Sequence record: KY703222 | Length of the DNA stretch: 64,000 nucleotides | Strand: one strand, 5' to 3' | Source: Escherichia phage phiC120 | Part shown: piece by piece, positions 1 to 64,000 of the stretch | How positions within the stretch are numbered: the first letter of the stretch is position 1 | Layout: each line of letters begins with the position of its first letter | The notes under the pieces: generated by a model | The model's database searches: none | Seen by the model: only the letters and a program-made list of their open reading frames with translations | What the model was told of the DNA's origin: nothing | Made by a program: the position numbers and the translations under genes

Positions 1-127
1 ATGAGCATATTCCAAATTATATCTAGTATTTGTATTCTAATCCTATCTCAATCCATTTTCTTTCATTCATAGACTGAGCAATCTTAGGGGCTTGTACGCC
101 TTCAGATATAATTTGGAATATGCTCAT
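1..127. repeat. 24-bp perfect inverted repeat (1-24 / 104-127) with 79-nt spacer
   Basis: Read directly: positions 104-127 are the exact reverse complement of 1-24; left arm touches the window edge. Confidence 0.8.
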
Positions 128-129
128 AA

Positions 130-579
130 TTACCCCTTGTATCCGAGTTTCCTAAGTCCGTCTTCGGTTAGAACTCGAAATTTTATATTTCTCTTTTCAG
201 CAACAGCTGAAGCAGCTTTCCATTTGTCACAGTTCACAGACCAGGTGTATATTTCATTCATATAACGTTTCTTTGCTGCGGTCGTAAGATTTGCAGGCTT
301 AATAGGTGGCTGAGTTTCTTTCTTTGGTTTTATTTCTACAAAGAACTCTTGACCTGATGCATCTTTCATCCATATATCCATAAAGTATCGACGTTTTTTA
401 CCTTCTGCGTTACAGAAATATGGAATTACTGCTGTTTCGCTGCCCCATGCAATAATTTCTGGATTTTTATCTAACCATTCGAAAAAGAATTTTTCCCAGT
501 TTGAACGATACGTTATTTTGGTATGGTCTCCACGGTATTTTTTTAAATTTTTTGGGACCCATTTACCAGAGTAGGCCAT
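130..579 (-). CDS. 4: head completion protein gp4
   Basis: Translation from [11 protein letters not shown] matches recalled T4 gp4; AGGAGG SD upstream; track ORF N-terminal extension trimmed to this ATG. Confidence 0.85.
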
Positions 580-590
580 GTTGTCCTCCT

Positions 591-598
591 TATAAATA
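591..598 (+). promoter_or_regulatory. late promoter TATAAATA for gene 53
   Basis: Exact T4 late promoter octamer about 43 nt upstream of gene 53 start. Confidence 0.6.
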
Positions 599-605
599 GT
601 ATTAT

Positions 606-613
606 TATTTATA
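606..613 (-). promoter_or_regulatory. late promoter TATAAATA (minus strand) for gene 4
   Basis: Plus-strand TATTTATA is TATAAATA on the minus strand, about 27 nt upstream of gene 4 start; divergent with the gene 53 promoter. Confidence 0.55.
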
Positions 614-640
614 CCAATTTCATATTGGAAGGAGACTATC

Positions 641-1216
641 TTGTTATTTACATTCTTCGACCCAATAGGATATAGTGCTAAAACCATTAATAAGAACGCA
701 CCTACTATTCCTATGACAGACATATTTCGTAATTATAAAGAGTACTTTAAACGTGTTGCGACCAACTATAGATTACAAACTTATTATATTAAAGGTTCTC
801 CACGCCCAGAAGAACTAGCAAATATCATTTATGGTAATCCACAATTATACTGGGTCCTTTTGATGTGTAATGACAATTACGACCCGTATTATGGTTGGAT
901 TACATCTCAGGAAGCAGCGTATCAAGCGTCTATTCAGAAATATGCAAATGCTGGCGGAGACCAAATTCTTTATCATATTAACGAAAAACGCGAGAAATTT
1001 TATAACTTAGTTTCATATCCAGATGAGCCATTAGTATGGTATGATAAAGGCGACAAAGCTCGTAAGTATCCGCAATATAAAGGACCTTTAGCTGCAGTAG
1101 ATACTTATGAAGCAGCTGTACTAGATAACGAAAAACTTCGTAAAATAAAAATTGTTGCAAAGGAAGATATAAACTCGTTTATCACTGATTTGATTCGTGA
1201 GATGGAGATTGCATAA
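641..1216 (+). CDS. 53: baseplate wedge subunit gp53
   Basis: 191 aa; N-terminus MLFTFFDPI matches recalled T4 gp53; position between 4 and 5. Confidence 0.92.
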   Translation: MLFTFFDPIGYSAKTINKNAPTIPMTDIFRNYKEYFKRVATNYRLQTYYIKGSPRPEELANIIYGNPQLYWVLLMCNDNYDPYYGWITSQEAAYQASIQKYANAGGDQILYHINEKREKFYNLVSYPDEPLVWYDKGDKARKYPQYKGPLAAVDTYEAAVLDNEKLRKIKIVAKEDINSFITDLIREMEIA

Positions 1217-2949
1217 TGGAAATGATTAGTAGTAGCCTTAATTGGTTCGTTGGTGTTGTTGAAGACAGAATGGACCCATTGAAACAAGGGCGTGTTCGAG
1301 TTCGAGTCGTAGGACTTCATCCAGCGCAGAGAGCACAAGGTGACGTACAAGGTATTCCTACCGAAAAACTTCCATGGATGACTGTTATTCAACCTATTAC
1401 ATCGGCATCAATGTCGGGTATTGGTGGTTCTGTTACAGGCCCTGTCGAAGGAACTCGAGTATATGGTCATTTCTTAGACAAATGGAAAACAAACGGTATT
1501 GTACTCGGTACATATGGTGGAATTGTACGCGAAAAGCCTAATAGACTAGAAGGTTTTTCCGACCCTACAGGTCAATATCCACGACGTTTAGGTAATGATA
1601 CGAACGTATTAAACCAAGGTGGTGAAGCTGGTTATTATTCGAATTCTAACGTAATTCAAGACAACAACTTGGATTATGGTATAAACCCAGATGATACAGA
1701 TTTAGCAAATATTCCAGAAGATGATGACCCTAATTTTACAATAACAGAAATGTTACGTCGTGATGAAGGTCTTCGTGATAAAGTGTATTGGGACCATCTA
1801 GGGTATCCTACAGTAGGTATTGGACACCTTATCGTAATGGAAAAGACCCGAGACATGACTCGAATTAATAAATTGTTATCCGATCAAGTAGGGCGTGAAG
1901 TAACAGGAAATCCAGGAACTATTACATTAGAAGAAGCAACAGCTCTATTTGAGAAGGACCTTGCTAAGATGCAGAAAGACATTCGTTCTAATTCTAAAGT
2001 AGGTCCTGTTTATGCTAAAATGAACAGGTCTCGTCAAATGGCATTAGAAAACATGTGCTTCCAAATGGGCGTTGGCGGTGTAGCAAAATTCAATACTATG
2101 CTTAAAGCAATGGCCACAGGTGATTGGAAAACTGCATACAAATCTGGGCGTGATTCATTATGGTTCCAACAGACTAAAGGGCGTGCTTCACGTGTAACAA
2201 CAATTATTTTAACTGGTAACATGGAATCATATGGCGTTCCTGTTAAAACACCACCTTCACCAGGAGTCGGTGCCGATTTAGTTACTAGAAATACCGATTC
2301 AGAAGACCCTGCCGGTCCTCCTGTTCCATTAGATTCACGCATCCTTTTTAAAGAACCAGAATCAAGTTATCGTGGTGAGTATCCGTATGTTCATGCTATG
2401 GAAACAGAAAGTGGTCATATCCAAGAATTTGACGATACTCCAGGTAATGAACGTTATCGCTTAGTTCATCCAACAGGGTCATATGAGGAAGTTTCTCCGT
2501 CTGGGCGTCGTACTCGTAAAACTGTAGAAGACCTTTTTGACATCACTAATGGTGATGGGAACTTTTTGATTTCTGGCGATAAGCTTGTTAACGTTGGTGC
2601 TAATGAAATATATTATAACATGGCAGACCGCCTCCATCAAATAGATGGCAATGACACAATCTTTATTCGTGGCAACCAAGTTAAAACTGTTGAAGGCGAT
2701 GGAACTCTTTACGTTAAGGGCAATATCAAAATAGTCGTTGACGGGAATGCAGATATTCTTGTTAAAGGCGATGCTAAAACTCAAGTTGAAGGTAATCATG
2801 ACTATACTGTCAATGGTAATGTTAAATGGACTGTTAATGGTAATGTTGATATGACTGTTGCTGGGGATTGGGCAGAAACGATGTCTACAATGAGCTCAGT
2901 AGCTTCAGGACAATATACTGTTGACGGATCTCGTATTGATATTGGGTAA
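1216..2949 (+). CDS. 5: baseplate hub subunit and tail lysozyme gp5
   Basis: 577 aa; OB-fold N-terminus, central T4-lysozyme-like domain, C-terminal VxGxxxxx beta-helix repeats (VKGD/VEGN/VNGN). Confidence 0.95.
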   Translation: MEMISSSLNWFVGVVEDRMDPLKQGRVRVRVVGLHPAQRAQGDVQGIPTEKLPWMTVIQPITSASMSGIGGSVTGPVEGTRVYGHFLDKWKTNGIVLGTYGGIVREKPNRLEGFSDPTGQYPRRLGNDTNVLNQGGEAGYYSNSNVIQDNNLDYGINPDDTDLANIPEDDDPNFTITEMLRRDEGLRDKVYWDHLGYPTVGIGHLIVMEKTRDMTRINKLLSDQVGREVTGNPGTITLEEATALFEKDLAKMQKDIRSNSKVGPVYAKMNRSRQMALENMCFQMGVGGVAKFNTMLKAMATGDWKTAYKSGRDSLWFQQTKGRASRVTTIILTGNMESYGVPVKTPPSPGVGADLVTRNTDSEDPAGPPVPLDSRILFKEPESSYRGEYPYVHAMETESGHIQEFDDTPGNERYRLVHPTGSYEEVSPSGRRTRKTVEDLFDITNGDGNFLISGDKLVNVGANEIYYNMADRLHQIDGNDTIFIRGNQVKTVEGDGTLYVKGNIKIVVDGNADILVKGDAKTQVEGNHDYTVNGNVKWTVNGNVDMTVAGDWAETMSTMSSVASGQYTVDGSRIDIG

Positions 2950-2952
2950 TAT

Positions 2953-3468
2953 ATGGCACAAATACTTCCTTTAAATACCGACTTAGGAGAAGACATGGAA
3001 GGGGCGTCTATTGACGTCCTTTTTACTCCGCAGTTAGAAACTACCGAAACTTTGGTGTCAATAAATATAATAGATTATGAACCAACACAAGGCATTACAG
3101 TTGACGGTAATCACTTATATGGAACATATGAAAGCGTATTTAGCTTTTCTTCAGATGCATTGAAATATCGATTAAACGATGATTTTAAAACTGCATCTTC
3201 ATGGGAAGATTTACCACAAGACCAAAGCACTCAACTATATTTGTGGAGAGCTCCTCAGAACCTCCGTAAAGTATTTAGTTATACGGTTGAAATGATTTAT
3301 AACTACCAAGAAGAAAGTTCATCAGGCGGTTCTAGAAGTGACTCTGGTACAGAACCTCCACCGGCTCCAGTACAAAAAACTCTTACTAAGGTTTATACAA
3401 AAACTATAGTAGGAAATTGGAGCAAATGGGCTCAACAATTACGAAACTATGTTTATGCGAGGCCATAA
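2953..3468 (+). CDS. 5.1: gp5.1-like protein
   Basis: 171 aa ORF at the T4 5.1 position between 5 and 5.4. Confidence 0.7.
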
Positions 3469-3470
3469 AA

Positions 3471-3764
3471 ATGTCTGGATTAAGTTACGACCAGTGCGTT
3501 ACAACAGGTCATGAAGCATGGCCTCCTACAGTAATTAATGCTTCTCAATCTAAAGTATTCACCGGCGGTATTCCTGTTCTTGTAGCAGGAGACCAAATAA
3601 CACCTCATACAGAAATTAAAAAACCGTACGAGACTCATGGTGGTGTTACTGAACCTCGTACATCTAAAGTATATGTCACCGGTAAAAAGGCCGTTCAAAT
3701 GGCTGACCCAATTTCATGCGGGGACACTGTTTCTCAGGCCTCGTCAAAAGTCTTTATAAAATAG
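3471..3764 (+). CDS. 5.4: PAAR-repeat spike tip protein gp5.4
   Basis: 97 aa from [19 protein letters not shown]; near-identical to recalled T4 gp5.4; track ORF extension trimmed. Confidence 0.9.
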
Positions 3765-3772
3765 GAATTAAA

Positions 3773-5743
3773 ATGGCAAACACTCCTGTAAATTATCAGT
3801 TAGTCAGAACGGCGAATGCTATTCCCGAAATTTTTATCGGGGGCACATTTGCCGAAATTAAAACAAATATAATCGAATGGCTCAATGGACAGAACGAATT
3901 TCTTGATTATGATTTTGAAGGTTCGCGTTTAAACGTATTGTGTGACCTTTTAGCATATAATACTCTTTATATCCAACAGTTCAGTAATAGTGCAGTGTAT
4001 GAAAGCTTTATGCGTACTGCTAACTTGCGCAGTTCCGTTGTACAAGCGGCTCAGGATAATGGATATCTGCCTGCATCTAAATCGGCAGCACAAACAGAAA
4101 TTATGCTCACATGTACGGATGCATTAAATAGAAACTATATCACTATTCCGCGTGGTACTCGTTTCCTGGCGTATGCTAAAGGTACTTCTGTTAACCCGTA
4201 TAACTTTGTTTCCACCGAAGACGTCATTGTAGTTAAAGACAAAAATAATCAATATTTCCCACGTCTTAGGTTAGCTCAGGGACGTATTGTTCGTACTGAA
4301 TTAACATTTGATAAATTAAAACCTATCATTATTCGTGATAAGAACATTGACCGTAATTTGGTTAAATTGTATGTTGACGGAGCAGAATGGATTAACTGGA
4401 CTCGCAAATCGATGGTTCATGCTGGTTCTACTTCAACCATTTATTATATGCGAGAAACTGTTGACGGGAACACTGAATTTTATTTTGGTGAAGGTGAAAT
4501 CTCTATTAACACATCAGAAGGTGCTTTAACATCTAACTACATTGGCGGCCTTAAACCTGTCCAGGGTTCTAAAATCGTAATTGAATATATTTCTACTAAT
4601 GGTGCTGAAGCAAATGGTGCAGTAGGATTCTCTTATGCTGATACATTAGCTAATATCACAGTTATTGGAATTAATGAAAACCCAAGTAATAACCCTGACT
4701 TCGTTGGTGCTGATGGCGGTGGCGACCCTGAAGATATTGAACGTATCCGTGAATTAGGTACAATTAAACGCGAAACTCAACAACGATGTGTGACTGCGAC
4801 CGATTACGACACATTCGTCTCTGAACGATTTGGTTCTATTATTCAAGCGGTTCAGACATTTACGGATTCATCTAAGCCTGGGTACGCATTTATTGCTGCT
4901 AAACCTAAGTCTGGGCTATATTTGACTTCCGTCCAACGAGACGATATTAAAAATTATCTTAATGAGTATAACTTAGGGACGATAACTCCTGTTGTTATTT
5001 CTCCTGATTATTTGTTTATTAAAATGAATATTCGCGTTACGTATGCATTGAACAAATTACAGGAATCTGAACAATGGTTAGAAGGCCAAATTATTAATAA
5101 AATCGACCGGTATTATATTGAAGACGTGGAAATTTTTAACTCGTCATTCGCAAAATCTAAAATGCTAACGTATGTAGATGACGCAGATATTTCTATCATT
5201 GGTTCGTCTGCGACTATTCAAATGGTTCGCGAGGTACAGAACTTCTACAAAACACCTGAAACAGGTATTAAATACAATAACCAGATTAAAGATAGAACAT
5301 TAGAATCTAACGTGTTTTCATTTGATAGTTTACGCGTTGACCCTGAAACGGAAGCTACTATTAAATACGACGTTCGCATTGTAGGTTCAGATAGAAATGA
5401 CCGTGGCATTGGACAAGTTATTATTGGCCCGTTTGCAGATGGCGACGTTATAGAAAATGCTTATATTCAACCATATACTGGTGACGATTTTAATAAACTT
5501 CATGTTACGGACGGAAGAAACAAATATTACTCTATAGGTGAAGTAAATTATCCGGCTGATTCAATTTATTGGAATATAGCTAAAATTGATTTAACTTCTG
5601 ATAGGTTTGAAGTTCAAACTATTGAACTCTATTCAGACCCAGCTGATGATGTTATCTTTACTAAAGACGGGTCATTAATTGTATTTGAAAATGACTTACG
5701 TCCGCAATATTTAACCATAGATTTGGAGCCTATTTCACAATGA
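3773..5743 (+). CDS. 6: baseplate wedge subunit gp6
   Basis: Start MANTPVNYQL matches recalled T4 gp6; about 656 aa. Confidence 0.93.
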   Translation: MANTPVNYQLVRTANAIPEIFIGGTFAEIKTNIIEWLNGQNEFLDYDFEGSRLNVLCDLLAYNTLYIQQFSNSAVYESFMRTANLRSSVVQAAQDNGYLPASKSAAQTEIMLTCTDALNRNYITIPRGTRFLAYAKGTSVNPYNFVSTEDVIVVKDKNNQYFPRLRLAQGRIVRTELTFDKLKPIIIRDKNIDRNLVKLYVDGAEWINWTRKSMVHAGSTSTIYYMRETVDGNTEFYFGEGEISINTSEGALTSNYIGGLKPVQGSKIVIEYISTNGAEANGAVGFSYADTLANITVIGINENPSNNPDFVGADGGGDPEDIERIRELGTIKRETQQRCVTATDYDTFVSERFGSIIQAVQTFTDSSKPGYAFIAAKPKSGLYLTSVQRDDIKNYLNEYNLGTITPVVISPDYLFIKMNIRVTYALNKLQESEQWLEGQIINKIDRYYIEDVEIFNSSFAKSKMLTYVDDADISIIGSSATIQMVREVQNFYKTPETGIKYNNQIKDRTLESNVFSFDSLRVDPETEATIKYDVRIVGSDRNDRGIGQVIIGPFADGDVIENAYIQPYTGDDFNKLHVTDGRNKYYSIGEVNYPADSIYWNIAKIDLTSDRFEVQTIELYSDPADDVIFTKDGSLIVFENDLRPQYLTIDLEPISQ

Positions 5744-8700
5744 CAGTAAAAGCGCCAGCAGTCACGAGTCTCAGATTATCTAAATTGTCCGCAAACCAAG
5801 TTCAAATTCGCTGGGATGAGGTTGGCGCTAATTTCTACTATTTTGTGGAAATAGCTGAGACCAAAACAGCTAACGGGGAAGCAATTCCCCGTAATAGCTA
5901 TAGATGGACTAATTTAGGATATACCGCTGATAACAATTTCTTTGAGTCTGGTTTAAATTCATTAACAACATATATGATGCGTGTGGCTACAGCAGCGGAG
6001 GGATTTGAGCAGTCTGATTGGAGATACACTGAAGAGTTTGAAACATTTGAAATAAACGCTTACACATTCCAACATATGATTGAAATGCAATTAGCTAACG
6101 AGTTTATTTCTGAAAAATTTACAAAAAATAATACAAACTACGTTGATTTTAATAATGACACGATCATGGCAGCACTGATGAGCGAGTCGTTCCAATTCAG
6201 TCCTGCATACACCGATGTGTCATCGATTAGAAATTTTATAATTGGTGAAAATCAGTATCATGAAATCCAGGGGCATATCCAGGATGTATGTAAAGATATA
6301 AATCGAGTATATCTAATGGAATCTGAAGGAATTCTTTACCTTTTTGAAAGATTCCAACCTATTGTAAAAGTGTCTAATGATAAAGGCCAAACATGGAAAG
6401 CGGTTAAATTGCTTAATGACCGTGTAGGATATCCACTTTCACGAACCGTATATTACCAATCAGAATATACGACGTATTTGCTCGGCTATGATAAGATTTT
6501 TTACGGGCGTAAATCATCCGATATTCGTTGGTCTGCTGATGATGTTCGTTTCAGTTCACAAGACGTAACATTTGCTAAAATCGGGGATAAATTAAATTTA
6601 GGTTTTGATGTAGAGATTTTCGGTACATACGCGTCATTACCAGGAAACGTATCACGTATTGCAGAAGCTATTACTTGTAATGATGACTATGTTTATATTG
6701 CGGCCAGAGATAAAGTTCGCTTCGTTAAAACCAGTAACGCTCCTATTGATTCAGATCCATTATCTCCGACCTATTCCGAACGGTTGTTTGAACCTGAGAC
6801 GTTTACAATAACAGGCAACCCTAAAGCAGTTTGTTATAAAATGGATTCTGTTGGTGGAAGAATATTCGCTCTTATTATTGGTGAAGTTGAAAACGTTAAT
6901 GACGACCCAAGAACAAAGCCTATTTTGGATTCCGTTGATAAAGGTGTATACGTTTTAGACCATGACGCTGGAACATTTAAAAGGATATTTGGTAATACCG
7001 AAGAAGAACGCCGTCGTATAGAACCGGCTTTCACCAATATGTCTACTGATGGTGTTGAGCTTTATATCTCTTCTAGTAATTTTAAATTTTTAGAATCTGA
7101 TATTGTTGACGACCCAGAAACGCAATCTAAGTACGGACTTTTGGGAGCAGTTAAGTATGAATATCCTAGAGAATGGCTCGCAGATAAACATTACCATATG
7201 ATGATTTTCGCATCAAACGAAGAAAGTAATTGGGAAACTTTTTCACCAACTCCTATGCAGTATTATGCAGAACCTTTCTTTAGTTATTCTAGAAAATCAG
7301 GCACACGTTCTTGGATTAATAACTCTGATAGAGCGGTAGTGATTTATTCTGATTTGCTTTACACAAAGGTAGTGGAAAGCTACCCTAGCACTTCACCTGA
7401 TCGTAAAGTTCACGAATACTGGAATGACGGCGATTGTAAGATTGTTATGCCGAATATAGAATTCACTGGATTTAAAAAATACGCATCTGGTATGTTGTTT
7501 TATAAATCATCAGGTGAAATAATTTCATATTACGATTTTAGTTATCGTGTTAGAGATAACGTTTCTATAATTTGGAAGCCCACTAACGTATTTTTGACCG
7601 CCTCATTACAAAACCAAGAAAAAGAAACTTCTTGGGTTCCTGTTGAAGAGACAGGTCTAGCTGACCCGGATTTACGCCCATTACTCACTACAATGATGCC
7701 AGAGTCTTATCTGTTGGATAATACAAACTTTGAAGCATTTTGTGAAGCGTATATTCAATATCTTTCTGATGGATACGGGACTCATTATAATAACTTATTG
7801 AATTTGATTAAAAATAAATACCCACGAGAAGAACACGCATGGGAATATCTTTGGTCTGAAATTTATAAACGGAACATTTATTTGAATGCTGAGAAACGTG
7901 ATTTAGTTTCTAGGTTCTTTGAGTCCAGAAGTTATGATTTTTATTCTACTAAAGGAACTGAAGCATCGTATAAGTTTTTGTTTAAAGTTCTTTATAACGA
8001 AGACGTTGAAGTGGAAATCGAGTCATCTGCTGGAACAGAGTATGATATCATAATTCAATCTGATTCTATAAGTGAAGATTTGGTTGGACAAACTATATAC
8101 ACCGCTACAGGTAGATGTAATGTTACATATTTAGAAAGAAGCTATTCTAAAGGTAAATTACAATGGACTGTGACTATTCATAACCTTTTAGGTAGGCTTT
8201 TAGTCGGACAAGAAGTAAAAGCCGAAAGACTAGCAGATTTTGAAGGTGAAATAGTTCGCGGTATTAAAGGTAAAGAACTTGCCCAAAACACTATCGATTA
8301 TTTTAATCGTGGTAGAGCTTATTACGTCATGAAAATAAAGTCAAATCTTCCATCCTCTCGTTGGAAATCTGACGTACTACGTTTTGTACATCCGGTAGGA
8401 TTTGGATTTATTGCAATAACCTTATTAACAATGTTTATTAATACAGGATTAACGCTTAAACATGTTGAAACTATTATTAATAAATATAAAAATTATAAGT
8501 GGGATTCCGGACTGCCTACGGAATATGCAGACCGCGTCGCTCGTTTAGACCCTCAAGGTAATGTAGAATTCAATCCTGTTACAGGTGAAGTAATTTATGA
8601 TGCTGGTCCTTATGCCGGTATCGAATACCCTTTACCTGCAAATTATAATGAAGAAAATGATAACTCTATTTTCCAAGGACAATTACCGTCCGAACGACGC

Positions 8701-8838
8701 AAGCCGATGAGCCCATTATTTGATGCATCAGGTACAACGTTCTCTAGATTTAGAGAGCTTGTTAATGAAAGATTGTTAGATAACGTGGGAAATCCTAGAG
8801 ACCCGATTAATCCACCACAGGTTAAATTAGATGAATGA
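5740..8838 (+). CDS. 7: baseplate wedge initiator gp7
   Basis: 1032 aa, same length as T4 gp7; synteny. Confidence 0.93.
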   Translation: MTVKAPAVTSLRLSKLSANQVQIRWDEVGANFYYFVEIAETKTANGEAIPRNSYRWTNLGYTADNNFFESGLNSLTTYMMRVATAAEGFEQSDWRYTEEFETFEINAYTFQHMIEMQLANEFISEKFTKNNTNYVDFNNDTIMAALMSESFQFSPAYTDVSSIRNFIIGENQYHEIQGHIQDVCKDINRVYLMESEGILYLFERFQPIVKVSNDKGQTWKAVKLLNDRVGYPLSRTVYYQSEYTTYLLGYDKIFYGRKSSDIRWSADDVRFSSQDVTFAKIGDKLNLGFDVEIFGTYASLPGNVSRIAEAITCNDDYVYIAARDKVRFVKTSNAPIDSDPLSPTYSERLFEPETFTITGNPKAVCYKMDSVGGRIFALIIGEVENVNDDPRTKPILDSVDKGVYVLDHDAGTFKRIFGNTEEERRRIEPAFTNMSTDGVELYISSSNFKFLESDIVDDPETQSKYGLLGAVKYEYPREWLADKHYHMMIFASNEESNWETFSPTPMQYYAEPFFSYSRKSGTRSWINNSDRAVVIYSDLLYTKVVESYPSTSPDRKVHEYWNDGDCKIVMPNIEFTGFKKYASGMLFYKSSGEIISYYDFSYRVRDNVSIIWKPTNVFLTASLQNQEKETSWVPVEETGLADPDLRPLLTTMMPESYLLDNTNFEAFCEAYIQYLSDGYGTHYNNLLNLIKNKYPREEHAWEYLWSEIYKRNIYLNAEKRDLVSRFFESRSYDFYSTKGTEASYKFLFKVLYNEDVEVEIESSAGTEYDIIIQSDSISEDLVGQTIYTATGRCNVTYLERSYSKGKLQWTVTIHNLLGRLLVGQEVKAERLADFEGEIVRGIKGKELAQNTIDYFNRGRAYYVMKIKSNLPSSRWKSDVLRFVHPVGFGFIAITLLTMFINTGLTLKHVETIINKYKNYKWDSGLPTEYADRVARLDPQGNVEFNPVTGEVIYDAGPYAGIEYPLPANYNEENDNSIFQGQLPSERRKPMSPLFDASGTTFSRFRELVNERLLDNVGNPRDPINPPQVKLDE

Positions 8839-9835
8839 TTCAAGTGTTGTCTATCGTTCGATAGTTACTTCAAAATTTAGAACTGAAAAAATGTTGAATT
8901 TCTACAATTCAATAGGTGATGGTGATAATAAAAACACCATCTTTATAACGTTTGGTCGGTCTGAACCATGGGCTGCTAATGAAAATGAGGTGGGCTTCGC
9001 CCCACCGTATCCAACAGACTCGGTTTTAGGTGTAACAGATATGTGGACTAACATGATGGGTTTAGTTAAAGTTATCCCATCTATGTTAGACTCTGTTATT
9101 CCTAGACGTGACTGGGGAGATATTCGTTATCCGGACCCTTATACATTCAAAATAAATGATATAGTCGTATGTAATACAGCCCCATATAATGCCACTGAAG
9201 TCGGAGCTGGATGGTTAGTATACCGTTGCGTAGATGTTCCTGATGTTGGGATGTGTTCTATTGAGTCTCTCGACAACAAAGAAGAATGTCTTAAATTAGG
9301 CGGTAAATGGACTCCATCTGTTAGGTCTTTAACCCCTCCTGAAGGCCGTGGAGACGCTGAAGGGATTATCGAAGTTGGTGATGGATATATATGGGAGTAT
9401 CTTTATGAGATTCCACCCGATGTGTCTATAAACCGATGTACTAATGAATATATAGTCGTTCCATGGCCGGAAGAAGTTAAAGAAGACCCTGCTCGTTGGG
9501 GATATGAAAACAATCTAACCTGGCAACAAGATGATTTTGGCCTTGTGTATAGAGTTAAAGCAAACATAATTCGTTTTAAAGCCTATTTAGACTCAGTTTA
9601 TTTCCCTAATGCAGCACTGCCTGGTAATAAAGGATTTAGACAAATTTCTATTATCACAAACCCGTTGGAAGCTAAACTCCGTCCTAATGACCCTAATATA
9701 AAAGCTGAAAAGGATTATTATGACCCCAGAGATTTACAGCGTCATTCCGGTGAAATGATTTATATGGAAAACCGTCCACCTATTATTATGGCAATGGACC
9801 AAACCGAAGAGATCAATATTTTGTTTATGTTCTAA
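8831..9835 (+). CDS. 8: baseplate wedge subunit gp8
   Basis: 334 aa, same length as T4 gp8; synteny. Confidence 0.92.
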   Translation: MNDSSVVYRSIVTSKFRTEKMLNFYNSIGDGDNKNTIFITFGRSEPWAANENEVGFAPPYPTDSVLGVTDMWTNMMGLVKVIPSMLDSVIPRRDWGDIRYPDPYTFKINDIVVCNTAPYNATEVGAGWLVYRCVDVPDVGMCSIESLDNKEECLKLGGKWTPSVRSLTPPEGRGDAEGIIEVGDGYIWEYLYEIPPDVSINRCTNEYIVVPWPEEVKEDPARWGYENNLTWQQDDFGLVYRVKANIIRFKAYLDSVYFPNAALPGNKGFRQISIITNPLEAKLRPNDPNIKAEKDYYDPRDLQRHSGEMIYMENRPPIIMAMDQTEEINILFMF

Positions 9836-9839
9836 TTTA

Positions 9840-9857
9840 GGGAGACTTCGGTCTCCC
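9840..9857 (+). terminator. hairpin GGGAGAC-TTCG-GTCTCCC after gene 8
   Basis: Perfect 7-bp GC-rich stem with UUCG tetraloop, followed by TTT; same sequence recurs at 29187 and, reverse-complemented, at 52007. Confidence 0.7.
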
Positions 9858-9864
9858 TTTCGTG

Positions 9865-9872
9865 TATAAATA
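9865..9872 (+). promoter_or_regulatory. late promoter TATAAATA for gene 9
   Basis: Exact octamer 26 nt upstream of gene 9 ATG. Confidence 0.65.
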
Positions 9873-9897
9873 GTATAAACTATTAAGGATTAGCCAC

Positions 9898-10761
9898 ATG
9901 TATATTCAAACTCCAAAACAATTGATTGACGTTGGCGAAATTGGTAACGCTTCTACAGGCGATATCCTTTTTGACGGCGGTGTTAAAATAAACAATGATA
10001 TAAATGCTATTTACAATGCGTTTGGCGACCAACGAAAAATGGCAACTGCTAATGGGACAGGACCAAATGGACAAATAATCCATGCTACTGGATACTACCA
10101 AAAAGGAGGTCCTACTGATTATTTCACCCCTGTTCCAGTAGGAAGTAGACACGACATAGATGCTTCTACTGGTGGTGTTATTGTTACTGTTGCTAGAGGT
10201 GAACTCGGTGATTCCGTGGAATTTATAAATTCAAACGGGTCAATTTCGGTAAACAACCCATTAAGTATCCAAGCATTAGATTCTATTAAAGGTGTTGCAG
10301 GTAATTTAGTTATAACTACACCTTATACTAAAGTTACTCTTCGTTGTATTTCTTCTGGTACAGGCGGTTCAATATGGGATTATTCTACAGAAAGTATGTT
10401 TAGTCATACCGAAATTCCTGTAGACGGGACATGGAATATTATTTCAGACTATGTCAATATTCCTCTATTTTATAAAACTGAATATAATGCTGCTAAACTT
10501 TTGGTTACATGCCAATCTGCCAACGGCAGAAAAATTAAATCATGCGAAATAAATATTCTAATAGATACAATTAATTCAAGAGTTATTTCAACTGAATACG
10601 CAGTGATGCGCGTTGGTAATGATAACGAAGAAGATGAAATTGCGAATATTAGTTTTTCGATAATTAACAATTTTGCCACTATGACAGTTTCTTCATATAT
10701 AAATGGTCTTCGAGTGGCAGCTAAAGTTATTTCAACTCAGAAAATTAGGGTCGCTCAATAA
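9898..10761 (+). CDS. 9: baseplate wedge / long tail fiber socket gp9
   Basis: 287 aa; synteny and recalled T4 gp9 similarity. Confidence 0.92.
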   Translation: MYIQTPKQLIDVGEIGNASTGDILFDGGVKINNDINAIYNAFGDQRKMATANGTGPNGQIIHATGYYQKGGPTDYFTPVPVGSRHDIDASTGGVIVTVARGELGDSVEFINSNGSISVNNPLSIQALDSIKGVAGNLVITTPYTKVTLRCISSGTGGSIWDYSTESMFSHTEIPVDGTWNIISDYVNIPLFYKTEYNAAKLLVTCQSANGRKIKSCEINILIDTINSRVISTEYAVMRVGNDNEEDEIANISFSIINNFATMTVSSYINGLRVAAKVISTQKIRVAQ

Positions 10762-12575
10762 TGAAACAAAATATTAAAATTGGGAACGTCGTTGATGACG
10801 GACAAGGCGATTACCTTCGTCGTGGTGGTGCAAAAATTAATGAAAACTTTGATGAGTTGTATTATGAATTAGGCGATGGCGAAGTTCCATATTCCGCTGG
10901 TGCCTGGAAAACATACCATTCTTCAGATGGACTTAATTTAGCTGCTGAATGGGGTAAATCATACGCAATTGATACTTCAACAGGGCGTGTTTCTATAAAT
11001 TTACCTAAAGGAACAGTGGAAGATTATAATAAAGTAATTAGAGCCCGTGATGTATTCGCCACATGGAATATTAACCCTGTAACATTAATTGCTGCTAGCG
11101 GTGATACTATTAAAGGTTCTTCTAACCCAGTAGAAATCAATGTGCAGTTTTCAGACTTAGAATTAGTTTACTGTTCTCCTGGGCGCTGGGAATACGTTAA
11201 AAATAAACAAATAGACAAAATTACTAGTTCTGATATTAGTAGTGTAGCTCGTAAAGAATTTTTAGTCGAAGTTCAAGGTCAAACTGATTTTCTTGATGTA
11301 TTTGGGTCTGTTTCTTATAATGTGAATAATATCCGTGTAAAACATCGTGGTAACGAATTATACTACGGTGATGCGTTCAGTGACAATAGTGACTTTGGTT
11401 CTCCTGGAGCTAATCCTGGAGAAATCGTTGCACTAGATGGTAAAAACATCCGTCTAAGACAACCGTGTAATATCGGCGACACCGTACAAATTGAAACCTT
11501 TTTGGATGGGATTACACAATTACGCAGTTCTTATTCTCGCCGCCAAATACGTATTTTAGATTCGAAATTAACAACCCGTCCTTCCTTAGAAGGAAGTGTA
11601 TATGTCGCTGATTTGTCAACTTTGAAATCTATTCCTTTTTCTGCATTTGGAGTTAATCCTTCAGAACCGGTCAATACCAATTCTTTAGAAGTTCGTTTTA
11701 ATGGTATTCTTCAAGAATTAGCTGGTACTGTTGGTTTACCTATGTTCAGATGTGAAGGCGCTGACGCAGAAACTTCTACCGAGTGTTCAGCTTTAGGTGG
11801 GACTTGGGTTACATCTAACACAGATTATTCTATTGAATATGATGATAACGATGCAACTATCGCACGTGCTTTAGTCTTTGACCGTAAGTTTGAAGACCAA
11901 GACATTATTGATATTACATGGTTTAATAACGATTTAGGCACTTTATTAAGTATCGATGACATTTTAGATACAACTGATGAAAGGTATGTCGCACAAGGTG
12001 CAACCGTAAATGTGACAGGCGATGTGGCTTTGACCGATTTCAATAATATCGGATGGCCTAATGTAGAATCTGTTCCTGCATATAGCAGGGAATTCTCGTC
12101 TATTGCAAATATTTTTAACACCATTTACCCTGTCGGTACTATTTACGAAAATGCAGTGAACCCTAATAACCCAGCCACGTATTTAGGATTTGGCTCTTGG
12201 AAATTATGGGGGCAAGGAAAAGTATTAGTTGGATGGAACGACGATATTAGCGATCCTAATTTTGCATTAAATAATAACGACCTTGATTCTAGCGGGAATC
12301 CTACACATACCGCCGGTGGAACAGTCGGAACAACGTCTAACACACTAACTAATTCTGATTTACCTCCTACTCAAACTGACGAGAAAGTTCTTATTTCCGA
12401 TGAGAACGGTACAATTATTATTGGTGGTTGTCAATACGACCCTGATGCAGAAGGTCCTATATACACCAAATACCGTGAAGGCCACGCCACAACGAATAGT
12501 ACACACATACCGCCTCAAGCCGTAAATAATATTCAACCGTCAGTTACCGTATACCGTTGGGTAAGGATTGCATAA
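10761..12575 (+). CDS. 10: baseplate wedge subunit and tail pin gp10
   Basis: 604 aa; synteny. Confidence 0.92.
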
Positions 12576-13234
12576 TGACCATACTTAATACTAAAGCGGG
12601 AGTAATATCCCGCGAAGCAGATTTTTTAGGATTTAGAAAAAATCCTACTCAAATTGATATTTTAAACAACCAAGGCGTAGGTTCTGTAACTATTTCTCAA
12701 TTGGCAAAAGGATTCTACGACGATAACGTAGAATCTGCAATAAACGATGTTCATAATATTGCTAGAGCAGATGTAGGAACAGTTACAATTAACACCTCAG
12801 GTGTATCTCCTGAAGGAACTTCACAGGTAGATTATTGGTCCTTTAGTGGAAGTGTAACTGACCCTAGTTTGCCCGATGGAAGCCCTGTTATTGTAAAAGT
12901 TTACGGGCTTCCTGTTAATGCTACTGTAGGTATGACAGCCGACGAATTTGTTGTACAATTACGTACTACTCTCCGGAATGCGATTTCCGACCAAATGGCT
13001 ATTGCAGAGTATAAAGATGACCCTACTGTTGGGACTAAATTACAAATAACATATTTAGATAACCAAAGACACGTACTCCCAACGTATTCCTCTTATGGTA
13101 TCACGGTTTCTCAAGAAATAGTGTCTCAGGCTAAGTCCGGGTACGGCACTTGGAATTTACTAGGTGCGCAAACCATTACTCTTGACAACCATATTTCACC
13201 TACAACCTTTTATTATTTTGTGAGAACCGCATGA
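12575..13234 (+). CDS. 11: baseplate wedge subunit and tail pin gp11
   Basis: Start [17 protein letters not shown] at a TAATG overlap with gene 10 stop; about 219 aa. Confidence 0.9.
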
Positions 13235-14781
13235 GTAACAATACATATCAACACGTTTCGAATGAATCGGTATATGTTGAATTTGACCCGGTAGGGTCAA
13301 ATTTTGATAGTTCAATAACCAATGTCCAGGCAGCCTTAGCCTCAATTAGCGCATATGGTGTTAAAGGTGTTCCGGACGCAAGCGAAGCAGAAAAAGGTGT
13401 AATTCAATTAGCGACAGAACAAGAAGTTCTTGATGGATTTAATAGTACTAAAGCCGTTACACCAGCCACATTAAATGCAAGACTTCAGTATCCGAACGCG
13501 TCAGAAACACAATACGGTGTAACTAAATATGCAACACAAGAGGAAGCCATTGCCGGCACTTTAGACACTGTTTCTATTACTCCACTTAAATTAAACCAAA
13601 CTATTGATAACACGTTCTCTACTCGTTATTCCACCGAAACAACTAACGGTGTTATTAAAATTGCAACTCAAACCGCTGCACTTGCCGGGTCTGATGATAC
13701 CACGGCAATGACACCGCTTAAAACTCAGCAATTAGCAATAAAATTAATTTCTCAAATAGCTCCTAATAACGACCCGGCTTCAGAATCTATTACTGGTGTT
13801 GTGCGTTTAGCTACGGTGGCTCAAACACGTCAAGGAACTCTTCGCGAAGGATATGCAATTTCCCCATATACCTTTATGAATTCTGTTGCAACACAAGAAT
13901 ATAAAGGTGTTATACGTCTAGGAACACAAACGGAAATTAATAGTAATTTAGGAGATGTTGCTGTAACAGGTGAAACGCTAAATGGTAGAGGAGCTACCGG
14001 TTCTATGCGTGGAGTCGTAAAATTAACGACGCAGGCCGGTGTTGCACCCGAAGGCGATAGTTCTGGAGCATTAGCATGGAACGCAGATGTAATTAATACA
14101 CGCGGTGGGCAAACTATTAATGGTTCTTTAAATTTAGACCATCTCACGGCAAATGGAATTTGGTCACGTGGTGGAATGTGGAAAAACGGTGACCAGCCGG
14201 TTGCAACAGAGCGATATGCATCTGAACGTGTTCCTGTTGGAACAATTCAAATGTTCGCAGGTGATAGCGCTCCTCCAGGTTGGGTTTTATGTCATGGCGG
14301 GACCGTTTCTGGGAACCAATTTCCAGACTATCGAAATGTGGTTGGAACGAGATTTGGCGGTGATTGGAATAATCCTGGAATTCCAGACATGCGCGGTCTT
14401 TTTGTTAGAGGAGCTGGTACAGGCAGCCATATTTTAAATAATCGCGGTCAAGATGGCTATGGAAAGGATAGATTAGGTGTAGGATGTGACGGTATGCATG
14501 TTGGTGGTGTCCAAGCACAGCAAATGTCATATCATAAACACGCTGGTGGATGGGGCGAATATCAACGTCATGAGGCACCATTCGGAGCATCCGTATATCA
14601 AGGTTATTTGGGTACTAGAAAATACGCTGATTGGGATAACGCATCATATTTCACAAATGACGGCTTCGAATTAGGTGGTCACCGCGACGCAACAGGCACT
14701 CTTAACCGTGAAGGACTTATCGGATATGAGACTCGTCCATGGAATATATCTTTAAATTATATTATTAAAGTCCATTACTAA
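13231..14781 (+). CDS. 12: short tail fiber gp12
   Basis: 516 aa; His-rich C-terminal receptor-binding region ([14 protein letters not shown]); synteny. Confidence 0.93.
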
Positions 14782-14790
14782 GGGTAAAAA

Positions 14791-16233
14791 ATGATCGAAT
14801 TAAAAAGTCTACCATACGTTGATGGCCCTCCTGATGAGGGTCAAAAACGCTTAAACTGGATTAAAAATTCAGAAGAAATAACTGGCGCTGATACGTTATA
14901 CGGTTCTGAAGGAGTAATGAACCGTCCAATAACAGAAGTTCAACGAAATGTAGAAACAATTAACGATAACGTTAAGACTATCGCAGAATCTTTAGATACC
15001 GCTAATGCTGATATTGTCACAATTAAAAGTATCTTGGATGTTTCTGGTGATGTAGATGCTTTAGCACAAATTGGACATAACACTGATGATATTGAAGTAT
15101 TAAAACACACTGTAAATTCACACGGTGTTGATATTTTAAACACTGAAGAAAAACTAGATGATACTATTGCTAATATCGGAGTAGTTAATCCAGAAACAGA
15201 TTCAGTGTATCGTACGGTGCGTAACGACCTTCTTTGGATTAAAACCGAATTAGGGCAATATACTGGGCAAGATATTAATGGTGTCCCGACCGAAGGTAAT
15301 GAAAGCACCGGGATGAAACGACGTATTATTACTAACAGCTCAGTGTTGGTTGACCAAGGCGTTCGTTTAACCGAGTTAGAAAATAAATTTGCCGATTCTG
15401 ATGTTGGGGCTCTGACAACCGAAGTTGAAAACCTCCGTCAAGAAATAGGTCCTAGACCATCGTTAACAGTACCGGTTTACACTCGTTTATCCGGTATTGA
15501 TTCATCCATTTCTATCCAAACTAGAGATATTGCGGCATTAAAAGATTTTGTTGGATATCCTAATTCAACCGCTATTAAAACTCAAGTCGAGGCCAATCGT
15601 CTTTCTATATCAACAATAAATTCAGACATTAACTCGCCTGGCGGTATTAAACCACGTTTGACAACGTTAGAAACTACTATAGGCTCTCCAGATTTACCAA
15701 CTACTCTTCAGGGTAAGATCAAATTAAATACCGATTCCATTTCAGGTATTAACACAGTTTTAGGTGTTGATTCTTCTAGTGGTTTACGTTTTAATGTAGC
15801 ATGGCTTAATCAGGTGGTTGGAGTTGATTCAAACGGTGGACAACCTGAACCGGCTGGTTCACTTTTATATAGGACTCGTGTTCTTGAAACTGGTGTTACC
15901 GACCTAGGCAATAACATTCAAAACGTTCAAACTGAATTGGGAACTAATTCGTCCGGTATTAAAGGACAAGTAACTAGTTTAAATAAACTTATAAGCGGTA
16001 CCAACCCAAACGGTCAAACCGTAGAAGAACGTGGTATATTGCCAACGGTTAAAAACCATGACACAACAATTATGGCTTTAACTACGCGTGTTACCACTTT
16101 AGAAACCGACCTTGCTGAAGCAGAAGCAGAAATTCAGGCCCTTAAAGAGGCTGGATATATCGAAGATGCTCCTTCAGACGGTAAATTCTATGTTCGTAAA
16201 GATGGTGCTTGGGTTGAACTTCCTACAGCTTAA
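14791..16233 (+). CDS. wac: fibritin (whisker/neck fiber) Wac
   Basis: 480 aa coiled-coil protein ending with foldon-like GYIEDAPSDGKFYVRKDGAWVELPTA. Confidence 0.93.
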   Translation: MIELKSLPYVDGPPDEGQKRLNWIKNSEEITGADTLYGSEGVMNRPITEVQRNVETINDNVKTIAESLDTANADIVTIKSILDVSGDVDALAQIGHNTDDIEVLKHTVNSHGVDILNTEEKLDDTIANIGVVNPETDSVYRTVRNDLLWIKTELGQYTGQDINGVPTEGNESTGMKRRIITNSSVLVDQGVRLTELENKFADSDVGALTTEVENLRQEIGPRPSLTVPVYTRLSGIDSSISIQTRDIAALKDFVGYPNSTAIKTQVEANRLSISTINSDINSPGGIKPRLTTLETTIGSPDLPTTLQGKIKLNTDSISGINTVLGVDSSSGLRFNVAWLNQVVGVDSNGGQPEPAGSLLYRTRVLETGVTDLGNNIQNVQTELGTNSSGIKGQVTSLNKLISGTNPNGQTVEERGILPTVKNHDTTIMALTTRVTTLETDLAEAEAEIQALKEAGYIEDAPSDGKFYVRKDGAWVELPTA

Positions 16234-16239
16234 TGAAAA

Positions 16240-16253
16240 GGGCCTTCGGGCCC
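16240..16253 (+). terminator. hairpin GGGCC-TTCG-GGCCC after wac
   Basis: 5-bp GC stem with UUCG loop immediately after wac stop. Confidence 0.55.
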
Positions 16254-16265
16254 TAAAGGATTTAT

Positions 16266-17192
16266 ATGTCAGGTTATAATGCACAAAACCCTAAAGAATT
16301 AAAGGATGTAATATTACGTCGTTTAGGCGCTCCTATTGTAAATGTTGAATTAACTACAGACCAAATTTATGATTGTATTTCCAGAGCATTAGAACTTTAT
16401 GGCGAATATCATTTTGATGGATTGAATAAAGGTTTCCATGTATTTTTTGTTGACGACGAAGAAAAATACCGTCACGGCGTATTTGATATGCGTGGTTCTA
16501 ATGTATTTGCTGTAACAAGAATTATAAGAACAAACGTTGGCTCTATTACTTCAATGGATGGTAACGCAACTTATCCATGGTTCACTGATTTCCTTTTAGG
16601 AATGGCAGGCGTTTCTGGTGGTATGGGTAGTAATTGTGGTAAATTCTACGGTCCGAACGCTTTTGGTGCCGACCTCGGGTATTATTCTCAATTAGTATCT
16701 TATATGGGTATGCTTCAAGATATGATTGCTCCTCTTCCAGATTTTTGGTTTAACTCTGCAAACGAGCAATTAAAAGTAATGGGTAACTTTAGACAGAAAG
16801 ATGTTATTATCGTTGAATCGTATGTTCGCTCTTATATTGAGACACATAAGATGGTAGGAAATACAGTAGGTTATGGACAGGTCGGTCCTCGTGATTCATG
16901 GTCTATTTCTGAGCGGTATGACAACCCAGACCATAATTTAGTCGGACGTCGAGTTGGTGAAGATCCTGCAACTAAACAAGGCGCATATAACAACCGCTGG
17001 GTTAAAGATTATGCAACTGCATTAGCTAAAGAGCTTAATGGACAAATTCTTGCTAAACATCAAGGTATGATGTTACCAGGCGGTGTCACTGTTGATGGTG
17101 TTCGATTAATTGAAGAAGCCCGTTTAGAGAAAGAAGCTTTACGAGAAGAGTTATATTTACTGGACCCTCCTGCGGGTATTTTGGTAGGTTAA
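16266..17192 (+). CDS. 13: neck protein gp13
   Basis: 308 aa; synteny. Confidence 0.92.
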
Positions 17193-17193
17193 T

Positions 17194-17958
17194 ATGGCGA
17201 CTTATGATAAAAATCTTTTCGCCAAACTAGAAAATCGTGGTGGGTATTCTCAGACAAATGAAACCGAAATCCTCAATCCATTTGTCAATTTTAATAACTA
17301 TGAGAATAGTCAGACATTAGCCGATGTTCTAGTGGCAGAAAGCATACAGATGCGCGGTATTGAGTGTTTTTATGTTCCACGTGAATATGTTGCAGTGGAC
17401 CTTATCTTTGGTGAGGACCTTAAAAATAAATTTACTAAAGCATGGAAATTTGCTGCATATCTGAACTCTTTTGAAGGTTATGAAGGAGCGAAATCGTTCT
17501 TCAGCAACTTCGGAATGCAAGTTCAAGACGAAGTTACATTATCTATTAACCCAGGTCTTTTCAAACACCAGGTCAACAATCAGGAGCCTAAGGAAGGTGA
17601 TTTAATATACTTCCCAATGGACAACAGTTTGTTTGAGATTAACTGGGTTGAACCATATGACCCGTTCTATCAAGTAGGTAAAAATGCGATTCGTAAAATT
17701 ACTGCAGGCAAGTTTATTTACTCCGGTGAAGAAATCAATCCGGTGCTTCAGAAAAATGAAGGTATCAATATACCTGAATTTAGTGACTTGGAACTTAACC
17801 CTGTTAGAAATCTTGACGGTATCCATGACATTAATATCGATGAATATTCTGAAGTTGAGCAAATCAATTCAGAGGCAAGTGAATACGTTGAACCATATGT
17901 AGTAGTTAACAACCGCGGTAGACAAAATTCACCATTTGACGATGGGTTTATGAATTAA
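17194..17958 (+). CDS. 14: neck protein gp14
   Basis: 254 aa; synteny. Confidence 0.92.
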
Positions 17959-18007
17959 TAAATAAATAAGATAAAGCAAACACCGGTCGAAAGGCCGGTT
18001 AGGAGAA

Positions 18008-18832
18008 ATGATGTTTGGTTATTTTTACAACTCGTCGTTCAGGCGATATATCACAATGATGGGCGATTTGTTTTCAAATATCCAAGTTAACCGTCAATTG
18101 TCTACAGGCAATAAATTAATTAGAGTTCCTATTACGTATGCATCTAAAGAGCACTTTATGATGAAACTTAATAAATGGACCTCTATAAACTCACAAGAAG
18201 ATGTGGCTAAAGTCGAAACTATTCTACCACGTATAAATCTCCAAATGGTAGATTTCGTTTATAACCCAACTTTTAAAACGAATATATTGAATAACTCTCT
18301 TTTGAGTAAATCGACTAAGGATATTGTAGACCAATACAACCCATCACCAATTAAAATGATTTTTGAACTGAGCATCTTTACTCGTTATGAAGATGATATG
18401 TTTCAAATCGTTGAGCAAATTATTCCATATTTTCAGCCGCATTTTAATACGACTATGATTGAGCAGTATGGTCAGGATATTCCATTTGAAAGGGATATTA
18501 AAGTCGTATGGATGTCAGCAGCAATGGATGAACAAATAGATGGTGATAATTTATCCCGTCGACGTTTAGAGTGGTCATTAACATTTGAAGTAAATGGATG
18601 GATGTATCCTCCGGTAGGCGCAGCCGAAGGCCTTATTAAAACGACTTATCTTGATTTTCATGCTAATGAACGAGACCTTCAAACAGCCGCCAGTGTTTTT
18701 GAATCAGTTGATACAGAAATTAAACCGAGAGACGTTGAAGCACAAGATTGGAATGGTGAAGTTGAACAAACATATACTCATGATATTCCAATCCCGACTC
18801 CACCAACCCCTCCTGGTCCTAGAAAACAATAA
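18008..18832 (+). CDS. 15: tail sheath stabilizer / completion protein gp15
   Basis: N-terminus MFGYFYNSSFRRY matches recalled T4 gp15 (start may be the second ATG at 18011). Confidence 0.92.
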   Translation: MMFGYFYNSSFRRYITMMGDLFSNIQVNRQLSTGNKLIRVPITYASKEHFMMKLNKWTSINSQEDVAKVETILPRINLQMVDFVYNPTFKTNILNNSLLSKSTKDIVDQYNPSPIKMIFELSIFTRYEDDMFQIVEQIIPYFQPHFNTTMIEQYGQDIPFERDIKVVWMSAAMDEQIDGDNLSRRRLEWSLTFEVNGWMYPPVGAAEGLIKTTYLDFHANERDLQTAASVFESVDTEIKPRDVEAQDWNGEVEQTYTHDIPIPTPPTPPGPRKQ

Positions 18833-18841
18833 GAGGTAAAT

Positions 18842-21158
<2,317 letters not shown>

Positions 21159-21185
21159 AAATAAAGCAAATTAAGAGGAATTAAA

Positions 21186-23168
21186 ATGGCACTTCTCTCT
21201 CCGGGCGTTGAGCTCAAAGAAACTACCGTACAGAGTACTGTAGTTAATAACTCCACTGGTACTGCTGCCCTGGCTGGAAAATTCCAATGGGGACCTGCAT
21301 TCCAGATTAAACAAATCACCGATGAAGTTGCGTTGGTTGATATGTTTGGTACTCCTAACACAGACACCGCAGATTATTTCATGTCTGCTATGAACTTCCT
21401 TCAATATGGTAATGACCTTCGTGTTGTACGCGCTGTTGATCGTGATACTGCTAAGAACTCATCTCCTGTGGCAGGAAACATTAATTTTACTATTTCTTCG
21501 GCTGGCACCAACTACAGAGTCGGTGATAAAGTTGTAGTTAAATATTCTACAGATGTTATCGAACCAGACGGTGAAGTTACTTCAGTTGATTCTGACGGTA
21601 AAATTTTGAATATCTTTATTCCTTCAGGTAAAATTATCGCTAAAGCGAAAGAAATCGGCGAATATCCTGAATTAGGTTCAAACTGGACTGCCGAAATGTC
21701 TGGGTCTTCTTCTGGTCTGTCTGCAGTAATTACTATTGATTCAGTTGTAATGGATTCCGGTATTCTGTTGACTGAAGTTGAAACTTCAGAAGAAGCTATT
21801 ACTTCTCTAACTTTCCAAGAATCTATTAAAAAATACAGTGTCCCGGGTGTAGTTGCTCTTTATCCAGGTGAACTTGGAGACCAGCTCGAAATTGAAATCG
21901 TATCTAAAGCAGACTATGACAAAGGTGCTTCAGCCCAGTTAAAAATTTATCCTGATGGTGGCACTCGTTATTCTACTGCTAAAGCAATCTTTGGGTACGG
22001 TCCACAGACTGATGACCAATATGCAATTATCGTTCGTCGCAACGACGCGGTAGTCCAGAGCGTAGTTCTTTCTACTAAACGTGGTGAACGAGATATTTAT
22101 GGTAGCAATATCTTCATTGATGATTTCTTTGCTAAAGGCGCAAGCAATTATATTTTCGCTACGGCACAAGGTTGGCCAAAAGGTTTCTCTGGCGTAATCA
22201 AACTGAATGGTGGCTTATCATCTAATGAAACGGTTGAAGCCGGTGATTTAATGGAAGCTTGGGATTTGTTTGCTGACCGTGAATCGGTTAATGCACAGTT
22301 GTTTATTGCTGGTTCTTGTGCCGGTGAATCTTTAGAAGTTGCTTCTACAGTTCAGAAACATGTTGTAGCAATTGGTGATTCTCGTCAAGATTGCTTGGTT
22401 CTTTGCTCGCCTCCACGTGCAACTGTAGTTGGTATTCCTGTTAATCGTGCAGTTGATAATCTGGTTGATTGGCGTACAGCGTCAGGAACTTACACTGATA
22501 ATAACTTTAATATAAGTTCTACTTATGCTGCTATTGATGGTAACTATAAATATCAATATGACAAATATAACGATGTGAATCGTTGGGTTCCATTAGCTGC
22601 TGATATCGCCGGTCTTTGTGCTCGAACAGACAATATTTCTCAACCTTGGATGTCTCCAGCCGGTTATAACCGTGGACAAATTCTTAACGTTATTAAGCTT
22701 GCAATTGAAACTCGTCAAGCACAACGAGATCGTTTGTATCAGGAAGCTATTAACCCTGTTACTGGTACTGGTGGTGATGGATATGTTCTGTATGGTGATA
22801 AAACTGCCACTTCTGTTCCTTCGCCATTTGACCGTATTAACGTACGTCGTTTGTTTAACATGGTTAAAACGAACATTGGTTCGGCATCCAAATATCGCCT
22901 GTTTGAATTGAACAACGCATTCACCCGTTCTTCTTTCCGTACAGAGACTTCTCAATATCTACAGGGTATTAAAGCTCTTGGTGGTGTATATAACTTTAAA
23001 GTTGTTTGTGATACTACCAATAACACCCCAGCAGTTATCGACCGTAATGAATTTGTAGCTACTTTCTACTTACAACCTGCCCGCTCGATAAATTATATTA
23101 CGTTGAACTTTGTAGCAACAGCAACTGGCGCTGATTTCGACGAACTGATTGGTGCTGTAGGTGGCTAA
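21186..23168 (+). CDS. 18: tail sheath protein gp18
   Basis: 660 aa; synteny. Confidence 0.95.
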   Translation: MALLSPGVELKETTVQSTVVNNSTGTAALAGKFQWGPAFQIKQITDEVALVDMFGTPNTDTADYFMSAMNFLQYGNDLRVVRAVDRDTAKNSSPVAGNINFTISSAGTNYRVGDKVVVKYSTDVIEPDGEVTSVDSDGKILNIFIPSGKIIAKAKEIGEYPELGSNWTAEMSGSSSGLSAVITIDSVVMDSGILLTEVETSEEAITSLTFQESIKKYSVPGVVALYPGELGDQLEIEIVSKADYDKGASAQLKIYPDGGTRYSTAKAIFGYGPQTDDQYAIIVRRNDAVVQSVVLSTKRGERDIYGSNIFIDDFFAKGASNYIFATAQGWPKGFSGVIKLNGGLSSNETVEAGDLMEAWDLFADRESVNAQLFIAGSCAGESLEVASTVQKHVVAIGDSRQDCLVLCSPPRATVVGIPVNRAVDNLVDWRTASGTYTDNNFNISSTYAAIDGNYKYQYDKYNDVNRWVPLAADIAGLCARTDNISQPWMSPAGYNRGQILNVIKLAIETRQAQRDRLYQEAINPVTGTGGDGYVLYGDKTATSVPSPFDRINVRRLFNMVKTNIGSASKYRLFELNNAFTRSSFRTETSQYLQGIKALGGVYNFKVVCDTTNNTPAVIDRNEFVATFYLQPARSINYITLNFVATATGADFDELIGAVGG

Positions 23169-23180
23169 TAAGACGCCTGA

Positions 23181-23200
23181 TGGGCTATTTCGGTAGCCCA
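23181..23200 (+). terminator. hairpin TGGGCTA-TTTCGG-TAGCCCA after gene 18
   Basis: 7-bp stem directly after gene 18 stop, before the gene 19 late promoter. Confidence 0.55.
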
Positions 23201-23208
23201 TATAAATA
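23201..23208 (+). promoter_or_regulatory. late promoter TATAAATA for gene 19
   Basis: Exact octamer in the 18-19 intergenic region. Confidence 0.65.
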
Positions 23209-23280
23209 TACTATATCGTTTAAAAATTAATTCTATGGGCATCCGGTTAATCCTAAGCCCATATTACTACAGAGGCTAAT

Positions 23281-23772
23281 ATGTTTGTAGATGACGTAAC
23301 TCGTGCCTTCGAATCTGGTGATTTCGCTCGCCCTAACCTGTTCGAAGTAGAAATCTCTTATCTTGGGCAAAACTTTAGCTTCCAGTGTCGTGCTACTGCT
23401 CTTCCTGCTGCGATCGTTGAAAAGGTTCCTGTTTCTTATATGAACCGTAAAATTAACGTGGCCGGTGACCGTACATTCGACGATTGGACTATTACAGTAA
23501 TGAACGACGATGCTCATAGTATTCGTCAGAAATTCGTTGATTGGCAAGGTATTGCAGCAGGACAAGGTAATGAAATTACCGGTGGTAAACCTGCTGAATA
23601 TAAAAAGACTGCTATCGTTCGTCAATTTGCTCGTGATGCTAAAACGGTCACTAAAGAAGTTGAAATTGTTGGCTTGTGGCCTACTAACGTTGGCGAAGTA
23701 TCTCTTGACTGGGACAGCAATAATGAGATTGAAACGTTCGAAGTAACTCTTGCTCTTGATTGGTGGGAATAA
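23281..23772 (+). CDS. 19: tail tube protein gp19
   Basis: 163 aa, same length as T4 gp19. Confidence 0.95.
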   Translation: MFVDDVTRAFESGDFARPNLFEVEISYLGQNFSFQCRATALPAAIVEKVPVSYMNRKINVAGDRTFDDWTITVMNDDAHSIRQKFVDWQGIAAGQGNEITGGKPAEYKKTAIVRQFARDAKTVTKEVEIVGLWPTNVGEVSLDWDSNNEIETFEVTLALDWWE

Positions 23773-23779
23773 TCTGGTT

Positions 23780-23793
23780 GGGGAGAAATCCCC
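23780..23793 (+). terminator. hairpin GGGGA-GAAA-TCCCC after gene 19
   Basis: 5-bp G/C stem with GNRA (GAAA) tetraloop after gene 19 stop. Confidence 0.5.
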
Positions 23794-23820
23794 AGCTTCC
23801 CGTGATGACGGAGAAGTCCA

Positions 23821-23828
23821 TATAAATA
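23821..23828 (+). promoter_or_regulatory. late promoter TATAAATA for gene 20
   Basis: Exact octamer 28 nt upstream of gene 20 ATG. Confidence 0.65.
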
Positions 23829-23856
23829 TAACTATAATTCCCATTCGGAGAATACA

Positions 23857-25428
23857 ATGAAATTTAATATCTTAAGTTTGTTTGCTCCATGGGCAAAAAT
23901 GGACGAACGTGATTACAAAGACCAAGAAAAAGAAAATTTAGAATCGATCACCACACCAAAATTAGACGACGGCGCTAAAGAATACGAAGTATCTGAAAAT
24001 GAAGCACAGCAAACATATAATGCTATGTTTCAGAGAATGTTCGGTAGCCAAGAACCAGGGCTCAAATCAACACGTGAATTAATCGATACGTATCGAAATT
24101 TGATGACGAACTATGAAGTGGATAATGCAGTCTCTGAAATAGTTTCTGATGCTATCGTATATGAAGATGATACAGAAGTCGTTTCTATAAATTTAGACAA
24201 CACAAAATTTAGTCCAAATATCAAATCAATGATGTTGGATGAATTTAACGAAGTGTTAAATCATTTATCTTTCCAACGTAAAGGTTCAGATCATTTTAGA
24301 CGTTGGTACGTAGATTCTCGAATTTTCTTCCATAAAATTATTGACCCTAAACGCCCTAAAGAAGGTATTAAAGAGCTTCGTCGTTTAGACCCACGTCAAG
24401 TTCAATATGTCCGTGAAGTTATTACAACCACTGAAGCCGGTGTTAAAATAGTCAAGGGTTATAAAGAATATTTCATTTATGACACATCACACGAATCTTA
24501 TGCTTGTGATGGTCGCATATATGAAGCTGGCACAAAAATAAAAATCCCTAAAGCCGCGATTGTTTATGCCCATTCTGGTTTAGTTGATTGTTGTGGTAAA
24601 AATATCATTGGTTATTTGCATCGGGCTATTAAGCCGGCGAACCAATTAAAACTTCTTGAAGATGCCGTCGTAATTTATCGTATTACTCGTGCTCCTGATC
24701 GTCGTGTATGGTACGTTGATACAGGTAATATGCCTTCAAGAAAAGCAGCAGAACATATGCAACATGTTATGAATACGATGAAAAATCGTATTGCATATGA
24801 TGCTACTACAGGCAAGATTAAAAACCAGCAGCATATTATGTCGATGACCGAAGATTATTGGTTACAACGACGTGATGGTAAAGCAGTAACAGAAGTTGAT
24901 ACATTACCGGGTGCAGATAATACTGGAAATATGGAAGATGTGCGTTGGTTCCGTAATGCGCTTTATATGGCTTTACGTATTCCTATTACCCGTATTCCAA
25001 GCGACCAAGGTGGTATACAGTTTGATGCTGGTACTTCTATTACACGTGATGAATTGTCATTTGGTAAATTTATTCGTGAGCTGCAACATAAATTTGAAGA
25101 GATATTCCTAGACCCGCTTAAAACTAATTTAATTCTTAAAGGAATTATTACAGAAGATGAGTGGAATGATGAAATAAATAATATTAAGATAAAATTTCAT
25201 CGGGATAGTTATTTCTCGGAATTAAAGGATGCTGAGATTCTGGAGCGTCGAATTAATATGCTTCAGATGGCCGAACCATTTATTGGTAAATATATTTCTC
25301 ACAGAACAGCTATGAAAGATATTCTTCAGATGTCTGACGAGGAAATTGAACAAGAGGCTAAGCAAATTGAAGAAGAGTCGAAAGAGGCTCGTTTCCAAGA
25401 CCCCGACCAAGAACAAGAGGATTTTTAA
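23857..25428 (+). CDS. 20: portal vertex protein gp20
   Basis: 523 aa; synteny. Confidence 0.95.
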
Positions 25429-25664
25429 TGGACGATTTAATTCAAGCTATTAAATCAAACGACCTCGTTGCTACTCGAAAATTTTTTGAAAGTGCAATGG
25501 CAGAAAAAACGGTTCGTTTGATTGAAGCACGCAAAGCAGAAATCGCTTCTCAATTTTTGATTGAAGGCGAAGAACCTGAAGAAGAAAAGAAAGCTAAAGC
25601 TTCGGAAGACGACGCTGATGAAGGCGATGACGACGAAGACGAAGATGATGAGGACGATGAATAA
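25428..25664 (+). CDS. 67: prohead core protein gp67
   Basis: 78 aa with poly-acidic C-terminus ([11 protein letters not shown]). Confidence 0.85.
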
Positions 25665-26089
25665 TGTATCTTATCCCTGAATCTTATGAATTGGTACTCG
25701 AAAATGTCGAAGCACTTATTCCTGAAGCACAGGGCCGAATCGATGCATTGTCTTCTGCTCTCGATATTGACGATATAAATACTATTATCGAGAACATGCT
25801 TGAAACTGAAACGGATTTAGCTGTTGCAATGGCTTCCATTATTAATGAAGAACAGTTAAATGAGTTTATCGTTAAACATGTTTCTTCTCGTGGTGAAGTC
25901 ACCCGCACTAAAGACCGTAAAACTCGTGAACGTAACGCGTTCCAAACAACCGGTCTTTCTAAAGCAAAACGTAGACAAATCGCTCGTAAGGTCGTTAAAG
26001 CTAAAAAAGCTAACCCTTCAGGCCAAGTTAAAGGCATGCGTAAGCGTAAAAAAGCTCTTAAACGTCGTAAAGCATTAGGATTAAGCTAA
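25664..26089 (+). CDS. 68: prohead core protein gp68
   Basis: 141 aa with basic C-terminus; between 67 and 21. Confidence 0.85.
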
Positions 26090-26730
26090 TGAATAAACCC
26101 GAGTTACTTATTGAAACTTGGGGTCAACCCGGTGAGATTATTGATGGCGTTCCAATGTTGGAATCTCATGATGGAAAAGATTCTGGCTTAAAACCAGGGC
26201 TTTATATAGAAGGTATTTTTCTTCAGGCAGAGGTTGTTAACCGAAATAAACGTTTATATCCTAAACGCGTTTTGGAAAAAGCAGTAAGTGACTATATTAA
26301 AGAACAAGTCGCAACTAAACAAGCCCTTGGAGAATTAAACCATCCACCTCGCGCAAATGTTGACCCTATGCAAGCCGCTATCATTATTGAAGATATGTGG
26401 TGGAAAGGAAACGATGTATATGGACGCGCTAGAATTATTGAAGGCGACCATGGTCCCGGCGATAAATTAGCTGCTAATATACGAGCTGGTTGGATTCCAG
26501 GTGTTTCCTCTCGTGGTCTTGGTTCTTTAACCGACACCAATAAAGGGTACCGTATCGTGAACGAAGGATTTAAATTAACCGTCGGTGTAGATGCCGTATG
26601 GGGACCTTCTGCTCCAGATGCTTGGGTTACTCCTAAACAAATATCAGAATCAGAAAATTCGGTGGAAATCACCAAAAACAGTGCTGATGAAGCATTTAAA
26701 GCTCTCGCAGAGAGTTTAAAAGCATTATAA
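26089..26730 (+). CDS. 21: prohead core protease gp21
   Basis: 213 aa; synteny. Confidence 0.92.
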   Translation: MNKPELLIETWGQPGEIIDGVPMLESHDGKDSGLKPGLYIEGIFLQAEVVNRNKRLYPKRVLEKAVSDYIKEQVATKQALGELNHPPRANVDPMQAAIIIEDMWWKGNDVYGRARIIEGDHGPGDKLAANIRAGWIPGVSSRGLGSLTDTNKGYRIVNEGFKLTVGVDAVWGPSAPDAWVTPKQISESENSVEITKNSADEAFKALAESLKAL

Positions 26731-26733
26731 ATA
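26726..26733 (+). promoter_or_regulatory. late promoter TATAAATA for gene 22
   Basis: Exact octamer overlapping gene 21 stop, 30 nt upstream of gene 22. Confidence 0.6.
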
Positions 26734-26763
26734 ATAATGTAATCTAAACCACAGGACACTAAA

Positions 26764-27576
26764 ATGATCAAAGAACAACTTTTGAAAGAAGCTCAGAATA
26801 TCGAGACTTCAGTTGCTCTTAATAGTGTTTTCGAATCAGTAGAACTGTCTCCGGACGTTAAAGCTAATTTCAGCACTGTATTCGAAGCCACCGTTAAGCA
26901 GGAAGCAGTCAAACTAGCTGAATCTCATATCAAAGCTATCGCCGAAAAAGCCGAAGAAGAAGTTGAAAAGGCTAAAGAAGATGCTGAAGAGAAAGCTGAT
27001 AAAAAATTGGCTGAACAAGCTTCTAAATTCCTGGACCATCTTGCAAAAGAATGGCTCGCAGAAAACCAAATCGCAGTTGATAAAGGCATTAAAGCTGATT
27101 TGTTTGAATCCATGCTTGGTGGTCTGAAAGAACTGTTTGTTGAACATAACGTTGTTGTTCCAGAAGAATCTGTAGATGTTGTAGCAGAAATGGAAGAAGA
27201 GCTGGCCGAACATAAAGAAGAAACCGCTCGTTTGTTCGAAGAAGTTACCAAACGTGATGCATATATCAATTACGTTCAGCGTGAAACCGCTATTAATGAA
27301 AGCGTAAAAGACCTGACTGAATCTCAGAAAGAAAAAGTTATTGGCCTGGTTGAAGGTATGGATTATTCTGACGCATTTGGTACTAAGTTAACTGCTATTG
27401 TAGAAATGGTTAAAGGTTCTACTAAAGAAGAAGCCGCTATTACCGAAAGTATAAATACAGTTGACAATGACGCTGCCGGTCTTAATTTTGTTGCCGAAGC
27501 AGTTGACACTACCACAACTCAGGTAGAACAGAATTCTAATGTAAGTTTATATGCGAAAGTCGCATCTCGTTTCTAA
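26764..27576 (+). CDS. 22: prohead core scaffold protein gp22
   Basis: 270 aa, acidic, coiled-coil-rich. Confidence 0.9.
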   Translation: MIKEQLLKEAQNIETSVALNSVFESVELSPDVKANFSTVFEATVKQEAVKLAESHIKAIAEKAEEEVEKAKEDAEEKADKKLAEQASKFLDHLAKEWLAENQIAVDKGIKADLFESMLGGLKELFVEHNVVVPEESVDVVAEMEEELAEHKEETARLFEEVTKRDAYINYVQRETAINESVKDLTESQKEKVIGLVEGMDYSDAFGTKLTAIVEMVKGSTKEEAAITESINTVDNDAAGLNFVAEAVDTTTTQVEQNSNVSLYAKVASRF

Positions 27577-27593
27577 TTTAAAGGTTAACACAA

Positions 27594-29162
27594 ATGACTA
27601 CTATCAAAACTAAAGCTCAGCTCGTAGACAAATGGAAAGAACTGCTGGAAGGTGAAGGCCTGCCGGAAATCGCTAATAGCAAGCAGGCTATTATCGCTAA
27701 AATCTTCGAAAACCAGGAAAAAGATTTCGAAGTATCCCCTGAATATAAAGACGAGAAAATCGCTCAGGCATTTGGTTCTTTCTTGACCGAAGCTGAAATT
27801 GGTGGTGACCATGGTTATAATGCTCAGAACATCGCAGCGGGTCAAACCTCTGGTGCAGTAACCCAAATTGGGCCGGCAGTTATGGGTATGGTTCGTCGTG
27901 CTATTCCTAATCTGATCGCTTTTGATATTTGTGGTGTTCAGCCTATGAACAGCCCGACCGGTCAGGTATTTGCTCTCCGTGCAGTATATGGTAAAGACCC
28001 TATCGCTGCTGGCGCTAAAGAAGCTTTCCACCCGATGTATGCCCCAGACGCGATGTTCTCTGGTCAGGGTGCTGCTAAGAAATTCCCAGCTCTGGCTGCT
28101 GACACTACTACTGTTGTAGGTGATATCTATACTCACTTCTTCCAAGAAACTGGTACTGTATATCTGCAAGCTTCTGCTGTCGTAACACTTGATTCTGGTG
28201 CAACTGATGCAGCTAAATTAGATGCAGAAGTTAAGAAACAAATGGAAGCTGGTGCACTGGTAGAAATCGCTGAAGGTATGGCTACTTCTATCGCTGAACT
28301 CCAGGAAGGTTTCAACGGTTCTACCGATAACCCATGGAATGAAATGGGCTTCCGTATCGATAAACAAGTTATCGAAGCTAAATCTCGCCAGCTGAAAGCT
28401 GCTTACTCTATCGAATTAGCACAAGACCTCCGTGCAGTACACGGTATGGATGCTGATGCTGAACTGAGTGGTATTCTGGCTACAGAAATTATGCTAGAAA
28501 TCAACCGTGAAGTTGTTGATTGGATTAACTACTCGGCACAGGTCGGTAAATCTGGTATGACCCTGACTCCTGGTTCTAAAGCTGGTGTATTTGACTTCCA
28601 GGACCCGATTGATATCCGTGGTGCTCGTTGGGCCGGTGAAAGCTTTAAATCTCTGTTGTTCCAGATTGATAAAGAAGCAGTTGAAATTGCTCGTCAAACC
28701 GGTCGTGGTGAAGGTAACTTCATTATCGCTTCCCGTAACGTAGTTAACGTACTGGCTTCAGTTGATACTGGTATTTCTTACGCTGCACAGGGTCTGGCTT
28801 CCGGTTTTAATACTGACACTACTAAGTCTGTATTTGCCGGTGTACTTGGTGGTAAATACCGCGTATACATCGACCAGTATGCTAAACAGGATTACTTCAC
28901 CGTTGGTTACAAAGGCGCTAACGAAATGGATGCAGGTATTTACTATGCTCCTTACGTTGCACTTACCCCACTGCGTGGTTCCGATCCTAAGAACTTCCAG
29001 CCGGTAATGGGCTTTAAAACTCGTTACGGTATCGGTGTTAACCCATTTGCTGAAAGTTCCCTGCAGGCTCCAGGTGCTCGCATCCAGTCCGGTATGCCGT
29101 CTATCCTGAACAGCCTTGGTAAGAACGCTTACTTCCGCCGTGTATATGTAAAAGGCATCTAA
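27594..29162 (+). CDS. 23: major capsid protein gp23
   Basis: 522 aa; synteny. Confidence 0.96.
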   Translation: MTTIKTKAQLVDKWKELLEGEGLPEIANSKQAIIAKIFENQEKDFEVSPEYKDEKIAQAFGSFLTEAEIGGDHGYNAQNIAAGQTSGAVTQIGPAVMGMVRRAIPNLIAFDICGVQPMNSPTGQVFALRAVYGKDPIAAGAKEAFHPMYAPDAMFSGQGAAKKFPALAADTTTVVGDIYTHFFQETGTVYLQASAVVTLDSGATDAAKLDAEVKKQMEAGALVEIAEGMATSIAELQEGFNGSTDNPWNEMGFRIDKQVIEAKSRQLKAAYSIELAQDLRAVHGMDADAELSGILATEIMLEINREVVDWINYSAQVGKSGMTLTPGSKAGVFDFQDPIDIRGARWAGESFKSLLFQIDKEAVEIARQTGRGEGNFIIASRNVVNVLASVDTGISYAAQGLASGFNTDTTKSVFAGVLGGKYRVYIDQYAKQDYFTVGYKGANEMDAGIYYAPYVALTPLRGSDPKNFQPVMGFKTRYGIGVNPFAESSLQAPGARIQSGMPSILNSLGKNAYFRRVYVKGI

Positions 29163-29186
29163 TCTTAATTGATTAAATCTTATTTT

Positions 29187-29204
29187 GGGAGACTTCGGTC
29201 TCCC
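29187..29204 (+). terminator. rho-independent terminator GGGAGAC-TTCG-GTCTCCC plus T-run after gene 23
   Basis: Perfect hairpin followed by ATTTTT; identical to the hairpin at 9840. Confidence 0.75.
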
Positions 29205-29214
29205 ATTTTTGGTT

Positions 29215-29484
29215 TTATTTCTGTGCAATTTCGATGTAAGTTTTCAAAATATTTTGCCAATTAGGCATACCTTCTTGGACATATGCTGGAGAACCGTCTT
29301 TGTTTTTGAATGATGCAAGTTTATCAGTGGCCCAATAACCTTTAGCTCGAGCTTCAGAATCAACTTTAATCCATACTTTGTTGAAGGCATTACCATTAAC
29401 TTTTGCACCATATTTTTCTACTAACTTAACCGCTTCAGCTTCCAGAACTTTTAAAGTATCTCGTAAGAAACGTGCTTTAGTCAT
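29215..29484 (-). CDS. hypothetical early protein (89 aa), opposite strand between genes 23 and 24
   Basis: ORF with GAGGAG SD and its own early-type promoter; no motif recognised. Confidence 0.6.
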   Translation of the reverse strand: MTKARFLRDTLKVLEAEAVKLVEKYGAKVNGNAFNKVWIKVDSEARAKGYWATDKLASFKNKDGSPAYVQEGMPNWQNILKTYIEIAQK

Positions 29485-29514
29485 TTTGTTTACTCCTCTG
29501 TAGTTGATAAGTCT

Positions 29515-29544
29515 ATAGTATCACATACCAAATACGTTGTAAAC
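29515..29544 (-). promoter_or_regulatory. early promoter GTTTACA-N17-TACTAT
   Basis: Minus-strand GTTTACA, 17-nt spacer with TGTGA, TACTAT -10; upstream of the 89-aa ORF. Confidence 0.55.
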
Positions 29545-29550
29545 AATCTT

Positions 29551-29558
29551 TATAAATA
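29551..29558 (+). promoter_or_regulatory. late promoter TATAAATA for gene 24
   Basis: Exact octamer 27 nt upstream of gene 24 ATG. Confidence 0.65.
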
Positions 29559-29584
29559 ATCTATATCACATAAGGAAAAATGCA

Positions 29585-30865
29585 ATGAGTAAAATCCAAA
29601 AATTATTGCGTGAATCTACAACGTCTACTAGCAACTCAATCGGTCGCCCAAATCTCGTTGCTTTGACTCGCGCTACGACTAAATTAATATATTCTGACAT
29701 TGTAGCAACACAAAGAACTAATCAACCTGTTGCTGCTTTTTATGGTATTAAATATCTTAACCCAGACAACGAATTAACATTTAAAACTGGTGCTACTTAT
29801 GCAGGTGAAGCTGGATATGTAGACCGAGAAAAAATTACCGAGCTCACAGAAGAATCAAAAGTCACACTAAATAAAGGCGATTTTTTCAAATATAATAATA
29901 TCGTCTATAAAGTGCTAGAAGATACACCATTTGCAGATATTCAAGAAAGTGATCTAGAATTAGCTCTTCAGATTGCAGTTGTTCATTTAAAGGTACGGTT
30001 ATTTTCAGATGCAGCTGTGACAAGCAAATTTGAAAGCTCTAGTAGCGAAATTTCTGATGCAAGATTCCAAATTAATAAATGGCAAACTTCAGTCAAATCT
30101 CGTAAACTTAAAACCGGTCTCACGGTTGAATTAGCGCAAGATTTAGAAGCGAATGGATTTGATGCCCCTAACTTCTTAGAAGATTTGCTTGCTACTGAAA
30201 TGGCTGATGAAATTAATAAAGATATTCTTCAGTCTTTAATTACTGTATCGAAACGTTATAAAGTTACTGGAATTACTGACACCGGATTTATTGACTTGAG
30301 CTATGCGTCTGCTCCGGAAGCAGGTCGTTCGTTATATCGAATGGTGTGTGAAATGGTATCACACATTCAAAAAGAGTCAACTTATACTGCGACGTTTTGT
30401 GTAGCTTCAGCTCGTGCAGCTGCTATTCTTGCTGCTTCCGGTTGGTTAAAACATAAGCCAGAAGATGACAAGTATCTTTCACAAAATGCTTACGGGTTCT
30501 TAGCTAATGGTTTACCGCTTTATTGCGATACTAACAGCCCATTAGATTATGTGATCGTTGGCGTAGTAGAAAATATCGGTGAAAAAGAAATTGTTGGATC
30601 AATTTTCTATGCTCCGTATACAGAAGGTCTCGACTTAGATGACCCTGAACATGTTGGTGCATTTAAAGTTGTAGTTGATCCAGAAAGCTTGCAACCGTCT
30701 ATTGGTTTATTGGTTAGATATGCTTTATCTGCGAATCCTTACACAGTAGCAAAAGATGAAAAAGAAGCGAGAATAATTGATGGCGGGGACATGGATAAAA
30801 TGGCAGGACGTTCGGACTTGTCTGTTTTACTTGGTGTTAAATTGCCTAAAATTATTATAGATTAA
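29585..30865 (+). CDS. 24: head vertex protein gp24
   Basis: 426 aa; paralog-like similarity to gp23; synteny. Confidence 0.93.
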   Translation: MSKIQKLLRESTTSTSNSIGRPNLVALTRATTKLIYSDIVATQRTNQPVAAFYGIKYLNPDNELTFKTGATYAGEAGYVDREKITELTEESKVTLNKGDFFKYNNIVYKVLEDTPFADIQESDLELALQIAVVHLKVRLFSDAAVTSKFESSSSEISDARFQINKWQTSVKSRKLKTGLTVELAQDLEANGFDAPNFLEDLLATEMADEINKDILQSLITVSKRYKVTGITDTGFIDLSYASAPEAGRSLYRMVCEMVSHIQKESTYTATFCVASARAAAILAASGWLKHKPEDDKYLSQNAYGFLANGLPLYCDTNSPLDYVIVGVVENIGEKEIVGSIFYAPYTEGLDLDDPEHVGAFKVVVDPESLQPSIGLLVRYALSANPYTVAKDEKEARIIDGGDMDKMAGRSDLSVLLGVKLPKIIID

Positions 30866-30870
30866 TAAAA

Positions 30871-30887
30871 AGGGACCTTACGGTCCC
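30871..30887. terminator. bidirectional hairpin AGGGACC-TTAC-GGTCCCT with flanking A/T runs
   Basis: Between convergent gene 24 (+) and rnlB (-); A-run upstream and T-run downstream. Confidence 0.65.
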
Positions 30888-30895
30888 TTTTTTCG

Positions 30896-31903
30896 TTATG
30901 ATACTAATTCAATCCATGCAGGACGCAGAACATCTTGCACCATTCGGACTAATTCTTTCTTAACAAGATTCGGATTATCAGATGATGTTAATACAATACC
31001 TTCACGAGAAGTTTCTTCAAGAATATCTTGAACAGTCAATCCCATCACTTTGCCAAAATCTTTCGGAGTTACAGTCCCAATCTTAGAAATCACATTGTTA
31101 ACACGATTTAGTGTAACATAACAAGCTAGAACATCAAGCAAGTTTTTGTCAATTTCAGTTAATGGAACCTGAGTTTTAATAGGCTTATCAGACTTTTTCT
31201 TTTCACTGAATTTAGAGTTCTTGCACTTAATCGCTACACGAGTACCGTTTGGCAGCCATTTAGGGAAACAAGGCTTCAGAACATAACCTTCTGCCGTATT
31301 ATCGCCAATAACATTAGCATCAAATACGCAATTATTTGCTTCGACAAGGTCTTCTGACGCAGTAGCGTTATAAGCGGCTAAGACGGAATCAAGGTCGTTT
31401 GGAATCATGATAAGAGCATCAAATGTTCCACGTCCAAGCATTGGTGCCATTTTAAAACCAAACGTATTACAGAAATCTTGCATTTCGTAATCACTCATGT
31501 AATAAGTATCACCGCTTTCAGTGTTTATGATGATATCGAATACATAGAAATCTTTTTCACCGTAGTCAACACCTTTCTGAATTCCACCACCAGCGAATTC
31601 ACCAAAGACTTGATATGTCACCGGCACTGAAGTTGAAATACTGCCCATGACTTCCTGAACGGCTTTAATAGCTTTATCATACTTCTTGAGTACGATTTCG
31701 TAACCGTAAAAATCTTCTGCTGGAAGAATAGGGCCTGTGCGCTTGGCGCATGTGACGTTGTCACGTTCAATTATTAACGAGAAGTTAGTCCCATGGATTT
31801 TCTCACGTGCTACCCAAACGCCAGTAGTCAAACCATTAGTGTAGAGTTTTTCAATAAACTTAGAGTTGTAGTGGTTTTCAAGACTGCTGTATTTCTTAAA
31901 CAT
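30896..31903 (-). CDS. rnlB: RNA ligase 2 RnlB
   Basis: 335 aa; nucleotidyltransferase motif I KIHGTN; strong match to recalled T4 Rnl2. Confidence 0.92.
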
Positions 31904-31994
31904 AAATCACCATTATAAATAATAATATCAAAATAATTAGCAGAGACTCTATCTCCGACCCGATATTTAATTTGAATGGATAGAACCTAGATTC

Positions 31995-32020
31995 ATTATA
32001 CCATCAAAAAATGTAAAGCA
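31995..32020 (-). promoter_or_regulatory. candidate MotA-dependent middle promoter
   Basis: Minus-strand ATGCTTTACA (MotA box TGCTTTA) then 13 nt then TATAAT, upstream of rnlB. Confidence 0.4.
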
Positions 32021-32022
32021 TA

Positions 32023-32274
32023 TTAGAACTTAATTTCTATCCAATGTCCATCACGTTGGTCGTGATTAATTTTATACTGAAAGCCGTTATCACGAAGCCA
32101 TTGACCGACTTGTTCAGTTATAGTTAAATCATTCTTTGACGGATAGTACGTGAATTGTGTCTGGCCTTTGTCAGCGGCTTTCTCTGCCATCACAGAGAAG
32201 TTAGTAATAAAATCACTCAACAAATTGGCTTTAGTGGCCAGGGCCCTTTCTCTTAATTCCTGTGCAAAACTCAT
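32023..32274 (-). CDS. hypothetical protein (T4 24.2-like position)
   Basis: 83 aa ORF between rnlB and hoc. Confidence 0.6.
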   Translation of the reverse strand: MSFAQELRERALATKANLLSDFITNFSVMAEKAADKGQTQFTYYPSKNDLTITEQVGQWLRDNGFQYKINHDQRDGHWIEIKF

Positions 32275-32471
32275 TTCTTCACCTTTTTGTTAATCAAACG
32301 TTTACGGTATACAACTTTTTCTTTTGCTTTAAACTTTGACCGAGCTGTCTCGGCTTTAGTCCATAGTAATCCAACTTCTTTAGGTTGTAAACCGATTTTT
32401 TGAGCAATTTCTACGAATGAAAATCCCGCCTCATGTAATGTATAAACTTCAACTTCAGCTCTCATAATCAA
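32271..32471 (-). CDS. hypothetical small basic protein with HTH-like segment (T4 24.3-like position)
   Basis: 66 aa; helix-turn-helix-like GFSFVEIAQKIGLQPKEV and Lys-rich tail. Confidence 0.6.
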   Translation of the reverse strand: MIMRAEVEVYTLHEAGFSFVEIAQKIGLQPKEVGLLWTKAETARSKFKAKEKVVYRKRLINKKVKK

Positions 32472-32546
32472 TCCAGTGTTATTTGGTTTGTGCCATTATA
32501 TACATCAATCTCAAGTTGTGTTTTATATGCTTTAAAAACGAAGAAA

Positions 32547-32560
32547 GGGGCCGAAGCCCC
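32547..32560 (-). terminator. hairpin GGGGC-TTCG-GCCCC (minus strand) after hoc
   Basis: 5-bp GC stem with UUCG loop just downstream of hoc stop on the minus strand. Confidence 0.55.
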
Positions 32561-32566
32561 TTACGA

Positions 32567-33982
32567 TTATGGATATGTATAGATGATACCGGTTTCCAAA
32601 GCAGTTTTATGGATGACGTATCCATTACGTGATTCTTGAACATCAACTTCCGGATAGTCTTTCATCATCTTCTGAAGAGTGTAACGATGCAGGTAGTATT
32701 TACTATCTGGATCTTCAGTTTTCCAATCTTTACCTTCTTCAGTCATTTTTTGTATTTCATCCATAACCCACCAACCGCACCAGATGTAAGCTGAAGTACG
32801 ATGTGGAAGAGGATGAACATAAGGTAGTTCACCTTCTGGTTCAATTGGAGTCCGTTCAGCAATAACAACTTCAGCGGTTGAACTAATTGTCTTTGAAGTA
32901 TAGTTATCTTTAGTTAATACTGCTTCAACTTTAATTGTATGAGTACCAGCTGAGGAGGTATCAATACTGTAAGTATTAGTAGAATTACTTTCTGCTACGT
33001 TGTCTTTCTTCCAAGAATACACAATATTAGTATCACCTGGAGCACCAGTAACAGATGCTGTTAAAGTTGCAGTTCCACCAACAGTAGTATTAACTGATGG
33101 GGGAGATAAAGAAATGGTGGCACTATTAAATGTAGCATTATTAGTTACTACTGTTGCTTCTGCTGAAATTTCTTTTGTAACATAATTTGATGCAGAAACA
33201 GATACGGTGCATTTAAGAGTTTTACTTCCGACCTCGGTTGGAGTGAATTTATACGTAGCAGAAGTTGCATCTGGAATATTACTGTCATCCATTGACCACT
33301 GGAATGATGTAGTAGCACCTGAAGGTGCACCAGAGACATTTGCAGTTAAAGTAATAGGAACACCAAAGACTGTAGTCGGAGACTCAGGCGTAATTTTTAG
33401 TGTTGAAGAATTAGCCTTTTTATTTACAGTCAAAGAAACCGCTGATGATTCTACTGTTTTATCAACGTAATCAGTTGCAGTCACTGTGACGGAGCAAGTT
33501 ATAGACTTAGTTCCTTCAGATGTTGGCGTATATTCAAAGGTTGATTGCTTTTGACCATCAACAGCAACCCCGTCAACTTTCCATGTATAAGCAATAGCAG
33601 CACCACTAGGTTGATTGCTTACATTAGCAGTGAATGTTGTTGCTGTTCCAATTTCTACCGCCGCCGGAGAAGCCGGAGTAACAGCGACGGTAGAATTATT
33701 TTCTTTCTTATTAACAGTGATAGTTGTTGACGCTTCAGCTATTTCCGGATCTCCTGCGGAAAGTGTATTAGTTGCAACCACTTTAATTTTTTTTGTTCCT
33801 GCTGGAGAAGCAAGAGTATAATCCATTGTAGCAGCCGTAGACTCCTGTGCTATATCATCTACAGTCCAGACGTATGTAATAGTACCATCTGGAGTTTCAC
33901 CTGCAGGTGTAGCAGTGAATGTTTGTGAACCTCCAATAACCCCTGTAGGAGTTAAAGGAGATAACGTGACAGTGAATGTCAT
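32567..33982 (-). CDS. hoc: highly immunogenic outer capsid protein Hoc with four tandem Ig-like domains
   Basis: 471 aa; C-terminal capsid-binding region matches recalled T4 Hoc; N-terminus holds four ~93-aa Ig-like repeats. Confidence 0.9.
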   Translation of the reverse strand: MTFTVTLSPLTPTGVIGGSQTFTATPAGETPDGTITYVWTVDDIAQESTAATMDYTLASPAGTKKIKVVATNTLSAGDPEIAEASTTITVNKKENNSTVAVTPASPAAVEIGTATTFTANVSNQPSGAAIAYTWKVDGVAVDGQKQSTFEYTPTSEGTKSITCSVTVTATDYVDKTVESSAVSLTVNKKANSSTLKITPESPTTVFGVPITLTANVSGAPSGATTSFQWSMDDSNIPDATSATYKFTPTEVGSKTLKCTVSVSASNYVTKEISAEATVVTNNATFNSATISLSPPSVNTTVGGTATLTASVTGAPGDTNIVYSWKKDNVAESNSTNTYSIDTSSAGTHTIKVEAVLTKDNYTSKTISSTAEVVIAERTPIEPEGELPYVHPLPHRTSAYIWCGWWVMDEIQKMTEEGKDWKTEDPDSKYYLHRYTLQKMMKDYPEVDVQESRNGYVIHKTALETGIIYTYP

Positions 33983-33991
33983 AAGTTATCC

Positions 33992-34660
33992 TTATTTTAA
34001 TGTTATGAAAGAAGAATTACGAGTTTCACGAATTAGAACTGATCCATCGCGATTAATATAATAAATTAAGCTAAATAATGTTTGGTGAGCAGAAGCATGC
34101 ACAAAACTCGTTGGGCGAGATTTCCAATCAGGTGTTTCGGCTATCCATTGATAAATCCACCAAGGAACAGTAACATATCCTGGGCCTTTGCCTAATTTAA
34201 CGAGTGTAGGACTAAAATTTTCAGGCAGAACAAATTTTACTTCTTTATTTACCTCTGTCTCAGGCTCTTTTTCAGATTCAACAACCTGAGTAATTGCTTC
34301 TTCAAATTTATCATGGTCGAATTCTTTTTCTTGTTCGACAACTTCTAATACTTCAACTTGTTCTGTTGGAGAATCAAACAACAGAATAGCTTCTTCTTTA
34401 ACCTCTTCGTTGGTGAAATTAACACCGTCCACATCATCTGCTGCAGTAATTAAATCGGTGATAGATAATCCATCAGTTTCAGGTAATGGTTCATCAGCCA
34501 GTGCGTTAAGAGCTTCTTCGATATCAATAACAATATTATCGAATGATTTTGTTTTCTTAACACTAATGCCAAATTGTTTCGCATATTCGAACAGTTTAGC
34601 TTTGGCTTCCTTTTTATCAGAAAGAGCACGTAACTCTTCAATATAGTCTTTATCGATCAT
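33992..34660 (-). CDS. inh: inhibitor of prohead protease Inh
   Basis: 222 aa; position and recalled similarity to T4 Inh. Confidence 0.8.
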   Translation of the reverse strand: MIDKDYIEELRALSDKKEAKAKLFEYAKQFGISVKKTKSFDNIVIDIEEALNALADEPLPETDGLSITDLITAADDVDGVNFTNEEVKEEAILLFDSPTEQVEVLEVVEQEKEFDHDKFEEAITQVVESEKEPETEVNKEVKFVLPENFSPTLVKLGKGPGYVTVPWWIYQWIAETPDWKSRPTSFVHASAHQTLFSLIYYINRDGSVLIRETRNSSFITLK

Positions 34661-34710
34661 GGTATTTCCTCATTATAAATATAACTATATTTATTACATG
34701 GTAATTTGAC

Positions 34711-36225
34711 ATGACTGACATTAAAGTACATTTTTATGATTTTAGTCACGTTCGCATTGAATGCGACGAAAGTACGTTTTACGAACTTCGTGACTTTTTT
34801 AGCTTTGAAGCCGACGGGTATAAATTTAACCCAAAATATCGCTATGGGCAATGGGATGGTAGAATTAGACTTTTAGATTACAATCGTTTGTTACCATATG
34901 GACTTGTAGGTCAAATAAAAAAGTTCTGTATCAATATGAGTTATTCTGTATGGATTGACCCTAAAATCTTTGAGACTGAAGACCTTACCAGGGAAGATTT
35001 TGACGCATGGCTTTCTAAACAAGAAATTTATTCGGGCAACACCAAAATCGAACCACATTGGTATCAAAAAGATGCAGTATATGAAGGACTAGTTAATCGT
35101 CGTCGAATTTTAAACCTTCCGACATCAGCAGGTAAATCACTAATCCAAGCACTTTTAGCTCGGTATTATCTAGAGAACTATGAAGGTAAAATTCTCATTA
35201 TCGTCCCTACAACAGCATTGACAACCCAAATGGCTAATGATTTTGTTGATTATCGCTTGTTTAGTCATTCGATGATTAAGAAAATTGGTGGTGGTGCTGA
35301 TAAAGCAGACAAATCTAAAAACGACGCTCCAATTATTGTTGGCACATGGCAAACGGTAGTTAAGCAGCCTAAAGAATGGTTCTCTCAGTTCGGTATGATG
35401 ATGAACGATGAATGCCACTTAGCAACAGGCAAAAGTATTTCTTCAATCATCTCAGGATTAAATAATTGCATGTTTAAATTCGGTTTATCTGGCTCATTAA
35501 GAGACGGAAAAGCCAATGTAATGCAGTACGTAGGTATGTTCGGCGAAATCTTCCGTCCTGTTAGCACGTCTAAATTAATGGAAGACGGACAGGTAACTGA
35601 GCTTAAGATTAATAGTATTTTCCTTCGTTATCCAGACGAATTCGCCACCAAATTAAAAGGTAAAACATACCAAGAAGAAGTTAAAATTATTACCGGACTA
35701 AAACGTCGTACAAAGTGGATTGCTCAACTTTCAGTCAAATTGGCTAAGAAAGACGAGAACGCCTTTGTAATGTTTAAACACGTTACACACGGTAAAGAAA
35801 TATTTGAAGCTATTAAAGAGCTTGGATACGAAAAAGTTTATTACGTATCAGGTGAAGTTGATACTGAAACACGTAACGCGCTTAAAGTCATGGCAGAAAA
35901 TGGTAAAGGCATCATTATTGTCGCATCATATGGAGTATTCTCTACCGGTATTTCAGTCAAGAATCTTCATCATGTTATTTTTGCCCATGGTGTTAAATCA
36001 AAAATTATCGTACTTCAAACAGTAGGTCGTGTGCTTCGTAAGCATGGTTCTAAAGCTGTTGCTACAGTTTGGGATCTCATCGATGACGCAGGTGTAAAAC
36101 CTAAATCATTAAATACTAAAAAGAAGTATACTCATCTTAATTACTTGTTAAAACACGGTATTGATCGTATCCAACGTTACGCTGATGAGAAATTTAACTA
36201 TGTAATGAAAACAATTAATTTATAA
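34711..36225 (+). CDS. uvsW: UvsW RNA-DNA and DNA-DNA helicase
   Basis: 504 aa; SF2 helicase motifs (PTSAGKS Walker A, DECH box). Confidence 0.92.
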   Translation: MTDIKVHFYDFSHVRIECDESTFYELRDFFSFEADGYKFNPKYRYGQWDGRIRLLDYNRLLPYGLVGQIKKFCINMSYSVWIDPKIFETEDLTREDFDAWLSKQEIYSGNTKIEPHWYQKDAVYEGLVNRRRILNLPTSAGKSLIQALLARYYLENYEGKILIIVPTTALTTQMANDFVDYRLFSHSMIKKIGGGADKADKSKNDAPIIVGTWQTVVKQPKEWFSQFGMMMNDECHLATGKSISSIISGLNNCMFKFGLSGSLRDGKANVMQYVGMFGEIFRPVSTSKLMEDGQVTELKINSIFLRYPDEFATKLKGKTYQEEVKIITGLKRRTKWIAQLSVKLAKKDENAFVMFKHVTHGKEIFEAIKELGYEKVYYVSGEVDTETRNALKVMAENGKGIIIVASYGVFSTGISVKNLHHVIFAHGVKSKIIVLQTVGRVLRKHGSKAVATVWDLIDDAGVKPKSLNTKKKYTHLNYLLKHGIDRIQRYADEKFNYVMKTINL

Positions 36226-36240
36226 GGGCTTCGGCCCTTA
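36225..36240 (+). terminator. hairpin AAGGGC-TTCG-GCCCTT after uvsW
   Basis: 6-bp stem with UUCG loop at uvsW stop. Confidence 0.5.
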
Positions 36241-36250
36241 GGAGATAAAA

Positions 36251-36481
36251 ATGGTACTTGAATTTAAACAATTTTTATACGAAGCATCTATTGACGAATT
36301 CATGGGTAAAATTGCTAGTTGTCATACCCTAGAAGGGCTTGAAGAATTGGAAGCTTATTATAAGAAACGTATAAAAGAAACGGAATTAAAAGATACAGAT
36401 GATATTTCTGTCAGGGATGCCTTAGCAGGTAAGCGTGCCGAACTTGAAGGCGACGATGAGGATGAGGAAGAAGACTTCTAA
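36251..36481 (+). CDS. uvsW.1: UvsW.1 small acidic protein
   Basis: 76 aa with acidic C-terminus; follows uvsW as in T4. Confidence 0.8.
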   Translation: MVLEFKQFLYEASIDEFMGKIASCHTLEGLEELEAYYKKRIKETELKDTDDISVRDALAGKRAELEGDDEDEEEDF

Positions 36482-36490
36482 TTAAAAAAA

Positions 36491-36513
36491 GGCCCGACCT
36501 TTTTGGAAGGGCC
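36491..36513. terminator. hairpin GGCCC-N13-GGGCC between convergent uvsW.1 and uvsY.-2
   Basis: GC stem flanked by A-runs on both sides in a convergent intergenic region. Confidence 0.45.
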
Positions 36514-36540
36514 AAAAACCATAGGCAAAAAAAGGTAACA

Positions 36541-36708
36541 CTATAGTAAAAGTTGGGTTTCGTTCAATTGCTCTTCTGAACTTTCTGAAACCGGCAATTG
36601 TTGTACATAATTATAACAAGGACCAGGATGTGCTGGACCTTTGTCTGTTTCAACAACCAATGCAGAATCGATTGGAGTTTTACAGACAACACAAATCTTA
36701 TCTGACAT
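36541..36708 (-). CDS. uvsY.-2: small Cys-containing protein (T4 uvsY.-2-like), 55 aa
   Basis: Below ORF-track threshold; translated manually (MSDKICVVCKTPIDS...); AGGAGG SD and late promoter upstream. Confidence 0.65.
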   Translation of the reverse strand: MSDKICVVCKTPIDSALVVETDKGPAHPGPCYNYVQQLPVSESSEEQLNETQLLL

Positions 36709-36727
36709 GATTGCCTCCTAAGTTGAA

Positions 36728-36735
36728 ATTACATA
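36728..36735 (-). promoter_or_regulatory. late promoter TATAAATA (minus strand) for uvsY.-2
   Basis: Plus-strand TATTTATA about 20 nt upstream of the uvsY.-2 start. Confidence 0.55.
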
Positions 36736-36740
36736 TCTAT

Positions 36741-36965
36741 TTATACCACTCGCATGCACATATCGATACCCATATCTTTTGTATAAAAATACTCGTCGAT
36801 GTACCCAGCAAACTTCCCTTTAATATAAAGGACGTCTTCACCACAAGGGTGGTCTGCCAGGATACGAATATCCTGACGTCGTAGACGATACTTTTCCATT
36901 AAGAATTTAATTTCTGTTTCAAATTCTTCATCATTATTAAAGGCATCTTCAATTGAATAACGCAT
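36741..36965 (-). CDS. uvsY.-1: hypothetical protein (T4 uvsY.-1-like)
   Basis: 74 aa ORF directly downstream of uvsY. Confidence 0.75.
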   Translation of the reverse strand: MRYSIEDAFNNDEEFETEIKFLMEKYRLRRQDIRILADHPCGEDVLYIKGKFAGYIDEYFYTKDMGIDMCMRVV

Positions 36966-37378
36966 TATTGCCCCGCTTCAAATTCTCGCATATCTTGAAT
37001 ATGTTTAAGTGCAAAACTACGAGACTTAACTGCATCAAGTGCACCACTACAGAACTCAAGTAAAATTCCCCAGTATTGTAAAGTAGTCTCTATTTTAAGC
37101 ACATCTTTATCTGCAGCCAGGACAGTTTTCATTTCAGATTTTTCGTATCGGTCCATACTGAATTCATCACCGTCACCTCGTCCCGAGTAGTAGTCTAATC
37201 TTGCTTTTAGAGCAGTTTTCTTCTGAGTCTCTATACGCAACATTTCTTTACGAATAAATGAGTGCTTACGTAGCCATTTGCTGTATAACTTAACATTATT
37301 CGCCGTCTCATATTGCAACTTTGTCGTATCAATAGCTAAGTCTGCGTCTAACTCTTCCTGTAAATCTTCCAGCTTCAT
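36965..37378 (-). CDS. uvsY: recombination mediator UvsY
   Basis: 137 aa from MKLEDLQEEL; matches recalled T4 UvsY; track ORF N-terminal extension rejected. Confidence 0.9.
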   Translation of the reverse strand: MKLEDLQEELDADLAIDTTKLQYETANNVKLYSKWLRKHSFIRKEMLRIETQKKTALKARLDYYSGRGDGDEFSMDRYEKSEMKTVLAADKDVLKIETTLQYWGILLEFCSGALDAVKSRSFALKHIQDMREFEAGQ

Positions 37379-37443
37379 AATGTTCTCTCTTTTAACTAAT
37401 AATCTCCCGGCTGTATCGGAAGGACCTAAAACCATTATACATA

Positions 37444-37469
37444 GGTTGCCTTGAAGCATTACACTCTAT
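37444..37469 (-). promoter_or_regulatory. MotA-dependent middle promoter of uvsY (oriF-like position)
   Basis: Minus-strand ATGCTTCA (MotA box), 12 nt, TATAAT, about 65 nt upstream of uvsY ATG and overlapping the 3' end of gene 25. Confidence 0.55.
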
Positions 37470-37857
37470 TGCTTGACGCTAACTGAAGTTTAATTTGTTC
37501 AATATCGTCAGGGTTGTCTACGACCGAAAATCTAATCTCTACTATAACTGTATAGTCATCATATACTGGCGTTACACTTACAGAAAGTTTGTCGATGCGT
37601 GGCTCATAGTTACGAACAGCTGCTTGGATATTACGCTCAATAGTATCGGCTGTAAGTGGTGTCATGTTCTCGAAAAGTTCATCGACCAAATCGCATCCAA
37701 ATTCAGGGTCGAAGGGGCGTGAGCCTTTTCTAGTTGTCACTATGCCAAGAAGACTATTTTTAATAGAACGAAGTCCTACAGAACGAGCAACGTCCTTGTT
37801 CCAATCCATACGCATTTCTGGGTCGATATCTGAATAAAGTTTATTGATATTAGACAT
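37459..37857 (-). CDS. 25: baseplate wedge subunit gp25
   Basis: 132 aa; near-identical to recalled T4 gp25. Confidence 0.93.
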   Translation of the reverse strand: MSNINKLYSDIDPEMRMDWNKDVARSVGLRSIKNSLLGIVTTRKGSRPFDPEFGCDLVDELFENMTPLTADTIERNIQAAVRNYEPRIDKLSVSVTPVYDDYTVIVEIRFSVVDNPDDIEQIKLQLASSNRV

Positions 37858-38483
37858 TATAATAACTCAAAGAATTCTTTGAGGCCTCGTATTGTGTGAA
37901 CGTGTGACGCCCCACATTTGGGACATTTAATAGGGGTTGCCAGATAAATTGATGGCGACACCAAAAGATTTTTAATATTGATCATGTCATCTTCTGTTAT
38001 AAGACCATAAAGGTCGTTTATTTCTGCTTCAGTTAAATCTTCAACAGGGATGGACTCTCCATTGACAAAAACAGCCTCAATACATGAAGCAATCATTAAC
38101 GCGATATTTTTATCATCAAATAATTTAGGTTGACGGAACTTAATTTTAATACCACTGAACGAATACCAGGGATCGGCCTGTTCATCTAATTGAGTGTGCA
38201 ATAAATTCATATAGACTTGAAATGAATGCCCACAGGAACAATTCCAGGTGTGTTCTTGATTCACTTCACCCAATGAATGTGCCCACAGATTTACCAACAA
38301 TAACTCGGCTTCTTGTTTAGTCAAGTTTTTAGCGTTAGAGCAATTAGTGATAATATTGTTCACTGCTGATTCAATAGTACCGGTAGCCCGCGCACCTATG
38401 AGTCCTAAATATTCTTTTAAAGTAAAGGCTCTACAATTCACTTCTTTATCGCCTAAACGTACGGTAAACGTATATTTGTACAT
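37857..38483 (-). CDS. 26: baseplate hub subunit gp26
   Basis: 208 aa; synteny. Confidence 0.9.
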   Translation of the reverse strand: MYKYTFTVRLGDKEVNCRAFTLKEYLGLIGARATGTIESAVNNIITNCSNAKNLTKQEAELLLVNLWAHSLGEVNQEHTWNCSCGHSFQVYMNLLHTQLDEQADPWYSFSGIKIKFRQPKLFDDKNIALMIASCIEAVFVNGESIPVEDLTEAEINDLYGLITEDDMINIKNLLVSPSIYLATPIKCPKCGASHVHTIRGLKEFFELL

Positions 38484-38501
38484 GTTAACTCCTTTATTGT
38501 G

Positions 38502-38513
38502 TATTTATAAATA
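38502..38513. promoter_or_regulatory. palindromic bidirectional late promoter TATTTATAAATA
   Basis: 12-bp palindrome reads TATAAATA on both strands; between divergent genes 26 (-) and 51 (+). Confidence 0.55.
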
Positions 38514-38530
38514 ATAGAAAAGGAGTAATT

Positions 38531-39283
38531 ATGGCTAATATAATTCGTTGTAAATTACCGGATGGTGTTCATCGTTTTAAGCCGTTCACTGTGGCGGATT
38601 ATAGAGACTTTTTACTAGTTAGAAATGATATCGAACATCGTTCGCCGCAAGAACAAAAAGAAATAATTGCCGATCTGATTGATGATTATTTTGGCGAGTA
38701 CCCTAAAACATGGCAACCATTTATATTCCTGCAAGTTTTTGCAGGCTCTATAGGCAAAACAAAAGTTCCCGTTATTTTCACTTGCCCTAAATGCTCTAAA
38801 GAAAAAACTGCACCATTTGAGATATATCAAAAAGAACTAGTCGAACCTGAACTTGATGTTGCTGGTATAAAAATACGTTTTTCTTTCCCTGAAAAGTTTT
38901 ATGACAACAAGGCATTAATGATAAGTGAAAACATAAAAGAAATATATTATAATGGCGAATGGTACCCATGGAATGATTTGACTGAAGAGAACCAAATCCA
39001 AGTAATAGAAGCAATAGACATTGACTCTCTCGAGAAGGTTATTGCTTCTATGAACCCTATTAATTTGACCCTTAGATTAGGTTGTTGTGAACGCCATGTT
39101 AAAACATATACTGATATCTTAGAGGTTTTTAAATTGTTAGTTAACCCTGATGAGATTTTTACATTCTATCAGATAAACCATTCACTAGTAAAGAGTCAAT
39201 ACACATTGGATTCTATTATGCAAATGATTCCTGTTGAACGTGGTATTGCTTTAACATTAGTAGAAAAGGACCATAAAAAATGA
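38531..39283 (+). CDS. 51: baseplate hub assembly catalyst gp51
   Basis: 250 aa; synteny. Confidence 0.9.
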
Positions 39284-40452
39284 CAGTATTCCAACGTCCA
39301 GGATATCCTAACTTAAGCGTTAAATTATACCAAGATTATTCGGCTTGGCAAGAAAATAGATATGTTGAACTCGCAGCAACAATAACAACTTTAACCATGC
39401 GAGATTCACTATATGGAAGAAATGAAGGGATTCTTCAATTTTATGACACTAAAAACATCCACACTAAAATGGATGGTAGACAGATAGTTCAAATCTCTGT
39501 TTCAAATTCAAACACACCTCTTCAAGTTAGAACTCGAATTTATGGATGTAGACATTATTCTGTGTCTGTGGACTCAAAAGGTGACAATATTATCGCAATT
39601 GAGCTTGGAACAATACATTCTATAGAGAACCTTAAATTTGGGCGACCATTCTTCCCAGATGCAGGCGAATCTATACGTGAAATGTTAGGTGTCATATACA
39701 AAGACCGTACGTTAATTACTCCGCCAATAAACACTATTAATGCTTATGTTCCTGATATTCCTTGGACAAGCACATTTGATGATTATTTGGCATATGTCAG
39801 AGAATTAGGACTTGCTACAGCGAGTGATAAGTTCGTATTCGTATGGCAAGATATTTTAGGCGTAAACATGATTGACTACGATACTCTTATTGGCCAGGAA
39901 GGCATTAAGATGGTTGTAGGCGAGCCAAATACCGTAGGTCAGTATATTCAAGAGCTTGAGTATCCATTAGTATGGGATTTTACCTGGATGACTAAAGCTA
40001 ACCAATTTACAAGAGACCCTATTAAAAACGCCACGGTATTCGCCCATTCATTTTTAGATACATCTATTCCGGTTATTGTTACAGGTGATGGTGATAACGC
40101 TATTGTTGTGTCAAGATCTGGTGGATATTCCGAAATGACCTATCGTAATGGATTTGAAGAAGCAAGTCGTCTTCAGACAATGGCTCAATATGACGGATAT
40201 GCTAAATGCACTACTACAGGTAATTTTAACATAACGCCTGCTACTAAAATTATATTTGTTGACCAAAAGAACCAATTCAAATCCGAATTTTACGTGGATG
40301 AAGTTATTCATGAGTTATCAAATAACAACTCACAAACTCATCTGTACATGTTTACCAACTCAATGGTGTTAGAACCTGTTAACCCAGTTAAGGTTAAAAA
40401 TGAACTTAAATCTGATTCTACCTCTAAAGAAAATAATTCTACCACAGTCTAA
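39280..40452 (+). CDS. 27: baseplate hub subunit gp27
   Basis: 390 aa; synteny. Confidence 0.93.
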
Positions 40453-40933
40453 TAAAAAGGTAATGATTCCTAAATTAGGGCTCAAACATTATAATCTTTT
40501 AAAGGACGTTAAAGGCCCTGATGAAAACATGAAAATCTTAGCTGATTCTATTTGTAAAAATATGAGTCCAGCAGATTTTGATTTTGCATGTCTACACATA
40601 TTGGAATTTAATAACAAACTTAAGTCTGAAGTTGAAAAAGACAGATTCACATATAAACTAGATGACGTCTATGTATGCCAACGAACAGAATTCCAATTCC
40701 AAGGCAATACTTTTTATTTTAGACCTCCAGGCAAATTTGAACAATTCGCTACAATCAGTGAAATGTTATCAAATTGCTTAATAAAAGTTAATGACGAAGA
40801 GAAAGAAATTTCTTTCCTTGAGATGCCTGCTTTTGTAATCAAATGGGCAGAAGACCTTTCGACAACTATTGCTATTCCAGGCCCTAATGGTCCTATTAAG
40901 GGTATAGCAGAAATTATTGGATTGCTTGAATGA
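40400..40933 (+). CDS. 28: baseplate hub distal subunit gp28
   Basis: 177 aa; overlaps 3' end of gene 27 in another frame. Confidence 0.9.
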
Positions 40934-42498
40934 AACCTGAAGAAATGAAATCCATGCGTAGAAATAAGGTCATTGCCGATAATAAACCACAAAAAGTAGC
41001 TGCAACAGCAGCTACCGATTCATTAGAAGCATTGAATGATATTTCATCAAAACTAGACGATGTCCAAGCCGCGTCTGAACTCACATCGCAAAGTGTAGAA
41101 GATAAAGGCAACGGAATTATTGAATCAATTGGAGACTTAAAGAATTCTACAGATAATACTGCTGAAGGCACAGAGCTTATCGCAGAAGTTATTGAAAAAC
41201 AAACTGAAGTCACTAAAAGTATAAACGAAGTTTCTAGTGCAATAAGCTCTAAGTTAGACCGATTAGCTACATTATTAGAGCAAAAATTACAAACATCCAC
41301 CGCTATTCAAAATACAGGAGGCACCTCTCTTGAAGTAATTGAGAACGCAATACCTGTTAAAGTGGTTGAGAACGAAACTTCTGATGAGTTGTTTAAAGCA
41401 TTACCTACACCTGAAAAGATTGATAATAAGCCAGACGAAGATTTCTTCCCAGCACCGGTTCAAGAAAGTGCTAATTCTACTTCCGATTCTAAAGGCGGAA
41501 TTAGCTTTAAATTGAGTGATAAAATTGCAATGCTCACCAAAACAGTTCAAGCCGGGTTTAATAAATCAATATCAATTTCAGACAGAATTGCTGGAATGCT
41601 TTTCAAATACACTATAACGGCTGCTATTGAAGCAGCAAAAATGGCCGCACTTATTCTTGGTATTGTTATCGGTATTGATTTATTGATAGTCCATTTCAAA
41701 TACTGGACAGACAAGTTCACTTCTGCCTGGGATTTATTTGATGAAAACTTTACTAAATTCTCCGACGAAGCTAAAGAGTGGGGTAAATTCTTAAGCGATA
41801 TATTCACTTCTATTGACTCGATAAAACAATTGTGGGAAGCTGGAGACTGGGGTGGTTTAACCGTTGCTATTGTCAAAGGTGTAGGAACAGCATTAATGAA
41901 CTTAGGTGAACTAATTCAATTAGGAATGGCTAAACTCTCCGCGTCTATATTGCGTGCTATAGGTTTTGGTGATACCGCGGACGAAATAGAAGGACGTGCT
42001 TTAGAAGGATTCCAAGAAACTACTGGGAACAAATTAAAGAAAGAAGACCAAGAGAAAGTCGCCAAATATCAAATGAAGCGTGACGACGGGGAATTAGGAA
42101 CCGTTTCTAAAGGTCTTGATATGTTACAACGCGGCAAAACATTCGTTACTAACTGGGTTCGTGGTAATGACAATAAAGAAGAGTTTAGTACAAGCGATGA
42201 GCGTGCTGCAGAATCGGCAAAATTAAAAGAGTTACCTGAAGAGGAACGTAAAGAGGCATATATAAAAGCTAATGAAACTCGGGCGGCCTTAGTTAGATTT
42301 GAGGATTATATCGATAAAATCGATATGACTAATCCGGAAAATGCTAAAAACGTTGAGAAGTCTTATGCCGATTTAAGTAAACTTATTAAAGACCCTGAAC
42401 TTAATAAAACTCCTGTTGTTAAAAAGGAATTAGATGCTAGATTTGAAAAGCTAAATAATAAAATGGCTGAAGCAAAAAAAAACTCAGACAACAGTTAA
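40930..42498 (+). CDS. 29: baseplate hub subunit / tail length determinator gp29, frame 1 segment ending early after an A9 run
   Basis: 522 aa in this frame against about 590 aa recalled for T4 gp29; TM segment and coiled coils present. Confidence 0.85.
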   Translation: MKPEEMKSMRRNKVIADNKPQKVAATAATDSLEALNDISSKLDDVQAASELTSQSVEDKGNGIIESIGDLKNSTDNTAEGTELIAEVIEKQTEVTKSINEVSSAISSKLDRLATLLEQKLQTSTAIQNTGGTSLEVIENAIPVKVVENETSDELFKALPTPEKIDNKPDEDFFPAPVQESANSTSDSKGGISFKLSDKIAMLTKTVQAGFNKSISISDRIAGMLFKYTITAAIEAAKMAALILGIVIGIDLLIVHFKYWTDKFTSAWDLFDENFTKFSDEAKEWGKFLSDIFTSIDSIKQLWEAGDWGGLTVAIVKGVGTALMNLGELIQLGMAKLSASILRAIGFGDTADEIEGRALEGFQETTGNKLKKEDQEKVAKYQMKRDDGELGTVSKGLDMLQRGKTFVTNWVRGNDNKEEFSTSDERAAESAKLKELPEEERKEAYIKANETRAALVRFEDYIDKIDMTNPENAKNVEKSYADLSKLIKDPELNKTPVVKKELDARFEKLNNKMAEAKKNSDNS

Positions 42499-42703
42499 GC
42501 CTGAATCTTCAACTAAATCTCCGGAAGCAAAACAAGTTCAGTCAATAGAGAAAGGACGTGCTTCTGAATCTAAACAACAGCAACCGGTAGCGACGATTAG
42601 TAACACAAATAATGTCGTCAAAAAGAATACCGTAGTCCAGAATATGACCCCTGTAACAAGTACAACGGCTCCTGGAATTTTCCATGCCACCGGTGTTAAT
42701 TAA
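42474..42703 (+). other. 29: A9 homopolymer plus 73-codon +1-frame continuation (putative gp29 C-terminus)
   Basis: Reading with one A fewer gives ...AKKTQTTVKPESST...GIFHATGVN, ending 8 nt before gene 48 ATG. Confidence 0.7.
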
Positions 42704-42711
42704 GGATTATT

Positions 42712-43821
42712 ATGATTAGTGTAAAAGAAATAGTAGTAGATGCAAAGGATTTAAATAAAGCAATCCCAGTCTCAGAAAGTGCTGGGCAAAGCACTAAAAC
42801 CGAAACAACTACTAAAACTTATGTTGCTCAATTTCCTACAGGAAGAGCAGCCGGAAATGACTCCACAGGAGACTTCCAGGTAACAGACCTTTATAAGAAC
42901 GGATTATTATTTACCGCGTACAATATGTCTGCACGCGATTCAGGATCCCTAAGAAATTTACGTCCGGCATATGCCAGGACTTCATCTAATGGTATCTTAT
43001 CAGATTTAACTGATAACGTGAAAGATGCAGTGACTAAATTCTCAAACGGATTGCTTCCTGCCGGAGCTAATAAATCTACTATAAATAAAACTCCTGTTGC
43101 TAATATCCTTTTGCCGCGTTCCAAATCTGACGTTGATACAACTTCGCATCGTTTTAATGATATCGGTGATAGCCTTATTACTAAAGGTGGAGGTACTGCT
43201 ACAGGTGTTTTAAGTAACATTGCTTCTACTGCAGTCTTTGGTGCATTAGATTCTATTACTCAAGGTCTTATGGCTGATAATAACGAACAGATTTATACGA
43301 CTTCTCGTAGTATGTACGGCGGTGCTGAGAACCGTACTAAAGTCTTTACATGGGATTTAACTCCACGTTCAACTGAAGACCTTATGGCTATTATAAACAT
43401 TTACCAATATTTTAACTATTTCTCATATGGCGAGACCGGTAAATCACAATACGCCCAAGAGATTAAAAGTTATTTAGACGAATGGTACCGTTCAACGTTT
43501 ATTGAGCCTATGACACCAGACGATGCTGTAAAAAATAAGACATTGTTTGAAAAGATTACTGCGTCATTAACAAACGTATTAGTTGTAAGCAACCCTACGA
43601 TTTGGATGGTTAAAAACTTTGGACACACATCTAAATTTGACGGGTTAACTGATGTATTTGGCCCATGTCAAATTCAAAGCGTACGTTTTGATAAAACTCC
43701 AAATGGACAATTTAATGGTCTCGCTGTTGCTCCTAACTTACCATCAACATTTACGTTAGAGATAACAATGCGAGAAATTATTACATTAAACCGTTCTTCA
43801 CTTTATGCGGGGACTTTCTAA
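42712..43821 (+). CDS. 48: baseplate tail tube cap gp48
   Basis: 369 aa; synteny. Confidence 0.92.
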   Translation: MISVKEIVVDAKDLNKAIPVSESAGQSTKTETTTKTYVAQFPTGRAAGNDSTGDFQVTDLYKNGLLFTAYNMSARDSGSLRNLRPAYARTSSNGILSDLTDNVKDAVTKFSNGLLPAGANKSTINKTPVANILLPRSKSDVDTTSHRFNDIGDSLITKGGGTATGVLSNIASTAVFGALDSITQGLMADNNEQIYTTSRSMYGGAENRTKVFTWDLTPRSTEDLMAIINIYQYFNYFSYGETGKSQYAQEIKSYLDEWYRSTFIEPMTPDDAVKNKTLFEKITASLTNVLVVSNPTIWMVKNFGHTSKFDGLTDVFGPCQIQSVRFDKTPNGQFNGLAVAPNLPSTFTLEITMREIITLNRSSLYAGTF

Positions 43822-44783
43822 TGTACTCTTTAGAAGAATTTAATAACCAAGCTATAAATGCAGATTTCCAACGAAACAATATGTTTAGTTGTGTATTTGC
43901 TACTACACCGTCGACCAAATCGTCTTCACTAATTTCGTCAATTGGTAGTTTTGCTTATAATAACTTAGGGTTGGATTCCGATTGGCTAGGATTGACTCAA
44001 GGTGATATCAATCAGGGCGTAACAACCCTGATTACAGCAGGAACACAGAAATTAATTCGAAAATCAGGTGTAAGTAAATATCTGATTGGAGCAATGAGTC
44101 AACGTACGGTACAAAGCTTGTTAGGTGAATTCACAGTAGGAGCTTATCTGATAGACTTCTTCAATATGGCATATAATAATACAGGTTTAATGATTTATTC
44201 TGTAAAAATGCCTGAGAACCGATTATCTTATGAAACAGATTTCAACTATAACTCACCGAACATCCGAATTACCGGTCGTGAAATGGACCCGTTAGTAATA
44301 AGCTTTAGAATGGATTCCGAAGCATCTAACTTTAGAGCAATGCAAGACTGGGTAAACTCAGTCCAAGACCCTGTAACAGGTCTTCGTGCTTTACCGCAAG
44401 ACGTCGAAGCAGATATTCAGGTTAATTTACATGCACGAAATGGTTTACCACATACCGCTGTCATGTTCACCGGATGTATTCCTGTTAGTGTCTCTTCTCC
44501 TGAGTTAACGTATGATGGTGATAATCAGATAACAGTTTTTGATGTAACATTTGCTTATCGCGTTATGCAATCAGGTGCTGTAAATAGGCAGGCCGCTTTA
44601 GAATGGCTGGAATCAGGACTTATTAGTAGCGTTTCAGGAATGTTTGGGAATAATCAAAATGATTCTGGGCTAGGAAGTGCGGTATCAAGACTTTCTAGAT
44701 TAGGTGGGACTGCTGGAGGTGTGTCTAATATAAACACATTGACAGGTGTGGTGAATTCTGCATCAAGAGTTTTAGGTCTATAA
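43821..44783 (+). CDS. 54: baseplate tail tube initiator gp54
   Basis: 320 aa, same length as T4 gp54. Confidence 0.92.
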   Translation: MYSLEEFNNQAINADFQRNNMFSCVFATTPSTKSSSLISSIGSFAYNNLGLDSDWLGLTQGDINQGVTTLITAGTQKLIRKSGVSKYLIGAMSQRTVQSLLGEFTVGAYLIDFFNMAYNNTGLMIYSVKMPENRLSYETDFNYNSPNIRITGREMDPLVISFRMDSEASNFRAMQDWVNSVQDPVTGLRALPQDVEADIQVNLHARNGLPHTAVMFTGCIPVSVSSPELTYDGDNQITVFDVTFAYRVMQSGAVNRQAALEWLESGLISSVSGMFGNNQNDSGLGSAVSRLSRLGGTAGGVSNINTLTGVVNSASRVLGL

Positions 44784-44790
44784 GAAAAAA

Positions 44791-44807
44791 GGGAGACGTT
44801 GTCTCCC
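44791..44807. terminator. hairpin GGGAGAC-GTT-GTCTCCC between convergent gene 54 and the alt-adjacent ORF
   Basis: Same stem as the 9840/29187/52007 hairpins with a different loop; A-run upstream, T-run downstream. Confidence 0.6.
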
Positions 44808-44816
44808 TTTAGGGGT

Positions 44817-45110
44817 TTATTTACGGAATGAAAGAAATGCTGGTGCTCGGAATGGAGTATCATCTTTAGAGTATTTAACTAATACGACCATTGGTACCTC
44901 TGTTTCTAAATGACCTGTCAGCACACCGATAAAAATTTGATCAGTGTGCTCAGGGTCACGAAAGTTTTTAAGAGGTTCCATAGCAATATGGAATGCACCT
45001 GGGAATACTCGATTCAATTCGTCAATCACAGCTTCGTTAAAAACATCATCCGCTGGGATAACATCTTCAACTACTAGTTCTTGACCATTAAAGCGAAGCA
45101 TAGATTTCAT
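44817..45110 (-). CDS. hypothetical early protein (97 aa) downstream of alt
   Basis: Start set at MKSMLRF (GAGGAA SD) because the early promoter lies inside the track's longer ORF. Confidence 0.55.
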   Translation of the reverse strand: MKSMLRFNGQELVVEDVIPADDVFNEAVIDELNRVFPGAFHIAMEPLKNFRDPEHTDQIFIGVLTGHLETEVPMVVLVKYSKDDTPFRAPAFLSFRK

Positions 45111-45139
45111 AACGTTTTCCTCATGTTGTTGATAGGATG

Positions 45140-45169
45140 ATAGTATCACACATCCATGTGCTTGTAAAC
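45140..45169 (-). promoter_or_regulatory. early promoter GTTTACA-N17-TACTAT
   Basis: Minus-strand AGTTTACA, 17 nt containing TGTGA, TACTAT; just downstream of alt stop. Confidence 0.5.
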
Positions 45170-47256
45170 TATCCTTGAACAAATTTAAACGGAACCGATT
45201 CCAAATCCATTAAAGATGCTAACAGTTTCAAACCTTTAGGTGCACTAGTTTTTTCTACAAATGAAGAGAATGATACCGGCTCATCTGATTCGATTTCACC
45301 CGTCATAGCAACCACTTCGCCTGTTTCCATGAGAACATCACCATCGTAAATGACAGCTTCGTCCAACTGGTCTGAGGACATGACTTCAGCTTGAATAAAT
45401 TTAAGGTTGGATTCTAAACCTGCACCAGTGTCAGATGACGCATCTGTAATTTTATTTATCTGCAAGAGAATGCCTCTAGGCAAAATAATTTCTTGCTCAT
45501 TAGGGTGATTACTCAACTGTCCTGGATAAATCACGTTAACTTTATGAGCGCCATCAATAGCCCATCCAACGTTAACACGGATTTGTTCTGGTGCATGCAT
45601 AGCTGTTCTTACTTGACTAGGAGAAATAGTAACACCTTCGTCATTATTGTCAATGTTAAGCTCTTTGCGAACTTCTTCAGGAGCAAGTCCAAGGGCAACG
45701 TTTTCTTTAAACCCGCCAAAAATAATAGGAGCTAATGAAGTAGAAACATAGTTTCTGAAGTAGAATACCTTATTTTTAACCATTGCTTCGTAAATAGGCA
45801 TTCTGATAGACTGAGCTCTATACAACGTTAATCCTTCAGGTAAACGGTCTCCATTTAAAAACGCCGAATCAAGACCATCAATAGCGCGTTTAACTTCATC
45901 TTCATCTGCAACATCATAAAAATCCGGTTTATAGCGACCTAACAACATATTATTGATATCGGTATACGCAGAAGAGGCATATTCACGAATAGCTCGTTTT
46001 TCAGCAACAGAGTATTGTTTAGGGTCCCGATTCATTGTTATATTAAAGGTGCCTCTAGCCGATTCTCGTGCATAAGTATACATCACATTAGACAAGAACG
46101 CTGATTTACGTTGTTTCCAAGTTTTTTCAGATACTTCAGCTAAAACGTCATCAGCCAGTTGGAAATTATCTCGTCTAAAATCTTCAAACCATTCGTCTCT
46201 AATAGAGTCTGCAATTTCGTTTGCAGCTTCAACAAAAGCAGCTAATGCTTTAACAGATGTTGTTTTTTCGGTTTTAATTTTCTTAGCAAACTTTTCTAAA
46301 GTCGGCTTAATAACACTACCATAAGAAACTTCATCAGCAAATCTAAAGGATTCATCAATACGATTATAAATCTTATTTTCGATATCAGCAACTAAAGTGC
46401 CTTTTGCTGTGGACGATGCTTGGGCTAGTACGATTTCATATGCTTCAGGAAGTAATTCGGCTGTAGCCGGGCCACTAACTTCTTTAGCAGAATTTTCGTA
46501 TTTCTGGAATAACTCACCTTCTTGTCGGTCAGCTTCTAAAGATTGGCTCGCGGCAATAGCGCGACGAGAAATTTTAGTACGAGCAATAACAGGCTTATCT
46601 TTACGTTTTTCTTCTACAGCAGCAATAGAACCAGCGATAGCCGTTTCTTTGGTGACTTTTTCGCCAGTCTTTTTACTCACATAAACTTCACCAACATCAG
46701 AATCTACTTTCGTGTACAACTCTGTGTTAATGTTAGGGATGCCTTTAATATCTTCAATGTTGGCATTTTTACGAACCATCATCACATATGTGTGTTTACC
46801 TGTGAATTGATACATTGCAGACAATACTTTAAAACGACCACCAGTTTTAGTAGAAACTAAACGAGCAAGAAGAGTTTGAAGTTGTTGTCCACGTCCTTTC
46901 AATTTCTTGGTAGGAAATCGGAACAGAACTGCATCCATACGAAGAGCTTTAACCTGTTCATACACTGTATTGAAAATGGTGTTGATTGCATCAATAGGAG
47001 CAGGACCAAGGCCATTTTTCAATTCAGCGAGATTACCCTTTTCAGATAGACTCATAATAACAACATGAGCGTATTTGTCGCCAAGTTTAACTTGTTTTAC
47101 AGCATCACCTTCGGAAAGGTAAGAGAATAAGCGAACTACAATGTTTGTATCGATATCACCAATTTTCCAGACTTGTGGAACTTTAGCTTTAGGGTTCAAA
47201 TTGACGACAGGAAGACTGCCTTCAGATTCAAACACTTCATTTAATTGTTCAGACAT
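45169..47256 (-). CDS. alt: ADP-ribosyltransferase Alt
   Basis: 695 aa; ART-type motifs (R...STS...E context FYFRNYVSTSL, EQEIILPRG). Confidence 0.88.
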   Translation of the reverse strand: MSEQLNEVFESEGSLPVVNLNPKAKVPQVWKIGDIDTNIVVRLFSYLSEGDAVKQVKLGDKYAHVVIMSLSEKGNLAELKNGLGPAPIDAINTIFNTVYEQVKALRMDAVLFRFPTKKLKGRGQQLQTLLARLVSTKTGGRFKVLSAMYQFTGKHTYVMMVRKNANIEDIKGIPNINTELYTKVDSDVGEVYVSKKTGEKVTKETAIAGSIAAVEEKRKDKPVIARTKISRRAIAASQSLEADRQEGELFQKYENSAKEVSGPATAELLPEAYEIVLAQASSTAKGTLVADIENKIYNRIDESFRFADEVSYGSVIKPTLEKFAKKIKTEKTTSVKALAAFVEAANEIADSIRDEWFEDFRRDNFQLADDVLAEVSEKTWKQRKSAFLSNVMYTYARESARGTFNITMNRDPKQYSVAEKRAIREYASSAYTDINNMLLGRYKPDFYDVADEDEVKRAIDGLDSAFLNGDRLPEGLTLYRAQSIRMPIYEAMVKNKVFYFRNYVSTSLAPIIFGGFKENVALGLAPEEVRKELNIDNNDEGVTISPSQVRTAMHAPEQIRVNVGWAIDGAHKVNVIYPGQLSNHPNEQEIILPRGILLQINKITDASSDTGAGLESNLKFIQAEVMSSDQLDEAVIYDGDVLMETGEVVAMTGEIESDEPVSFSSFVEKTSAPKGLKLLASLMDLESVPFKFVQG

Positions 47257-47296
47257 AGTGTTTTCCTTTTAGTAATAATTTATATTTATGCCAAAA

Positions 47297-47312
47297 AGAG
47301 CCCGAAGGCTCT
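47297..47312 (-). terminator. hairpin AGAGCC-TTCG-GGCTCT (minus strand) upstream of alt
   Basis: 6-bp stem with UUCG loop on the minus strand followed by a T-run, between the 62-aa ORF and alt. Confidence 0.55.
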
Positions 47313-47500
47313 TAATCCACAATCGGGAGCAAAGTACGATAAACTTCAAAATTAGGGCCTTTTTCGTACCCATTAACGTTATCTACGAAAACCCGATACG
47401 AATTTTCATTAGGAAAATCTAATATAATCTGAGAGCAAGAGGTGGAAACATCTCCACCATCCTTCTTAGCTACAATAACTGTTTCTAAATAAGCTTTCAT
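47312..47500 (-). CDS. hypothetical protein (62 aa) between DNA ligase and alt
   Basis: Start at MKAYLE in a TAATG overlap with the ligase stop. Confidence 0.5.
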   Translation of the reverse strand: MKAYLETVIVAKKDGGDVSTSCSQIILDFPNENSYRVFVDNVNGYEKGPNFEVYRTLLPIVD

Positions 47501-48993
47501 TATAAACCTGTCTGGGACCACGGTCCAAATACGTCTTCAAATGAATCCGCTTCTGTTTTATCAAAACGGAACCCTTTAATAATTGGAAGGAAAATACCTA
47601 CAGTGCCTTCACGTCCTTTAGAATGAACCCAACCATTGCATTCACAATCAGCAATACGTCCAATCAATTTACCTTCACGAGCTTCAGCCATTAATCGTTC
47701 ACGGTCTAAATCATGACGCTCATCTAAAGGAATAAGAACCTTTACACCATCAACTGTTTTATGAGTTGTATCTTTAAACCCTGAACCACAATCGGTTGTA
47801 ATACGACGACAACGTGATACGAGTTCGACACCACCTAATTTGTTAGGGTCTTTAGAGTGTTCATAATATCCCACAACTTCTAAAGCGATATCAATAACTT
47901 CTTTAAATTTAATTAGGTTCTTAGAGCGTTTGTTTTCCCAATATGAATCACGGTTTTTAAGGATAATACCTTCAAGACCTTGGTCAACATATTTTTTATA
48001 AACCACTTTAGCTTCGTCAAGATTACGAACTAACTGATTTTCAATTGGCTCAATTCGCTTAAAGCCTTCAGCCATATTTTCAAGAGCAGCAAAACGAACA
48101 TCGTATTTCTGACCTTTAATTTTGCCATCAGAATAGACTTCATCTAAAGGAACATAGTCCCAGGCTTGAAGAACCATACCTTCAGCTTCTTTAGGAGAAA
48201 TAGTCCCTTGAAGAGATTTATTTGCTAAACCGTTTGAAGTGCTACGGTCTGCAACTTGTACTTCTTCGGATTCTTCATTATCGCCAAATAAGAACGACAG
48301 GTCATTTCCTGAGCTCACAGCCTTTTTAATATCAAATGAATGATAAACTAATTCGCCGTCGATTAAAACCCCATTAGGGTGTCTTTCACGAGCTTCTTTA
48401 GTCATTTCCATTAGTTCATCTGCTAATAGGGTAAGACCATGGTATTCATTACCAGCACGAGAAAAGAATTGAACACCATCATCGCGAACTTCAGCGAAAC
48501 AACGAGCACCATCTGCTTTTAATTGAGCAAATGCAGGCCATTTAATATTTTTAGTAATCAATTTCTCGTCATATGCAGATGCTAACATCTGCGGTTGCAA
48601 TTGAATAAGTCCAGGCCATACCTTATTCGCGATAGACACTGAAGCACCTACTTCAAGGTCGCGCATCATTACACGACGTAGTACTTCAACATCATCAGGT
48701 TTACCGTCAGCGATATAACCCATGAGCTCTTTAATTGCAGCATTACCGGTGAGTTTACGAGTGGCTAATGTGAACTCAATAAAATCCAACATGTCATCTA
48801 ATTCAAGAAGACCATACGCTTGAGACCTTTCACCTGGTCCTGGCCATTTCTTAATATAATACTGGATACCACGTGCATATGTTAAACGATACACACGTTC
48901 AAGTAATTTGTTGTCCTTATTTTTCTTAAGGATTTCCTGTTTTGTTTTAGTAGAACCGATCGCAGCTATTTGGTTTAAAATATCTAAAATCAT
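47500..48993 (-). CDS. 30: ATP-dependent DNA ligase gp30
   Basis: 497 aa; ligase motif I KADGAR; matches recalled T4 DNA ligase. Confidence 0.95.
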   Translation of the reverse strand: MILDILNQIAAIGSTKTKQEILKKNKDNKLLERVYRLTYARGIQYYIKKWPGPGERSQAYGLLELDDMLDFIEFTLATRKLTGNAAIKELMGYIADGKPDDVEVLRRVMMRDLEVGASVSIANKVWPGLIQLQPQMLASAYDEKLITKNIKWPAFAQLKADGARCFAEVRDDGVQFFSRAGNEYHGLTLLADELMEMTKEARERHPNGVLIDGELVYHSFDIKKAVSSGNDLSFLFGDNEESEEVQVADRSTSNGLANKSLQGTISPKEAEGMVLQAWDYVPLDEVYSDGKIKGQKYDVRFAALENMAEGFKRIEPIENQLVRNLDEAKVVYKKYVDQGLEGIILKNRDSYWENKRSKNLIKFKEVIDIALEVVGYYEHSKDPNKLGGVELVSRCRRITTDCGSGFKDTTHKTVDGVKVLIPLDERHDLDRERLMAEAREGKLIGRIADCECNGWVHSKGREGTVGIFLPIIKGFRFDKTEADSFEDVFGPWSQTGL

Positions 48994-49259
48994 TTGATAT
49001 CCTCGATTTTGGTTACGGTTCTATTATAAGCCACTTCATCTAGAAGCGATTTCAGCGTTTTCTGATAAGTGGTAATCCGTTTACCGAGTCCTTCAACATA
49101 ATATTCTGAAATGTAGATAAACCCTTGTTCAACACACTCTTTAAATATTTCTGCGTCTTTTACTGAACGAAACATTGGCCAGTCTCGAAAGAACATGTTA
49201 ACGTGACCGTAGTCACGCGTTGTGTTTTTGCCATCTGTAATATCATGAACTACAAACAT
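48990..49259 (-). CDS. hypothetical protein (T4 30.1-like position)
   Basis: 89 aa ORF overlapping ligase start by 4 nt. Confidence 0.6.
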   Translation of the reverse strand: MFVVHDITDGKNTTRDYGHVNMFFRDWPMFRSVKDAEIFKECVEQGFIYISEYYVEGLGKRITTYQKTLKSLLDEVAYNRTVTKIEDIK

Positions 49260-49268
49260 AATTAACCC

Positions 49269-50093
49269 TTAACAATTTATAGACCAAGTCCATTTAGACG
49301 AATCTAAAGGAAAGTTTTGAATCGTCCACCATGGCTGCATATCGGTTGGTCCTGGGGTTCGCCAGGTATATGGAGTACGTGTTGTCGAGGGGCCACCAAT
49401 TTGATTAGGCCATGCACCTGGACTTGTTGCACCAGATTCTTTAAGCAAATCCGCCAATCGTTTTAAAAGGTCTTCACGATCTGAATCTGAATTATGCTCG
49501 GGTGGAACCAAACGAGATTCAATATCATCCCACGTGTGTACACGTTGTGCAGTACGAGGAATATCATCACGTTCACCACGGGCCAACCAATAAATCGGTA
49601 CATTAAGAATTTCTGCCGCATGGTCACAATGATGAGCTAAATCGTCAACATAACAAATCACGTTATATTTTGTTTTAGCTAGTTCGAATAATTGTTCTTT
49701 TGAAGAATCATGACCACACATCATTACTTCAGAGAAAGCGCCTGGGAACAAAGCGTTCAAATTAAATTGTCTATTCAATCGAGCATCAATTGAATCACCT
49801 AGCGCCGTCACGGCTACAAAATTATAGTCTTCTTTTAGTTTATTGATAACTCGAAGAGCATCTGAATAAGGCGCTAAGTAACGAATAAAATCAGAGCGAT
49901 TATATTTTTCTATTAATTGTTTACCGAGGTTATCGTCGGTATTGAATAGTTTACCAGGAGAAATAAATTTTTCGTCCTGAATCATTTTTAAAATATGTTC
50001 TAATGGAAGATTATATTTTTGGGCAAAATAAGGAAGTCCAGATTGCCAGCTTAAACATACACCATCAATATCAGTCAAAATAGTAGGCTTCAT
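49269..50093 (-). CDS. HAD-superfamily-like hydrolase (T4 30.2-like position)
   Basis: 274 aa; N-terminal DIDGV resembles HAD motif I (DxDxT/V). Confidence 0.6.
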   Translation of the reverse strand: MKPTILTDIDGVCLSWQSGLPYFAQKYNLPLEHILKMIQDEKFISPGKLFNTDDNLGKQLIEKYNRSDFIRYLAPYSDALRVINKLKEDYNFVAVTALGDSIDARLNRQFNLNALFPGAFSEVMMCGHDSSKEQLFELAKTKYNVICYVDDLAHHCDHAAEILNVPIYWLARGERDDIPRTAQRVHTWDDIESRLVPPEHNSDSDREDLLKRLADLLKESGATSPGAWPNQIGGPSTTRTPYTWRTPGPTDMQPWWTIQNFPLDSSKWTWSINC

Positions 50094-50557
50094 AAAGAGT
50101 CTCTTAATAGGTTTAACACATCGATAAATTCAGCTTCAGTTAGTATTGTATCATCTTTTGTTAGGTGGCTGGCCATGCTATGCTTCAAAATTTTTCCTTT
50201 AGAGGCTTGTAAGGCATCGCGAAACCCCTTGTTTTGGATCGCTGCTTCAAAATATGCATTTGTGTATAATTCTTTCCATGCTTCAGAGTATCTTGAAAAC
50301 GGAACTCCTAACCAGAAGAGAGTTCCACGGTCCTGAGCTCTTGCATAAGACCTTCCGGCTTGCTGTGCAACCAATCCAGATAACCCAAATATACGTCTTT
50401 GTTGTTCAACATTTTTCACCTTACATCCTTGGAGAAATCCTTCAAGACCTCCGAATTGAATACCATCCATAACAAAAGGCCATTGAGCAAAGTTACTTAG
50501 TGCACATGACGGCCACTTGAAATTGCTTCTTATCTCTAACTCAGACATCTTTAACAC
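50090..50557 (-). CDS. NADAR/YbiA-like domain protein (T4 30.3-like position)
   Basis: 155 aa; SNFAQWPF...GLEGFLQGCK resembles NADAR (DUF1768) motifs; assignment by recall only. Confidence 0.5.
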   Translation of the reverse strand: MLKMSELEIRSNFKWPSCALSNFAQWPFVMDGIQFGGLEGFLQGCKVKNVEQQRRIFGLSGLVAQQAGRSYARAQDRGTLFWLGVPFSRYSEAWKELYTNAYFEAAIQNKGFRDALQASKGKILKHSMASHLTKDDTILTEAEFIDVLNLLRDSL

Positions 50558-50759
50558 TTATAATTTCAACATCAGCCCAATGGCCGTATCCTGGTATACG
50601 GTCTTCGATAGATAAATTTCCGTCATTTTTAGGCATTTTAATTGACGTAACGTATGGTTCTAAACGGTTTTCTGCATAATATGGAAAAACGTCCGTCACA
50701 CGATAAGTAACTTCAATCATTTCTGTACCAAACAATTTCTGGATTAATTTTTTAAGCAT
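50541..50759 (-). CDS. hypothetical protein
   Basis: 72 aa ORF in the minus-strand 30.x series. Confidence 0.5.
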   Translation of the reverse strand: MLKKLIQKLFGTEMIEVTYRVTDVFPYYAENRLEPYVTSIKMPKNDGNLSIEDRIPGYGHWADVEIISVKDV

Positions 50760-50763
50760 TTTA

Positions 50764-51051
50764 TTAGAACCTCATCTGAAAGCCGTGTGATTTAACATTA
50801 CCGCCGCCAATATCAGAAATGTTAATTTCACTTGCAATCGAAGGATCGATGTCAATTTCACGATTAAGTTTAGTGATAGCTAAAGTATCATGTCCATTTA
50901 CTGTACGAAACTCCAAAGGACATACTACGTTGACATAGTGTTTAATTGACTCGCTAGTAGGTTGCAAATGGGCCGGAAGGTCTTTAGGTGCTTTAGAGAA
51001 AACAACTTCACAAAAGTTTTTGCGGGTATCAAAATAAGTGGTCATAAACAT
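50764..51051 (-). CDS. hypothetical protein
   Basis: 95 aa ORF in the minus-strand 30.x series. Confidence 0.5.
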   Translation of the reverse strand: MFMTTYFDTRKNFCEVVFSKAPKDLPAHLQPTSESIKHYVNVVCPLEFRTVNGHDTLAITKLNREIDIDPSIASEINISDIGGGNVKSHGFQMRF

Positions 51052-51090
51052 AATATTTTCCTCAATTGGGAGCCGAAGCTCCCAGTTAAA

Positions 51091-51456
51091 TTAGATATCG
51101 AATTCATTAAGAACTACATCAAAGATTGCTTCGAGATGTTCAGGTTTAGCTCGGTTACTCAGGATATGACGAATCCAAGTTTTAACCAAAAGTTTACGAT
51201 TGACACCGTTCCAGCAAGGATGAGTACCTAAATCACGCTGACGGAAATCATCATCTAATGCAATTTTGAAGTTGGAACCTTCCATCGTGATTGAAACCGT
51301 GATGCCATTTTCAAATCGCATATAAACGTAATTAGGAGTCATGCACTGTTCGATTTCACAAACTGTACCGTTTTTGTGTTTCCATAAGCAAATAACTTCA
51401 GAAGAACCAGCGATACCGTTAGAAACATATTTACGTTCGAAGTTGATGTAGTTCAT
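51091..51456 (-). CDS. hypothetical protein (T4 30.7-like)
   Basis: 121 aa ORF with its own early-type promoter. Confidence 0.6.
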   Translation of the reverse strand: MNYINFERKYVSNGIAGSSEVICLWKHKNGTVCEIEQCMTPNYVYMRFENGITVSITMEGSNFKIALDDDFRQRDLGTHPCWNGVNRKLLVKTWIRHILSNRAKPEHLEAIFDVVLNEFDI

Positions 51457-51497
51457 TTTATTCTCCAGATGTTTAAGTTGTTTGTTGGTACAGGTCT

Positions 51498-51526
51498 ATA
51501 ATAACATAACCTGTACCAAAGTAAAC
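51498..51526 (-). promoter_or_regulatory. early promoter GTTTACT-N16-TATTAT inside a 10-bp palindrome
   Basis: Minus-strand GTTTACT and TATTAT; perfect inverted repeat TTGGTACAGG/CCTGTACCAA (51485-51494, 51510-51519) brackets the -10. Confidence 0.5.
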
Positions 51527-51530
51527 TGTT

Positions 51531-51899
51531 TTATGCAACTTTAATCCAATTGTCTAAATTTAAAACACCTTTGGCTTTCATTTTTTCGATCAGGTTATCT
51601 GCTGTAATGCGTCCATTTTGATACCATGTAACATCTTCAGAGTAACCAGTTTCTTCGTCAACATATGTTTCTGAACGAATTTTACCTGTAATAATAGTTT
51701 TTAATTCGTATGTGTCACCTGTGAAAAAGTTTGCTAACACAATTTTCCAAGAGAAATCATTTGAAGGACCTTCAGGAGTTGTACAACCTACGATCTCAAA
51801 TTGCTCTTTGTATAACATCCACTGGAATTCTTTAATTTCGATAGCTTTATAACCGTCGTGGTCTTTACATTTGATGTATGAGTTCAGATTGATTTTCAT
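51531..51899 (-). CDS. hypothetical protein (T4 30.8-like)
   Basis: 122 aa ORF with GGAG SD and early-type promoter. Confidence 0.6.
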   Translation of the reverse strand: MKINLNSYIKCKDHDGYKAIEIKEFQWMLYKEQFEIVGCTTPEGPSNDFSWKIVLANFFTGDTYELKTIITGKIRSETYVDEETGYSEDVTWYQNGRITADNLIEKMKAKGVLNLDNWIKVA

Positions 51900-51941
51900 T
51901 TTGTTCTCCAGTTTGTTTTATTGATTAGGTGGTACAAGTCT

Positions 51942-51970
51942 ATAGTAACACATCCTACAGGAGAGTAAAC
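51942..51970 (-). promoter_or_regulatory. early promoter GTTTACT-N16-TACTAT
   Basis: Minus-strand GTTTACT, TGTGT, TACTAT about 45 nt upstream of the 30.8-like ORF. Confidence 0.5.
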
Positions 51971-52006
51971 ATCTTTTTAAACTTTTTCTGCCCTAAACGC
52001 ACAAAA

Positions 52007-52024
52007 GGGAGACCGAAGTCTCCC
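52007..52024 (-). terminator. hairpin GGGAGAC-TTCG-GTCTCCC (minus strand) after the 30.9-like ORF
   Basis: Exact reverse complement of the 9840 and 29187 hairpins, 5 nt downstream of the small ORF stop. Confidence 0.7.
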
Positions 52025-52029
52025 TAAAA

Positions 52030-52206
52030 TTATGCAACAACCTTTCCAAAACGAGAAGCATCATCTCGAAGAACTGCACGTGCTCTGCGCATGATCTTCT
52101 CAACTGTTTGATTAATACGAGAGTTCGACCCACGCTTGTATCCAGCGCGTTTAGAATCACCGACTTTCTTTTCAACTGCTTTCTTTGCTTTAGTTTGTTT
52201 TGCCAT
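52030..52206 (-). CDS. small basic protein (58 aa; T4 30.9-like position)
   Basis: Below track threshold; translated manually (MAKQTKAKKAVEKKVGDSKRAGYKRG...); Lys/Arg-rich; terminated by a strong hairpin. Confidence 0.5.
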   Translation of the reverse strand: MAKQTKAKKAVEKKVGDSKRAGYKRGSNSRINQTVEKIMRRARAVLRDDASRFGKVVA

Positions 52207-52578
52207 TATAAATTCTCTTTAAATGAAAATGCAGGACTTATTGACATTGCCTGCTCAAGCCCTCAAGGGGAACATAGGTTTTTGGATATTTAACGACCAG
52301 GATAACCATAAACCCGTCATCATACCTTATAGCTCTTATCTGTTGCACACCGTTAGCTTAAAGGTTCCGGGTTCGATTTCTCGAGGATAAGATATATACT
52401 GATGGATATATAGGCCTTGAGGCGTACTCCCGATTAGCCATCACCTCGGGGTAGCATGCACTTACCGCTATAAGAACAACATTCAAGAGGTACACCGTAA
52501 AATTGTCGGGGCGGTACTTCTAAAACATACCGATTCGCAAATCGATAATCAGACAATTCGACGGCTCCTCGATTTAAC

Positions 52579-52827
52579 TTACTTCAGGGTAATAACAAAA
52601 TGACGAACTGCTTTACGAGCTGCTGAAGCCAGAGGCTTAGCATATTTCAATTCATCTTTCTGAGCCAGTACATCACGAAGATCGGCCTGTGCTGGATTCA
52701 GATGTTTGAAATACTGTAAGATTTCCAGTGCTTCGGCTTCAACATCAATTGACGCACCGTAGTTTTCGTGACCATTATTCCATGCATGGCGTTGCAGTTC
52801 AAGAGCGTGTTGTAATTGTTTAATCAT
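52579..52827 (-). CDS. rIII: rIII lysis inhibition accessory protein
   Basis: 82 aa; N-terminus MIKQLQHALELQR matches recalled T4 RIII. Confidence 0.85.
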   Translation of the reverse strand: MIKQLQHALELQRHAWNNGHENYGASIDVEAEALEILQYFKHLNPAQADLRDVLAQKDELKYAKPLASAARKAVRHFVITLK

Positions 52828-52943
52828 TTTAAATTCTCAATTCGAGATAATATTTAGTAGCCACGTTCGTCTGAATTTCACCTTCTTTCGACAAGTCTCT
52901 CAGTTGTAGGCTACCGCTTAGAAGAGTGTTCTCTTCATATAGT

Positions 52944-52951
52944 TATTTATA
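52944..52951 (-). promoter_or_regulatory. late promoter TATAAATA (minus strand) upstream of rIII
   Basis: Plus-strand TATTTATA immediately downstream of gene 31 stop. Confidence 0.5.
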
Positions 52952-53284
52952 TCACTTATAAAGACACGGAATAGCTTTATAGTGGCATGTTACGAATTTC
53001 TGTTTAATTTCTTTAGGTTGTTTAAGACCTAAAGCCACAAATGGATGTGGAACATTTCGAATTTGTCCAACTGGTAGTGGAGTCAAATCACCGGCTTCAA
53101 CAAAACCTTCAGGAACATCAGGACCTACAGAATGAACTACACATAGTTCAGGAACTTCACCTTGAACACGTTTACCAATCACAAGTCCTGATTCGGTAAC
53201 TTCTTCATCACCTGCTTGAGCGGGTTCAGAAACCAGAATGACATATTCACCAACAGCACGAATTGGGAGTTGTACTTCAGACAT
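52952..53284 (-). CDS. 31: head assembly co-chaperonin gp31 (GroES-like)
   Basis: 110 aa; near-identical to recalled T4 gp31. Confidence 0.92.
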
Positions 53285-53314
53285 CTTATTTCCTTGTTGT
53301 TTGACGATAGATTA

Positions 53315-53339
53315 ATAATACCATACTATTCGTAAAGCA
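53315..53339 (-). promoter_or_regulatory. candidate MotA-dependent middle promoter for gene 31
   Basis: Minus-strand ATGCTTTAC (MotA box), 12 nt, TATTAT. Confidence 0.45.
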
Positions 53340-53341
53340 TA

Positions 53342-53650
53342 TTACATAAGAAGCAAACGTTCGACCGGAGTACCATCAACCGAAATTACTTTATCAAGGC
53401 GGAAAGAACGCCACTGACCTAACTCGGTATCGAATGCTCGAACTGATTCACGAGGTTCAGAACGAACTTCTGTTGATGGGTTACTATTTTCATATTTGAC
53501 TTCAAGTTCATCGCGCGAAGCAAACATAGTGCGTACATCACCGTTAGCCTTTTCAAATACAACACAATGAACGCCTACAGACAGAATAGTTTTAATACGT
53601 TCACGAAGAACCATAGTTTCTTGTTCAGTTAAAATCATATTATTCACCAC
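53342..53650 (-). CDS. hypothetical protein (T4 31.1-like)
   Basis: 102 aa ORF between cd and gene 31. Confidence 0.6.
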   Translation of the reverse strand: MVNNMILTEQETMVLRERIKTILSVGVHCVVFEKANGDVRTMFASRDELEVKYENSNPSTEVRSEPRESVRAFDTELGQWRSFRLDKVISVDGTPVERLLLM

Positions 53651-54221
53651 AAAAGTTTCGGATTTGTTCCCAATTCAGAGAACGAAGATTATTACGAGAG
53701 TACTGAATTACTTCAATACCAGCTTGTTTTAGAATATCTGCCCAATTTTCAGGAGATCGGTCGTATAATTCTGCGTATACGACCTTTTTAATACCTGACT
53801 GCGTAATAGCTTTAGTACAATCAGGACATGGAGAAAGCGTCGTATATAACGTAGCACCTTCAATAGAATTACCTTTACGAGCTGCAAACAAAATTGCATT
53901 CAATTCTGCATGGATTTCATTATTAGCAGACCATGCACTATGAGCAGCTCGATGTTCTTTGGCTAAAACAAAATTATCTACTCGTCCAAATGCTGTAGTG
54001 CCTTCTTTATGTCCAGCAACGATGACTGGGATTGGTTTATTCTTCAACCAACCATTTTCAGATGCATGTTCGCAACAGTTAACGCCACCTGCAGGTGAAC
54101 CGTTATATCCAGTAGAGATAATGCGTCCATCTTTTTCAATGACGGCACCAACTTTCCATGAACAACATTTTGATTCTTGAGAAATCAGATATGCAATCTG
54201 AAGGTATGTGCTAGCTTTCAT
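53640..54221 (-). CDS. cd: dCMP deaminase Cd
   Basis: 193 aa; cytidine/dCMP deaminase zinc motifs HAE and PCPDC. Confidence 0.93.
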   Translation of the reverse strand: MKASTYLQIAYLISQESKCCSWKVGAVIEKDGRIISTGYNGSPAGGVNCCEHASENGWLKNKPIPVIVAGHKEGTTAFGRVDNFVLAKEHRAAHSAWSANNEIHAELNAILFAARKGNSIEGATLYTTLSPCPDCTKAITQSGIKKVVYAELYDRSPENWADILKQAGIEVIQYSRNNLRSLNWEQIRNFCGE

Positions 54222-55213
54222 TATTGAACCTTATTAATATAAGTTAACAGCTCTTTAGTTTGTTCCCAACTGATGCACGCATCGGTAACGGAAACGCCAT
54301 AGGACATATTATCAGAAATTTTTTGATTTCCTTCATGTAGGAACGATTCTATCATAATTCCTTTGACCAAATCATTAGCTGCTAAATTTTTACCAATACC
54401 AATTTGATTGCTATAATGCCCATCAGCGTTTGCATGGCTACAGTCAACCATTACATAATGATTCAGACCTACTGCCCTTGCTTTGTTAGAAGCTTCTTGA
54501 ATATCAGAAGAATGATAGTTCGGGCCGTTGGTCCCGCCACGCAATACGATATGCGTATTCTGATTACCTTCAGCTTCAACAATGCCTACAGTACCATCGA
54601 CGTCCATACCCATATACCGATGAGGCCAGGCGGCACTATACATCGCGTCTGTAGCTACTTTAATAGAACCATTGGTTGCGTTCTTGAAGCCTACGCACAT
54701 CGGTAGACCTGAAGCAATTTCACGATGTGTCTGACTTTCAGTCGTACGGGCGCCAATAGCAACCCATGAGAAAATACCAGAAAGATACTTAATCGTGAAT
54801 GGGTCTAATACTTCAGTTGCTAATGGAAGTCCCATACGTAGAAGTTTACGACACAATGTTCGTGCAACTATAAGACCGTGGTTCATATCAAAACTTCCGT
54901 CAAGATATGGATCATTTACAAGACCTTTCCAACCTACGGTAGTTCGAGGCTTTTCAAAATAAACGCGCATCACTAACAGAACATTAGGAAGACGAGTTTG
55001 AAGTTCAGCCAGACGTTTGCCGTATTCAACAGCAGCAATAGGGTCATGAATTGAACAAGGACCTACAACAATAAGTTTGCGTGGGTCTTCACCGTTCATA
55101 ATCGAATTAACTTGTTCGCGATGAGAAGCCACTTGTGATGCGTAAGCTTCCGACAAAGGAATAATCTCAGCCAGTTCTTTTGGAGAAATAAGTTTTCCGA
55201 CGACAGGTAACAT
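54221..55213 (-). CDS. 3-deoxy-D-arabino-heptulosonate 7-phosphate (DAHP) synthase, class I AroG-like
   Basis: 330 aa; AroG/F/H hallmarks GPCSIHDP, MRVYFEKPRTTVGWKGL, GARTTESQTHRE, VGFKN, ILRGG, SHAN, ESFLHEGNQ, TDACISW; AAGGA SD. Confidence 0.88.
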   Translation of the reverse strand: MLPVVGKLISPKELAEIIPLSEAYASQVASHREQVNSIMNGEDPRKLIVVGPCSIHDPIAAVEYGKRLAELQTRLPNVLLVMRVYFEKPRTTVGWKGLVNDPYLDGSFDMNHGLIVARTLCRKLLRMGLPLATEVLDPFTIKYLSGIFSWVAIGARTTESQTHREIASGLPMCVGFKNATNGSIKVATDAMYSAAWPHRYMGMDVDGTVGIVEAEGNQNTHIVLRGGTNGPNYHSSDIQEASNKARAVGLNHYVMVDCSHANADGHYSNQIGIGKNLAANDLVKGIMIESFLHEGNQKISDNMSYGVSVTDACISWEQTKELLTYINKVQ

Positions 55214-55333
55214 AACAATCCTTAGGAGATATAAACAGATTCTGATTCAACAATACCTTTAACCGGATTAGACAGGCTAAGTTGGTAGTGCTCAGATTTA
55301 TGACCATTCTCAATAGTAATGAGATAGCTCTCA

Positions 55334-55570
55334 TTATAGTGTTCCATATACTCGAGTTGCTTCAACAAGACCATCACTGCCTAATTTAAGGCTAGTAATC
55401 TGGTCACCATCTTTAGGATTAACGATTATGAGAAAAGAACGTGGAGATTCTTGAATAACTCGTAATGTTGCATCCTGGAAACGTTCAGACACTTTATTGA
55501 TGAGTGCTTGAGCAAATTCTTTTACTTTAATCTGAAATTCGTGTACTGTAATTGGGGTTTCACTTAGCAT
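55334..55570 (-). CDS. hypothetical early protein (78 aa)
   Basis: ORF with GAGGAA SD directly behind an early promoter; first gene of the operon containing DAHP synthase and cd. Confidence 0.55.
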   Translation of the reverse strand: MLSETPITVHEFQIKVKEFAQALINKVSERFQDATLRVIQESPRSFLIIVNPKDGDQITSLKLGSDGLVEATRVYGTL

Positions 55571-55599
55571 TTCGATTTCCTCATTGTGTTGGTAGAGTT

Positions 55600-55629
55600 A
55601 TAGTATCACAACTCCACCATGTTGTAAAC
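55600..55629 (-). promoter_or_regulatory. early promoter GTTTACA-N17-TACTAT
   Basis: Minus-strand GTTTACA, 17 nt with TGTGA, TACTAT, 30 nt upstream of the 78-aa ORF. Confidence 0.55.
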
Positions 55630-55905
55630 TTAAATTGCAAAACATTTAATTTCTTGTGAATCGAAATCAACTTCACACTGAATTACTAGTTCGGCATCAA
55701 GACCAAACACAACAATCGCATGAGCCGAGCTGGGCAGCAATGTAACAGACACAGAATCCACTTGGTCAGGCACCAGAGTATTCAAAACGTAGAGTAGTTC
55801 AGAGTGGACCTTAAGCTCAGTAGCAGTATCCAGCTTATCAAAGAAATGATTTGCGATAATCTGGCTAAAAACTACCTTTACAATTTCAGAATATTTAGGG
55901 AACAT
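55630..55905 (-). CDS. hypothetical protein (91 aa)
   Basis: ORF in the cd-pseT small-gene cluster. Confidence 0.5.
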   Translation of the reverse strand: MFPKYSEIVKVVFSQIIANHFFDKLDTATELKVHSELLYVLNTLVPDQVDSVSVTLLPSSAHAIVVFGLDAELVIQCEVDFDSQEIKCFAI

Positions 55906-55912
55906 AATTACC

Positions 55913-56137
55913 TCAGTGCACAGTATTTACTTTAACTCGAACAACAAATTGCTCGGTCGGTTCACCTACAGGAACAAACTCTACATGATATTCGCCTTTG
56001 TAACGAGTATTCAGGTCGTTACGAATTTCGGTAAGCTTGTTGATTAATGTAGAACTCATATTAAGTCCTACTAGTTTACGAAGCATTTTGTATGCTTCAT
56101 CTTCGATTTCATGATGTTTATCGTACATAATTTTCAT
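55913..56137 (-). CDS. hypothetical protein (74 aa)
   Basis: ORF in the cd-pseT small-gene cluster. Confidence 0.5.
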   Translation of the reverse strand: MKIMYDKHHEIEDEAYKMLRKLVGLNMSSTLINKLTEIRNDLNTRYKGEYHVEFVPVGEPTEQFVVRVKVNTVH

Positions 56138-56308
56138 TTAACCATTCAATTGCCTGGTCGACGTTATCAAATATACCACCGTCCAAACGTTCTTCATGCT
56201 CATAGTCCAGCACATCAATACCGAACTGTCCATTTACTAAAGGCCAGGCTACAAACAAATATTCTTTATGCTGTTCGATGGCCTCAATCACTTCATATAA
56301 TCGTTTCA

Positions 56309-56309
<1 letters not shown>
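56118..56309 (-). CDS. hypothetical protein (63 aa)
   Basis: ORF immediately downstream of pseT with a 1-nt overlap. Confidence 0.5.
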
Positions 56310-57395
<1,086 letters not shown>

Positions 57396-57396
<1 letters not shown>

Positions 57397-57695
57397 TATT
57401 TTATTCCTAAGAAAGTTTCAAGAATACGAATGTTATGCTCGCGCCGGTCTTTATTAATTTCAGCAACGTTTTTATTAATTGACGTACTTCTAACGTTTGA
57501 AGAAATAAATTTAATCATATGACTTTTGAGTTGTTGCAAATCCAACCCTTTTTCTTTAGCAGCTTTACGAAGAGCTTTACCTGCTTCATCTAGTGCCTTT
57601 GCAGCATCTTTGTCATAATTGTCAAGTGACGTTCCACGGCAGATATCAATATACTCATCAGACCGTTTTATGTAATTCTCTAGTAATGTTTTCAT
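57396..57695 (-). CDS. hypothetical protein (99 aa)
   Basis: ORF between the spanin pair and pseT. Confidence 0.55.
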
Positions 57696-57752
57696 TTAGA
57701 TTTCCTCAATTATCCATAGGAGCATTATACTCTGCTCCCGAGAGTTTGTAAA

Positions 57753-57977
57753 CTATTTTACTAAAGATTCGATATACTCATGAAGAGCTTTAGTCGCTAC
57801 TGCCCACTTGTTTTGGTATTCATTTTTCAGATTAGCACGAGACTGAACTAACAAGCGGTCATTAGTCGGAGGCAAAGATTCTAATCGTTGAATCTGGCGC
57901 CCATAAATCATAGCCGCCATTTCAGATTCATAGATAAGCCCTTTAATGTATTCATGCTGTTCTTTAGTCATTGGCAT
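57753..57977 (-). CDS. hypothetical protein (74 aa)
   Basis: ORF overlapping the o-spanin stop. Confidence 0.5.
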   Translation of the reverse strand: MPMTKEQHEYIKGLIYESEMAAMIYGRQIQRLESLPPTNDRLLVQSRANLKNEYQNKWAVATKALHEYIESLVK

Positions 57978-58258
57978 TTTTCCTCTTTTAAACCACTACG
58001 ATAATAACATAACATAGTCTTCTGGTCATGTACATATCTTTTTACGTCGTTTAACCAGATACGAAATTCTTGAGAGTCTTCAAATGGCATTCCAACCCAT
58101 GGATTACCATCAATAACCTTTACTTGCCATTTCTGGTTATATTCAGCAATAGATTCAGGCCATTGCGGATGTAAAGTTTCTTTAGGGCTTAAGGGCACAT
58201 CCTGGGCACATCCGGCCAAAATGCCAATAGATAATACAACTGCGGTTAATTTAATCAT
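57968..58258 (-). CDS. outer-membrane spanin (Rz1-like lipoprotein)
   Basis: 96 aa; signal peptide with lipobox LAGC; Pro-rich mature region; directly downstream of the i-spanin. Confidence 0.75.
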   Translation of the reverse strand: MIKLTAVVLSIGILAGCAQDVPLSPKETLHPQWPESIAEYNQKWQVKVIDGNPWVGMPFEDSQEFRIWLNDVKRYVHDQKTMLCYYRSGLKEEKCQ

Positions 58259-58611
58259 TCTGAGAGCTTCCTGAGGTCTTCTGCAAAGGAATCGAAGGAC
58301 CTGTTGATTTGTTTTTCGACCAATCCTGGCTTACTTGCCACCACGTTCTTCTTCTTCGAATCCTTACGGAGCTTTTCATTTTCAGCCTTAAGTTGGTCAA
58401 CTAAAACACGGTTCTTATAAGTCATTTCTTCGATTGACTGATATTGAACTTTGAAGTCGTCTAATACTTTAGCATTGTTTTTAGCAGCCTCTTTAACAGA
58501 AGCTAATTCAGTATTCAACGAATCAACTTTGTTGTTTAAGACAACTATTGTTACCGTAGAAACTAGAGCAAAAGCTGCTACTATAGCGTAAATCGGATTT
58601 ACTTTAAGCAT
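58255..58611 (-). CDS. inner-membrane spanin (Rz-like)
   Basis: 118 aa; N-terminal TM helix then coiled-coil periplasmic domain; 4-nt overlap with the o-spanin gene. Confidence 0.75.
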   Translation of the reverse strand: MLKVNPIYAIVAAFALVSTVTIVVLNNKVDSLNTELASVKEAAKNNAKVLDDFKVQYQSIEEMTYKNRVLVDQLKAENEKLRKDSKKKNVVASKPGLVEKQINRSFDSFAEDLRKLSE

Positions 58612-59099
58612 GTTTTAATAATCTCAATGATTTCATCTCGGGATAATCCATTGATAAGAACGGTTTTCAAACCATCACACTGGATTTTGTACGATTCAAA
58701 CAATACACACAACTCTTCTGCTGTATGATACGGGCTTGAAATTCCGAGGCGGTTGAATTTGTCGGTAAGAGGGTCGCAAATAATGTAGAATTTTATACCT
58801 GCGATATGTACGTTTGGTTGACTAATATTAATGAACACATTAGCGTCATATTTAGTCAAATTGTTTTGAAGAAATTCAACCATGGCATTAACCGCTTCCG
58901 GCATTGCTTCACGTTTTTCTTCAGCGTATCGAGTAGAATACTCTTTTTGTTTTACTTTCTTTTTAAGATTTTTGGCCAGTGTAACACGGAGGTCAGTAAG
59001 ATAACCAACTGGACGGCCTTTCTTAAAGACTCGGATTCCATCTGTAGAATCACCAAATGCTGCCACAACCATATCGTTAGTAATCAATTGCATATTCAT
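58599..59099 (-). CDS. alc: Alc inhibitor of host transcription
   Basis: Start at MNMQLITNDMVVAAFGDS matching recalled T4 Alc; GAGGAG SD and early promoter upstream. Confidence 0.8.
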   Translation of the reverse strand: MNMQLITNDMVVAAFGDSTDGIRVFKKGRPVGYLTDLRVTLAKNLKKKVKQKEYSTRYAEEKREAMPEAVNAMVEFLQNNLTKYDANVFINISQPNVHIAGIKFYIICDPLTDKFNRLGISSPYHTAEELCVLFESYKIQCDGLKTVLINGLSRDEIIEIIKTCLK

Positions 59100-59129
59100 A
59101 ATTTTCTCCTCGTGTTGTTGATAAAAGCC

Positions 59130-59159
59130 ATAGTAACACCTTCCTTGGTGTTTGTAAAC
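59130..59159 (-). promoter_or_regulatory. early promoter GTTTACA-N17-TACTAT for alc
   Basis: Minus-strand GGTTTACA, 17 nt, TACTAT, 30 nt upstream of alc ATG. Confidence 0.55.
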
Positions 59160-59161
59160 CA

Positions 59162-60295
<1,134 letters not shown>

Positions 60296-60341
60296 TCAGT
60301 TAGTTTTTTTAAATTGTACCACAATCCTTGTGGTATGTAAA

Positions 60342-60752
60342 CTACTTTTTCTTATGTTGGATATTCCAAGGCGGGTTGAACTTTTTGATAAAAAGCGGTT
60401 CTTCAAGGTCCATTGTTGCGATGGTCATTGAACCAAGTTCGTTGGTGACTGAAAGGTCAAAACATTGGCGGGCCCAGAATTCAACCTTTTTACCTTGCAT
60501 TAAGGCATCCAAAATCATAAGTGATTTTCTTGAATCTGAAGTCTGGTCTTTTCGATTTATGGCTGTTCGATAATAGTTAATGCGTTTCTTTAAATTCTTG
60601 GTTTTACCAATATACACAAGTTCGTCATCTATAGCAATAGCGTATATGACATTTTTCTTATTAGGGGCATCAATGGTTTTAATTGTTGCATCTTCTAATA
60701 GCTCCAATTCTATATATTTAATAAAGGAATATTCGGCGGCAATATCTTTCAT
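60342..60752 (-). CDS. denA: endonuclease II DenA (GIY-YIG family)
   Basis: 136 aa, same length as T4 DenA; GIY-YIG motif VIYAIAIDDELVYIGKT. Confidence 0.85.
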   Translation of the reverse strand: MKDIAAEYSFIKYIELELLEDATIKTIDAPNKKNVIYAIAIDDELVYIGKTKNLKKRINYYRTAINRKDQTSDSRKSLMILDALMQGKKVEFWARQCFDLSVTNELGSMTIATMDLEEPLFIKKFNPPWNIQHKKK

Positions 60753-60760
60753 AATAAAGT

Positions 60761-60774
60761 GGGACCGAAGTCCC
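60761..60774 (-). promoter_or_regulatory. hairpin GGGAC-TTCG-GTCCC between nrdB stop and denA start (possible split RBS)
   Basis: Stable tetraloop hairpin lies between an AAGGA SD (overlapping nrdB stop) and the denA ATG. Confidence 0.45.
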
Positions 60775-60778
60775 GTCC

Positions 60779-61954
60779 TTAGAAATATTTTTTGTATGAA
60801 TTGATTACATTTTGGTCTACATCATTATCAATTTGTGCAACAAGATAAGAACTGATTTCAACTTCCTGAGGAGCTGCTTGAACTAAATCAGAGTTCAGAT
60901 ATTCACGAATCCAAGGATAAGGATGTTTGGTCGGAGCATCAGTAATTGGACACGGTAAACCACATTGTTTCATACGAGACACAGTCAAGTAATCAACAAA
61001 AGCACACATACTCTGTGTATTGATACCTGGACATGTACCGTCTTTAAAGAGGTGTGCAGCCCATTCCTTCTCTTGACTATTTACTTCCATAAAAATGTCA
61101 ACTGCTTCTTGTTCACATTCTTTAGCAATTTGGACCCACTCATCGCCATCAGTACCAGATTGAAGTTGACGGATAATGTACTGAGTACCCTTGAGATGGA
61201 GTTGTTCGTCACGAGCAATGAACTTCATAATCTTTGCATTGCCTTCCATAATTTCCATATTTTTATGGAAGTTGAAAGTACATGCAAATGATACGTAAAA
61301 ACGAATAGCTTCTAAGGCGTTGATAACATGCAAACAGAGATAAAGAGACTTCATTAAATCACGCTTGGCGTTAAACATTATTTCTTCGTACATCTCAATA
61401 TCATTCTGCTGGCATGAGCCTATTGAACACTCATAAACTTCCTTAGCATTTTCCCAATGGCGGGTCTTGACTAGAACATCATCGTAATATTTACCTATTG
61501 ATTCGGCTCGTTTCATGATTGCTTCGTCTAATACAATCTCATCAAATACCTTAGATGGATCGGTATAAAGATTTCGCATAATATGAGTATACGAACGAGA
61601 GTGAATAGTTTCACTGAATGTCCATGTTGCAACCCACGTATCTAATGAAGGGTCGGAAAGCAGTGCCATAAGTACCGCAGATGGGGCCCTGCCTTGGATA
61701 GAATCCAATAATGATTGATACTTAAGATTGTTTGTAAAGATGTCCTGTTGGAACTGAGGAAGCTTATTGAACTGTGCGGAGTCCAACATCAAGTTTACCT
61801 CTTCTGGGCGCCAGAAAAACGACAATTGTTTTTCAATAAGTTCTTCGAAAACTTTATGACGCTGAATATCATACCGCGCGAGGCCAAGACCAGAACCAAA
61901 GAACATCGGTTCATTCAAAACATCGACTTGTTGTGTGTTAAAAACTGTACTCAT
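60779..61954 (-). CDS. nrdB: ribonucleotide reductase small subunit NrdB (intron-less)
   Basis: 391 aa contiguous ORF with class Ia R2 features. Confidence 0.95.
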   Translation of the reverse strand: MSTVFNTQQVDVLNEPMFFGSGLGLARYDIQRHKVFEELIEKQLSFFWRPEEVNLMLDSAQFNKLPQFQQDIFTNNLKYQSLLDSIQGRAPSAVLMALLSDPSLDTWVATWTFSETIHSRSYTHIMRNLYTDPSKVFDEIVLDEAIMKRAESIGKYYDDVLVKTRHWENAKEVYECSIGSCQQNDIEMYEEIMFNAKRDLMKSLYLCLHVINALEAIRFYVSFACTFNFHKNMEIMEGNAKIMKFIARDEQLHLKGTQYIIRQLQSGTDGDEWVQIAKECEQEAVDIFMEVNSQEKEWAAHLFKDGTCPGINTQSMCAFVDYLTVSRMKQCGLPCPITDAPTKHPYPWIREYLNSDLVQAAPQEVEISSYLVAQIDNDVDQNVINSYKKYF

Positions 61955-62009
61955 TATATTTTCTCACTTAGTTATTAACTCATCCATGAGTAAATTATAA
62001 TCAAAAGTC

Positions 62010-64000
62010 TTAAAGCTTACAAGCAGAACAATCTTCAGCTTTAGGTGTTTCTAATTCATAGTCATCTGTACCTGACCCATCACGAGTGTTATGATAGTAG
62101 AGATTTTTTCCGCCAAAGTACCAGAAGTAAAGCAGATCGTCAAGCATTACCGACATTGGCACTTTACCTTTCTCAAATACTGCAGGGTCATAGTAAGTAT
62201 TAGCAGAAGCAGATTGGCACACCCATTTCAACATGATAGCAACTTGTGTCAAATAAGGTTTATTACCTTTCTTAGCAAGTTTCCACGCATAGTCGTAAAG
62301 ACTCATATTATGTTCGATATTAGGAACAACCTGACGGAAGTTGCCTTCTTTAGATTCTTTAATACTTACAGGTCCACGAGGTGGTTCTATACCGTTTGTG
62401 CTATTTGAGACTTGACTGCTTGATTCGCATGGCATGAGAGCACTAAGTGTACTGTTACGAATTCCGTGTTCTTTGAGTTCAGCTCGAAGTTCTTCCCAGT
62501 CACAGACGTAGTTCGGGGCTGCGATTTGGTCAATCTTTTTATTGTACCAGTCGATAGGTAATTCGCCTCTAGACCATTTAGTGTCTGAATAATACTCACA
62601 AGGCCCTTTTTCTTTGGCGAGTTTGATTGAAGCTTTGATAAGGCCATATTGTAATCTCTCGAACAATTCATGAGTCAAATCGTTAGCGTCTTCATATGAA
62701 GCAAAGTTAGAAGCTAACCATGCAGCGTAGTTCGTCACACCAACACCGAGATTTCGACGCTTTTTAGCTTTTAAAGCTTCTGGAACCGGATAATCTTGAT
62801 AGTCTAACAGGTTATCAAGTGCACGTACTTGTACTTCAGCAAGTTCATTAATTTTATCTTGGTCTTGCCAATCAAATTTATCTAATACAAAAGCAGATAA
62901 CGTACATAAACCAATTTCAGCATCAGGACCATTCACATCATTAGTTGGAATAGCGATTTCACAACATAAGTTACTCTGACGAATTGGAGCTTTTTCACGA
63001 ATAAACGGAGTGTAGTTATTCGTGTTATCAACAAACTGTGGATAAATTCGAGCAGTACCAGAACGTTCAGTCATGAACAATTCAAAGAGTTCTAGTGCTT
63101 TGATTCTTTTCTTTCTGATTGTTGGGTCTTTTTCAGCTTTCTCATAAAGCTCACGGAATTTATCTTGATCTTCAAAGAATGAGTAATATAGTTCGCCTGA
63201 CATTTCGTGAGGGCTAAATAAAGTAATATAATCATTTTTACCAAGGCGTTCCATCATGAGGTCATTAATCTGAATTCCGTAGTCCATATGTCGAATACGG
63301 TTTTCATCCACGCCTTTGTTATTTTTCAGAACTAATAGGTTCTCTACTTCTAAGTGCCACATCGGATAATACGCTGTAGCAGCACCACCACGAATACCAC
63401 CTTGAGAACAAGATTTTACTGCAGTTTGGAAATGTTTCCAGAATGGAATAACACCTGTATGTCGAACTTCACCCATACCGATCTTAGAACCTTCTGCACG
63501 AAGCATACCAACGTTGATACCGATACCAGCTCGTTTAGAAATATATTCAATAATTGATGCTGAAGTTTTGTTAATAGATTTTAACGAATCGCCGGCTTCA
63601 ATAACTACACAACTAGAGAACTGGCGAGTTGGAGTACGAGCACCTGCCATAATTGGAGTAGGCAATGAAACTTGATGAGTAGAAACGGCATCATAAAAAC
63701 GAATAATATGTTTCAAACGGTCATGAGTTTCGTCTTGATGTAAGGCCATACCGATAGCCATGATAGCAAACTGTGGAGTTTCATAAATCTTCCCAGTTGT
63801 TTTATCTTTAACCAGGTATTTTTCTTTAAGCTGCATAGCACCAGCATAAGTCAAATCAAAATCTCGCTCATGTTTAATCCGAGAATCAAGATAAATGATT
63901 TCTTCTGCAGAATATCTAGACAACAACTCAGGATCGTATTTGCCTTCATTAACACAATACGAGATATGGTCGATAAAAGCAGGAGGTTCAAACTGTCCGT
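62010..64000 (-). CDS. nrdA: ribonucleotide reductase large subunit NrdA (partial; N-terminus beyond window end)
   Basis: Reading frame stays open to position 64000; track start at 63926 is a TTG inside the gene; class Ia R1 motifs (NLCCEI, catalytic Cys region). Confidence 0.95.
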   Translation of the reverse strand, partial: GQFEPPAFIDHISYCVNEGKYDPELLSRYSAEEIIYLDSRIKHERDFDLTYAGAMQLKEKYLVKDKTTGKIYETPQFAIMAIGMALHQDETHDRLKHIIRFYDAVSTHQVSLPTPIMAGARTPTRQFSSCVVIEAGDSLKSINKTSASIIEYISKRAGIGINVGMLRAEGSKIGMGEVRHTGVIPFWKHFQTAVKSCSQGGIRGGAATAYYPMWHLEVENLLVLKNNKGVDENRIRHMDYGIQINDLMMERLGKNDYITLFSPHEMSGELYYSFFEDQDKFRELYEKAEKDPTIRKKRIKALELFELFMTERSGTARIYPQFVDNTNNYTPFIREKAPIRQSNLCCEIAIPTNDVNGPDAEIGLCTLSAFVLDKFDWQDQDKINELAEVQVRALDNLLDYQDYPVPEALKAKKRRNLGVGVTNYAAWLASNFASYEDANDLTHELFERLQYGLIKASIKLAKEKGPCEYYSDTKWSRGELPIDWYNKKIDQIAAPNYVCDWEELRAELKEHGIRNSTLSALMPCESSSQVSNSTNGIEPPRGPVSIKESKEGNFRQVVPNIEHNMSLYDYAWKLAKKGNKPYLTQVAIMLKWVCQSASANTYYDPAVFEKGKVPMSVMLDDLLYFWYFGGKNLYYHNTRDGSGTDDYELETPKAEDCSACKL

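Follow-up and report, generated by a model that had tools for sequence, protein, structure and literature searches.

The gene 23-gene 24 interval

The window, a stretch of 64,000 nucleotides of Escherichia phage phiC120 (KY703222), belongs to a T-even phage of the genus Mosigvirus (RB69-like). A 551-nt query across the locus described here matched 239 phage records. Escherichia phage FP43 is the closest among the matches listed (99.6 % identity), and PhAPEC2, APCEc01, ST0, JS09 and HX01 are about 99 % identical to the same query. Between the capsid genes 23 and 24 lies a small open reading frame (ORF) on the opposite strand, and the interval is organized as follows:

27594-29162, plus strand: gene 23, major capsid protein, left flank (522-aa ORF)
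29186-29215, plus strand: gene 23 terminator, hairpin GGGAGAC-UUCG-GUCUCCC at 29186-29205 followed by a T run (terminator scan)
29215-29484, minus strand: 89-aa ORF with ATG start, stop codon included
29493-29498, minus strand: Shine-Dalgarno sequence GAGGAG, 8 nt 5' of the ATG at 29484
29515-29523, minus strand: early promoter -10, TGaTACTAT (extended -10), with the hexamer TACTAT at 29520-29515
29538-29544, minus strand: early promoter -35, GTTTACA (T4-type early promoter signature)
29551-29558, plus strand: gene 24 late promoter, TATAAATA, 27 nt before the ATG at 29585
29585-30865, plus strand: gene 24, capsid vertex protein, right flank (426-aa ORF)
30896-31903, minus strand: rnlB

The left flank is annotated as gp23 at the matching position in PhAPEC2 and RB69, and the PhAPEC2 record likewise annotates a gene 23 terminator. 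On the right, gp24 of the window is 96 % identical to gp24 of T4. The first-pass annotation of this DNA had reported an 89-aa minus-strand ORF antisense to the capsid genes, preceded by a GAGGAG Shine-Dalgarno (SD) sequence, with the terminator of gene 23 on one side and the late promoter of gene 24 on the other. We recovered each of these elements: the ORF exactly at 29215-29484, the SD sequence at 29498-29493 on the minus strand, and the terminator hairpin (29186-29205) and the late promoter (29551-29558) on either side.

Conservation of the 89-aa ORF

Using the 89-aa protein as a tblastn query we found 238 phage records, of which 236 match at 80 % coverage or more. The records split into 119 at 80-99 % identity, which we call the Mosigvirus type, and 119 below 60 %. 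Protein identity to the best Mosigvirus among the matches listed (e.g. APCEc01, ST0) is 98.9 %. The protein also matches the PHROG 6003 profile end to end (hmmscan, E 6.8e-45, 152 bits, residues 1-89 against positions 1-90 of 90). The same family thus holds RB69ORF188c/RB69ORF189c, PhAPEC2_170, JS98 orf173, VR7ORF190c and PHROG 6003, the last annotated as 'unknown function'. Homologs with 31-38 % identity occupy the same slot, also antisense, in Gaprivervirus VR7 and in Dhakavirus JS98 and 04086. Family members take this antisense position in PhAPEC2, RB69, JK45, AV116, LF82-1 and mogra as well, and two metagenomic T-even contigs hold one between genes 23 and 24. A search for paralogs within the 64-kb window found none.

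Among Dhakavirus-type alleles dN/dS is 0.08-0.14 at dS 0.14-0.42, and the protein is therefore under clear purifying selection. On sequence grounds the 89-aa ORF is confirmed as a genuine protein-coding gene. The earlier view of a real gene on the early strand is upheld by about 238 records, a dN/dS of about 0.1 and a predicted structure with a mean confidence (pLDDT) of 94.

The first-pass annotation had further expected the ORF to be conserved and undisrupted in close relatives. Conservation stands, across about 238 records; integrity fails in two phages, RB69 and mogra, where the gene is broken. In the RB69 reference a +1 and a -1 indel divide the gene into RB69ORF189c and RB69ORF188c, the copy of phage mogra is frameshifted, and database clusters include truncated or fused versions (P0003, P0015); in the window the gene is intact. 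These disruptions could be sequencing errors or laboratory losses. Since two laboratory phages, the RB69 reference and mogra, have a broken copy, the ORF is dispensable in laboratory culture, and any benefit that it confers is therefore conditional.

The distribution of the gene is patchy, with 238 records carrying the ORF compared to 1381 records with a gp24 relative, and most T-even genera are without it. Outside the T-even phages, the family has members in rV5-like phages (Vequintavirinae ABPH49 and metagenomic contigs), where they belong to long runs of small uncharacterised genes that all point in one direction; judged by its layout, such a run has the usual look of an early region. One further member is found in a siphovirus-like contig. 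The virulent enterobacterial phages with a family member fall into three mutually unrelated groups: T-even, rV5-like and siphovirus-like. The gene as such is already known, being listed as a hypothetical protein in many genomes, and its promoter was predicted in RB69 in 2006.

Occupancy of the slot and lateral exchange

In T-even phages we found the 23|24 slot in four states. Empty slots leave about 83 nt between the genes, made up of the late promoter, about 16 nt and the terminator, with no GTTTACA promoter; they are seen in Tequatrovirus wV7, Karamvirus EnC15, Jiaodavirus KP01 and three IMG/VR contigs with T4-like capsid genes. The ORF alone fills the slot in the window, PhAPEC2, JS98, VR7 and others. 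The ORF is accompanied by the homing endonuclease gene segD in Dhakavirus 04086 and L018 and in JK45, AV116 and LF82-1. In these phages segD starts 3 nt after the ORF stop, so that the two genes form one operon under the same early promoter. Lastly, segD stands alone in T4 and in Moonvirus NM4.3, where it is preceded by ATTTACA-17-TATTAT and by the near-consensus GTTTACT-17-TATAAT respectively.

In the T4-like genomes examined, the presence/absence comparison proposed at first pass thus finds a polymorphic slot. T4 does carry segD, antisense, in this interval, as the first-pass annotation had stated, and the occurrence of empty, ORF, ORF plus segD and segD states agrees with the notion of a hotspot for accessory DNA. 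To call the gene inserted was also correct, as the slots of Tequatrovirus, Karamvirus and Jiaodavirus are empty, with neither the early promoter nor the ORF. The promoter therefore comes with the cargo and not with the capsid module. By genome comparison, promoter and ORF are an inserted, exchangeable cassette.

Two ORF alleles, with about 31 % protein identity, are found among phages with Mosigvirus-type capsid genes. The Mosigvirus-type allele is found alone, without segD. Next to Mosigvirus-type capsid genes, the Dhakavirus-type allele is found in the genomes examined only together with segD (JK45, AV116, LF82-1); of these phages AV116 is filed under Mosigvirus, JK45 as Tequatrovirus jaykay and LF82-1 as unclassified. 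In JK45 the promoter region is 98.1 % and the ORF 96.6 % identical at the nucleotide level to Dhakavirus 04086, whereas the capsid flanks are 93 % identical to the window and about 76 % to Dhakavirus. With a cassette of Dhakavirus kind between flanks of Mosigvirus kind, the cassette must have moved between lineages. At the level of these alignments, exchange of alleles is demonstrated; it proceeds by homologous recombination between the flanks with the promoter and the terminator, which are conserved.

In the segD-linked allele class, SegD-driven co-conversion probably carries the ORF along, homing being the obvious vehicle given the linkage to segD. We infer the co-conversion step, because the target of SegD is unknown (PMC2988022), a point that also weighs against giving SegD a larger part, namely that the ORF is mainly a passenger of the SegD homing element, co-converted because it sits beside the segD insertion point. 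In a variant of this explanation the ORF may contain or adjoin the SegD cleavage site, or may serve the endonuclease, for instance by providing a promoter and translational coupling. Several of the observations above would fit: the operon with its 3-nt gap in JK45, AV116, LF82-1, 04086 and L018; the confinement of the Dhakavirus-type allele, among the Mosigvirus-type phages examined, to those with segD; the JK45 cassette, nearly identical to that of Dhakavirus in capsid flanks that are not; and the retention of segD under a homologous promoter without the ORF in T4 and Moonvirus. However, most carriers of the ORF are without segD (about 119 Mosigvirus records, JS98, VR7 and others), the protein is under strong purifying selection, and the homologs in Vequintavirinae and in the siphovirus-like contig have no annotated or called endonuclease alongside. 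We consider it unlikely that the ORF is chiefly a passenger.

Early promoter, leader and termination

On the minus strand GTTTACA (29544-29538) is followed after a 17-nt spacer by TACTAT (29520-29515), with a TG one base 5' of the -10. These are the features of a T4-type early promoter, which has a GTTTAC -35, a spacer of 17 +/- 1 nt and a TAnnnT -10. An A/T-rich, UP-like stretch, TATTTATAAAGATT, lies directly 5' of the -35, as judged by eye against the description of the T4 and RB69 early promoter consensus by Nolan et al. 2006 (PMC1524935). The site accordingly resembles T4-type early promoters in its GTTTACA, 17-nt spacer, TAnnnT, upstream TG and A/T-rich upstream region. What sets it apart is the source of this A/T-rich stretch, which is a late promoter in reverse complement: that of gene 24, which points away from the early promoter and lies 6 nt from the -35.

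A generic sigma-70 scan of the region returned 11 sites compared to 13.9 expected in shuffled sequence, and alone therefore proves nothing. The more specific pattern GTTTAC-N18-TANNNT has seven occurrences in the 64-kb window; all of them are on the minus strand and all read GTTTACA. Chance expectation is 1.04 +/- 0.99, and none of 100 shuffles reached seven (7-fold enrichment). The longer form GTTTACAA...GTGATACTAT is common to three of the seven sites. These seven strand-specific sites place the ORF promoter in the early-promoter class of this phage. The GTTTACA-N17-TACTAT promoter that had been assigned to the ORF at first pass is therefore present, and it is of the early class.

The promoter is conserved along with the gene. 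The -35 is an identical GTTTACA in VR7, JS98 and JK45, GTTTACT in Moonvirus and ATTTACA in T4, and the -10 at the matching position is TACTAT in JS98 and JK45 and CATAAT in VR7. Across Gaprivervirus, Dhakavirus and JK45 both promoter elements and their 17-nt distance have been retained, although the bases of the spacer have diverged. Position and orientation toward the gene are conserved in VR7, JS98, JK45, Moonvirus and, with a weaker promoter, T4. The SD core GGAG is retained too, as GAGGAG in JS98 and JK45 and as TGGAG in VR7. A late promoter of the TATAAATA type is present in every occupied and empty slot examined.

For the timing of expression we turned to published work on related phages; a literature search found no RB69 or Mosigvirus transcriptome. 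In RB69 an early promoter, Pe:109605, was predicted on the minus strand by a hidden Markov model with a score of 29.9 (Nolan et al. 2006, PMC1524935 supplement), and it sits exactly upstream of the RB69 copy of the 89-aa ORF. Time-resolved omics of T4 assigns segD RNA to the early class and SegD protein to the middle class (PMC9697503 supplement). The early timing claimed in the first-pass annotation thus gains indirect support, from Pe:109605 at the same place in RB69 and from early segD RNA at the homologous position in T4, and the 89-aa ORF would be expressed early. Its transcript is predicted to start near 29508.

The 5' UTR of the ORF is unstructured (-0.1 kcal/mol by folding). The terminator hairpin folds at -16.8 kcal/mol on the plus strand and -13.5 kcal/mol on the minus strand, with z of about -4.3 to -4.9. 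A minus-strand transcript would contain the same hairpin, which on this strand is followed by AAAAUAAG, without a U tract. The shared hairpin is probably a leaky stop for the ORF transcript. Because the U tract is missing in the window, antisense read-through into gene 23 is likely, and this read-through could itself matter. An Rfam scan of the region gave nothing near any gathering score.

It is conceivable that transcription is what matters and the ORF is incidental, with either an anti-late RNA complementary to gene 23 or occupation of the late promoter of gene 24 helping to silence the capsid genes early in infection. The -35 is only 6 nt from the TATAAATA box, so that the two promoters physically overlap. 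The minus-strand hairpin is without a U tract not only in the window but also in JS98 and T4, which makes antisense read-through into gene 23 plausible, and the promoter is kept under a different cargo, segD, in T4 and Moonvirus. Yet a dN/dS of about 0.1 together with a confidently predicted fold indicates selection on the protein itself. The empty slots of several genera have no such promoter, and it is therefore not needed for control of the capsid genes. VR7 has a good terminator on the ORF strand, and homologs elsewhere are antisense to nothing. We regard this as a very unlikely explanation for the cassette; as a side effect, antisense RNA or late-promoter occlusion is plausible.

The predicted protein

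The window protein has a mass of 10.1 kDa and a pI of 9.6. Across the family, length is 84-93 aa, pI 8.0-9.9 and net charge +1 to +8, and the members are soluble and basic throughout. AlphaFold2 run with 21 family sequences gave a model with pLDDT 94.3 and pTM 0.80, compared to a pLDDT of 63.9 with only 7 sequences. The model has a helix at residues 3-25, a second at 31-48, a beta-hairpin at 52-60/66-70 and a helix at 76-88, which corresponds to a predicted three-helix bundle with a beta-hairpin. Invariant positions are M1, K3, F6, G31, N32, N35 and Q70, and N30 is nearly invariant. The only invariant polar residues are K3, N32, N35 and Q70. The conserved positions give an NGN turn between helices 1 and 2 and a glutamine at the end of the hairpin, and no catalytic constellation.

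The remote homology search and structure prediction that the first-pass annotation had called for yielded no enzyme family and no function, and a confident model (pLDDT 94.3). Searches of PDB sequences, with the single protein and with the family profile, returned nothing below E 0.07. Fold searches of the PDB and of BFVD found no match beyond family members, and no specific relative among solved structures. NCBIfam gave no match for the 89-aa protein, and neither did PADLOC, which covers defence systems and not anti-defence proteins. No paper on RB69ORF188c, NP_861878 or phrog_6003 was found in a literature search.

Several candidate relationships were rejected. The Pfam family DUF4859 scored 17.9 bits (E 0.0031), below its gathering threshold of 22.6 bits, and of the 21 family members it matches none but the 3 that are near-identical. 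An exhaustive HMMER search of 1.84 billion representatives gave nine matches, consisting of family members or fragments and two giant repeat proteins. The giant proteins (P0013 and P0016) were set aside because their E-values are summed over 8 and 11 short stretches that cover profile positions 19-81 only. Membership of the Big_2-type bacterial Ig-like repeats was dismissed since the predicted fold is helical and not Ig-like. The protein is not a homing endonuclease either: it has 89 aa compared to about 220 aa, none of the 21 members has a GIY-YIG Pfam match, and tblastn with T4 SegD found no match in the slot of the window.

The probability that the reading frame arose by chance, or is what remains of a decaying gene, and has no function is negligible: such a view would agree with the broken copies in RB69 and mogra, with the truncated or fused clusters (P0003, P0015) and with the lack of a known domain, but the frame is intact in about 236 of 238 records, syntenic in three T-even genera at 31-38 % identity, modelled at pLDDT 94 and preceded by a consensus SD site and a promoter, and conservation and dN/dS, with the purifying selection that they indicate, effectively refute such a reading on comparative grounds.

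A proposed role in early infection

With moderate confidence we hypothesize that the locus is a self-contained accessory cassette, in which a T4-type early promoter and a strong ribosome binding site serve an 89-codon gene for an early, non-enzymatic binder. The cassette is inserted antisense at a point where empty slots have just about 16 nt between the late promoter of gene 24 and the terminator of gene 23. The host sigma-70 RNA polymerase would transcribe it leftwards from about 29508 during the first minutes after infection. The transcript would be translated efficiently, because its leader is unstructured, and would at best be partly stopped at the shared hairpin. The small, soluble and basic product may then act stoichiometrically, by binding nucleic acid or an acidic protein of the host or of a rival phage.

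Being basic and without conserved residues of catalytic type, the protein is most likely a stoichiometric binder. Neither the basic charge nor the lack of catalytic motifs says much about how the protein acts, and a non-enzymatic early binder is our best guess from sequence and model. The protein would be a conditionally useful factor for host takeover or counter-defence with no part in capsid assembly, and the best reading of the data is that the ORF may be useful only in some hosts or against some competitors. The host-takeover or anti-defence role that had been raised at first pass is conjecture; anti-defence would be a plausible subset of the binder reading. A virion or capsid accessory role was rejected, given the opposite strand, the early promoter and the PhAPEC2 annotation, in which gp22, gp23 and gp24 are marked as structural virion proteins and PhAPEC2_170 is unmarked.

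A more far-reaching version of the binder hypothesis is that the family represents a new class of small basic early counter-defence or host-takeover proteins, shared horizontally by T-even, rV5-like and siphovirus phages, with the T-even alleles turned over by SegD homing. We think this somewhat improbable.

Comparison with known systems

One parallel is the segD locus of T4. It uses the same slot in the same antisense orientation, and its promoter (ATTTACA-N17-TATTAT) abuts the gene 24 late promoter. The cargo of the window is, in contrast, unrelated, an 89-aa protein without a GIY-YIG motif or an endonuclease domain.

T-even phages encode small early accessory proteins with known roles, among them Arn, Dmd, AsiA, MotB, Acb2/Vs.4 and AdfA. 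The 89-aa protein is like them in size class, presumed early expression, patchy distribution and dispensability in the laboratory. It is unlike them in having no sequence or fold similarity to any solved structure, and while Arn is an acidic DNA mimic the 89-aa protein is basic. Arabinosyl-hmC modification of DNA is common to RB69-, JS98- and VR7-like phages, and a connection of this trait with the occurrence of the 89-aa gene is conceivable.

The cassette also recalls morons, with which it shares its own promoter, the shared hairpin terminator, clean empty sites in relatives and lateral exchange. The empty sites are precise, and transfer is independent of the flanks. Classical morons were described in temperate phages, where they are expressed from the prophage, whereas the phage that carries the 89-aa cassette is virulent and the cassette is coupled to the early programme. 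A further difference from morons is that its G+C content (35 %) is not distinct from that of the genome (38 %).

Significance

Viewed soberly, this is a T-even early accessory ORF of the ordinary kind, at a site already known to be plastic, and the outcome is mostly tidy annotation: an uncharacterised accessory gene of RB69-like phages, of the early type, is real, equipped with a promoter, mobile and under selection. What is new here is the description of a slot with four states and of the promoter as part of the cassette, the lateral exchange and the linkage to segD, the reach of the family beyond T-even phages, and a structure model of high confidence that has no specific structural relatives. 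Should a target be identified, the T-even toolbox would gain another small early effector, whose fold has no specific counterpart among solved structures. If the counter-defence reading were true, the 23|24 slot would be shared by two fellow travellers, a selfish endonuclease and an arms-race gene.

Mosigviruses serve widely as candidates for therapy and biocontrol, so accessory genes that change host range have practical relevance. In the toxicity screen of early proteins of AV110, the one such screen found for a Mosigvirus, genes were picked by homology to T4 early proteins, and the screen could therefore not include the 89-aa ORF.

A 2010 review stated that segD has no promoter. In our comparison segD has a recognisable promoter of early type in front of it and, in some phages, shares an operon with the 89-aa ORF. 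The two alleles with about 31 % identity, one of them linked to segD, offer a convenient natural system for the study of co-conversion by a free-standing homing endonuclease.

Putative early promoters of segD and of the slot gene

According to a 2010 review (PMC2988022), T4 has no identifiable promoter specific to segD. Upstream of T4 segD, at the place homologous to the early promoter of the slot gene (the 89-aa ORF between genes 23 and 24), we find the sequence ATTTACA-N17-TATTAT on the minus strand (positions 1233-1323 of T4 extract L005; extracts of relatives carry their own coordinates), and segD RNA belongs to the early class in T4 omics data. The segD of Moonvirus NM4.3 has GTTTACT-N17-TATAAT (extract L026, 1410-1500). 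In JK45, AV116 and LF82-1 the sequence GTTTACA-N17-TACTAT drives an operon in which segD comes second (JK45: extract L024, 1398-1500).

In the window, only 6 nt separate the early −35 element on the minus strand from the late TATAAATA box on the plus strand (29538-29558). RNA polymerase bound at one of these elements probably excludes binding at the other, and such mutual exclusion could provide a built-in early-to-late switch at that spot.

Besides the slot-gene site, the pattern GTTTACA-N17-TAnnnT recurs exactly at six places in the 64-kb window, each time on the minus strand. These are probably the remaining early promoters of the stretch. An extended form, GTTTACAA...GTGATACTAT, is common to the slot-gene promoter and two of the six.

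Further exact matches to GTTTACA-N17-TAnnnT in the window
32363-32392, minus strand, exact pattern match
45140-45169, minus strand, exact pattern match
55600-55629, minus strand, exact pattern match
57724-57753, minus strand, exact pattern match
59130-59159, minus strand, exact pattern match
60313-60342, minus strand, exact pattern match

Alleles and reach of the slot-gene family

Comparison of JK45, AV116 and LF82-1 (extracts L024, L033 and L034) with window 29215-29484 revealed two alleles of the slot gene, with about 31 % protein identity, among phages whose Mosigvirus-type capsid genes are near-identical: between JK45 and the Mosigvirus window the gp23 C-terminus is 100 % and the gp24 N-terminus 97.5 % identical. 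Despite this likeness, NCBI places JK45 in Tequatrovirus.

The RB69 reference copy (extract L009, 5292-5532, corresponding to NC_004928 109291-109531) carries two indels, +1 inside a substitution cluster and −1 roughly 150 nt further downstream, which jointly divide the gene into the two annotated mini-ORFs 189c and 188c. This compensating pair could reflect old sequencing errors and not real mutations.

The metagenomic family member P0006 (gene at L029, 3001-3273) is 61 % identical to the window protein. JGI names it 'NADPH-dependent curcumin reductase CurA', which for a 90-aa protein located in the 23|24 slot is evidently a misannotation. A further member, P0014 (84 aa), is encoded in a siphovirus-like contig (extract L032, 3001-3255). 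Its gene comes immediately after a GpJ-type tail tip gene, and beyond it lie replication genes in divergent orientation (a DEAD helicase and a weak match to a DNA polymerase B exonuclease domain). The slot-gene family therefore spans at least three phage groups.

Variation around gene 24

Gene 24 is single copy in the window and T4, and a tandem pair (24a, 24b) in Dhakavirus, Gaprivervirus and two metagenomic relatives. In Moonvirus, Karamvirus and Jiaodavirus, gene 24 and rnlB are separated by an additional gene encoding about 180 aa, annotated 'DNA recombination-mediator protein A' in one record.

Variable features around gene 24 in relatives
L002, 1-2395, tandem 24a/24b
L003, 1-2399, tandem 24a/24b
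L029, 337-2901, tandem 24a/24b
L030, 338-2897, tandem 24a/24b
L026, 2814-3377, ~180-aa gene, gene 24/rnlB interval
L027, 2817-3362, ~180-aa gene, gene 24/rnlB interval
L028, 2812-3360, ~180-aa gene, gene 24/rnlB interval

The window is without this gene, rnlB directly following gene 24. The gene 24/rnlB interval may be a second variable slot adjoining the 23|24 slot.

Follow-up and report, generated by a model that had tools for sequence, protein, structure and literature searches.

An extra A in a nine-A run splits gene 29, the tape-measure gene, in the deposited genome of Escherichia phage phiC120

We found that gene 29 of Escherichia phage phiC120 (sequence record KY703222), the T4-type gene for the tape-measure and hub protein gp29, is interrupted near its 3′ end, where a nine-A run contains one A too many, that the conserved C-terminus of the protein lies directly downstream in the +1 frame, and that the lesion is unique to this record among ~160 relatives. 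The lesion is a change of one base, private to the record, in a gene already known, and most likely does not belong to the biology of the phage. We consider it to be either an error of the record or a lesion of very recent origin, open to bypass by RNA polymerase slippage, and in neither case a new gene arrangement. We give about an even chance to a functional genome with eight A's at this site, the ninth A then being an overcall of one A or the mark of a mixed stock.

The window, that is the whole stretch of 64,000 nucleotides that was analysed, carries the gene order 51-27-28-29-48-54 as in RB69, with gene 29 between genes 28 and 48 and its start overlapped by the stop of gene 28 (ATGA; Table 1). 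The gene 29 region is 98.3% identical at the DNA level to RB69 gene 29 (1773 nt, 590 aa; annotation “baseplate hub subunit, tail length determinator”), and residues 1-517 are 99.2% identical to RB69 gp29. Compared with the Pfam family PF25671 (T4_Tape_measure; cut-off 27 bits), the 522-aa open reading frame matches positions 3-521 of 590 (E = 2.9e-193, 644 bits) and the +1 peptide matches positions 519-590 (E = 7.6e-26, 91 bits). Because profile positions 521 and 519 abut, the 522-aa frame and the 73-aa peptide are consecutive parts of one protein. Furthermore, residues 504-590 of T4 gp29 (PDB 9mkb) align over their full length with the last 87 residues of the repaired protein (E = 1.3e-26). 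The +1 peptide shares 50 of its 73 residues with T4 gp29, 18 of the last 20 among them, and within the region T4 and phiC120 agree most closely over its last 35 residues (30 of 35 identical). Judged by these alignments, the gene is a single ordinary T4-type gene 29 for a 590-aa tape-measure and hub protein. A preliminary description of this DNA had called it a gp29 tape-measure gene that is split at the A9 run and continues to its true C-terminus in the +1 frame; the Pfam, RB69 and T4 comparisons bear this out. Ten proteins of the window have exact counterparts in phiC120, several of which are known from no other source, and gp48, gp27, gp51 and Alt.-3 likewise match phiC120 proteins exactly. 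From the numbering of the neighbouring proteins, the phiC120 gp29 entry is probably ARM70752.1 / YP_010090031.1.

Table 1. Coordinates of gene 29, its parts and its neighbours in the window
Feature	Position	Strand	Basis
Gene 28, baseplate hub distal subunit, upstream neighbour	40463..40933	+	exact protein ARM70751.1 (phiC120)
Gene 29, 5′ part, in-frame 522-aa ORF	40930..42498	+	ORF list; Pfam PF25671; RB69 comparison
A9 frameshift site	42474..42482	+	window GC-AAAAAAAAA-CTCAG; relatives 8 nt, CAAAAAAG or CAAAAAGG
Gene 29, 3′ part, +1 frame, 73 codons plus TAA (42701-42703)	42482..42703	+	translation; PF25671; 9mkb
Last 20 codons of the +1 part, counterpart of the T4 gp27-binding segment	42641..42700	+	18/20 vs T4
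Gene 48, baseplate tail-tube cap, downstream neighbour	42712..43821	+	exact protein ARM70753.1 (phiC120)

Direct reading of the sequence, with all runs counted, gives exactly nine A's at 42474-42482. This is the longest homopolymer of the 64 kb, followed by one T8 and by only two A7 and two T7 runs. The 522-aa frame ends in ...MAEAKKNSDNS* with the TAA at 42496-42498; NSDNS represents five out-of-frame residues, the true frame being broken after codon 517. In the +1 frame, the ACT at 42482 begins 73 sense codons, TQTTVKPESSTKSPEAKQVQ...TAPGIFHATGVN (TQTTVKPESS...APGIFHATGVN), and this frame is in fact free of stops from 42455 on, for a total of 82 codons. From its TAA (42701-42703), 8 nt lead to the ATG of gene 48 at 42712. 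As deposited, gene 29 has no single uninterrupted frame of ~590 codons; deletion of one A restores such a frame and gives a gp29 of exactly 590 aa (517 + 73), where the preliminary description had estimated about 592. Its other figures, namely the A9 at 42474-42482, the stop at 42498 after 522 aa, the 73 open codons to 42703 with one A fewer, ending 8 nt before gene 48, and a length of about 590 aa for T4 gp29 (590 aa in the chain of PDB 9mkb), agree with the direct reading, the translation and the structure entry.

An open stretch of 73 codons has a probability of ~0.004 given the local base composition, and the longest open stretches in the two off-frames of upstream gene 29 are 58 and 36 codons. 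That such a stretch is unlikely by chance, as the preliminary description had argued, is therefore upheld by the statistic and by the match to PF25671 (E = 7.6e-26); beyond the open-frame statistic, it is homology that speaks decisively against chance alone as the source of the +1 frame. No ATG, GTG or TTG in the +1 frame would yield a product of at least 40 aa, and the sole internal ATG of the +1 piece would yield 19 aa. Independent translation of the C-terminal piece is ruled out for want of a suitable start codon, and a gp29-gp48 fusion is ruled out by the many zero-frame stops ahead of gene 48.

By direct alignment, the site reads GC-CAAAAAAG-CTCAG in ESh27 and GC-CAAAAAGG-CTCAG in RB69. 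The phiC120 run differs from its relatives by C>A (42475 as aligned), G>A (42482) and one additional nucleotide; the C>A change is synonymous (GCC>GCA), and the G>A change replaces Ala518 by Thr in the repaired frame. None of the three changes occurs in any of the 11 aligned relatives, every one of which has the C and G flanks. Over the 9 kb compared with these 11 relatives there are 19 private differences, three of them at the A9 site, and the A9 insertion is the sole private indel. The preliminary description had missed that the A9 run is private to the record and that it derives from two flanking substitutions plus an insertion.

The gene 29 region spans 1781 nt in the 40 best-listed phage records, compared with 1782 nt in the window. 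A 111-nt query around the run matched 149 phage records with a best identity of 97.3%, and each of the 60 listed spans 110 nt. All 10 further contigs with an identical gp54 encode a 590-aa gp29, and eight of these were matched by site pattern, as CAAAAAAG or CAAAAAGG. Contig L016, which has an identical Alt protein, is only 98.3% identical and has an intact gene 29 with an 8-nt version of the site; two metagenome contigs also carry one of the two 8-nt versions. Collectively, the ~160 relatives (149 phage records, 10 contigs, L016 and two metagenome contigs) have 8 nt at the site (C-A5/6-G1/2) and an intact 590-aa frame, and none has a short gp29, among the matches listed. The +1 peptide aligns to the gp29 C-termini as their conserved C-terminus, which sustains the reading of the preliminary description. 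Furthermore, the 221 nt 3′ of the run are identical to ESh27, indicating that the downstream frame has not decayed.

Exact scans of IMG/VR for the A9 allele, the A8 allele and the gapped pattern gave no matches, nor did a metagenome scan for GC-A8(+0-2)-CTCAG. A general gapped metagenome scan returned 39 loci, of which only two were Mosigvirus, both with CAAAAAGG, and the others were chance matches. The protein collection that was searched contains neither the 522-aa product in its exact form, nor the repaired products of 590 and 591 aa, nor two gp29 versions with alternative starts. The proteins found only in phiC120 are present in NCBI, nr and UniRef, and none of them was found in the Logan assemblies of sequencing runs.

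Two independent neutral substitutions flanking the same A6 run are very improbable (estimated at ~1e-4 or less per genome), and hence the three clustered changes are probably linked. The link is probably either mechanistic (slippage and dislocation at the run) or technical. A complex mutation templated by a nearby repeat was ruled out, as no template was found; allowing up to 3 mismatches, the window holds no second copy of the site 19-mer on either strand. Illumina errors hardly account for the two substitutions, so that at least an A8 run is probably real, and such a run would itself be a true hot spot for a genuine +1 slip.

The segment lost from the 522-aa product has a known role in T4, where the C-terminal 20 residues of gp29 anchor the protein to the gp27 hub trimer. 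In the in-situ structure, gp29 runs from the DNA end of the tube, where its N-terminus is located, to the baseplate, where its C-terminus is, and the T4 authors suggest that the gp29-gp27 complex may initiate tail assembly (PMC12929629). By sequence conservation, the last 20 residues of the phiC120 protein would bind the gp27 hub as in T4. The 522-aa product lacks this anchor, making a functional short gp29 unlikely. With the hub-binding end lost and the phage growing to 1e12 PFU/ml (PMC8022965), phiC120 must therefore make full-length gp29.

The least probable account, which we regard as very unlikely, is a real truncation that is not rescued, so that tails would be built with a 522-aa gp29 minus its C-terminal 73 residues and tail length would be altered. 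It could draw on the published description of phiC120 tails as “noncontractile” and measuring 297 ± 5 × 23 ± 1 nm, compared with 113 nm for T4 (PMC8022965). However, the missing segment includes the gp27-binding end, with 30 of 35 residues identical to T4 over the last 35, and the frame downstream of the lesion shows no decay. The preliminary description had listed a real truncation with altered tails among the possible causes, which is disfavoured by the presence of the 20 gp27-anchoring residues in the missing part (PMC12929629). Furthermore, under a ruler model a shortened ruler should yield short tails or no tails at all, whereas those reported are 2.6 times longer.

The ruler length is itself expected to be normal, since any rescued gp29 would have 590 or 591 aa. 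Taking lambda as a guide, we estimate that an isometric head of 62 nm suits a genome of ~50 kb; it does not suit a T4-type genome, which has ~168 kb and the genes for gp23 and gp24. As the phiC120 micrographs show isometric heads of 62 ± 2 nm (PMC8022965), the electron microscopy probably depicts another particle or is mis-scaled. We do not think that the broken tape-measure gene and the 297-nm tail are connected. The spread of the tail length, 5 nm, would be unexpected for an unregulated tube.

The quality of the record bears directly on the origin of the ninth A. The phiC120 genome was sequenced from a Nextera library by HiSeq 100-bp paired-end reads, assembled de novo in Geneious R10 at more than 100x coverage and deposited as a single contig of 186,570 bp, KY703222.1 (PMC8022965). 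This length compares with ~168 kb in the relatives, and gp5 and gp12 occur twice among the phiC120 proteins, from which we conclude that the record carries an untrimmed duplicated end. The sister record phiE142 from the same laboratory is 99.64% identical to the window over 17 kb without gaps; it contains the gp6-gp12 block twice, misses ~47 kb including gene 29 and is clearly misassembled.

At the level of single bases, KY703222.1 is not generally unreliable. Among ~78 RB69 genes mapped onto the window, gene 29 alone is frame-split, and the single-base indels relative to ESh27 are intergenic or form closely spaced compensating pairs, gene 29 excepted. Those that differ from RB69 as well were compared further: three other phages have the same A7 run near 36527, Tequatrovirus (T4-type) records align gap-free over the T5 and CC near 52279-52297, and other contigs share the A6 at 44785. 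These tested indels thus occur in other phages and are hence natural. The T8 in hoc is in frame and conserved. Furthermore, 13 of 16 private substitutions in the 9 kb are synonymous, a pattern typical of real divergence under selection, not of error. A systematic homopolymer artefact across the record is ruled out, as there is no other broken gene among the ~78 mapped and no other private indel in the 9 kb.

The reading that we prefer places eight A's in the functional genome, and we infer that the extra A is absent from it. The DNA that encodes gp29 in infective phiC120 would then read GCA AAA AAA ACT, giving ...AEAKKTQTT..., and the ninth A would be an overcall, made in the consensus or the assembly, at the region's longest homopolymer; alternatively, it would stem from a mixture of A8 and A9 in a stock of high titre that had not been purified again. 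Virions would contain gp29 at its normal length of 590 aa, and its C-terminal 20 residues would dock on the gp27 hub and start tube assembly. We favour this reading because without one A the product has exactly 590 aa and is collinear with RB69 and T4 gp29, and because all examined relatives have 8 nt and an intact gene while the downstream frame is free of decay. It is also favoured because the longest homopolymer is where length miscalls and stock heterogeneity concentrate, and because the record was not carefully finished and its sister phiE142 is grossly misassembled. It is weakened by the depth of the Illumina data, A8/A9 consensus errors being uncommon at more than 100x, by the accuracy of the record elsewhere, and by the presence at the site of three changes instead of one.

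Alternatively, the A9 run may be genuine, with full-length tape measure made only from the minority of late transcripts on which RNA polymerase has slipped, which we regard as a real possibility that falls short of an even chance. Under this hypothesis, two substitutions would have turned A6 into an in-frame A8, to which replication slippage added one A. The host RNA polymerase, which transcribes T4-type late genes, would slip on the T9 template, and the transcripts that restore the frame would carry A8 (-1 nt, 590 aa) or A11 (+2 nt, 591 aa with an extra Lys). Full-length gp29 would contain the junction peptide AEAKK(K)TQTTVKPESSTK, and unslipped mRNA would yield the 522-aa fragment, which has no hub anchor and is presumably inert.

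The run has the length required: it places nine A's at the frame junction, where a threshold of at least nine A/T was taken for slippage sites (PMC3694819, PMC1088944). Nine is the shortest run on which the RNA polymerase of E. coli can realign without losing its RNA-DNA hybrid of ~8 bp (PMC3694819), and runs of nine A/T give mRNAs with up to 6 extra nucleotides (PMC5009743). Runs of at least 9 nt are selected against in many bacterial genomes (PMC1088944), and AAA_AAA_AAA has a single occurrence in E. coli coding sequence (PMC5009743). Slippage is known to rescue interrupted genes, as for Citrobacter tssM1 (PMC4256274) and in Buchnera and Blochmannia, where 12-50% of the transcripts of interrupted genes are corrected (PMC5009743). 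Slippage is further supported by an Illumina record that is otherwise clean and by the low copy number of gp29, 3 per tail (PMC3004832). With 3 to 6 gp29 chains per virion, a minority of corrected mRNA would suffice.

However, the run and the frameshift occur in no relative, and the arrangement is therefore not a selected one; the conservation of run and split frames that would mark programmed slippage is absent from the ~160 relatives, among the matches listed. Revertants from A9 to A8 should be frequent and should outgrow the mutant unless its cost is small. Furthermore, slippage at A9 mostly adds bases (PMC5009743), so that the restoring classes (-1 and +2) would be only a part of the slipped pool.

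Restoration of the frame in translation is also conceivable, a real A9 being read by a Lys-tRNA that slips +1 (or -2) on A_AAA_AAA_AAC to give 590 (or 591) aa; this seems improbable to us. The sequence is slippery, as all shifted codons inside the run are AAA and re-pairing would be perfect, and A-runs that shift into the +1 frame by +1 or -2 are documented (PMC5009743). Against it, for an engineered A9 in lacI the effect was put down to transcription errors, not to translational frameshifting (PMC3694819). Reading of the sequence upstream found no Shine-Dalgarno-like element, the A-site codon past the shift site is AAC and not a stop, and the fold of 42420-42570 is no better than that of shuffled controls (z = -0.89). 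A_AAA_AAC is a classical -1 slippery heptamer. The -1 frame that it would favour ends here after 21 codons, and the site is not conserved among relatives. The stimulator and the conservation that mark a programmed ribosomal frameshift are thus both lacking at this site, and programmed recoding in general was ruled out by the lack of conservation and of a stimulatory element or RNA structure.

These readings differ in what follows from them. If the extra A is an error, as we prefer, the phiC120 gp29 entry should be 590 aa long, the truncated form should not be propagated in databases, and a truncated gp29 offers no argument on tail length. If A9 is real, it would provide a simple natural system to measure how much slippage-derived product a low-copy structural gene needs, and would illustrate how substitutions that lengthen a homopolymer create a mutational hot spot together with its own escape route. 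Were slippage to be the rescue, phiC120 would be a natural T4-type phage whose essential tail ruler depends on slippage, caught soon after the 9-nt threshold was reached. Either way, it is a single event private to a single record, and does not characterise T4-like tape-measure genes in general.

The nearest comparison is with gp29 of T4 and RB69 (Pfam PF25671; PDB 9mkb, 9mog), with which the phiC120 gene shares the family, the locus and, minus one A, the 590-aa length. The T4 and RB69 frames are intact, whereas that of phiC120 is broken after codon 517 by the extra A, and residue 518 is Thr in the repaired phiC120 protein, Ala in the Mosigvirus relatives and Asn in T4. Among recoded phage genes, the programmed -1 ribosomal frameshift of the lambda G/GT type (mentioned in PMC5009743) lies in the tail assembly chaperone genes. 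Like the phiC120 site it is a frameshift in a phage tail cluster near the tape-measure function. However, the lambda-type shift is -1, lies in a chaperone gene upstream of the tape measure and is conserved across phages, whereas in phiC120 a shift of +1 or -2 would be needed at the 3′ end of the tape-measure gene itself, at a site that is not conserved.

Genes rescued by slippage, such as Citrobacter rodentium tssM1 (A11), the poly(A)-interrupted genes of Buchnera and Blochmannia and Shigella spa13/mxiE, resemble phiC120 in having a poly-A run closely followed by a premature stop, an essential C-terminal domain encoded in a different frame and a product that belongs to a contractile-tail-like machine. 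In those genes slippage was shown by experiment, whereas for phiC120 it is a proposed mechanism. The phiC120 run of nine is at the slippage minimum, compared with A11 in tssM1, and frameshifting of tssM recurs in Yersinia pseudotuberculosis (PMC4256274), whereas the phiC120 run is private to one record. Finally, the A9 of Thermus thermophilus dnaX and the A9/T9 sites of IS elements share with phiC120 nine A's in the coding sense strand (PMC1088944). At those sites the genomic frame encodes the full-length product and slippage gives a shorter one, whereas in phiC120 it is the genomic frame that encodes the truncated product.

The window belongs to Escherichia phage phiC120, whose deposited record (KY703222.1) has a length of 186,570 bp, about 18 kb above that of relatives; gp5 and gp12 have two entries each in it. 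Because of this excess length and these double entries, the record appears to retain a duplicated end, left untrimmed after assembly of a circularly permuted genome. The 121-kb record of phiE142 (KU255730.1), a sister phage from the same laboratory, is labelled 'complete'; it carries the gp6-gp12 block twice (record positions 96928-107936 and 110443-121430) and is without about 47 kb, from gene 13/14 through gene 35. phiE142 has been placed in a separate genus, Carettavirus, despite a gap-free identity of 99.64% to window positions 30-17163.

By electron microscopy, the phiC120 particle has been described as having an isometric head of 62 nm and a 'noncontractile' tail of 297 x 23 nm (PMC8022965). 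This morphology is at odds with the T4-type structural gene set of the window and with a genome of about 168 kb, and the mismatch suggests that the micrograph is of a different particle or is mis-scaled.

The features discussed below are listed in the table.

Positions of the additional features in the window
Feature	Window position	Strand	Description
Gene 28, two candidate starts	40400-40933		products of 177 aa or 156 aa
Intergenic stretch upstream of gene 30.9	52225-52355		best match Tequatrovirus
330-aa ORF between cd and cd.2	54221-55213	-	Pfam DAHP_synth_1, E=5e-75
T8 run (A8 in sense strand of hoc)	33787-33794		in frame
alt, paired compensating indels vs RB69	45673/45842		window as ESh27
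nrdB, paired compensating indels vs RB69	61072/61191		window as ESh27
nrdA, paired compensating indels vs RB69	62472/62495		window as ESh27
Gene 22, paired compensating indels vs RB69	26770/26779		window as ESh27

For gene 28, public records are divided between the two starts, the longer version overlapping the end of gene 27 and the shorter being the one annotated in RB69 and phiC120. Upstream of gene 30.9, Tequatrovirus (T4-type) records match the intergenic stretch best (98.5%, gap-free) and Mosigvirus relatives less well, which indicates a small patch of recombinational mosaic. Its Pfam match marks the ORF between cd and cd.2 as an auxiliary metabolic gene whose predicted product is DAHP synthase-like; ESh27 and L016, a relative contig with an identical Alt protein, carry this ORF as well, and it is missing from RB69.

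Compared with the RB69 reference, coding genes of the window contain pairs of compensating +1/-1 indels, which are either real compensated frameshifts in RB69 or local errors in its 2003 sequence. The nrdB proteins of the window and RB69 share only 88% identity. The T8 run in hoc is kept, in frame, in both RB69 and ESh27; phages of this group therefore tolerate an in-frame homopolymer of 8 nt within one of their coding genes.

Follow-up and report, generated by a model that had tools for sequence, protein, structure and literature searches.

Genes and features at the locus

The window, i.e. the whole 64-kb stretch of DNA that was analysed, belongs to a Mosigvirus, an RB69-like phage of the T4 type, and its top match is Shigella phage ESh27 with 98–99% identity. 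The region considered here is the intercistronic spacer between rIII and 30.9 (Table 1), and all genes around it are located on the minus strand. With ORFs of at least 70 aa masked and the 58-aa gene 30.9 taken into account as well, no uncovered stretch of the 64 kb is larger than this gap. The original prediction, which was made from the letters of the DNA, had described about 370 bp without a convincing ORF, and this is borne out by the 372 bases that lie between the two genes. The hairpins it named are likewise present as claimed, namely GCAGG at 52231–52235 with CCTGC at 52250–52254, CGGTA/TACCG and CGATT-CGCA-AATCG. Its short ORFs need correction: a plus-strand ORF does start at 52223, however it is 55 aa long and ends at 52390 instead of being 57 aa long and ending at 52396, and the minus-strand ORFs, given as 27 aa or less, reach 36–45 aa once GTG and TTG starts are allowed.

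According to the pattern of conservation, the gap can be divided into three segments, A (52207–52327), B (52333–52467) and C (52479–52575). Matches to the DNA of the gap occur in about 990 phage records, which places the region far beyond chance.

Table 1. Features of the rIII-30.9 region in minus-strand order; positions are those of the window, and RNA motifs are given as read on the minus strand.
Feature	Position	Strand	Remarks
cd	53640–54221	-	
gene 31	52952–53284	-	
TATAAATA late box	52944–52951		upstream of rIII; consensus match
sigma-70-like site	52875–52847		upstream of rIII; from scan
rIII	52579–52827	-	
Intercistronic spacer rIII/30.9	52207–52578	-	RNA-structure segments, 5' to 3': C, B, A
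Segment C	52487–52570	-	long stem enclosing hairpin CGAUU-UGCG-AAUCG
Segment C stem strands		-	GAGG/CCUC, GCCGU/ACGGU, GAAUUGUC/GACAAUUU
Segment B, structured RNA module	52321–52479	-	full-length covariance-model match; core 52326–52474
P0, 5' strand CUUAUAGC	52467–52474	-	pairs with 52326–52333
P0, 3' strand GCUAUAAG	52326–52333	-	pairs with 52467–52474
Arm I	52413–52466	-	P0b, asymmetric internal loop, P1/P1a, terminal loop L1
P0b	52464–52466 with 52413–52415	-	C-G 26 / U.G 3 / U-A 1
Arm I internal loop	52456–52463 opposite 52416–52421	-	AAGUGCAU opposite CUCAAG
P1/P1a	52446–52455 with 52422–52433	-	9/10 pairs compensatory
L1 kissing sequence UGAUGG	52438–52443	-	complementary to CCAUCA in L2
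Arm II, P2 hairpin	52393–52412	-	stem 52406–52412 with 52393–52399; 4/7 pairs compensatory
L2 kissing sequence CCAUCA	52400–52405	-	loop of P2
Arm III	52334–52392	-	Pd enclosing three-way junction
Pd	52386–52392 with 52334–52340	-	5/7 pairs compensatory
P3 hairpin	52373–52384	-	GAAA loop; 4/4 pairs compensatory
P4	52368–52372 with 52347–52352	-	15-nt loop 52353–52367; 3/5 pairs compensatory
Strand GCAACA	52341–52346	-	5/6 bases invariant
ORFs with GTG/TTG starts	52358–52495, 52434–52556, 52238–52348	-	36–45 aa
Segment A	52207–52326	-	three hairpins ahead of 30.9
Hairpin A1	about 52285–52326	-	
Hairpin CCCCUUGAGGG	52260–52270	-	
Hairpin GCAGG...CCUGC, then AUUUUCAUUU	52231–52254	-	
AAAGAG	52215–52220	-	ahead of 30.9 start codon
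30.9	52030–52206	-	58 aa; start codon 52204–52206
Hairpin GGGAGAC-UUCG-GUCUCCC with U-tract	52001–52024		downstream of 30.9
PeSL-type early promoter for 30.8	51965–51970 (GTTTAC), N17, 51942–51947 (TACTAT)		hairpin 52007–52024
30.8	51531–51899	-	

Distribution and conservation of Segment B

Searched alone, Segment B has matches in 406 phage records. Its carriers are phages of Escherichia, Shigella, Klebsiella, Enterobacter, Yersinia and Citrobacter, and further ones are found among phages of Serratia, Erwinia, Edwardsiella, Kosakonia and others. In every inspected locus from this set of 406 records the site is the rIII/30.9 interval, and in the main clade Segment B lies 32–173 nt upstream of the start of 30.9 on the same strand. 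The covariance model R1 (see below) matches the copy of the window with 184 bits and an E-value of about 1e-40, and this is the only copy that the model finds in the 64 kb.

The conservation of Segment B clearly exceeds that of its neighbours. Its identity to the copies of Jiaodavirus, Moonvirus and Kanagawavirus is 92–95%, whereas the DNA of rIII, 31 and 30.8 shows only 69–70% identity to the same phages. More diverged copies are present in Muldoon (85%), EcL8g (84%), Cronus (80%) and EcS1 (74%) as well as in fHe-Yen9-01.

The segment is present at 20 of 50 rIII loci, and it is gained or lost at one precise point. In T4 the corresponding unannotated gap of 244 bp consists of segments C and A only, with nothing at this point, and in RB69-like phages such as Shf125875 segment C is followed by a different insert of ~50 nt and then by segment A.

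Searches for copies in bacteria, prophages included, gave no confirmed match. The invariant 3' motif, searched as an exact string, had 0 matches in 185,579 species genomes, none of the 80 loci from a scan with a degenerate motif was confirmed by the covariance model, and blastn of 5,426 E. coli genomes found no match to Segment B. A scan of IMG/VR with the 5' motif yielded mostly chance matches, none of which was confirmed.

A second genomic location

Diverged full-length copies, scoring 70–86 bits, were found in Yersinia phage JC221 and in the Slopekvirus phages mtp5, K41P2 and phiEap-3, and this diverged clade is also represented in two IMG/VR contigs. These copies are located between uvsY and uvsW, with uvsY/uvsY.-2 upstream of them and nothing but the convergent uvsW.1 behind them, i.e. 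there is no same-strand gene downstream. All helices and the loop-loop kiss described below are kept in this clade with different sequences. The related phage Lw1 is without the module.

The occurrence in two contexts, together with the presence or absence of the module among close relatives, suggests that it is autonomous and dispensable, and the second locus, lacking a same-strand gene downstream, argues against a switch dedicated to 30.9.

Evidence for a conserved fold on the minus strand

In order to compare the copies, 25 distinct ones were aligned with MAFFT (alignment A1), and the covariance model R1 was built from this alignment. The structure comprises 44 pairs including the pseudoknot and is 99.4% paired across the alignment, and 20 pairs show compensatory changes. 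In contrast, controls in which the partners were slid by 1–3 columns were only 29–41% paired and contained 1–4 compensatory pairs. The nested helices were recovered independently by RNAalifold. In a further alignment (A4) of 30 distinct copies, which includes the diverged ones and was fitted to the covariance model, 99.2% pairing is seen over the 38 nested pairs, of which 28 show compensatory changes.

The pseudoknot, a kiss between two hairpin loops, was left out of the covariance model. Six contiguous Watson-Crick pairs are nevertheless formed in 11 of 11 distinct loop pairs, and the six kissing sequences that occur (CGAUGG, UGAUGG, CUAUGG, CAAUGA, UGUAUU and UGCAUU) are always complementary to their counterparts. 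Shuffled loops matched the real kiss in 8–24 of 2000 shuffles per case, a statistic whose weight is inflated by the relatedness of the sequences. Within the MAFFT alignment, 3 of the 6 kiss columns covary and 100% of the cells are paired.

The strand can be read from the wobble cells, of which 44 are G.U and none is A.C. This identifies the minus strand as the RNA strand, since the opposite strand would hold 44 mismatches. Invariant columns in the core are found at 25 of 61 unpaired positions as compared to 14 of 76 paired ones.

In single sequences the folding energy does not reach significance (z = -0.3 for the minus strand, and -1.2), and the case therefore rests on the comparison between copies. 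Since most copies are close relatives, it rests in detail on about ten diverged ones, from which many of the compensatory counts stem; the effective sequence number of the model alignment is 1.23.

Taken together, the pairing pattern leads us to state with very high confidence that Segment B is an evolutionarily maintained structured RNA. Judged from these alignments, it is a member of an uncatalogued family of folded RNAs of ~150 nt that occurs in many Straboviridae, i.e. T4-like phages that infect Enterobacterales. The small RNA that the original prediction had listed among its options is strongly supported by the covariation, by the strand-specific G.U signal and by a much higher conservation than in the genes on either side, and its wording of a small RNA or regulatory element was right in kind.

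Architecture of the predicted RNA

The module is closed by the terminal helix P0, whose sequence and length vary among phages and whose inner pairs covary (A-U 17 / G-C 12 / U-A 1 and C-G 27 / G-C 3). P0 and the three arms listed in Table 1 form a four-way junction in which the helices meet without any unpaired linker. In the predicted fold, arms I and II are tied together by the 6-bp loop-loop kiss and arm I is bent at its conserved internal loop. The U.G pair that closes P2 is kept in 24 of 30 copies. The loop of P3 is mostly, though not universally, of the GNRA type, as it reads UAAA in some copies and is longer in JC221 and Slopekvirus. The pattern GCUAA..GUG.GCAAC is invariant or nearly so in 30 of 30 copies. 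Hardly any change is seen in the P4 loop and in the strand that adjoins it.

Some 25 unpaired nucleotides are fully invariant, and further ones come close to this. Inspection by eye of the 5' junction strand, the P4 loop and the internal loop for tertiary pairs in addition to the kiss revealed none with covariation support.

Flanking segments and predicted transcription unit

Segment C is predicted to form 25 pairs, 6 of which are compensatory, with 99% of the cells paired among 20 distinct sequences of low divergence that include the one of T4; T4 thus carries Segment C while lacking Segment B. For Segment A only 3 of the 25 predicted pairs covary, i.e. its comparative support is weak. Segment A and 30.9 jointly show 96% identity to T4.

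A sigma-70 scan returned no promoter-like site for the gap, and no MotA box with a -10 partner was seen by eye. A terminator scan did not find a terminator-like site, and the hairpins downstream of the module lack a proper U-tract. Judging from consensus motifs, the module would be transcribed by read-through, both early and late, from the putative promoters of rIII, and the rIII-30.9 unit would end at the hairpin with its U-tract at 52001–52024. A promoter of the module's own was considered for JC221 and K41P2, where a CATAAATA box is located 11–12 nt upstream of P0. This candidate was rejected, as the box reads AGTAAATA in another copy and is absent from the rIII clade, which makes it only a weak lead.

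As a whole, the gap is best explained as a transcribed spacer between rIII and 30.9 with RNA structure on the minus strand, the centre of which represents the uncatalogued RNA family; we have good confidence in this reading of the alignments and motifs. The expression of rIII/30.9 was the subject of a 2003 study by Driukas & Nivinskas, as cited in PMC9409239.

Possible functions of the module

The helices would serve as a scaffold that holds some 25 unpaired and fully invariant nucleotides in place, so that these form a surface or pocket for recognition. The module may then be an accessory RNA, autonomous and dispensable, whose binding partner is a protein or a small ligand conserved across hosts or phages, and it would not serve as a switch dedicated to 30.9. 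This mechanism, suggested by the conservation pattern, is our preferred one and is put forward tentatively, in the awareness that it could well be wrong.

Going further, Segment B might represent a new functional class, a suggestion that is possible and on the whole doubtful. As an aptamer-like sponge or decoy it might sequester a host factor, a defence signal or a nucleic acid, or else it might sense a ligand or be catalytic in a new way. T4-like phages of at least a dozen genera would in both cases carry it as a mobile accessory cassette. In that case the module would have been overlooked for decades because T4 itself lacks it.

A somewhat unlikely alternative to a partner-binding accessory RNA is a cis-regulatory leader of 30.9, i.e. 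a riboswitch or attenuator whose ligand state would gate the passage of transcription or translation through the hairpins at 52231–52270 and on into 30.9. The constant position of the main-clade module upstream of 30.9, on the same strand and at 32–173 nt from its start, fits such a leader. The same holds for the variable, P1-like closing helix combined with many invariant junction nucleotides, as in riboswitch aptamers, and for the GCAGG..CCUGC hairpin followed by AUUUUCAUUU ahead of the ribosome-binding site of 30.9. Yet the homologous RNA of JC221 and Slopekvirus has no same-strand gene downstream, uvsW.1 being convergent, and expression of 30.9 in T4 and RB69-like phages proceeds from this spacer without the module. 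In addition, no pairing that competes with P0 was seen by eye, and the downstream hairpins have no proper U-tract. These hairpins also exist in T4.

The intercistronic or 3'-end position in both genomic contexts would also suit an RNA-processing or stability element, such as a new self-cleaving ribozyme with the rIII-30.9 transcript as its target, or a compact knot that would stop 3' exonucleases or the scanning of RNase E and thereby let the two cistrons decay at different rates. A compact pseudoknotted fold with an invariant core is known from small ribozymes and from exonuclease-resistant RNAs, and the perfect four-way junction may recall the natural hairpin ribozyme. We consider this function unlikely, however, as no Rfam ribozyme model matched even at E <= 10 and a cleavage-site signature was not found, and as ~150 nt with ~25 invariant unpaired positions exceed the needs of most self-cleavers.

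Binding to RNA polymerase in the manner of HK022 put or Bacillus EAR, i.e. processive antitermination, would account for the invariant nucleotides, since the host RNA polymerase is highly conserved in Enterobacterales. The nascent RNA would in this case attach to the polymerase that transcribes it and help it past hairpins or terminators further downstream. The operon-internal site upstream of several hairpins may indeed resemble that of EAR, and the module is placed in the sense direction at both loci. On the other hand, the put and EAR models in Rfam remained unmatched, read-through at uvsY would proceed antisense into uvsW.1, and the suggestion as such is purely analogical, so that we regard it as very unlikely.

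It is highly improbable that the module acts at the level of DNA, be it as a replication origin, a recombination hotspot or homing site, or a PeSL shuffling cassette. Its gain or loss at one precise point and its occurrence at two loci would be in line with this, as would the PeSL cassettes that adjoin the gap (PMC4122927), but the pairing is strand-specific (44 G.U versus 0 A.C), and neither a TTTACW-N17-TAYWAT promoter nor a MotA box was seen in the module by eye. Furthermore, one would not expect a DNA site to have a long-range kiss or a core of conserved unpaired positions. The origin-like element among the initial suggestions is consequently disfavoured, the pairing signal being confined to one strand.

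Finally, a decayed or very small protein-coding gene is hardly credible in spite of the 27-codon AUG frame inside the module and the automatically annotated CDS in ESh27 (45 aa), NHEP29 (67 aa), CLB_P2 (58 aa) and COW86c (44 aa), as these annotated ORFs are mutually frameshifted and of differing extent in near-identical phages, the longest stop-free runs span 26–52 codons with no frame open in all copies, the ORFs of the gap match neither PHROGs nor Pfam whereas 30.9 as a positive control matches phrog_1427, and the substitutions fall on compensatory helix pairs and not on third codon positions. None of the relatives has an intact gene that spans the interval, the curated records of T4, RB69-like phages and JS98 being empty here. 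Overall, the interpretation given in the original prediction is partly supported.

Significance

Few viruses have been studied as thoroughly as the T4-like phages, which also find wide use in phage therapy directed at E. coli, Klebsiella, Shigella, Yersinia and Enterobacter. In hundreds of genome records, the RNA of Segment B is nevertheless unannotated or mislabelled as hypothetical proteins. A length of ~150 nt, a four-way junction, a covarying kiss and ~25 invariant unpaired nucleotides are hallmarks of ligand-binding, protein-binding or catalytic RNAs. The function is directly testable because natural pairs of carrier and non-carrier phages differ almost only by the cassette. If the module turns out to act as sensor, ribozyme or anti-defence decoy, phage biology would gain a new RNA class; at minimum, the annotation is corrected and a new RNA family is defined for Rfam.

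Comparison with known RNAs and cassettes

Two scans with Rfam 15 returned no match in the gap at E <= 10, no family reached its gathering score across the whole window, and a scan of the JC221 locus was likewise without a match. This includes the models of the self-cleaving classes (hammerhead, twister, twister-sister, hairpin, pistol, hatchet and HDV-like), none of which matched. No description of the Segment B RNA was found in the literature that was searched.

HK022 put, Bacillus EAR and the packaging RNA of phi29 (pRNA) are folded RNAs, internal to a phage or operon, that act by binding to a protein machine, and the complementary loops of pRNA also covary in sequence. None of these resembles Segment B in sequence or in its model, and the kiss of Segment B, when set against that of pRNA, may be intra- or intermolecular. 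T4-type packaging is not known to need an RNA.

Some likeness to tRNA exists, as the module has four arms and the string GGTTCGATT resembles a T-loop. This T-loop-like motif, to which the original prediction had drawn attention, is indeed present at 52370–52378; it is however located on the strand opposite to the RNA, where it is the complement of P3/P4. The kiss of Segment B joins arms I and II and not the positions of the D- and T-arm. Neither an Rfam family nor a tRNA emerged from the scans, ARAGORN reporting 0 tRNA or tmRNA genes in the 64 kb, and a tRNA remnant was rejected, with GGTTCGATT on the wrong strand regarded as a coincidence.

With the stable RNAs rnaC and rnaD of T4 (species 1 and 2), which measure 120–140 nt, Segment B shares the property of being a small non-coding RNA of T4-type phages with no assigned function. 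The two T4 RNAs adjoin the tRNA cluster, whereas Segment B is located between rIII and 30.9, and kinship was dismissed because the covariance model R1, run with filters off on T4 70.6–71.4 kb, scored 3.3 bits at best (E 0.31).

PeSL promoter-terminator cassettes occur in T4-like phages (PMC2839356, PMC4122927) and consist of a stem-loop followed by an early promoter, TTTACW N17 TAYWAT, of the T4/PST type (PMC4122927). Like Segment B, they are short non-coding modules of plastic regions of T4-like genomes that are gained or lost between close relatives. Segment B differs in lacking an early promoter, in being five times larger and in its covarying multi-helix fold with a pseudoknot. This cassette structure does not describe 52207–52578, where inspection by eye revealed no promoter of this type, and it is the neighbouring 30.9-30.8 spacer that fits it.

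The closest parallels are the orphan structured RNA motifs obtained by comparative genomics, i.e. the 'motif' families of Rfam (Weinberg et al. 2010/2017; PMC2864571, PMC5737381), and the purine and lysine riboswitches. Shared with these are the self-contained multi-helix domain, the variable terminal helix and the covariation of the helices, as well as invariant junction nucleotides, a loop-loop contact and a GNRA loop. As expected of a riboswitch, there is a conserved aptamer-like domain supported by covariation (99% paired, 20–28 compensatory pairs), but the position within a 5' UTR is not consistent, as seen in JC221 and Slopekvirus, and Segment B differs from these RNAs also by having no Rfam match. 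It is the RNA family that is new here, and its kind, a folded non-coding RNA domain, that is familiar.

Sequences around the RNA module

Segment C, which follows the stop codon of rIII on the minus strand, folds into a long stem that covaries, with 6 of its 25 pairs being compensatory. It is present in T4 proper as well, where the rIII-30.9 gap measures 244 bp and bears no annotation. At the exact point of insertion of the RNA module T4 has nothing, and the RB69-like phages, as seen in Shigella phage Shf125875, have an insert of about 50 nt which is unrelated to the module and can form a simple 9-bp hairpin. The insertion site between rIII and 30.9 acts like a slot that takes one RNA cassette or another.

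In addition, a hairpin that follows the pattern (G)UACCC-N3-5-GGGGCUUG lies 10-80 nt from the RNA module in nearly every phage, with equivalents at the loci L007, L024, L157 (Yersinia phage JC221), L160 and L027 (Escherichia phage EcS1). It is usually found downstream of the module, in EcS1 and EcL8g upstream of it, and T4, which has no module, still carries the hairpin. The EcS1 copy of the module itself has a P4 loop that is 7 nt longer and reads CAGCCUAUGGCCAGC, repeating the GGCCUAU motif of the boundary between arm I and arm II, and this extension may be a small internal duplication.

At the second locus of the module, the gap between uvsY.-2 and uvsW.1 forms a non-coding island of 400-700 nt in JC221, Slopekvirus and Pseudotevenvirus phages. 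Downstream of the module it holds a further stretch of about 350 nt of conserved non-coding sequence, present in 2-3 copies per genome and closed by a strong bidirectional terminator. This stretch is shared with RB43, RB16 and KP15, all of them devoid of the module.

Automatic pipelines have placed a 'hypothetical protein' CDS over the RNA module, in frames that differ and in one case on the other strand (GenBank ON528737, URY13936.1; PQ511150, XUK82601.1; OL770107, UNI73250.1; PP597396, COW86c_228; MN508817, JC221_170). These CDS are probably spurious.

Coordinates of the features in the window and at related loci
Feature	Position	Strand	Remark
Segment C	52487-52570	(-)	directly after rIII stop codon; inner hairpin in stem
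Segment C, T4	L006, about 735-820
Insertion point of RNA module	52327/52479 junction
Insert, Shf125875	L003, about 930-980
Hairpin near module	52260-52270
P4 loop, EcS1	L027, 958-975
uvsY.-2/uvsW.1 gap	L157, 1200-1935; L160, 970-1197
Terminator-like hairpin	52001-52024	(-)	GGGAGAC-UUCG-GUCUCCC + U-tract
Early-promoter-like GTTTAC	51965-51970	(-)	N17 to TACTAT
Early-promoter-like TACTAT	51942-51947	(-)
Whole spacer cassette	51942-52024	(-)	30.9-30.8 spacer
Similar copy of cassette	51452-51526		30.8-30.7 spacer
330-aa ORF	54221-55213	(-)	adjoins cd
Stretches without ORF cover	32275-32566; 36482-36740; 42499-42711; 47257-47499

Other features of the window

Neither tRNA genes nor Rfam families at gathering score were found in the whole 64 kb (1-64000). 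Counting ORFs of at least 70 aa, four other stretches of 213-292 bp are without ORF cover.

The ORF beside cd is annotated in the closest relative as 2-keto-3-deoxy-D-arabino-heptulosonate-7-phosphate synthase, a metabolic gene of a kind that T4 does not have at the same position.

In the spacer between 30.9 and 30.8, what looks like a terminator hairpin is followed by an early-promoter-like sequence, and a copy of 75-78% similarity occupies the next spacer, between 30.8 and 30.7. The arrangement in the 30.9-30.8 spacer is a promoter-terminator cassette of the PeSL type, as described in PMC4122927.

Follow-up and report, generated by a model that had tools for sequence, protein, structure and literature searches.

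What does a T4-like phage gain from carrying an enzyme of the shikimate pathway? The question is raised by a 330-residue open reading frame in Escherichia phage phiC120 (record KY703222), within the 64,000-nucleotide stretch analysed here (the window), which an initial annotation, made from the letters alone, had read as a class I DAHP synthase (DAHPS) gene. Carbon entry to the shikimate pathway is set by DAHP synthase, mainly via feedback inhibition (PMC9529685), and it had been suggested that a phage copy could bypass this inhibition in the host.

A DAHP synthase gene between cd.2 and cd

The reading frame (54221..55213, minus strand) is a genuine gene, as its ATG start, its ribosome-binding site and a family match far beyond chance attest. 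A Shine-Dalgarno sequence, AAGGA (55219..55223, minus strand), could be read directly from the sequence 5 nt 5' of the ATG, and a longer N-terminus can be ruled out, as an in-frame stop occurs 11 codons upstream without an ATG, GTG or TTG in between. Directly downstream lies cd, the gene for dCMP deaminase (53640..54221, minus strand), whose ATG overlaps the DAHPS stop codon TAA in the sequence TAATG at 54219-54223. The overlap confirms the described order of the two genes and implies that they are translationally coupled. On the other side, a 120-nt spacer (55214..55333, minus strand), which exists in Mosigvirus copies only, separates DAHPS from cd.2 (55334..55570, minus strand; 78 aa, DUF7320/phrog_1504), and the polynucleotide kinase/phosphatase gene pseT (56309..57208, minus strand) bounds the variable interval on its upstream side. 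In T4 the corresponding cd-pseT interval contains nothing but five small ORFs (65-112 aa), as the initial annotation had it.

Cd.2 is the first gene behind a T4-early-type promoter-like element, TTTACA-17-TACTAT with GTTTAC at -35 (55628..55600, minus strand), so that the 78-aa ORF initially placed upstream of DAHPS is present, as is a candidate for the early promoter placed there. We base the promoter call on conservation, as T4, RB69 and JK42 have the element in the same location, and not on a generic promoter/terminator scan, which returned 9 sites vs 11.9 expected from shuffling and was thus not above chance. The same scan found neither a promoter nor a terminator inside the 120-nt spacer. 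DAHPS would accordingly be co-transcribed with cd.2 and cd from the conserved early-type element, a context from which early expression may be expected.

By family and by fold, the encoded protein is a class I-alpha DAHP synthase. It matches Pfam PF00793 (DAHP_synth_1) with E=5e-75 and 252 bits (cut-off 25.5), the NCBIfam aroFGH equivalog TIGR00034 with 427.7 bits (cut-off 173.2), PRK12755 with 455 bits (cut-off 343) and the phrog_5045 profile with E=3.2e-182, while the best PDB match is E. coli AroF (6agm, E=5e-105). Eight signatures had been quoted for the assignment, five of which are exact (GPCSIHDP, EKPRTTVGWKGL, GARTTESQTHRE, VGFKN and SHAN); the other three deviate by one conservative residue each, with VLRGG in place of ILRGG, ESFLHEGNQ in place of E..LVEGNQ, and VTDACISW in place of ITDACI.W. 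The designation “AroG-like” is correct as to family but not as to the closest isoenzyme. Identity to AroF is 51%, slightly above the values for AroG (47%) and AroH (44%), the isoenzyme-specific profiles remain below their cut-offs (363 vs 568 for AroG, NF006723; 386 vs 463 for AroH, NF009396), and the protein belongs to a phage-only clade of its own. At the position that specifies Phe or Tyr sensitivity (AroG-S211/AroF-G212) the phage protein has Gly; of the two E. coli isoenzymes, AroG is Phe-sensitive and AroF Tyr-sensitive.

The residues required for catalysis are intact. The metal ligands C53, H260, E289 and D311 (Cys61, His268, Glu302 and Asp326 in AroG) are invariant in 123 aligned sequences, comprising the window protein, 24 other representatives of the phage clade and 98 bacterial sequences. 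The PEP/E4P residues R83, K88, R90, T91, R156, K177 and R225 (in AroG R92, K97, R99 and T100, with the motif KPRT, and R165, K186 and R234) are likewise all kept, so that eleven catalytic and substrate-binding residues are invariant throughout the 25 phage-clade and 98 bacterial sequences. An AF2 model (pLDDT 91.5) has the (beta/alpha)8 barrel with the beta6a/beta6b insertion, the hairpin being formed by strands 198-203 and 209-214, and a Foldseek search with this model returned NmeDAH7PS and E. coli AroG (4hso, 1gg1, 1kfl) at a TM score of 0.95 and an rmsd of 1.5 A. The phage protein thus shares with AroF (6AGM/6AGL) and AroG (1KFL/1QR7) the family, the fold, the four metal ligands, KPRT, the PEP-binding Arg/Lys residues and the hairpin. 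It differs from both in being 8-9 residues shorter at the N-terminus, where a conserved motif is missing, in six residues considered below, and in two short deletions near the C-terminal helices. The gene is under purifying selection, with dN/dS between genera of 0.14-0.23, an upper bound since dS is saturated. Given the invariant catalytic residues, the matching fold and the low dN/dS, we regard the protein as a constrained and almost certainly active enzyme, predicted to convert PEP and erythrose-4-phosphate to DAHP and Pi.

Distribution and origin of the gene

The gene as such is already known: among T4-like phages of enterobacteria it is a widespread accessory gene and has been annotated. 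A tblastn search found the protein in 211 phage records, as a full-length ORF in each; 138 of these share 95% identity or more with it, and at least 36 match it at 100%. Records in GenBank label it phospho-2-dehydro-3-deoxyheptonate aldolase, aroF (“Tyr-sensitive” in many), AroG, DAHP synthase or hypothetical protein, the “aroF, Tyr-sensitive” labels having been transferred by similarity. The window protein is a member, at the same locus as the others, of PHROG 5045, a family of the Straboviridae (Mosigvirus, Kanagawavirus, Kagamiyamavirus, Bragavirus and others) that is categorised as “moron, auxiliary metabolic gene and host takeover”. The novelty implied at first is therefore untenable on annotation and, by the initial annotation's own standard, on distribution as well. 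About 138 RB69-like (Mosigvirus) genomes have a protein of at least 95% identity at the cd.2/cd site. A query spanning the uninterrupted cd.2/cd junction found the site split by the insertion in about 137 records vs intact and empty in 11, including RB69, JK42, mar005P1 and moha. The closest relative of the window is the Mosigvirus Escherichia phage OLB35 (97.9% nucleotide identity over 4.8 kb).

The protein search against AroG/F/H and T4-like genomes that had been proposed thus confirms a DAHP synthase and shows that relatives share the locus, and this extends to at least three other genera of T4-like phages. The pseT-cd interval likewise contains homologues, with 55-77% identity, in Kanagawavirus CIP9, Kagamiyamavirus EcS1, Bragavirus phiP4-3 and a metagenomic T4-like contig (L014). 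A basal member on another contig (P0022, L012) has T4-like neighbours, with no cd called, and further homologues occur in phages of Klebsiella, Serratia, Erwinia, Edwardsiella and Providencia. This interval attracts insertions in general, and carries cd.1 in T4, where DAHPS would sit, and homing endonucleases elsewhere. As T4, RB69, JK42 and others do without DAHPS, the gene is dispensable.

In the literature searched we found no functional study, only mentions at the level of annotation, for phiC120 and KLB31. In Klebsiella phage KLB31, DAHPS was posited, speculatively, as an amino-acid auxiliary metabolic gene (PMC11845039). The phiC120 paper gives only a domain match, loosely tied to LPS synthesis. 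The regulatory-site changes, the monophyletic phage clade and the loss of the N-terminal motif were not found described. What remains of interest beyond the existing annotation is the prediction, at the level of the sequence, of natural feedback resistance.

The phage sequences are monophyletic (neighbour-joining bootstrap 100/100) on a long stem. The best cellular enzyme is at most 52-55% identical, in a search of 185,579 species-representative genomes and 5.8 billion proteins, and no bacterial donor could be named from these collections, the best matches being spread over many phyla. Phylogeny, suggested earlier as a means of identifying the donor lineage, did not yield one, as the sister group in the neighbour-joining tree (gammaproteobacteria-like MAG sequences) is weakly defined. 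From the sequences available, the clade appears confined to T4-like phages, and the lack of a close cellular enzyme together with the dispersal of the best matches indicates that its acquisition is old.

The arrival of the gene in Mosigvirus looks like a separate and secondary event, an import from another T4-like phage. This is suggested by three features. The 1113-bp segment that is absent from RB69 and JK42 has edges that are imperfect repeats of the cd start region, the left junction being ATAATGAGAGCTATC (55323..55337, minus strand) and the right junction, at the DAHPS stop/cd start overlap, ATAATGAAAGCTAGC (54210..54224, minus strand). Within the spacer, a 41-aa ORF (55347..55222, minus strand; phrog_15876) is what remains of the C-terminal half of a cd.2 gene of foreign origin, as it is 51% identical to the cd.2-like protein of Kanagawavirus CIP9, where that gene precedes DAHPS, vs 26% to the resident cd.2. 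Finally, when the window is compared with two relatives, DAHPS and spacer show 99.2-99.8% identity, and the flanking genes anything from 88 to 100%.

The inhibitor site and the N-terminus

An unbiased scan of the alignment identified six of 330 columns that are fixed differently in phages and bacteria, and each of them falls within or next to the inhibitor site. In AroG numbering the changes are P150I, Q151K, D155G, S180P, F209Y and T223A, corresponding to I141, K142, G146, P171, Y200 and A214 of the phage protein. Four of the six columns are on the published list of nine inhibitor-site residues (147, 151, 155, 179, 180, 209, 211, 212 and 214; PMC9529685), for which P=3.8e-6, and five of the six are on a combined list of the site and of feedback-resistant mutants (P=3.7e-7). 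Throughout the phage clade, in which synonymous sites are saturated, conservation at the six positions is 96% or higher. The remodelled residues are strictly conserved and not decaying, which a merely dead pocket would not need and which speaks against a simple loss of feedback.

Several of these positions are known from feedback-resistant enzymes. AroG P150L is fully Phe-resistant, and S180F, F209A/S and V221A are resistant; Q151 and S180 touch the main chain of the inhibitor, and D155 forms a salt bridge that stabilises the inhibitor site (PMC9529685). Phage K142 aligns with Q166 of yeast Aro4, and the identical Q-to-K change, ARO4-Q166K, is a standard feedback-resistant allele (PMC7513737). 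The phage changes thus resemble AroG P150L, S180F and F209A/S and yeast ARO4 Q166K in position, but unlike these engineered or selected alleles they are natural, combined (six substitutions plus the N-terminal deletion) and fixed clade-wide. The exact substitutions P150I, S180P and F209Y differ from the variants assayed in AroG, and for Q-to-K the assay was confined to yeast Aro4. Of the changes, F209Y is a conservative one.

The contrast with bacteria extends to genomic and metagenomic loci. The altered signature is present in 10 of 10 T4-like loci from IMG/VR, whereas P-Q-x-S-F is kept in 80 of 80 bacterial genome loci; Q151 is kept in these 80 and in all 98 database homologues, and P, S and F nearly always. 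Nearly all homologues from giant-virus MAGs lack the altered signature.

The second difference concerns the N-terminus. Met1 of the phage protein aligns with AroG residue 9, and the equivalents of AroG 1-8 are missing. All 25 clade representatives are short in this region, with 7-11 residues ahead of the AroG-P18 column vs 15-52 in bacteria, and the motif (T/L)(N/E/D/Q)(N/D)(L/V/I) at AroG 5-8, which is kept in 98 of 98 bacterial sequences, is absent from the phage clade. When Phe is bound to AroG, the inhibitor is presumably capped by Asp6 and Asp7 from the adjacent subunit, and mutations at the N-terminus of AroF are reported to abolish inhibition by Tyr. On these grounds the N-terminal deletion would add to the deregulation. 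As the inhibitor site is remodelled and the N-terminal regulatory segment missing, the phage enzyme is probably insensitive to Phe, Tyr and Trp, and the early suggestion of a bypass of host feedback inhibition gains support at the level of individual residues.

If so, this would be the first characterised coliphage override of the control point of aromatic biosynthesis. The retention of the gene in most Mosigvirus genomes would find an explanation as well, and metabolic engineering of aromatic compounds would gain a naturally optimised, resistant DAHPS scaffold with six substitutions and an N-terminal deletion. The phages would have arrived at the same trick as the metabolic engineers with their aroG-fbr and ARO4-Q166K alleles.

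Possible roles during infection

We favour, as a reasonably likely explanation, an early-expressed, feedback-insensitive DAHP synthase that drives carbon into the shikimate pathway. Infection by T4-type phages silences transcription of the host, and the annotation of the relative OLB35 includes an alc homologue nearby. An infected host would be unable to re-induce its own DAHP synthases, repressed and feedback-inhibited as these are, while the phage enzyme would keep carbon moving into the pathway irrespective of pool sizes, and the flow would supply aromatic amino acids and chorismate-derived cofactors. For this physiological purpose itself, a sustained supply of chorismate and aromatic compounds, we see about an even chance. 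The dispensability of the gene weighs against the proposal. In the phage regions examined there are no other shikimate genes, and any benefit would therefore depend on the downstream enzymes of the host. The proposal is reminiscent of auxiliary metabolic genes which phages express during infection and which redirect central carbon, such as the transaldolase gene talC of cyanophages. In concept the two are alike, each being a viral copy of a flux-controlling host enzyme, but pathway and host group are different.

One alternative is an ordinary additional isoenzyme of the Tyr-sensitive AroF type, which would provide more copies of the enzyme and still be feedback-regulated. AroF is indeed the nearest E. 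coli paralogue at 51%, Gly occupies the specificity position, the beta6a/beta6b hairpin is kept and many GenBank records say “aroF, Tyr-sensitive”. Yet the labels have similarity as their source, and Q152, S181, P151, D156 and F210 (AroF numbering) are all replaced in a protein that has also lost the N-terminal motif, so that we consider this alternative unlikely. Much the same degree of doubt attaches to a pocket which has been re-tuned, with I141, K142, G146, P171, Y200 and A214 binding another effector, for instance a metabolite relevant to the phage, or a protein partner. The conservation of these six positions (at least 96%) in a clade with saturated synonymous sites would be in keeping with a new ligand, as would the invariance within the clade of 8 of 14 pocket positions vs 34% of all columns. 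This excess falls short of significance (Fisher P=0.057), the conservation could be structural, for instance by locking the active state, and there is no candidate ligand. Taken more broadly, as a naturally deregulated or re-tuned DAHPS that T4-like phages evolved and have long retained, and in which the I-K-G-P-Y-A pocket and the N-terminal deletion serve either to lock the enzyme permanently “on” or to bind a new, phage-relevant effector, the idea is a minority view, if a slightly less doubtful one.

A different purpose for the same activity would be a metabolic sink, where consumption of E4P and/or PEP pulls the non-oxidative pentose-phosphate pathway towards ribose-5-phosphate for nucleotides. 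The gene does lie in a block of nucleotide metabolism (cd downstream and pseT upstream, with td, frd and rnlA nearby in the metagenomic contig L014), and in an unrelated large virus (L110) DAHPS is found beside thymidylate kinase. But the position may be accidental in an insertion hotspot such as cd-pseT, and the proposal overlaps the main explanation in a way that the sequence cannot separate; we consider it improbable. An altered chemistry is much harder to credit. PEP might be condensed with another sugar phosphate, as by KDO8P synthases, which also belong to PF00793, or to a new product, for modification of sugars or DNA by the phage, and the loose connection to LPS in the phiC120 paper points the same way. 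We reject it because the aroFGH equivalog score is above cut-off and the KPRT motif and all E4P/PEP ligands are invariant. A tie to the RB69-type sugar modification of DNA also fails, as RB69 itself lacks the gene and so does not need it for that modification. Least credible of all is a non-functional passenger or decaying gene. Several relatives dispense with it, but dN/dS is low, the ORF is full-length in all 211 records, the catalytic residues are all invariant, and neither the Shine-Dalgarno sequence nor the translational coupling has been lost.

Changes that overlap those of the T4-like clade, including the same S180P, occur in two unrelated viruses, Aeromonas phage HJ05 and the 262-kb virus L110. 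The two viruses and the T4-like clade form a joint group in 38 of 60 bootstraps, a grouping for which long-branch attraction is possible, so that the altered sites may reflect either shared ancestry or convergence. Should the reading as a deregulated or re-tuned enzyme be true, and hold for HJ05 and L110 as well, loss or re-tuning of feedback would be a recurrent viral strategy at the entry to aromatic biosynthesis. Matches named “Acinetobacter phage MD-2021a” do not represent independent phage acquisitions, as they are bacterial chromosome contigs.

Direct repeats and a cd.2 relic at the ends of the DAHP synthase segment

The spacer between the predicted class I-alpha DAHP synthase (DAHPS) gene and the resident cd.2 (window 55214-55333) holds a 41-aa ORF of phrog_15876 (55222-55347, minus strand), which in some records is annotated from an upstream GTG and thus has 50 aa. 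Its product shows 51% identity to the homologue in Kanagawavirus CIP9 as opposed to 26% to the resident cd.2. The ORF is a remnant of the C-terminal half of a foreign cd.2 gene. Such a relic implies that the DAHPS cassette came into Mosigvirus from another T4-like phage.

A 1113-bp segment, which is missing from the relatives RB69 and JK42, is bracketed by two copies of an imperfect 15-nt direct repeat, ATAATGA[G/A]AGCTA[T/G]C (55323-55337 and 54210-54224, minus strand), a sequence that represents the translation-start region of the dCMP deaminase gene cd. The repeat could be the footprint of a recombination event, be it gain or loss of the segment. It is also possible that the two copies resemble each other by chance, as the left one (55323-55337) is partly shared with the cd.2 relic.

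Mosaic divergence in the cd-pseT region

When window 52579-57208 was compared with the close relatives OLB35 and LF82-7, a mosaic pattern of divergence was found. DAHPS and its spacer are 99.2-99.8% identical to both, pseT is about 97% identical, and rIII just 88-90%. Even between phages as closely related as these, rIII seems to be a hotspot of diversification. The cd gene of the window shows 99.1% identity to that of OLB35 but 93.3% to that of LF82-7. Within DAHPS (54250-54999), the GC content is 0.43-0.44 and exceeds that of the immediate flanks (0.37-0.39), a difference compatible with a foreign origin as well as with amino-acid constraints.

The cd-pseT interval is a hyperplastic insertion hotspot, a character underlined by putative homing or intron endonucleases found there in some relatives (WFbE185, VR7 and Providencia phage PSTRCR_121).

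DAHPS homologues in other viruses and their annotation

Aeromonas phage HJ05, which has a 79 kb genome and is not T4-like, codes for a 387-aa homologue (4899-6062 of locus L011) with 38% identity and all catalytic residues retained. At the positions of AroG P150, Q151, D155, S180 and F209 it carries A-H-P-P-V and so has S180P in common with the T4-like clade; these regulatory-site changes may reflect convergent deregulation. A DAHPS with a full-length N-terminus and 49% identity occurs in a large virus, represented in IMG/VR by L110 (262 kb; DAHPS at 3956-5005) and L111 (27 kb). Its regulatory positions are P-N-H-P-Y, and among the products encoded nearby are a eukaryotic-type topoisomerase IB, a NUDIX protein and a thymidylate kinase. 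Dozens of putative giant-virus metagenome-assembled contigs (IMG/VR GVMAG, L114-L177) carry class I-alpha homologues with 40-48% identity and P-Q-D-S-F, the canonical regulated signature. About 12 of these are ORFs of 630-680 aa, a length which suggests that they are fusions.

The aroF hits on contigs filed under "Acinetobacter phage MD-2021a" (L017, CAKLQH020000056.1) were rejected as phage acquisitions: these contigs look like bacterial chromosome, with aroF adjoining cobS, cobT and a ribazole phosphatase gene.

GenBank labels for DAHPS are inconsistent even though the protein is one and the same, and often identical. Some records call it a hypothetical protein or a putative aldolase, others AroG, "aroF Tyr-sensitive" or "DHAP synthase class 1"; isoenzyme-specific labels lack support from NCBIfam cut-offs, and "DHAP" is a typo.
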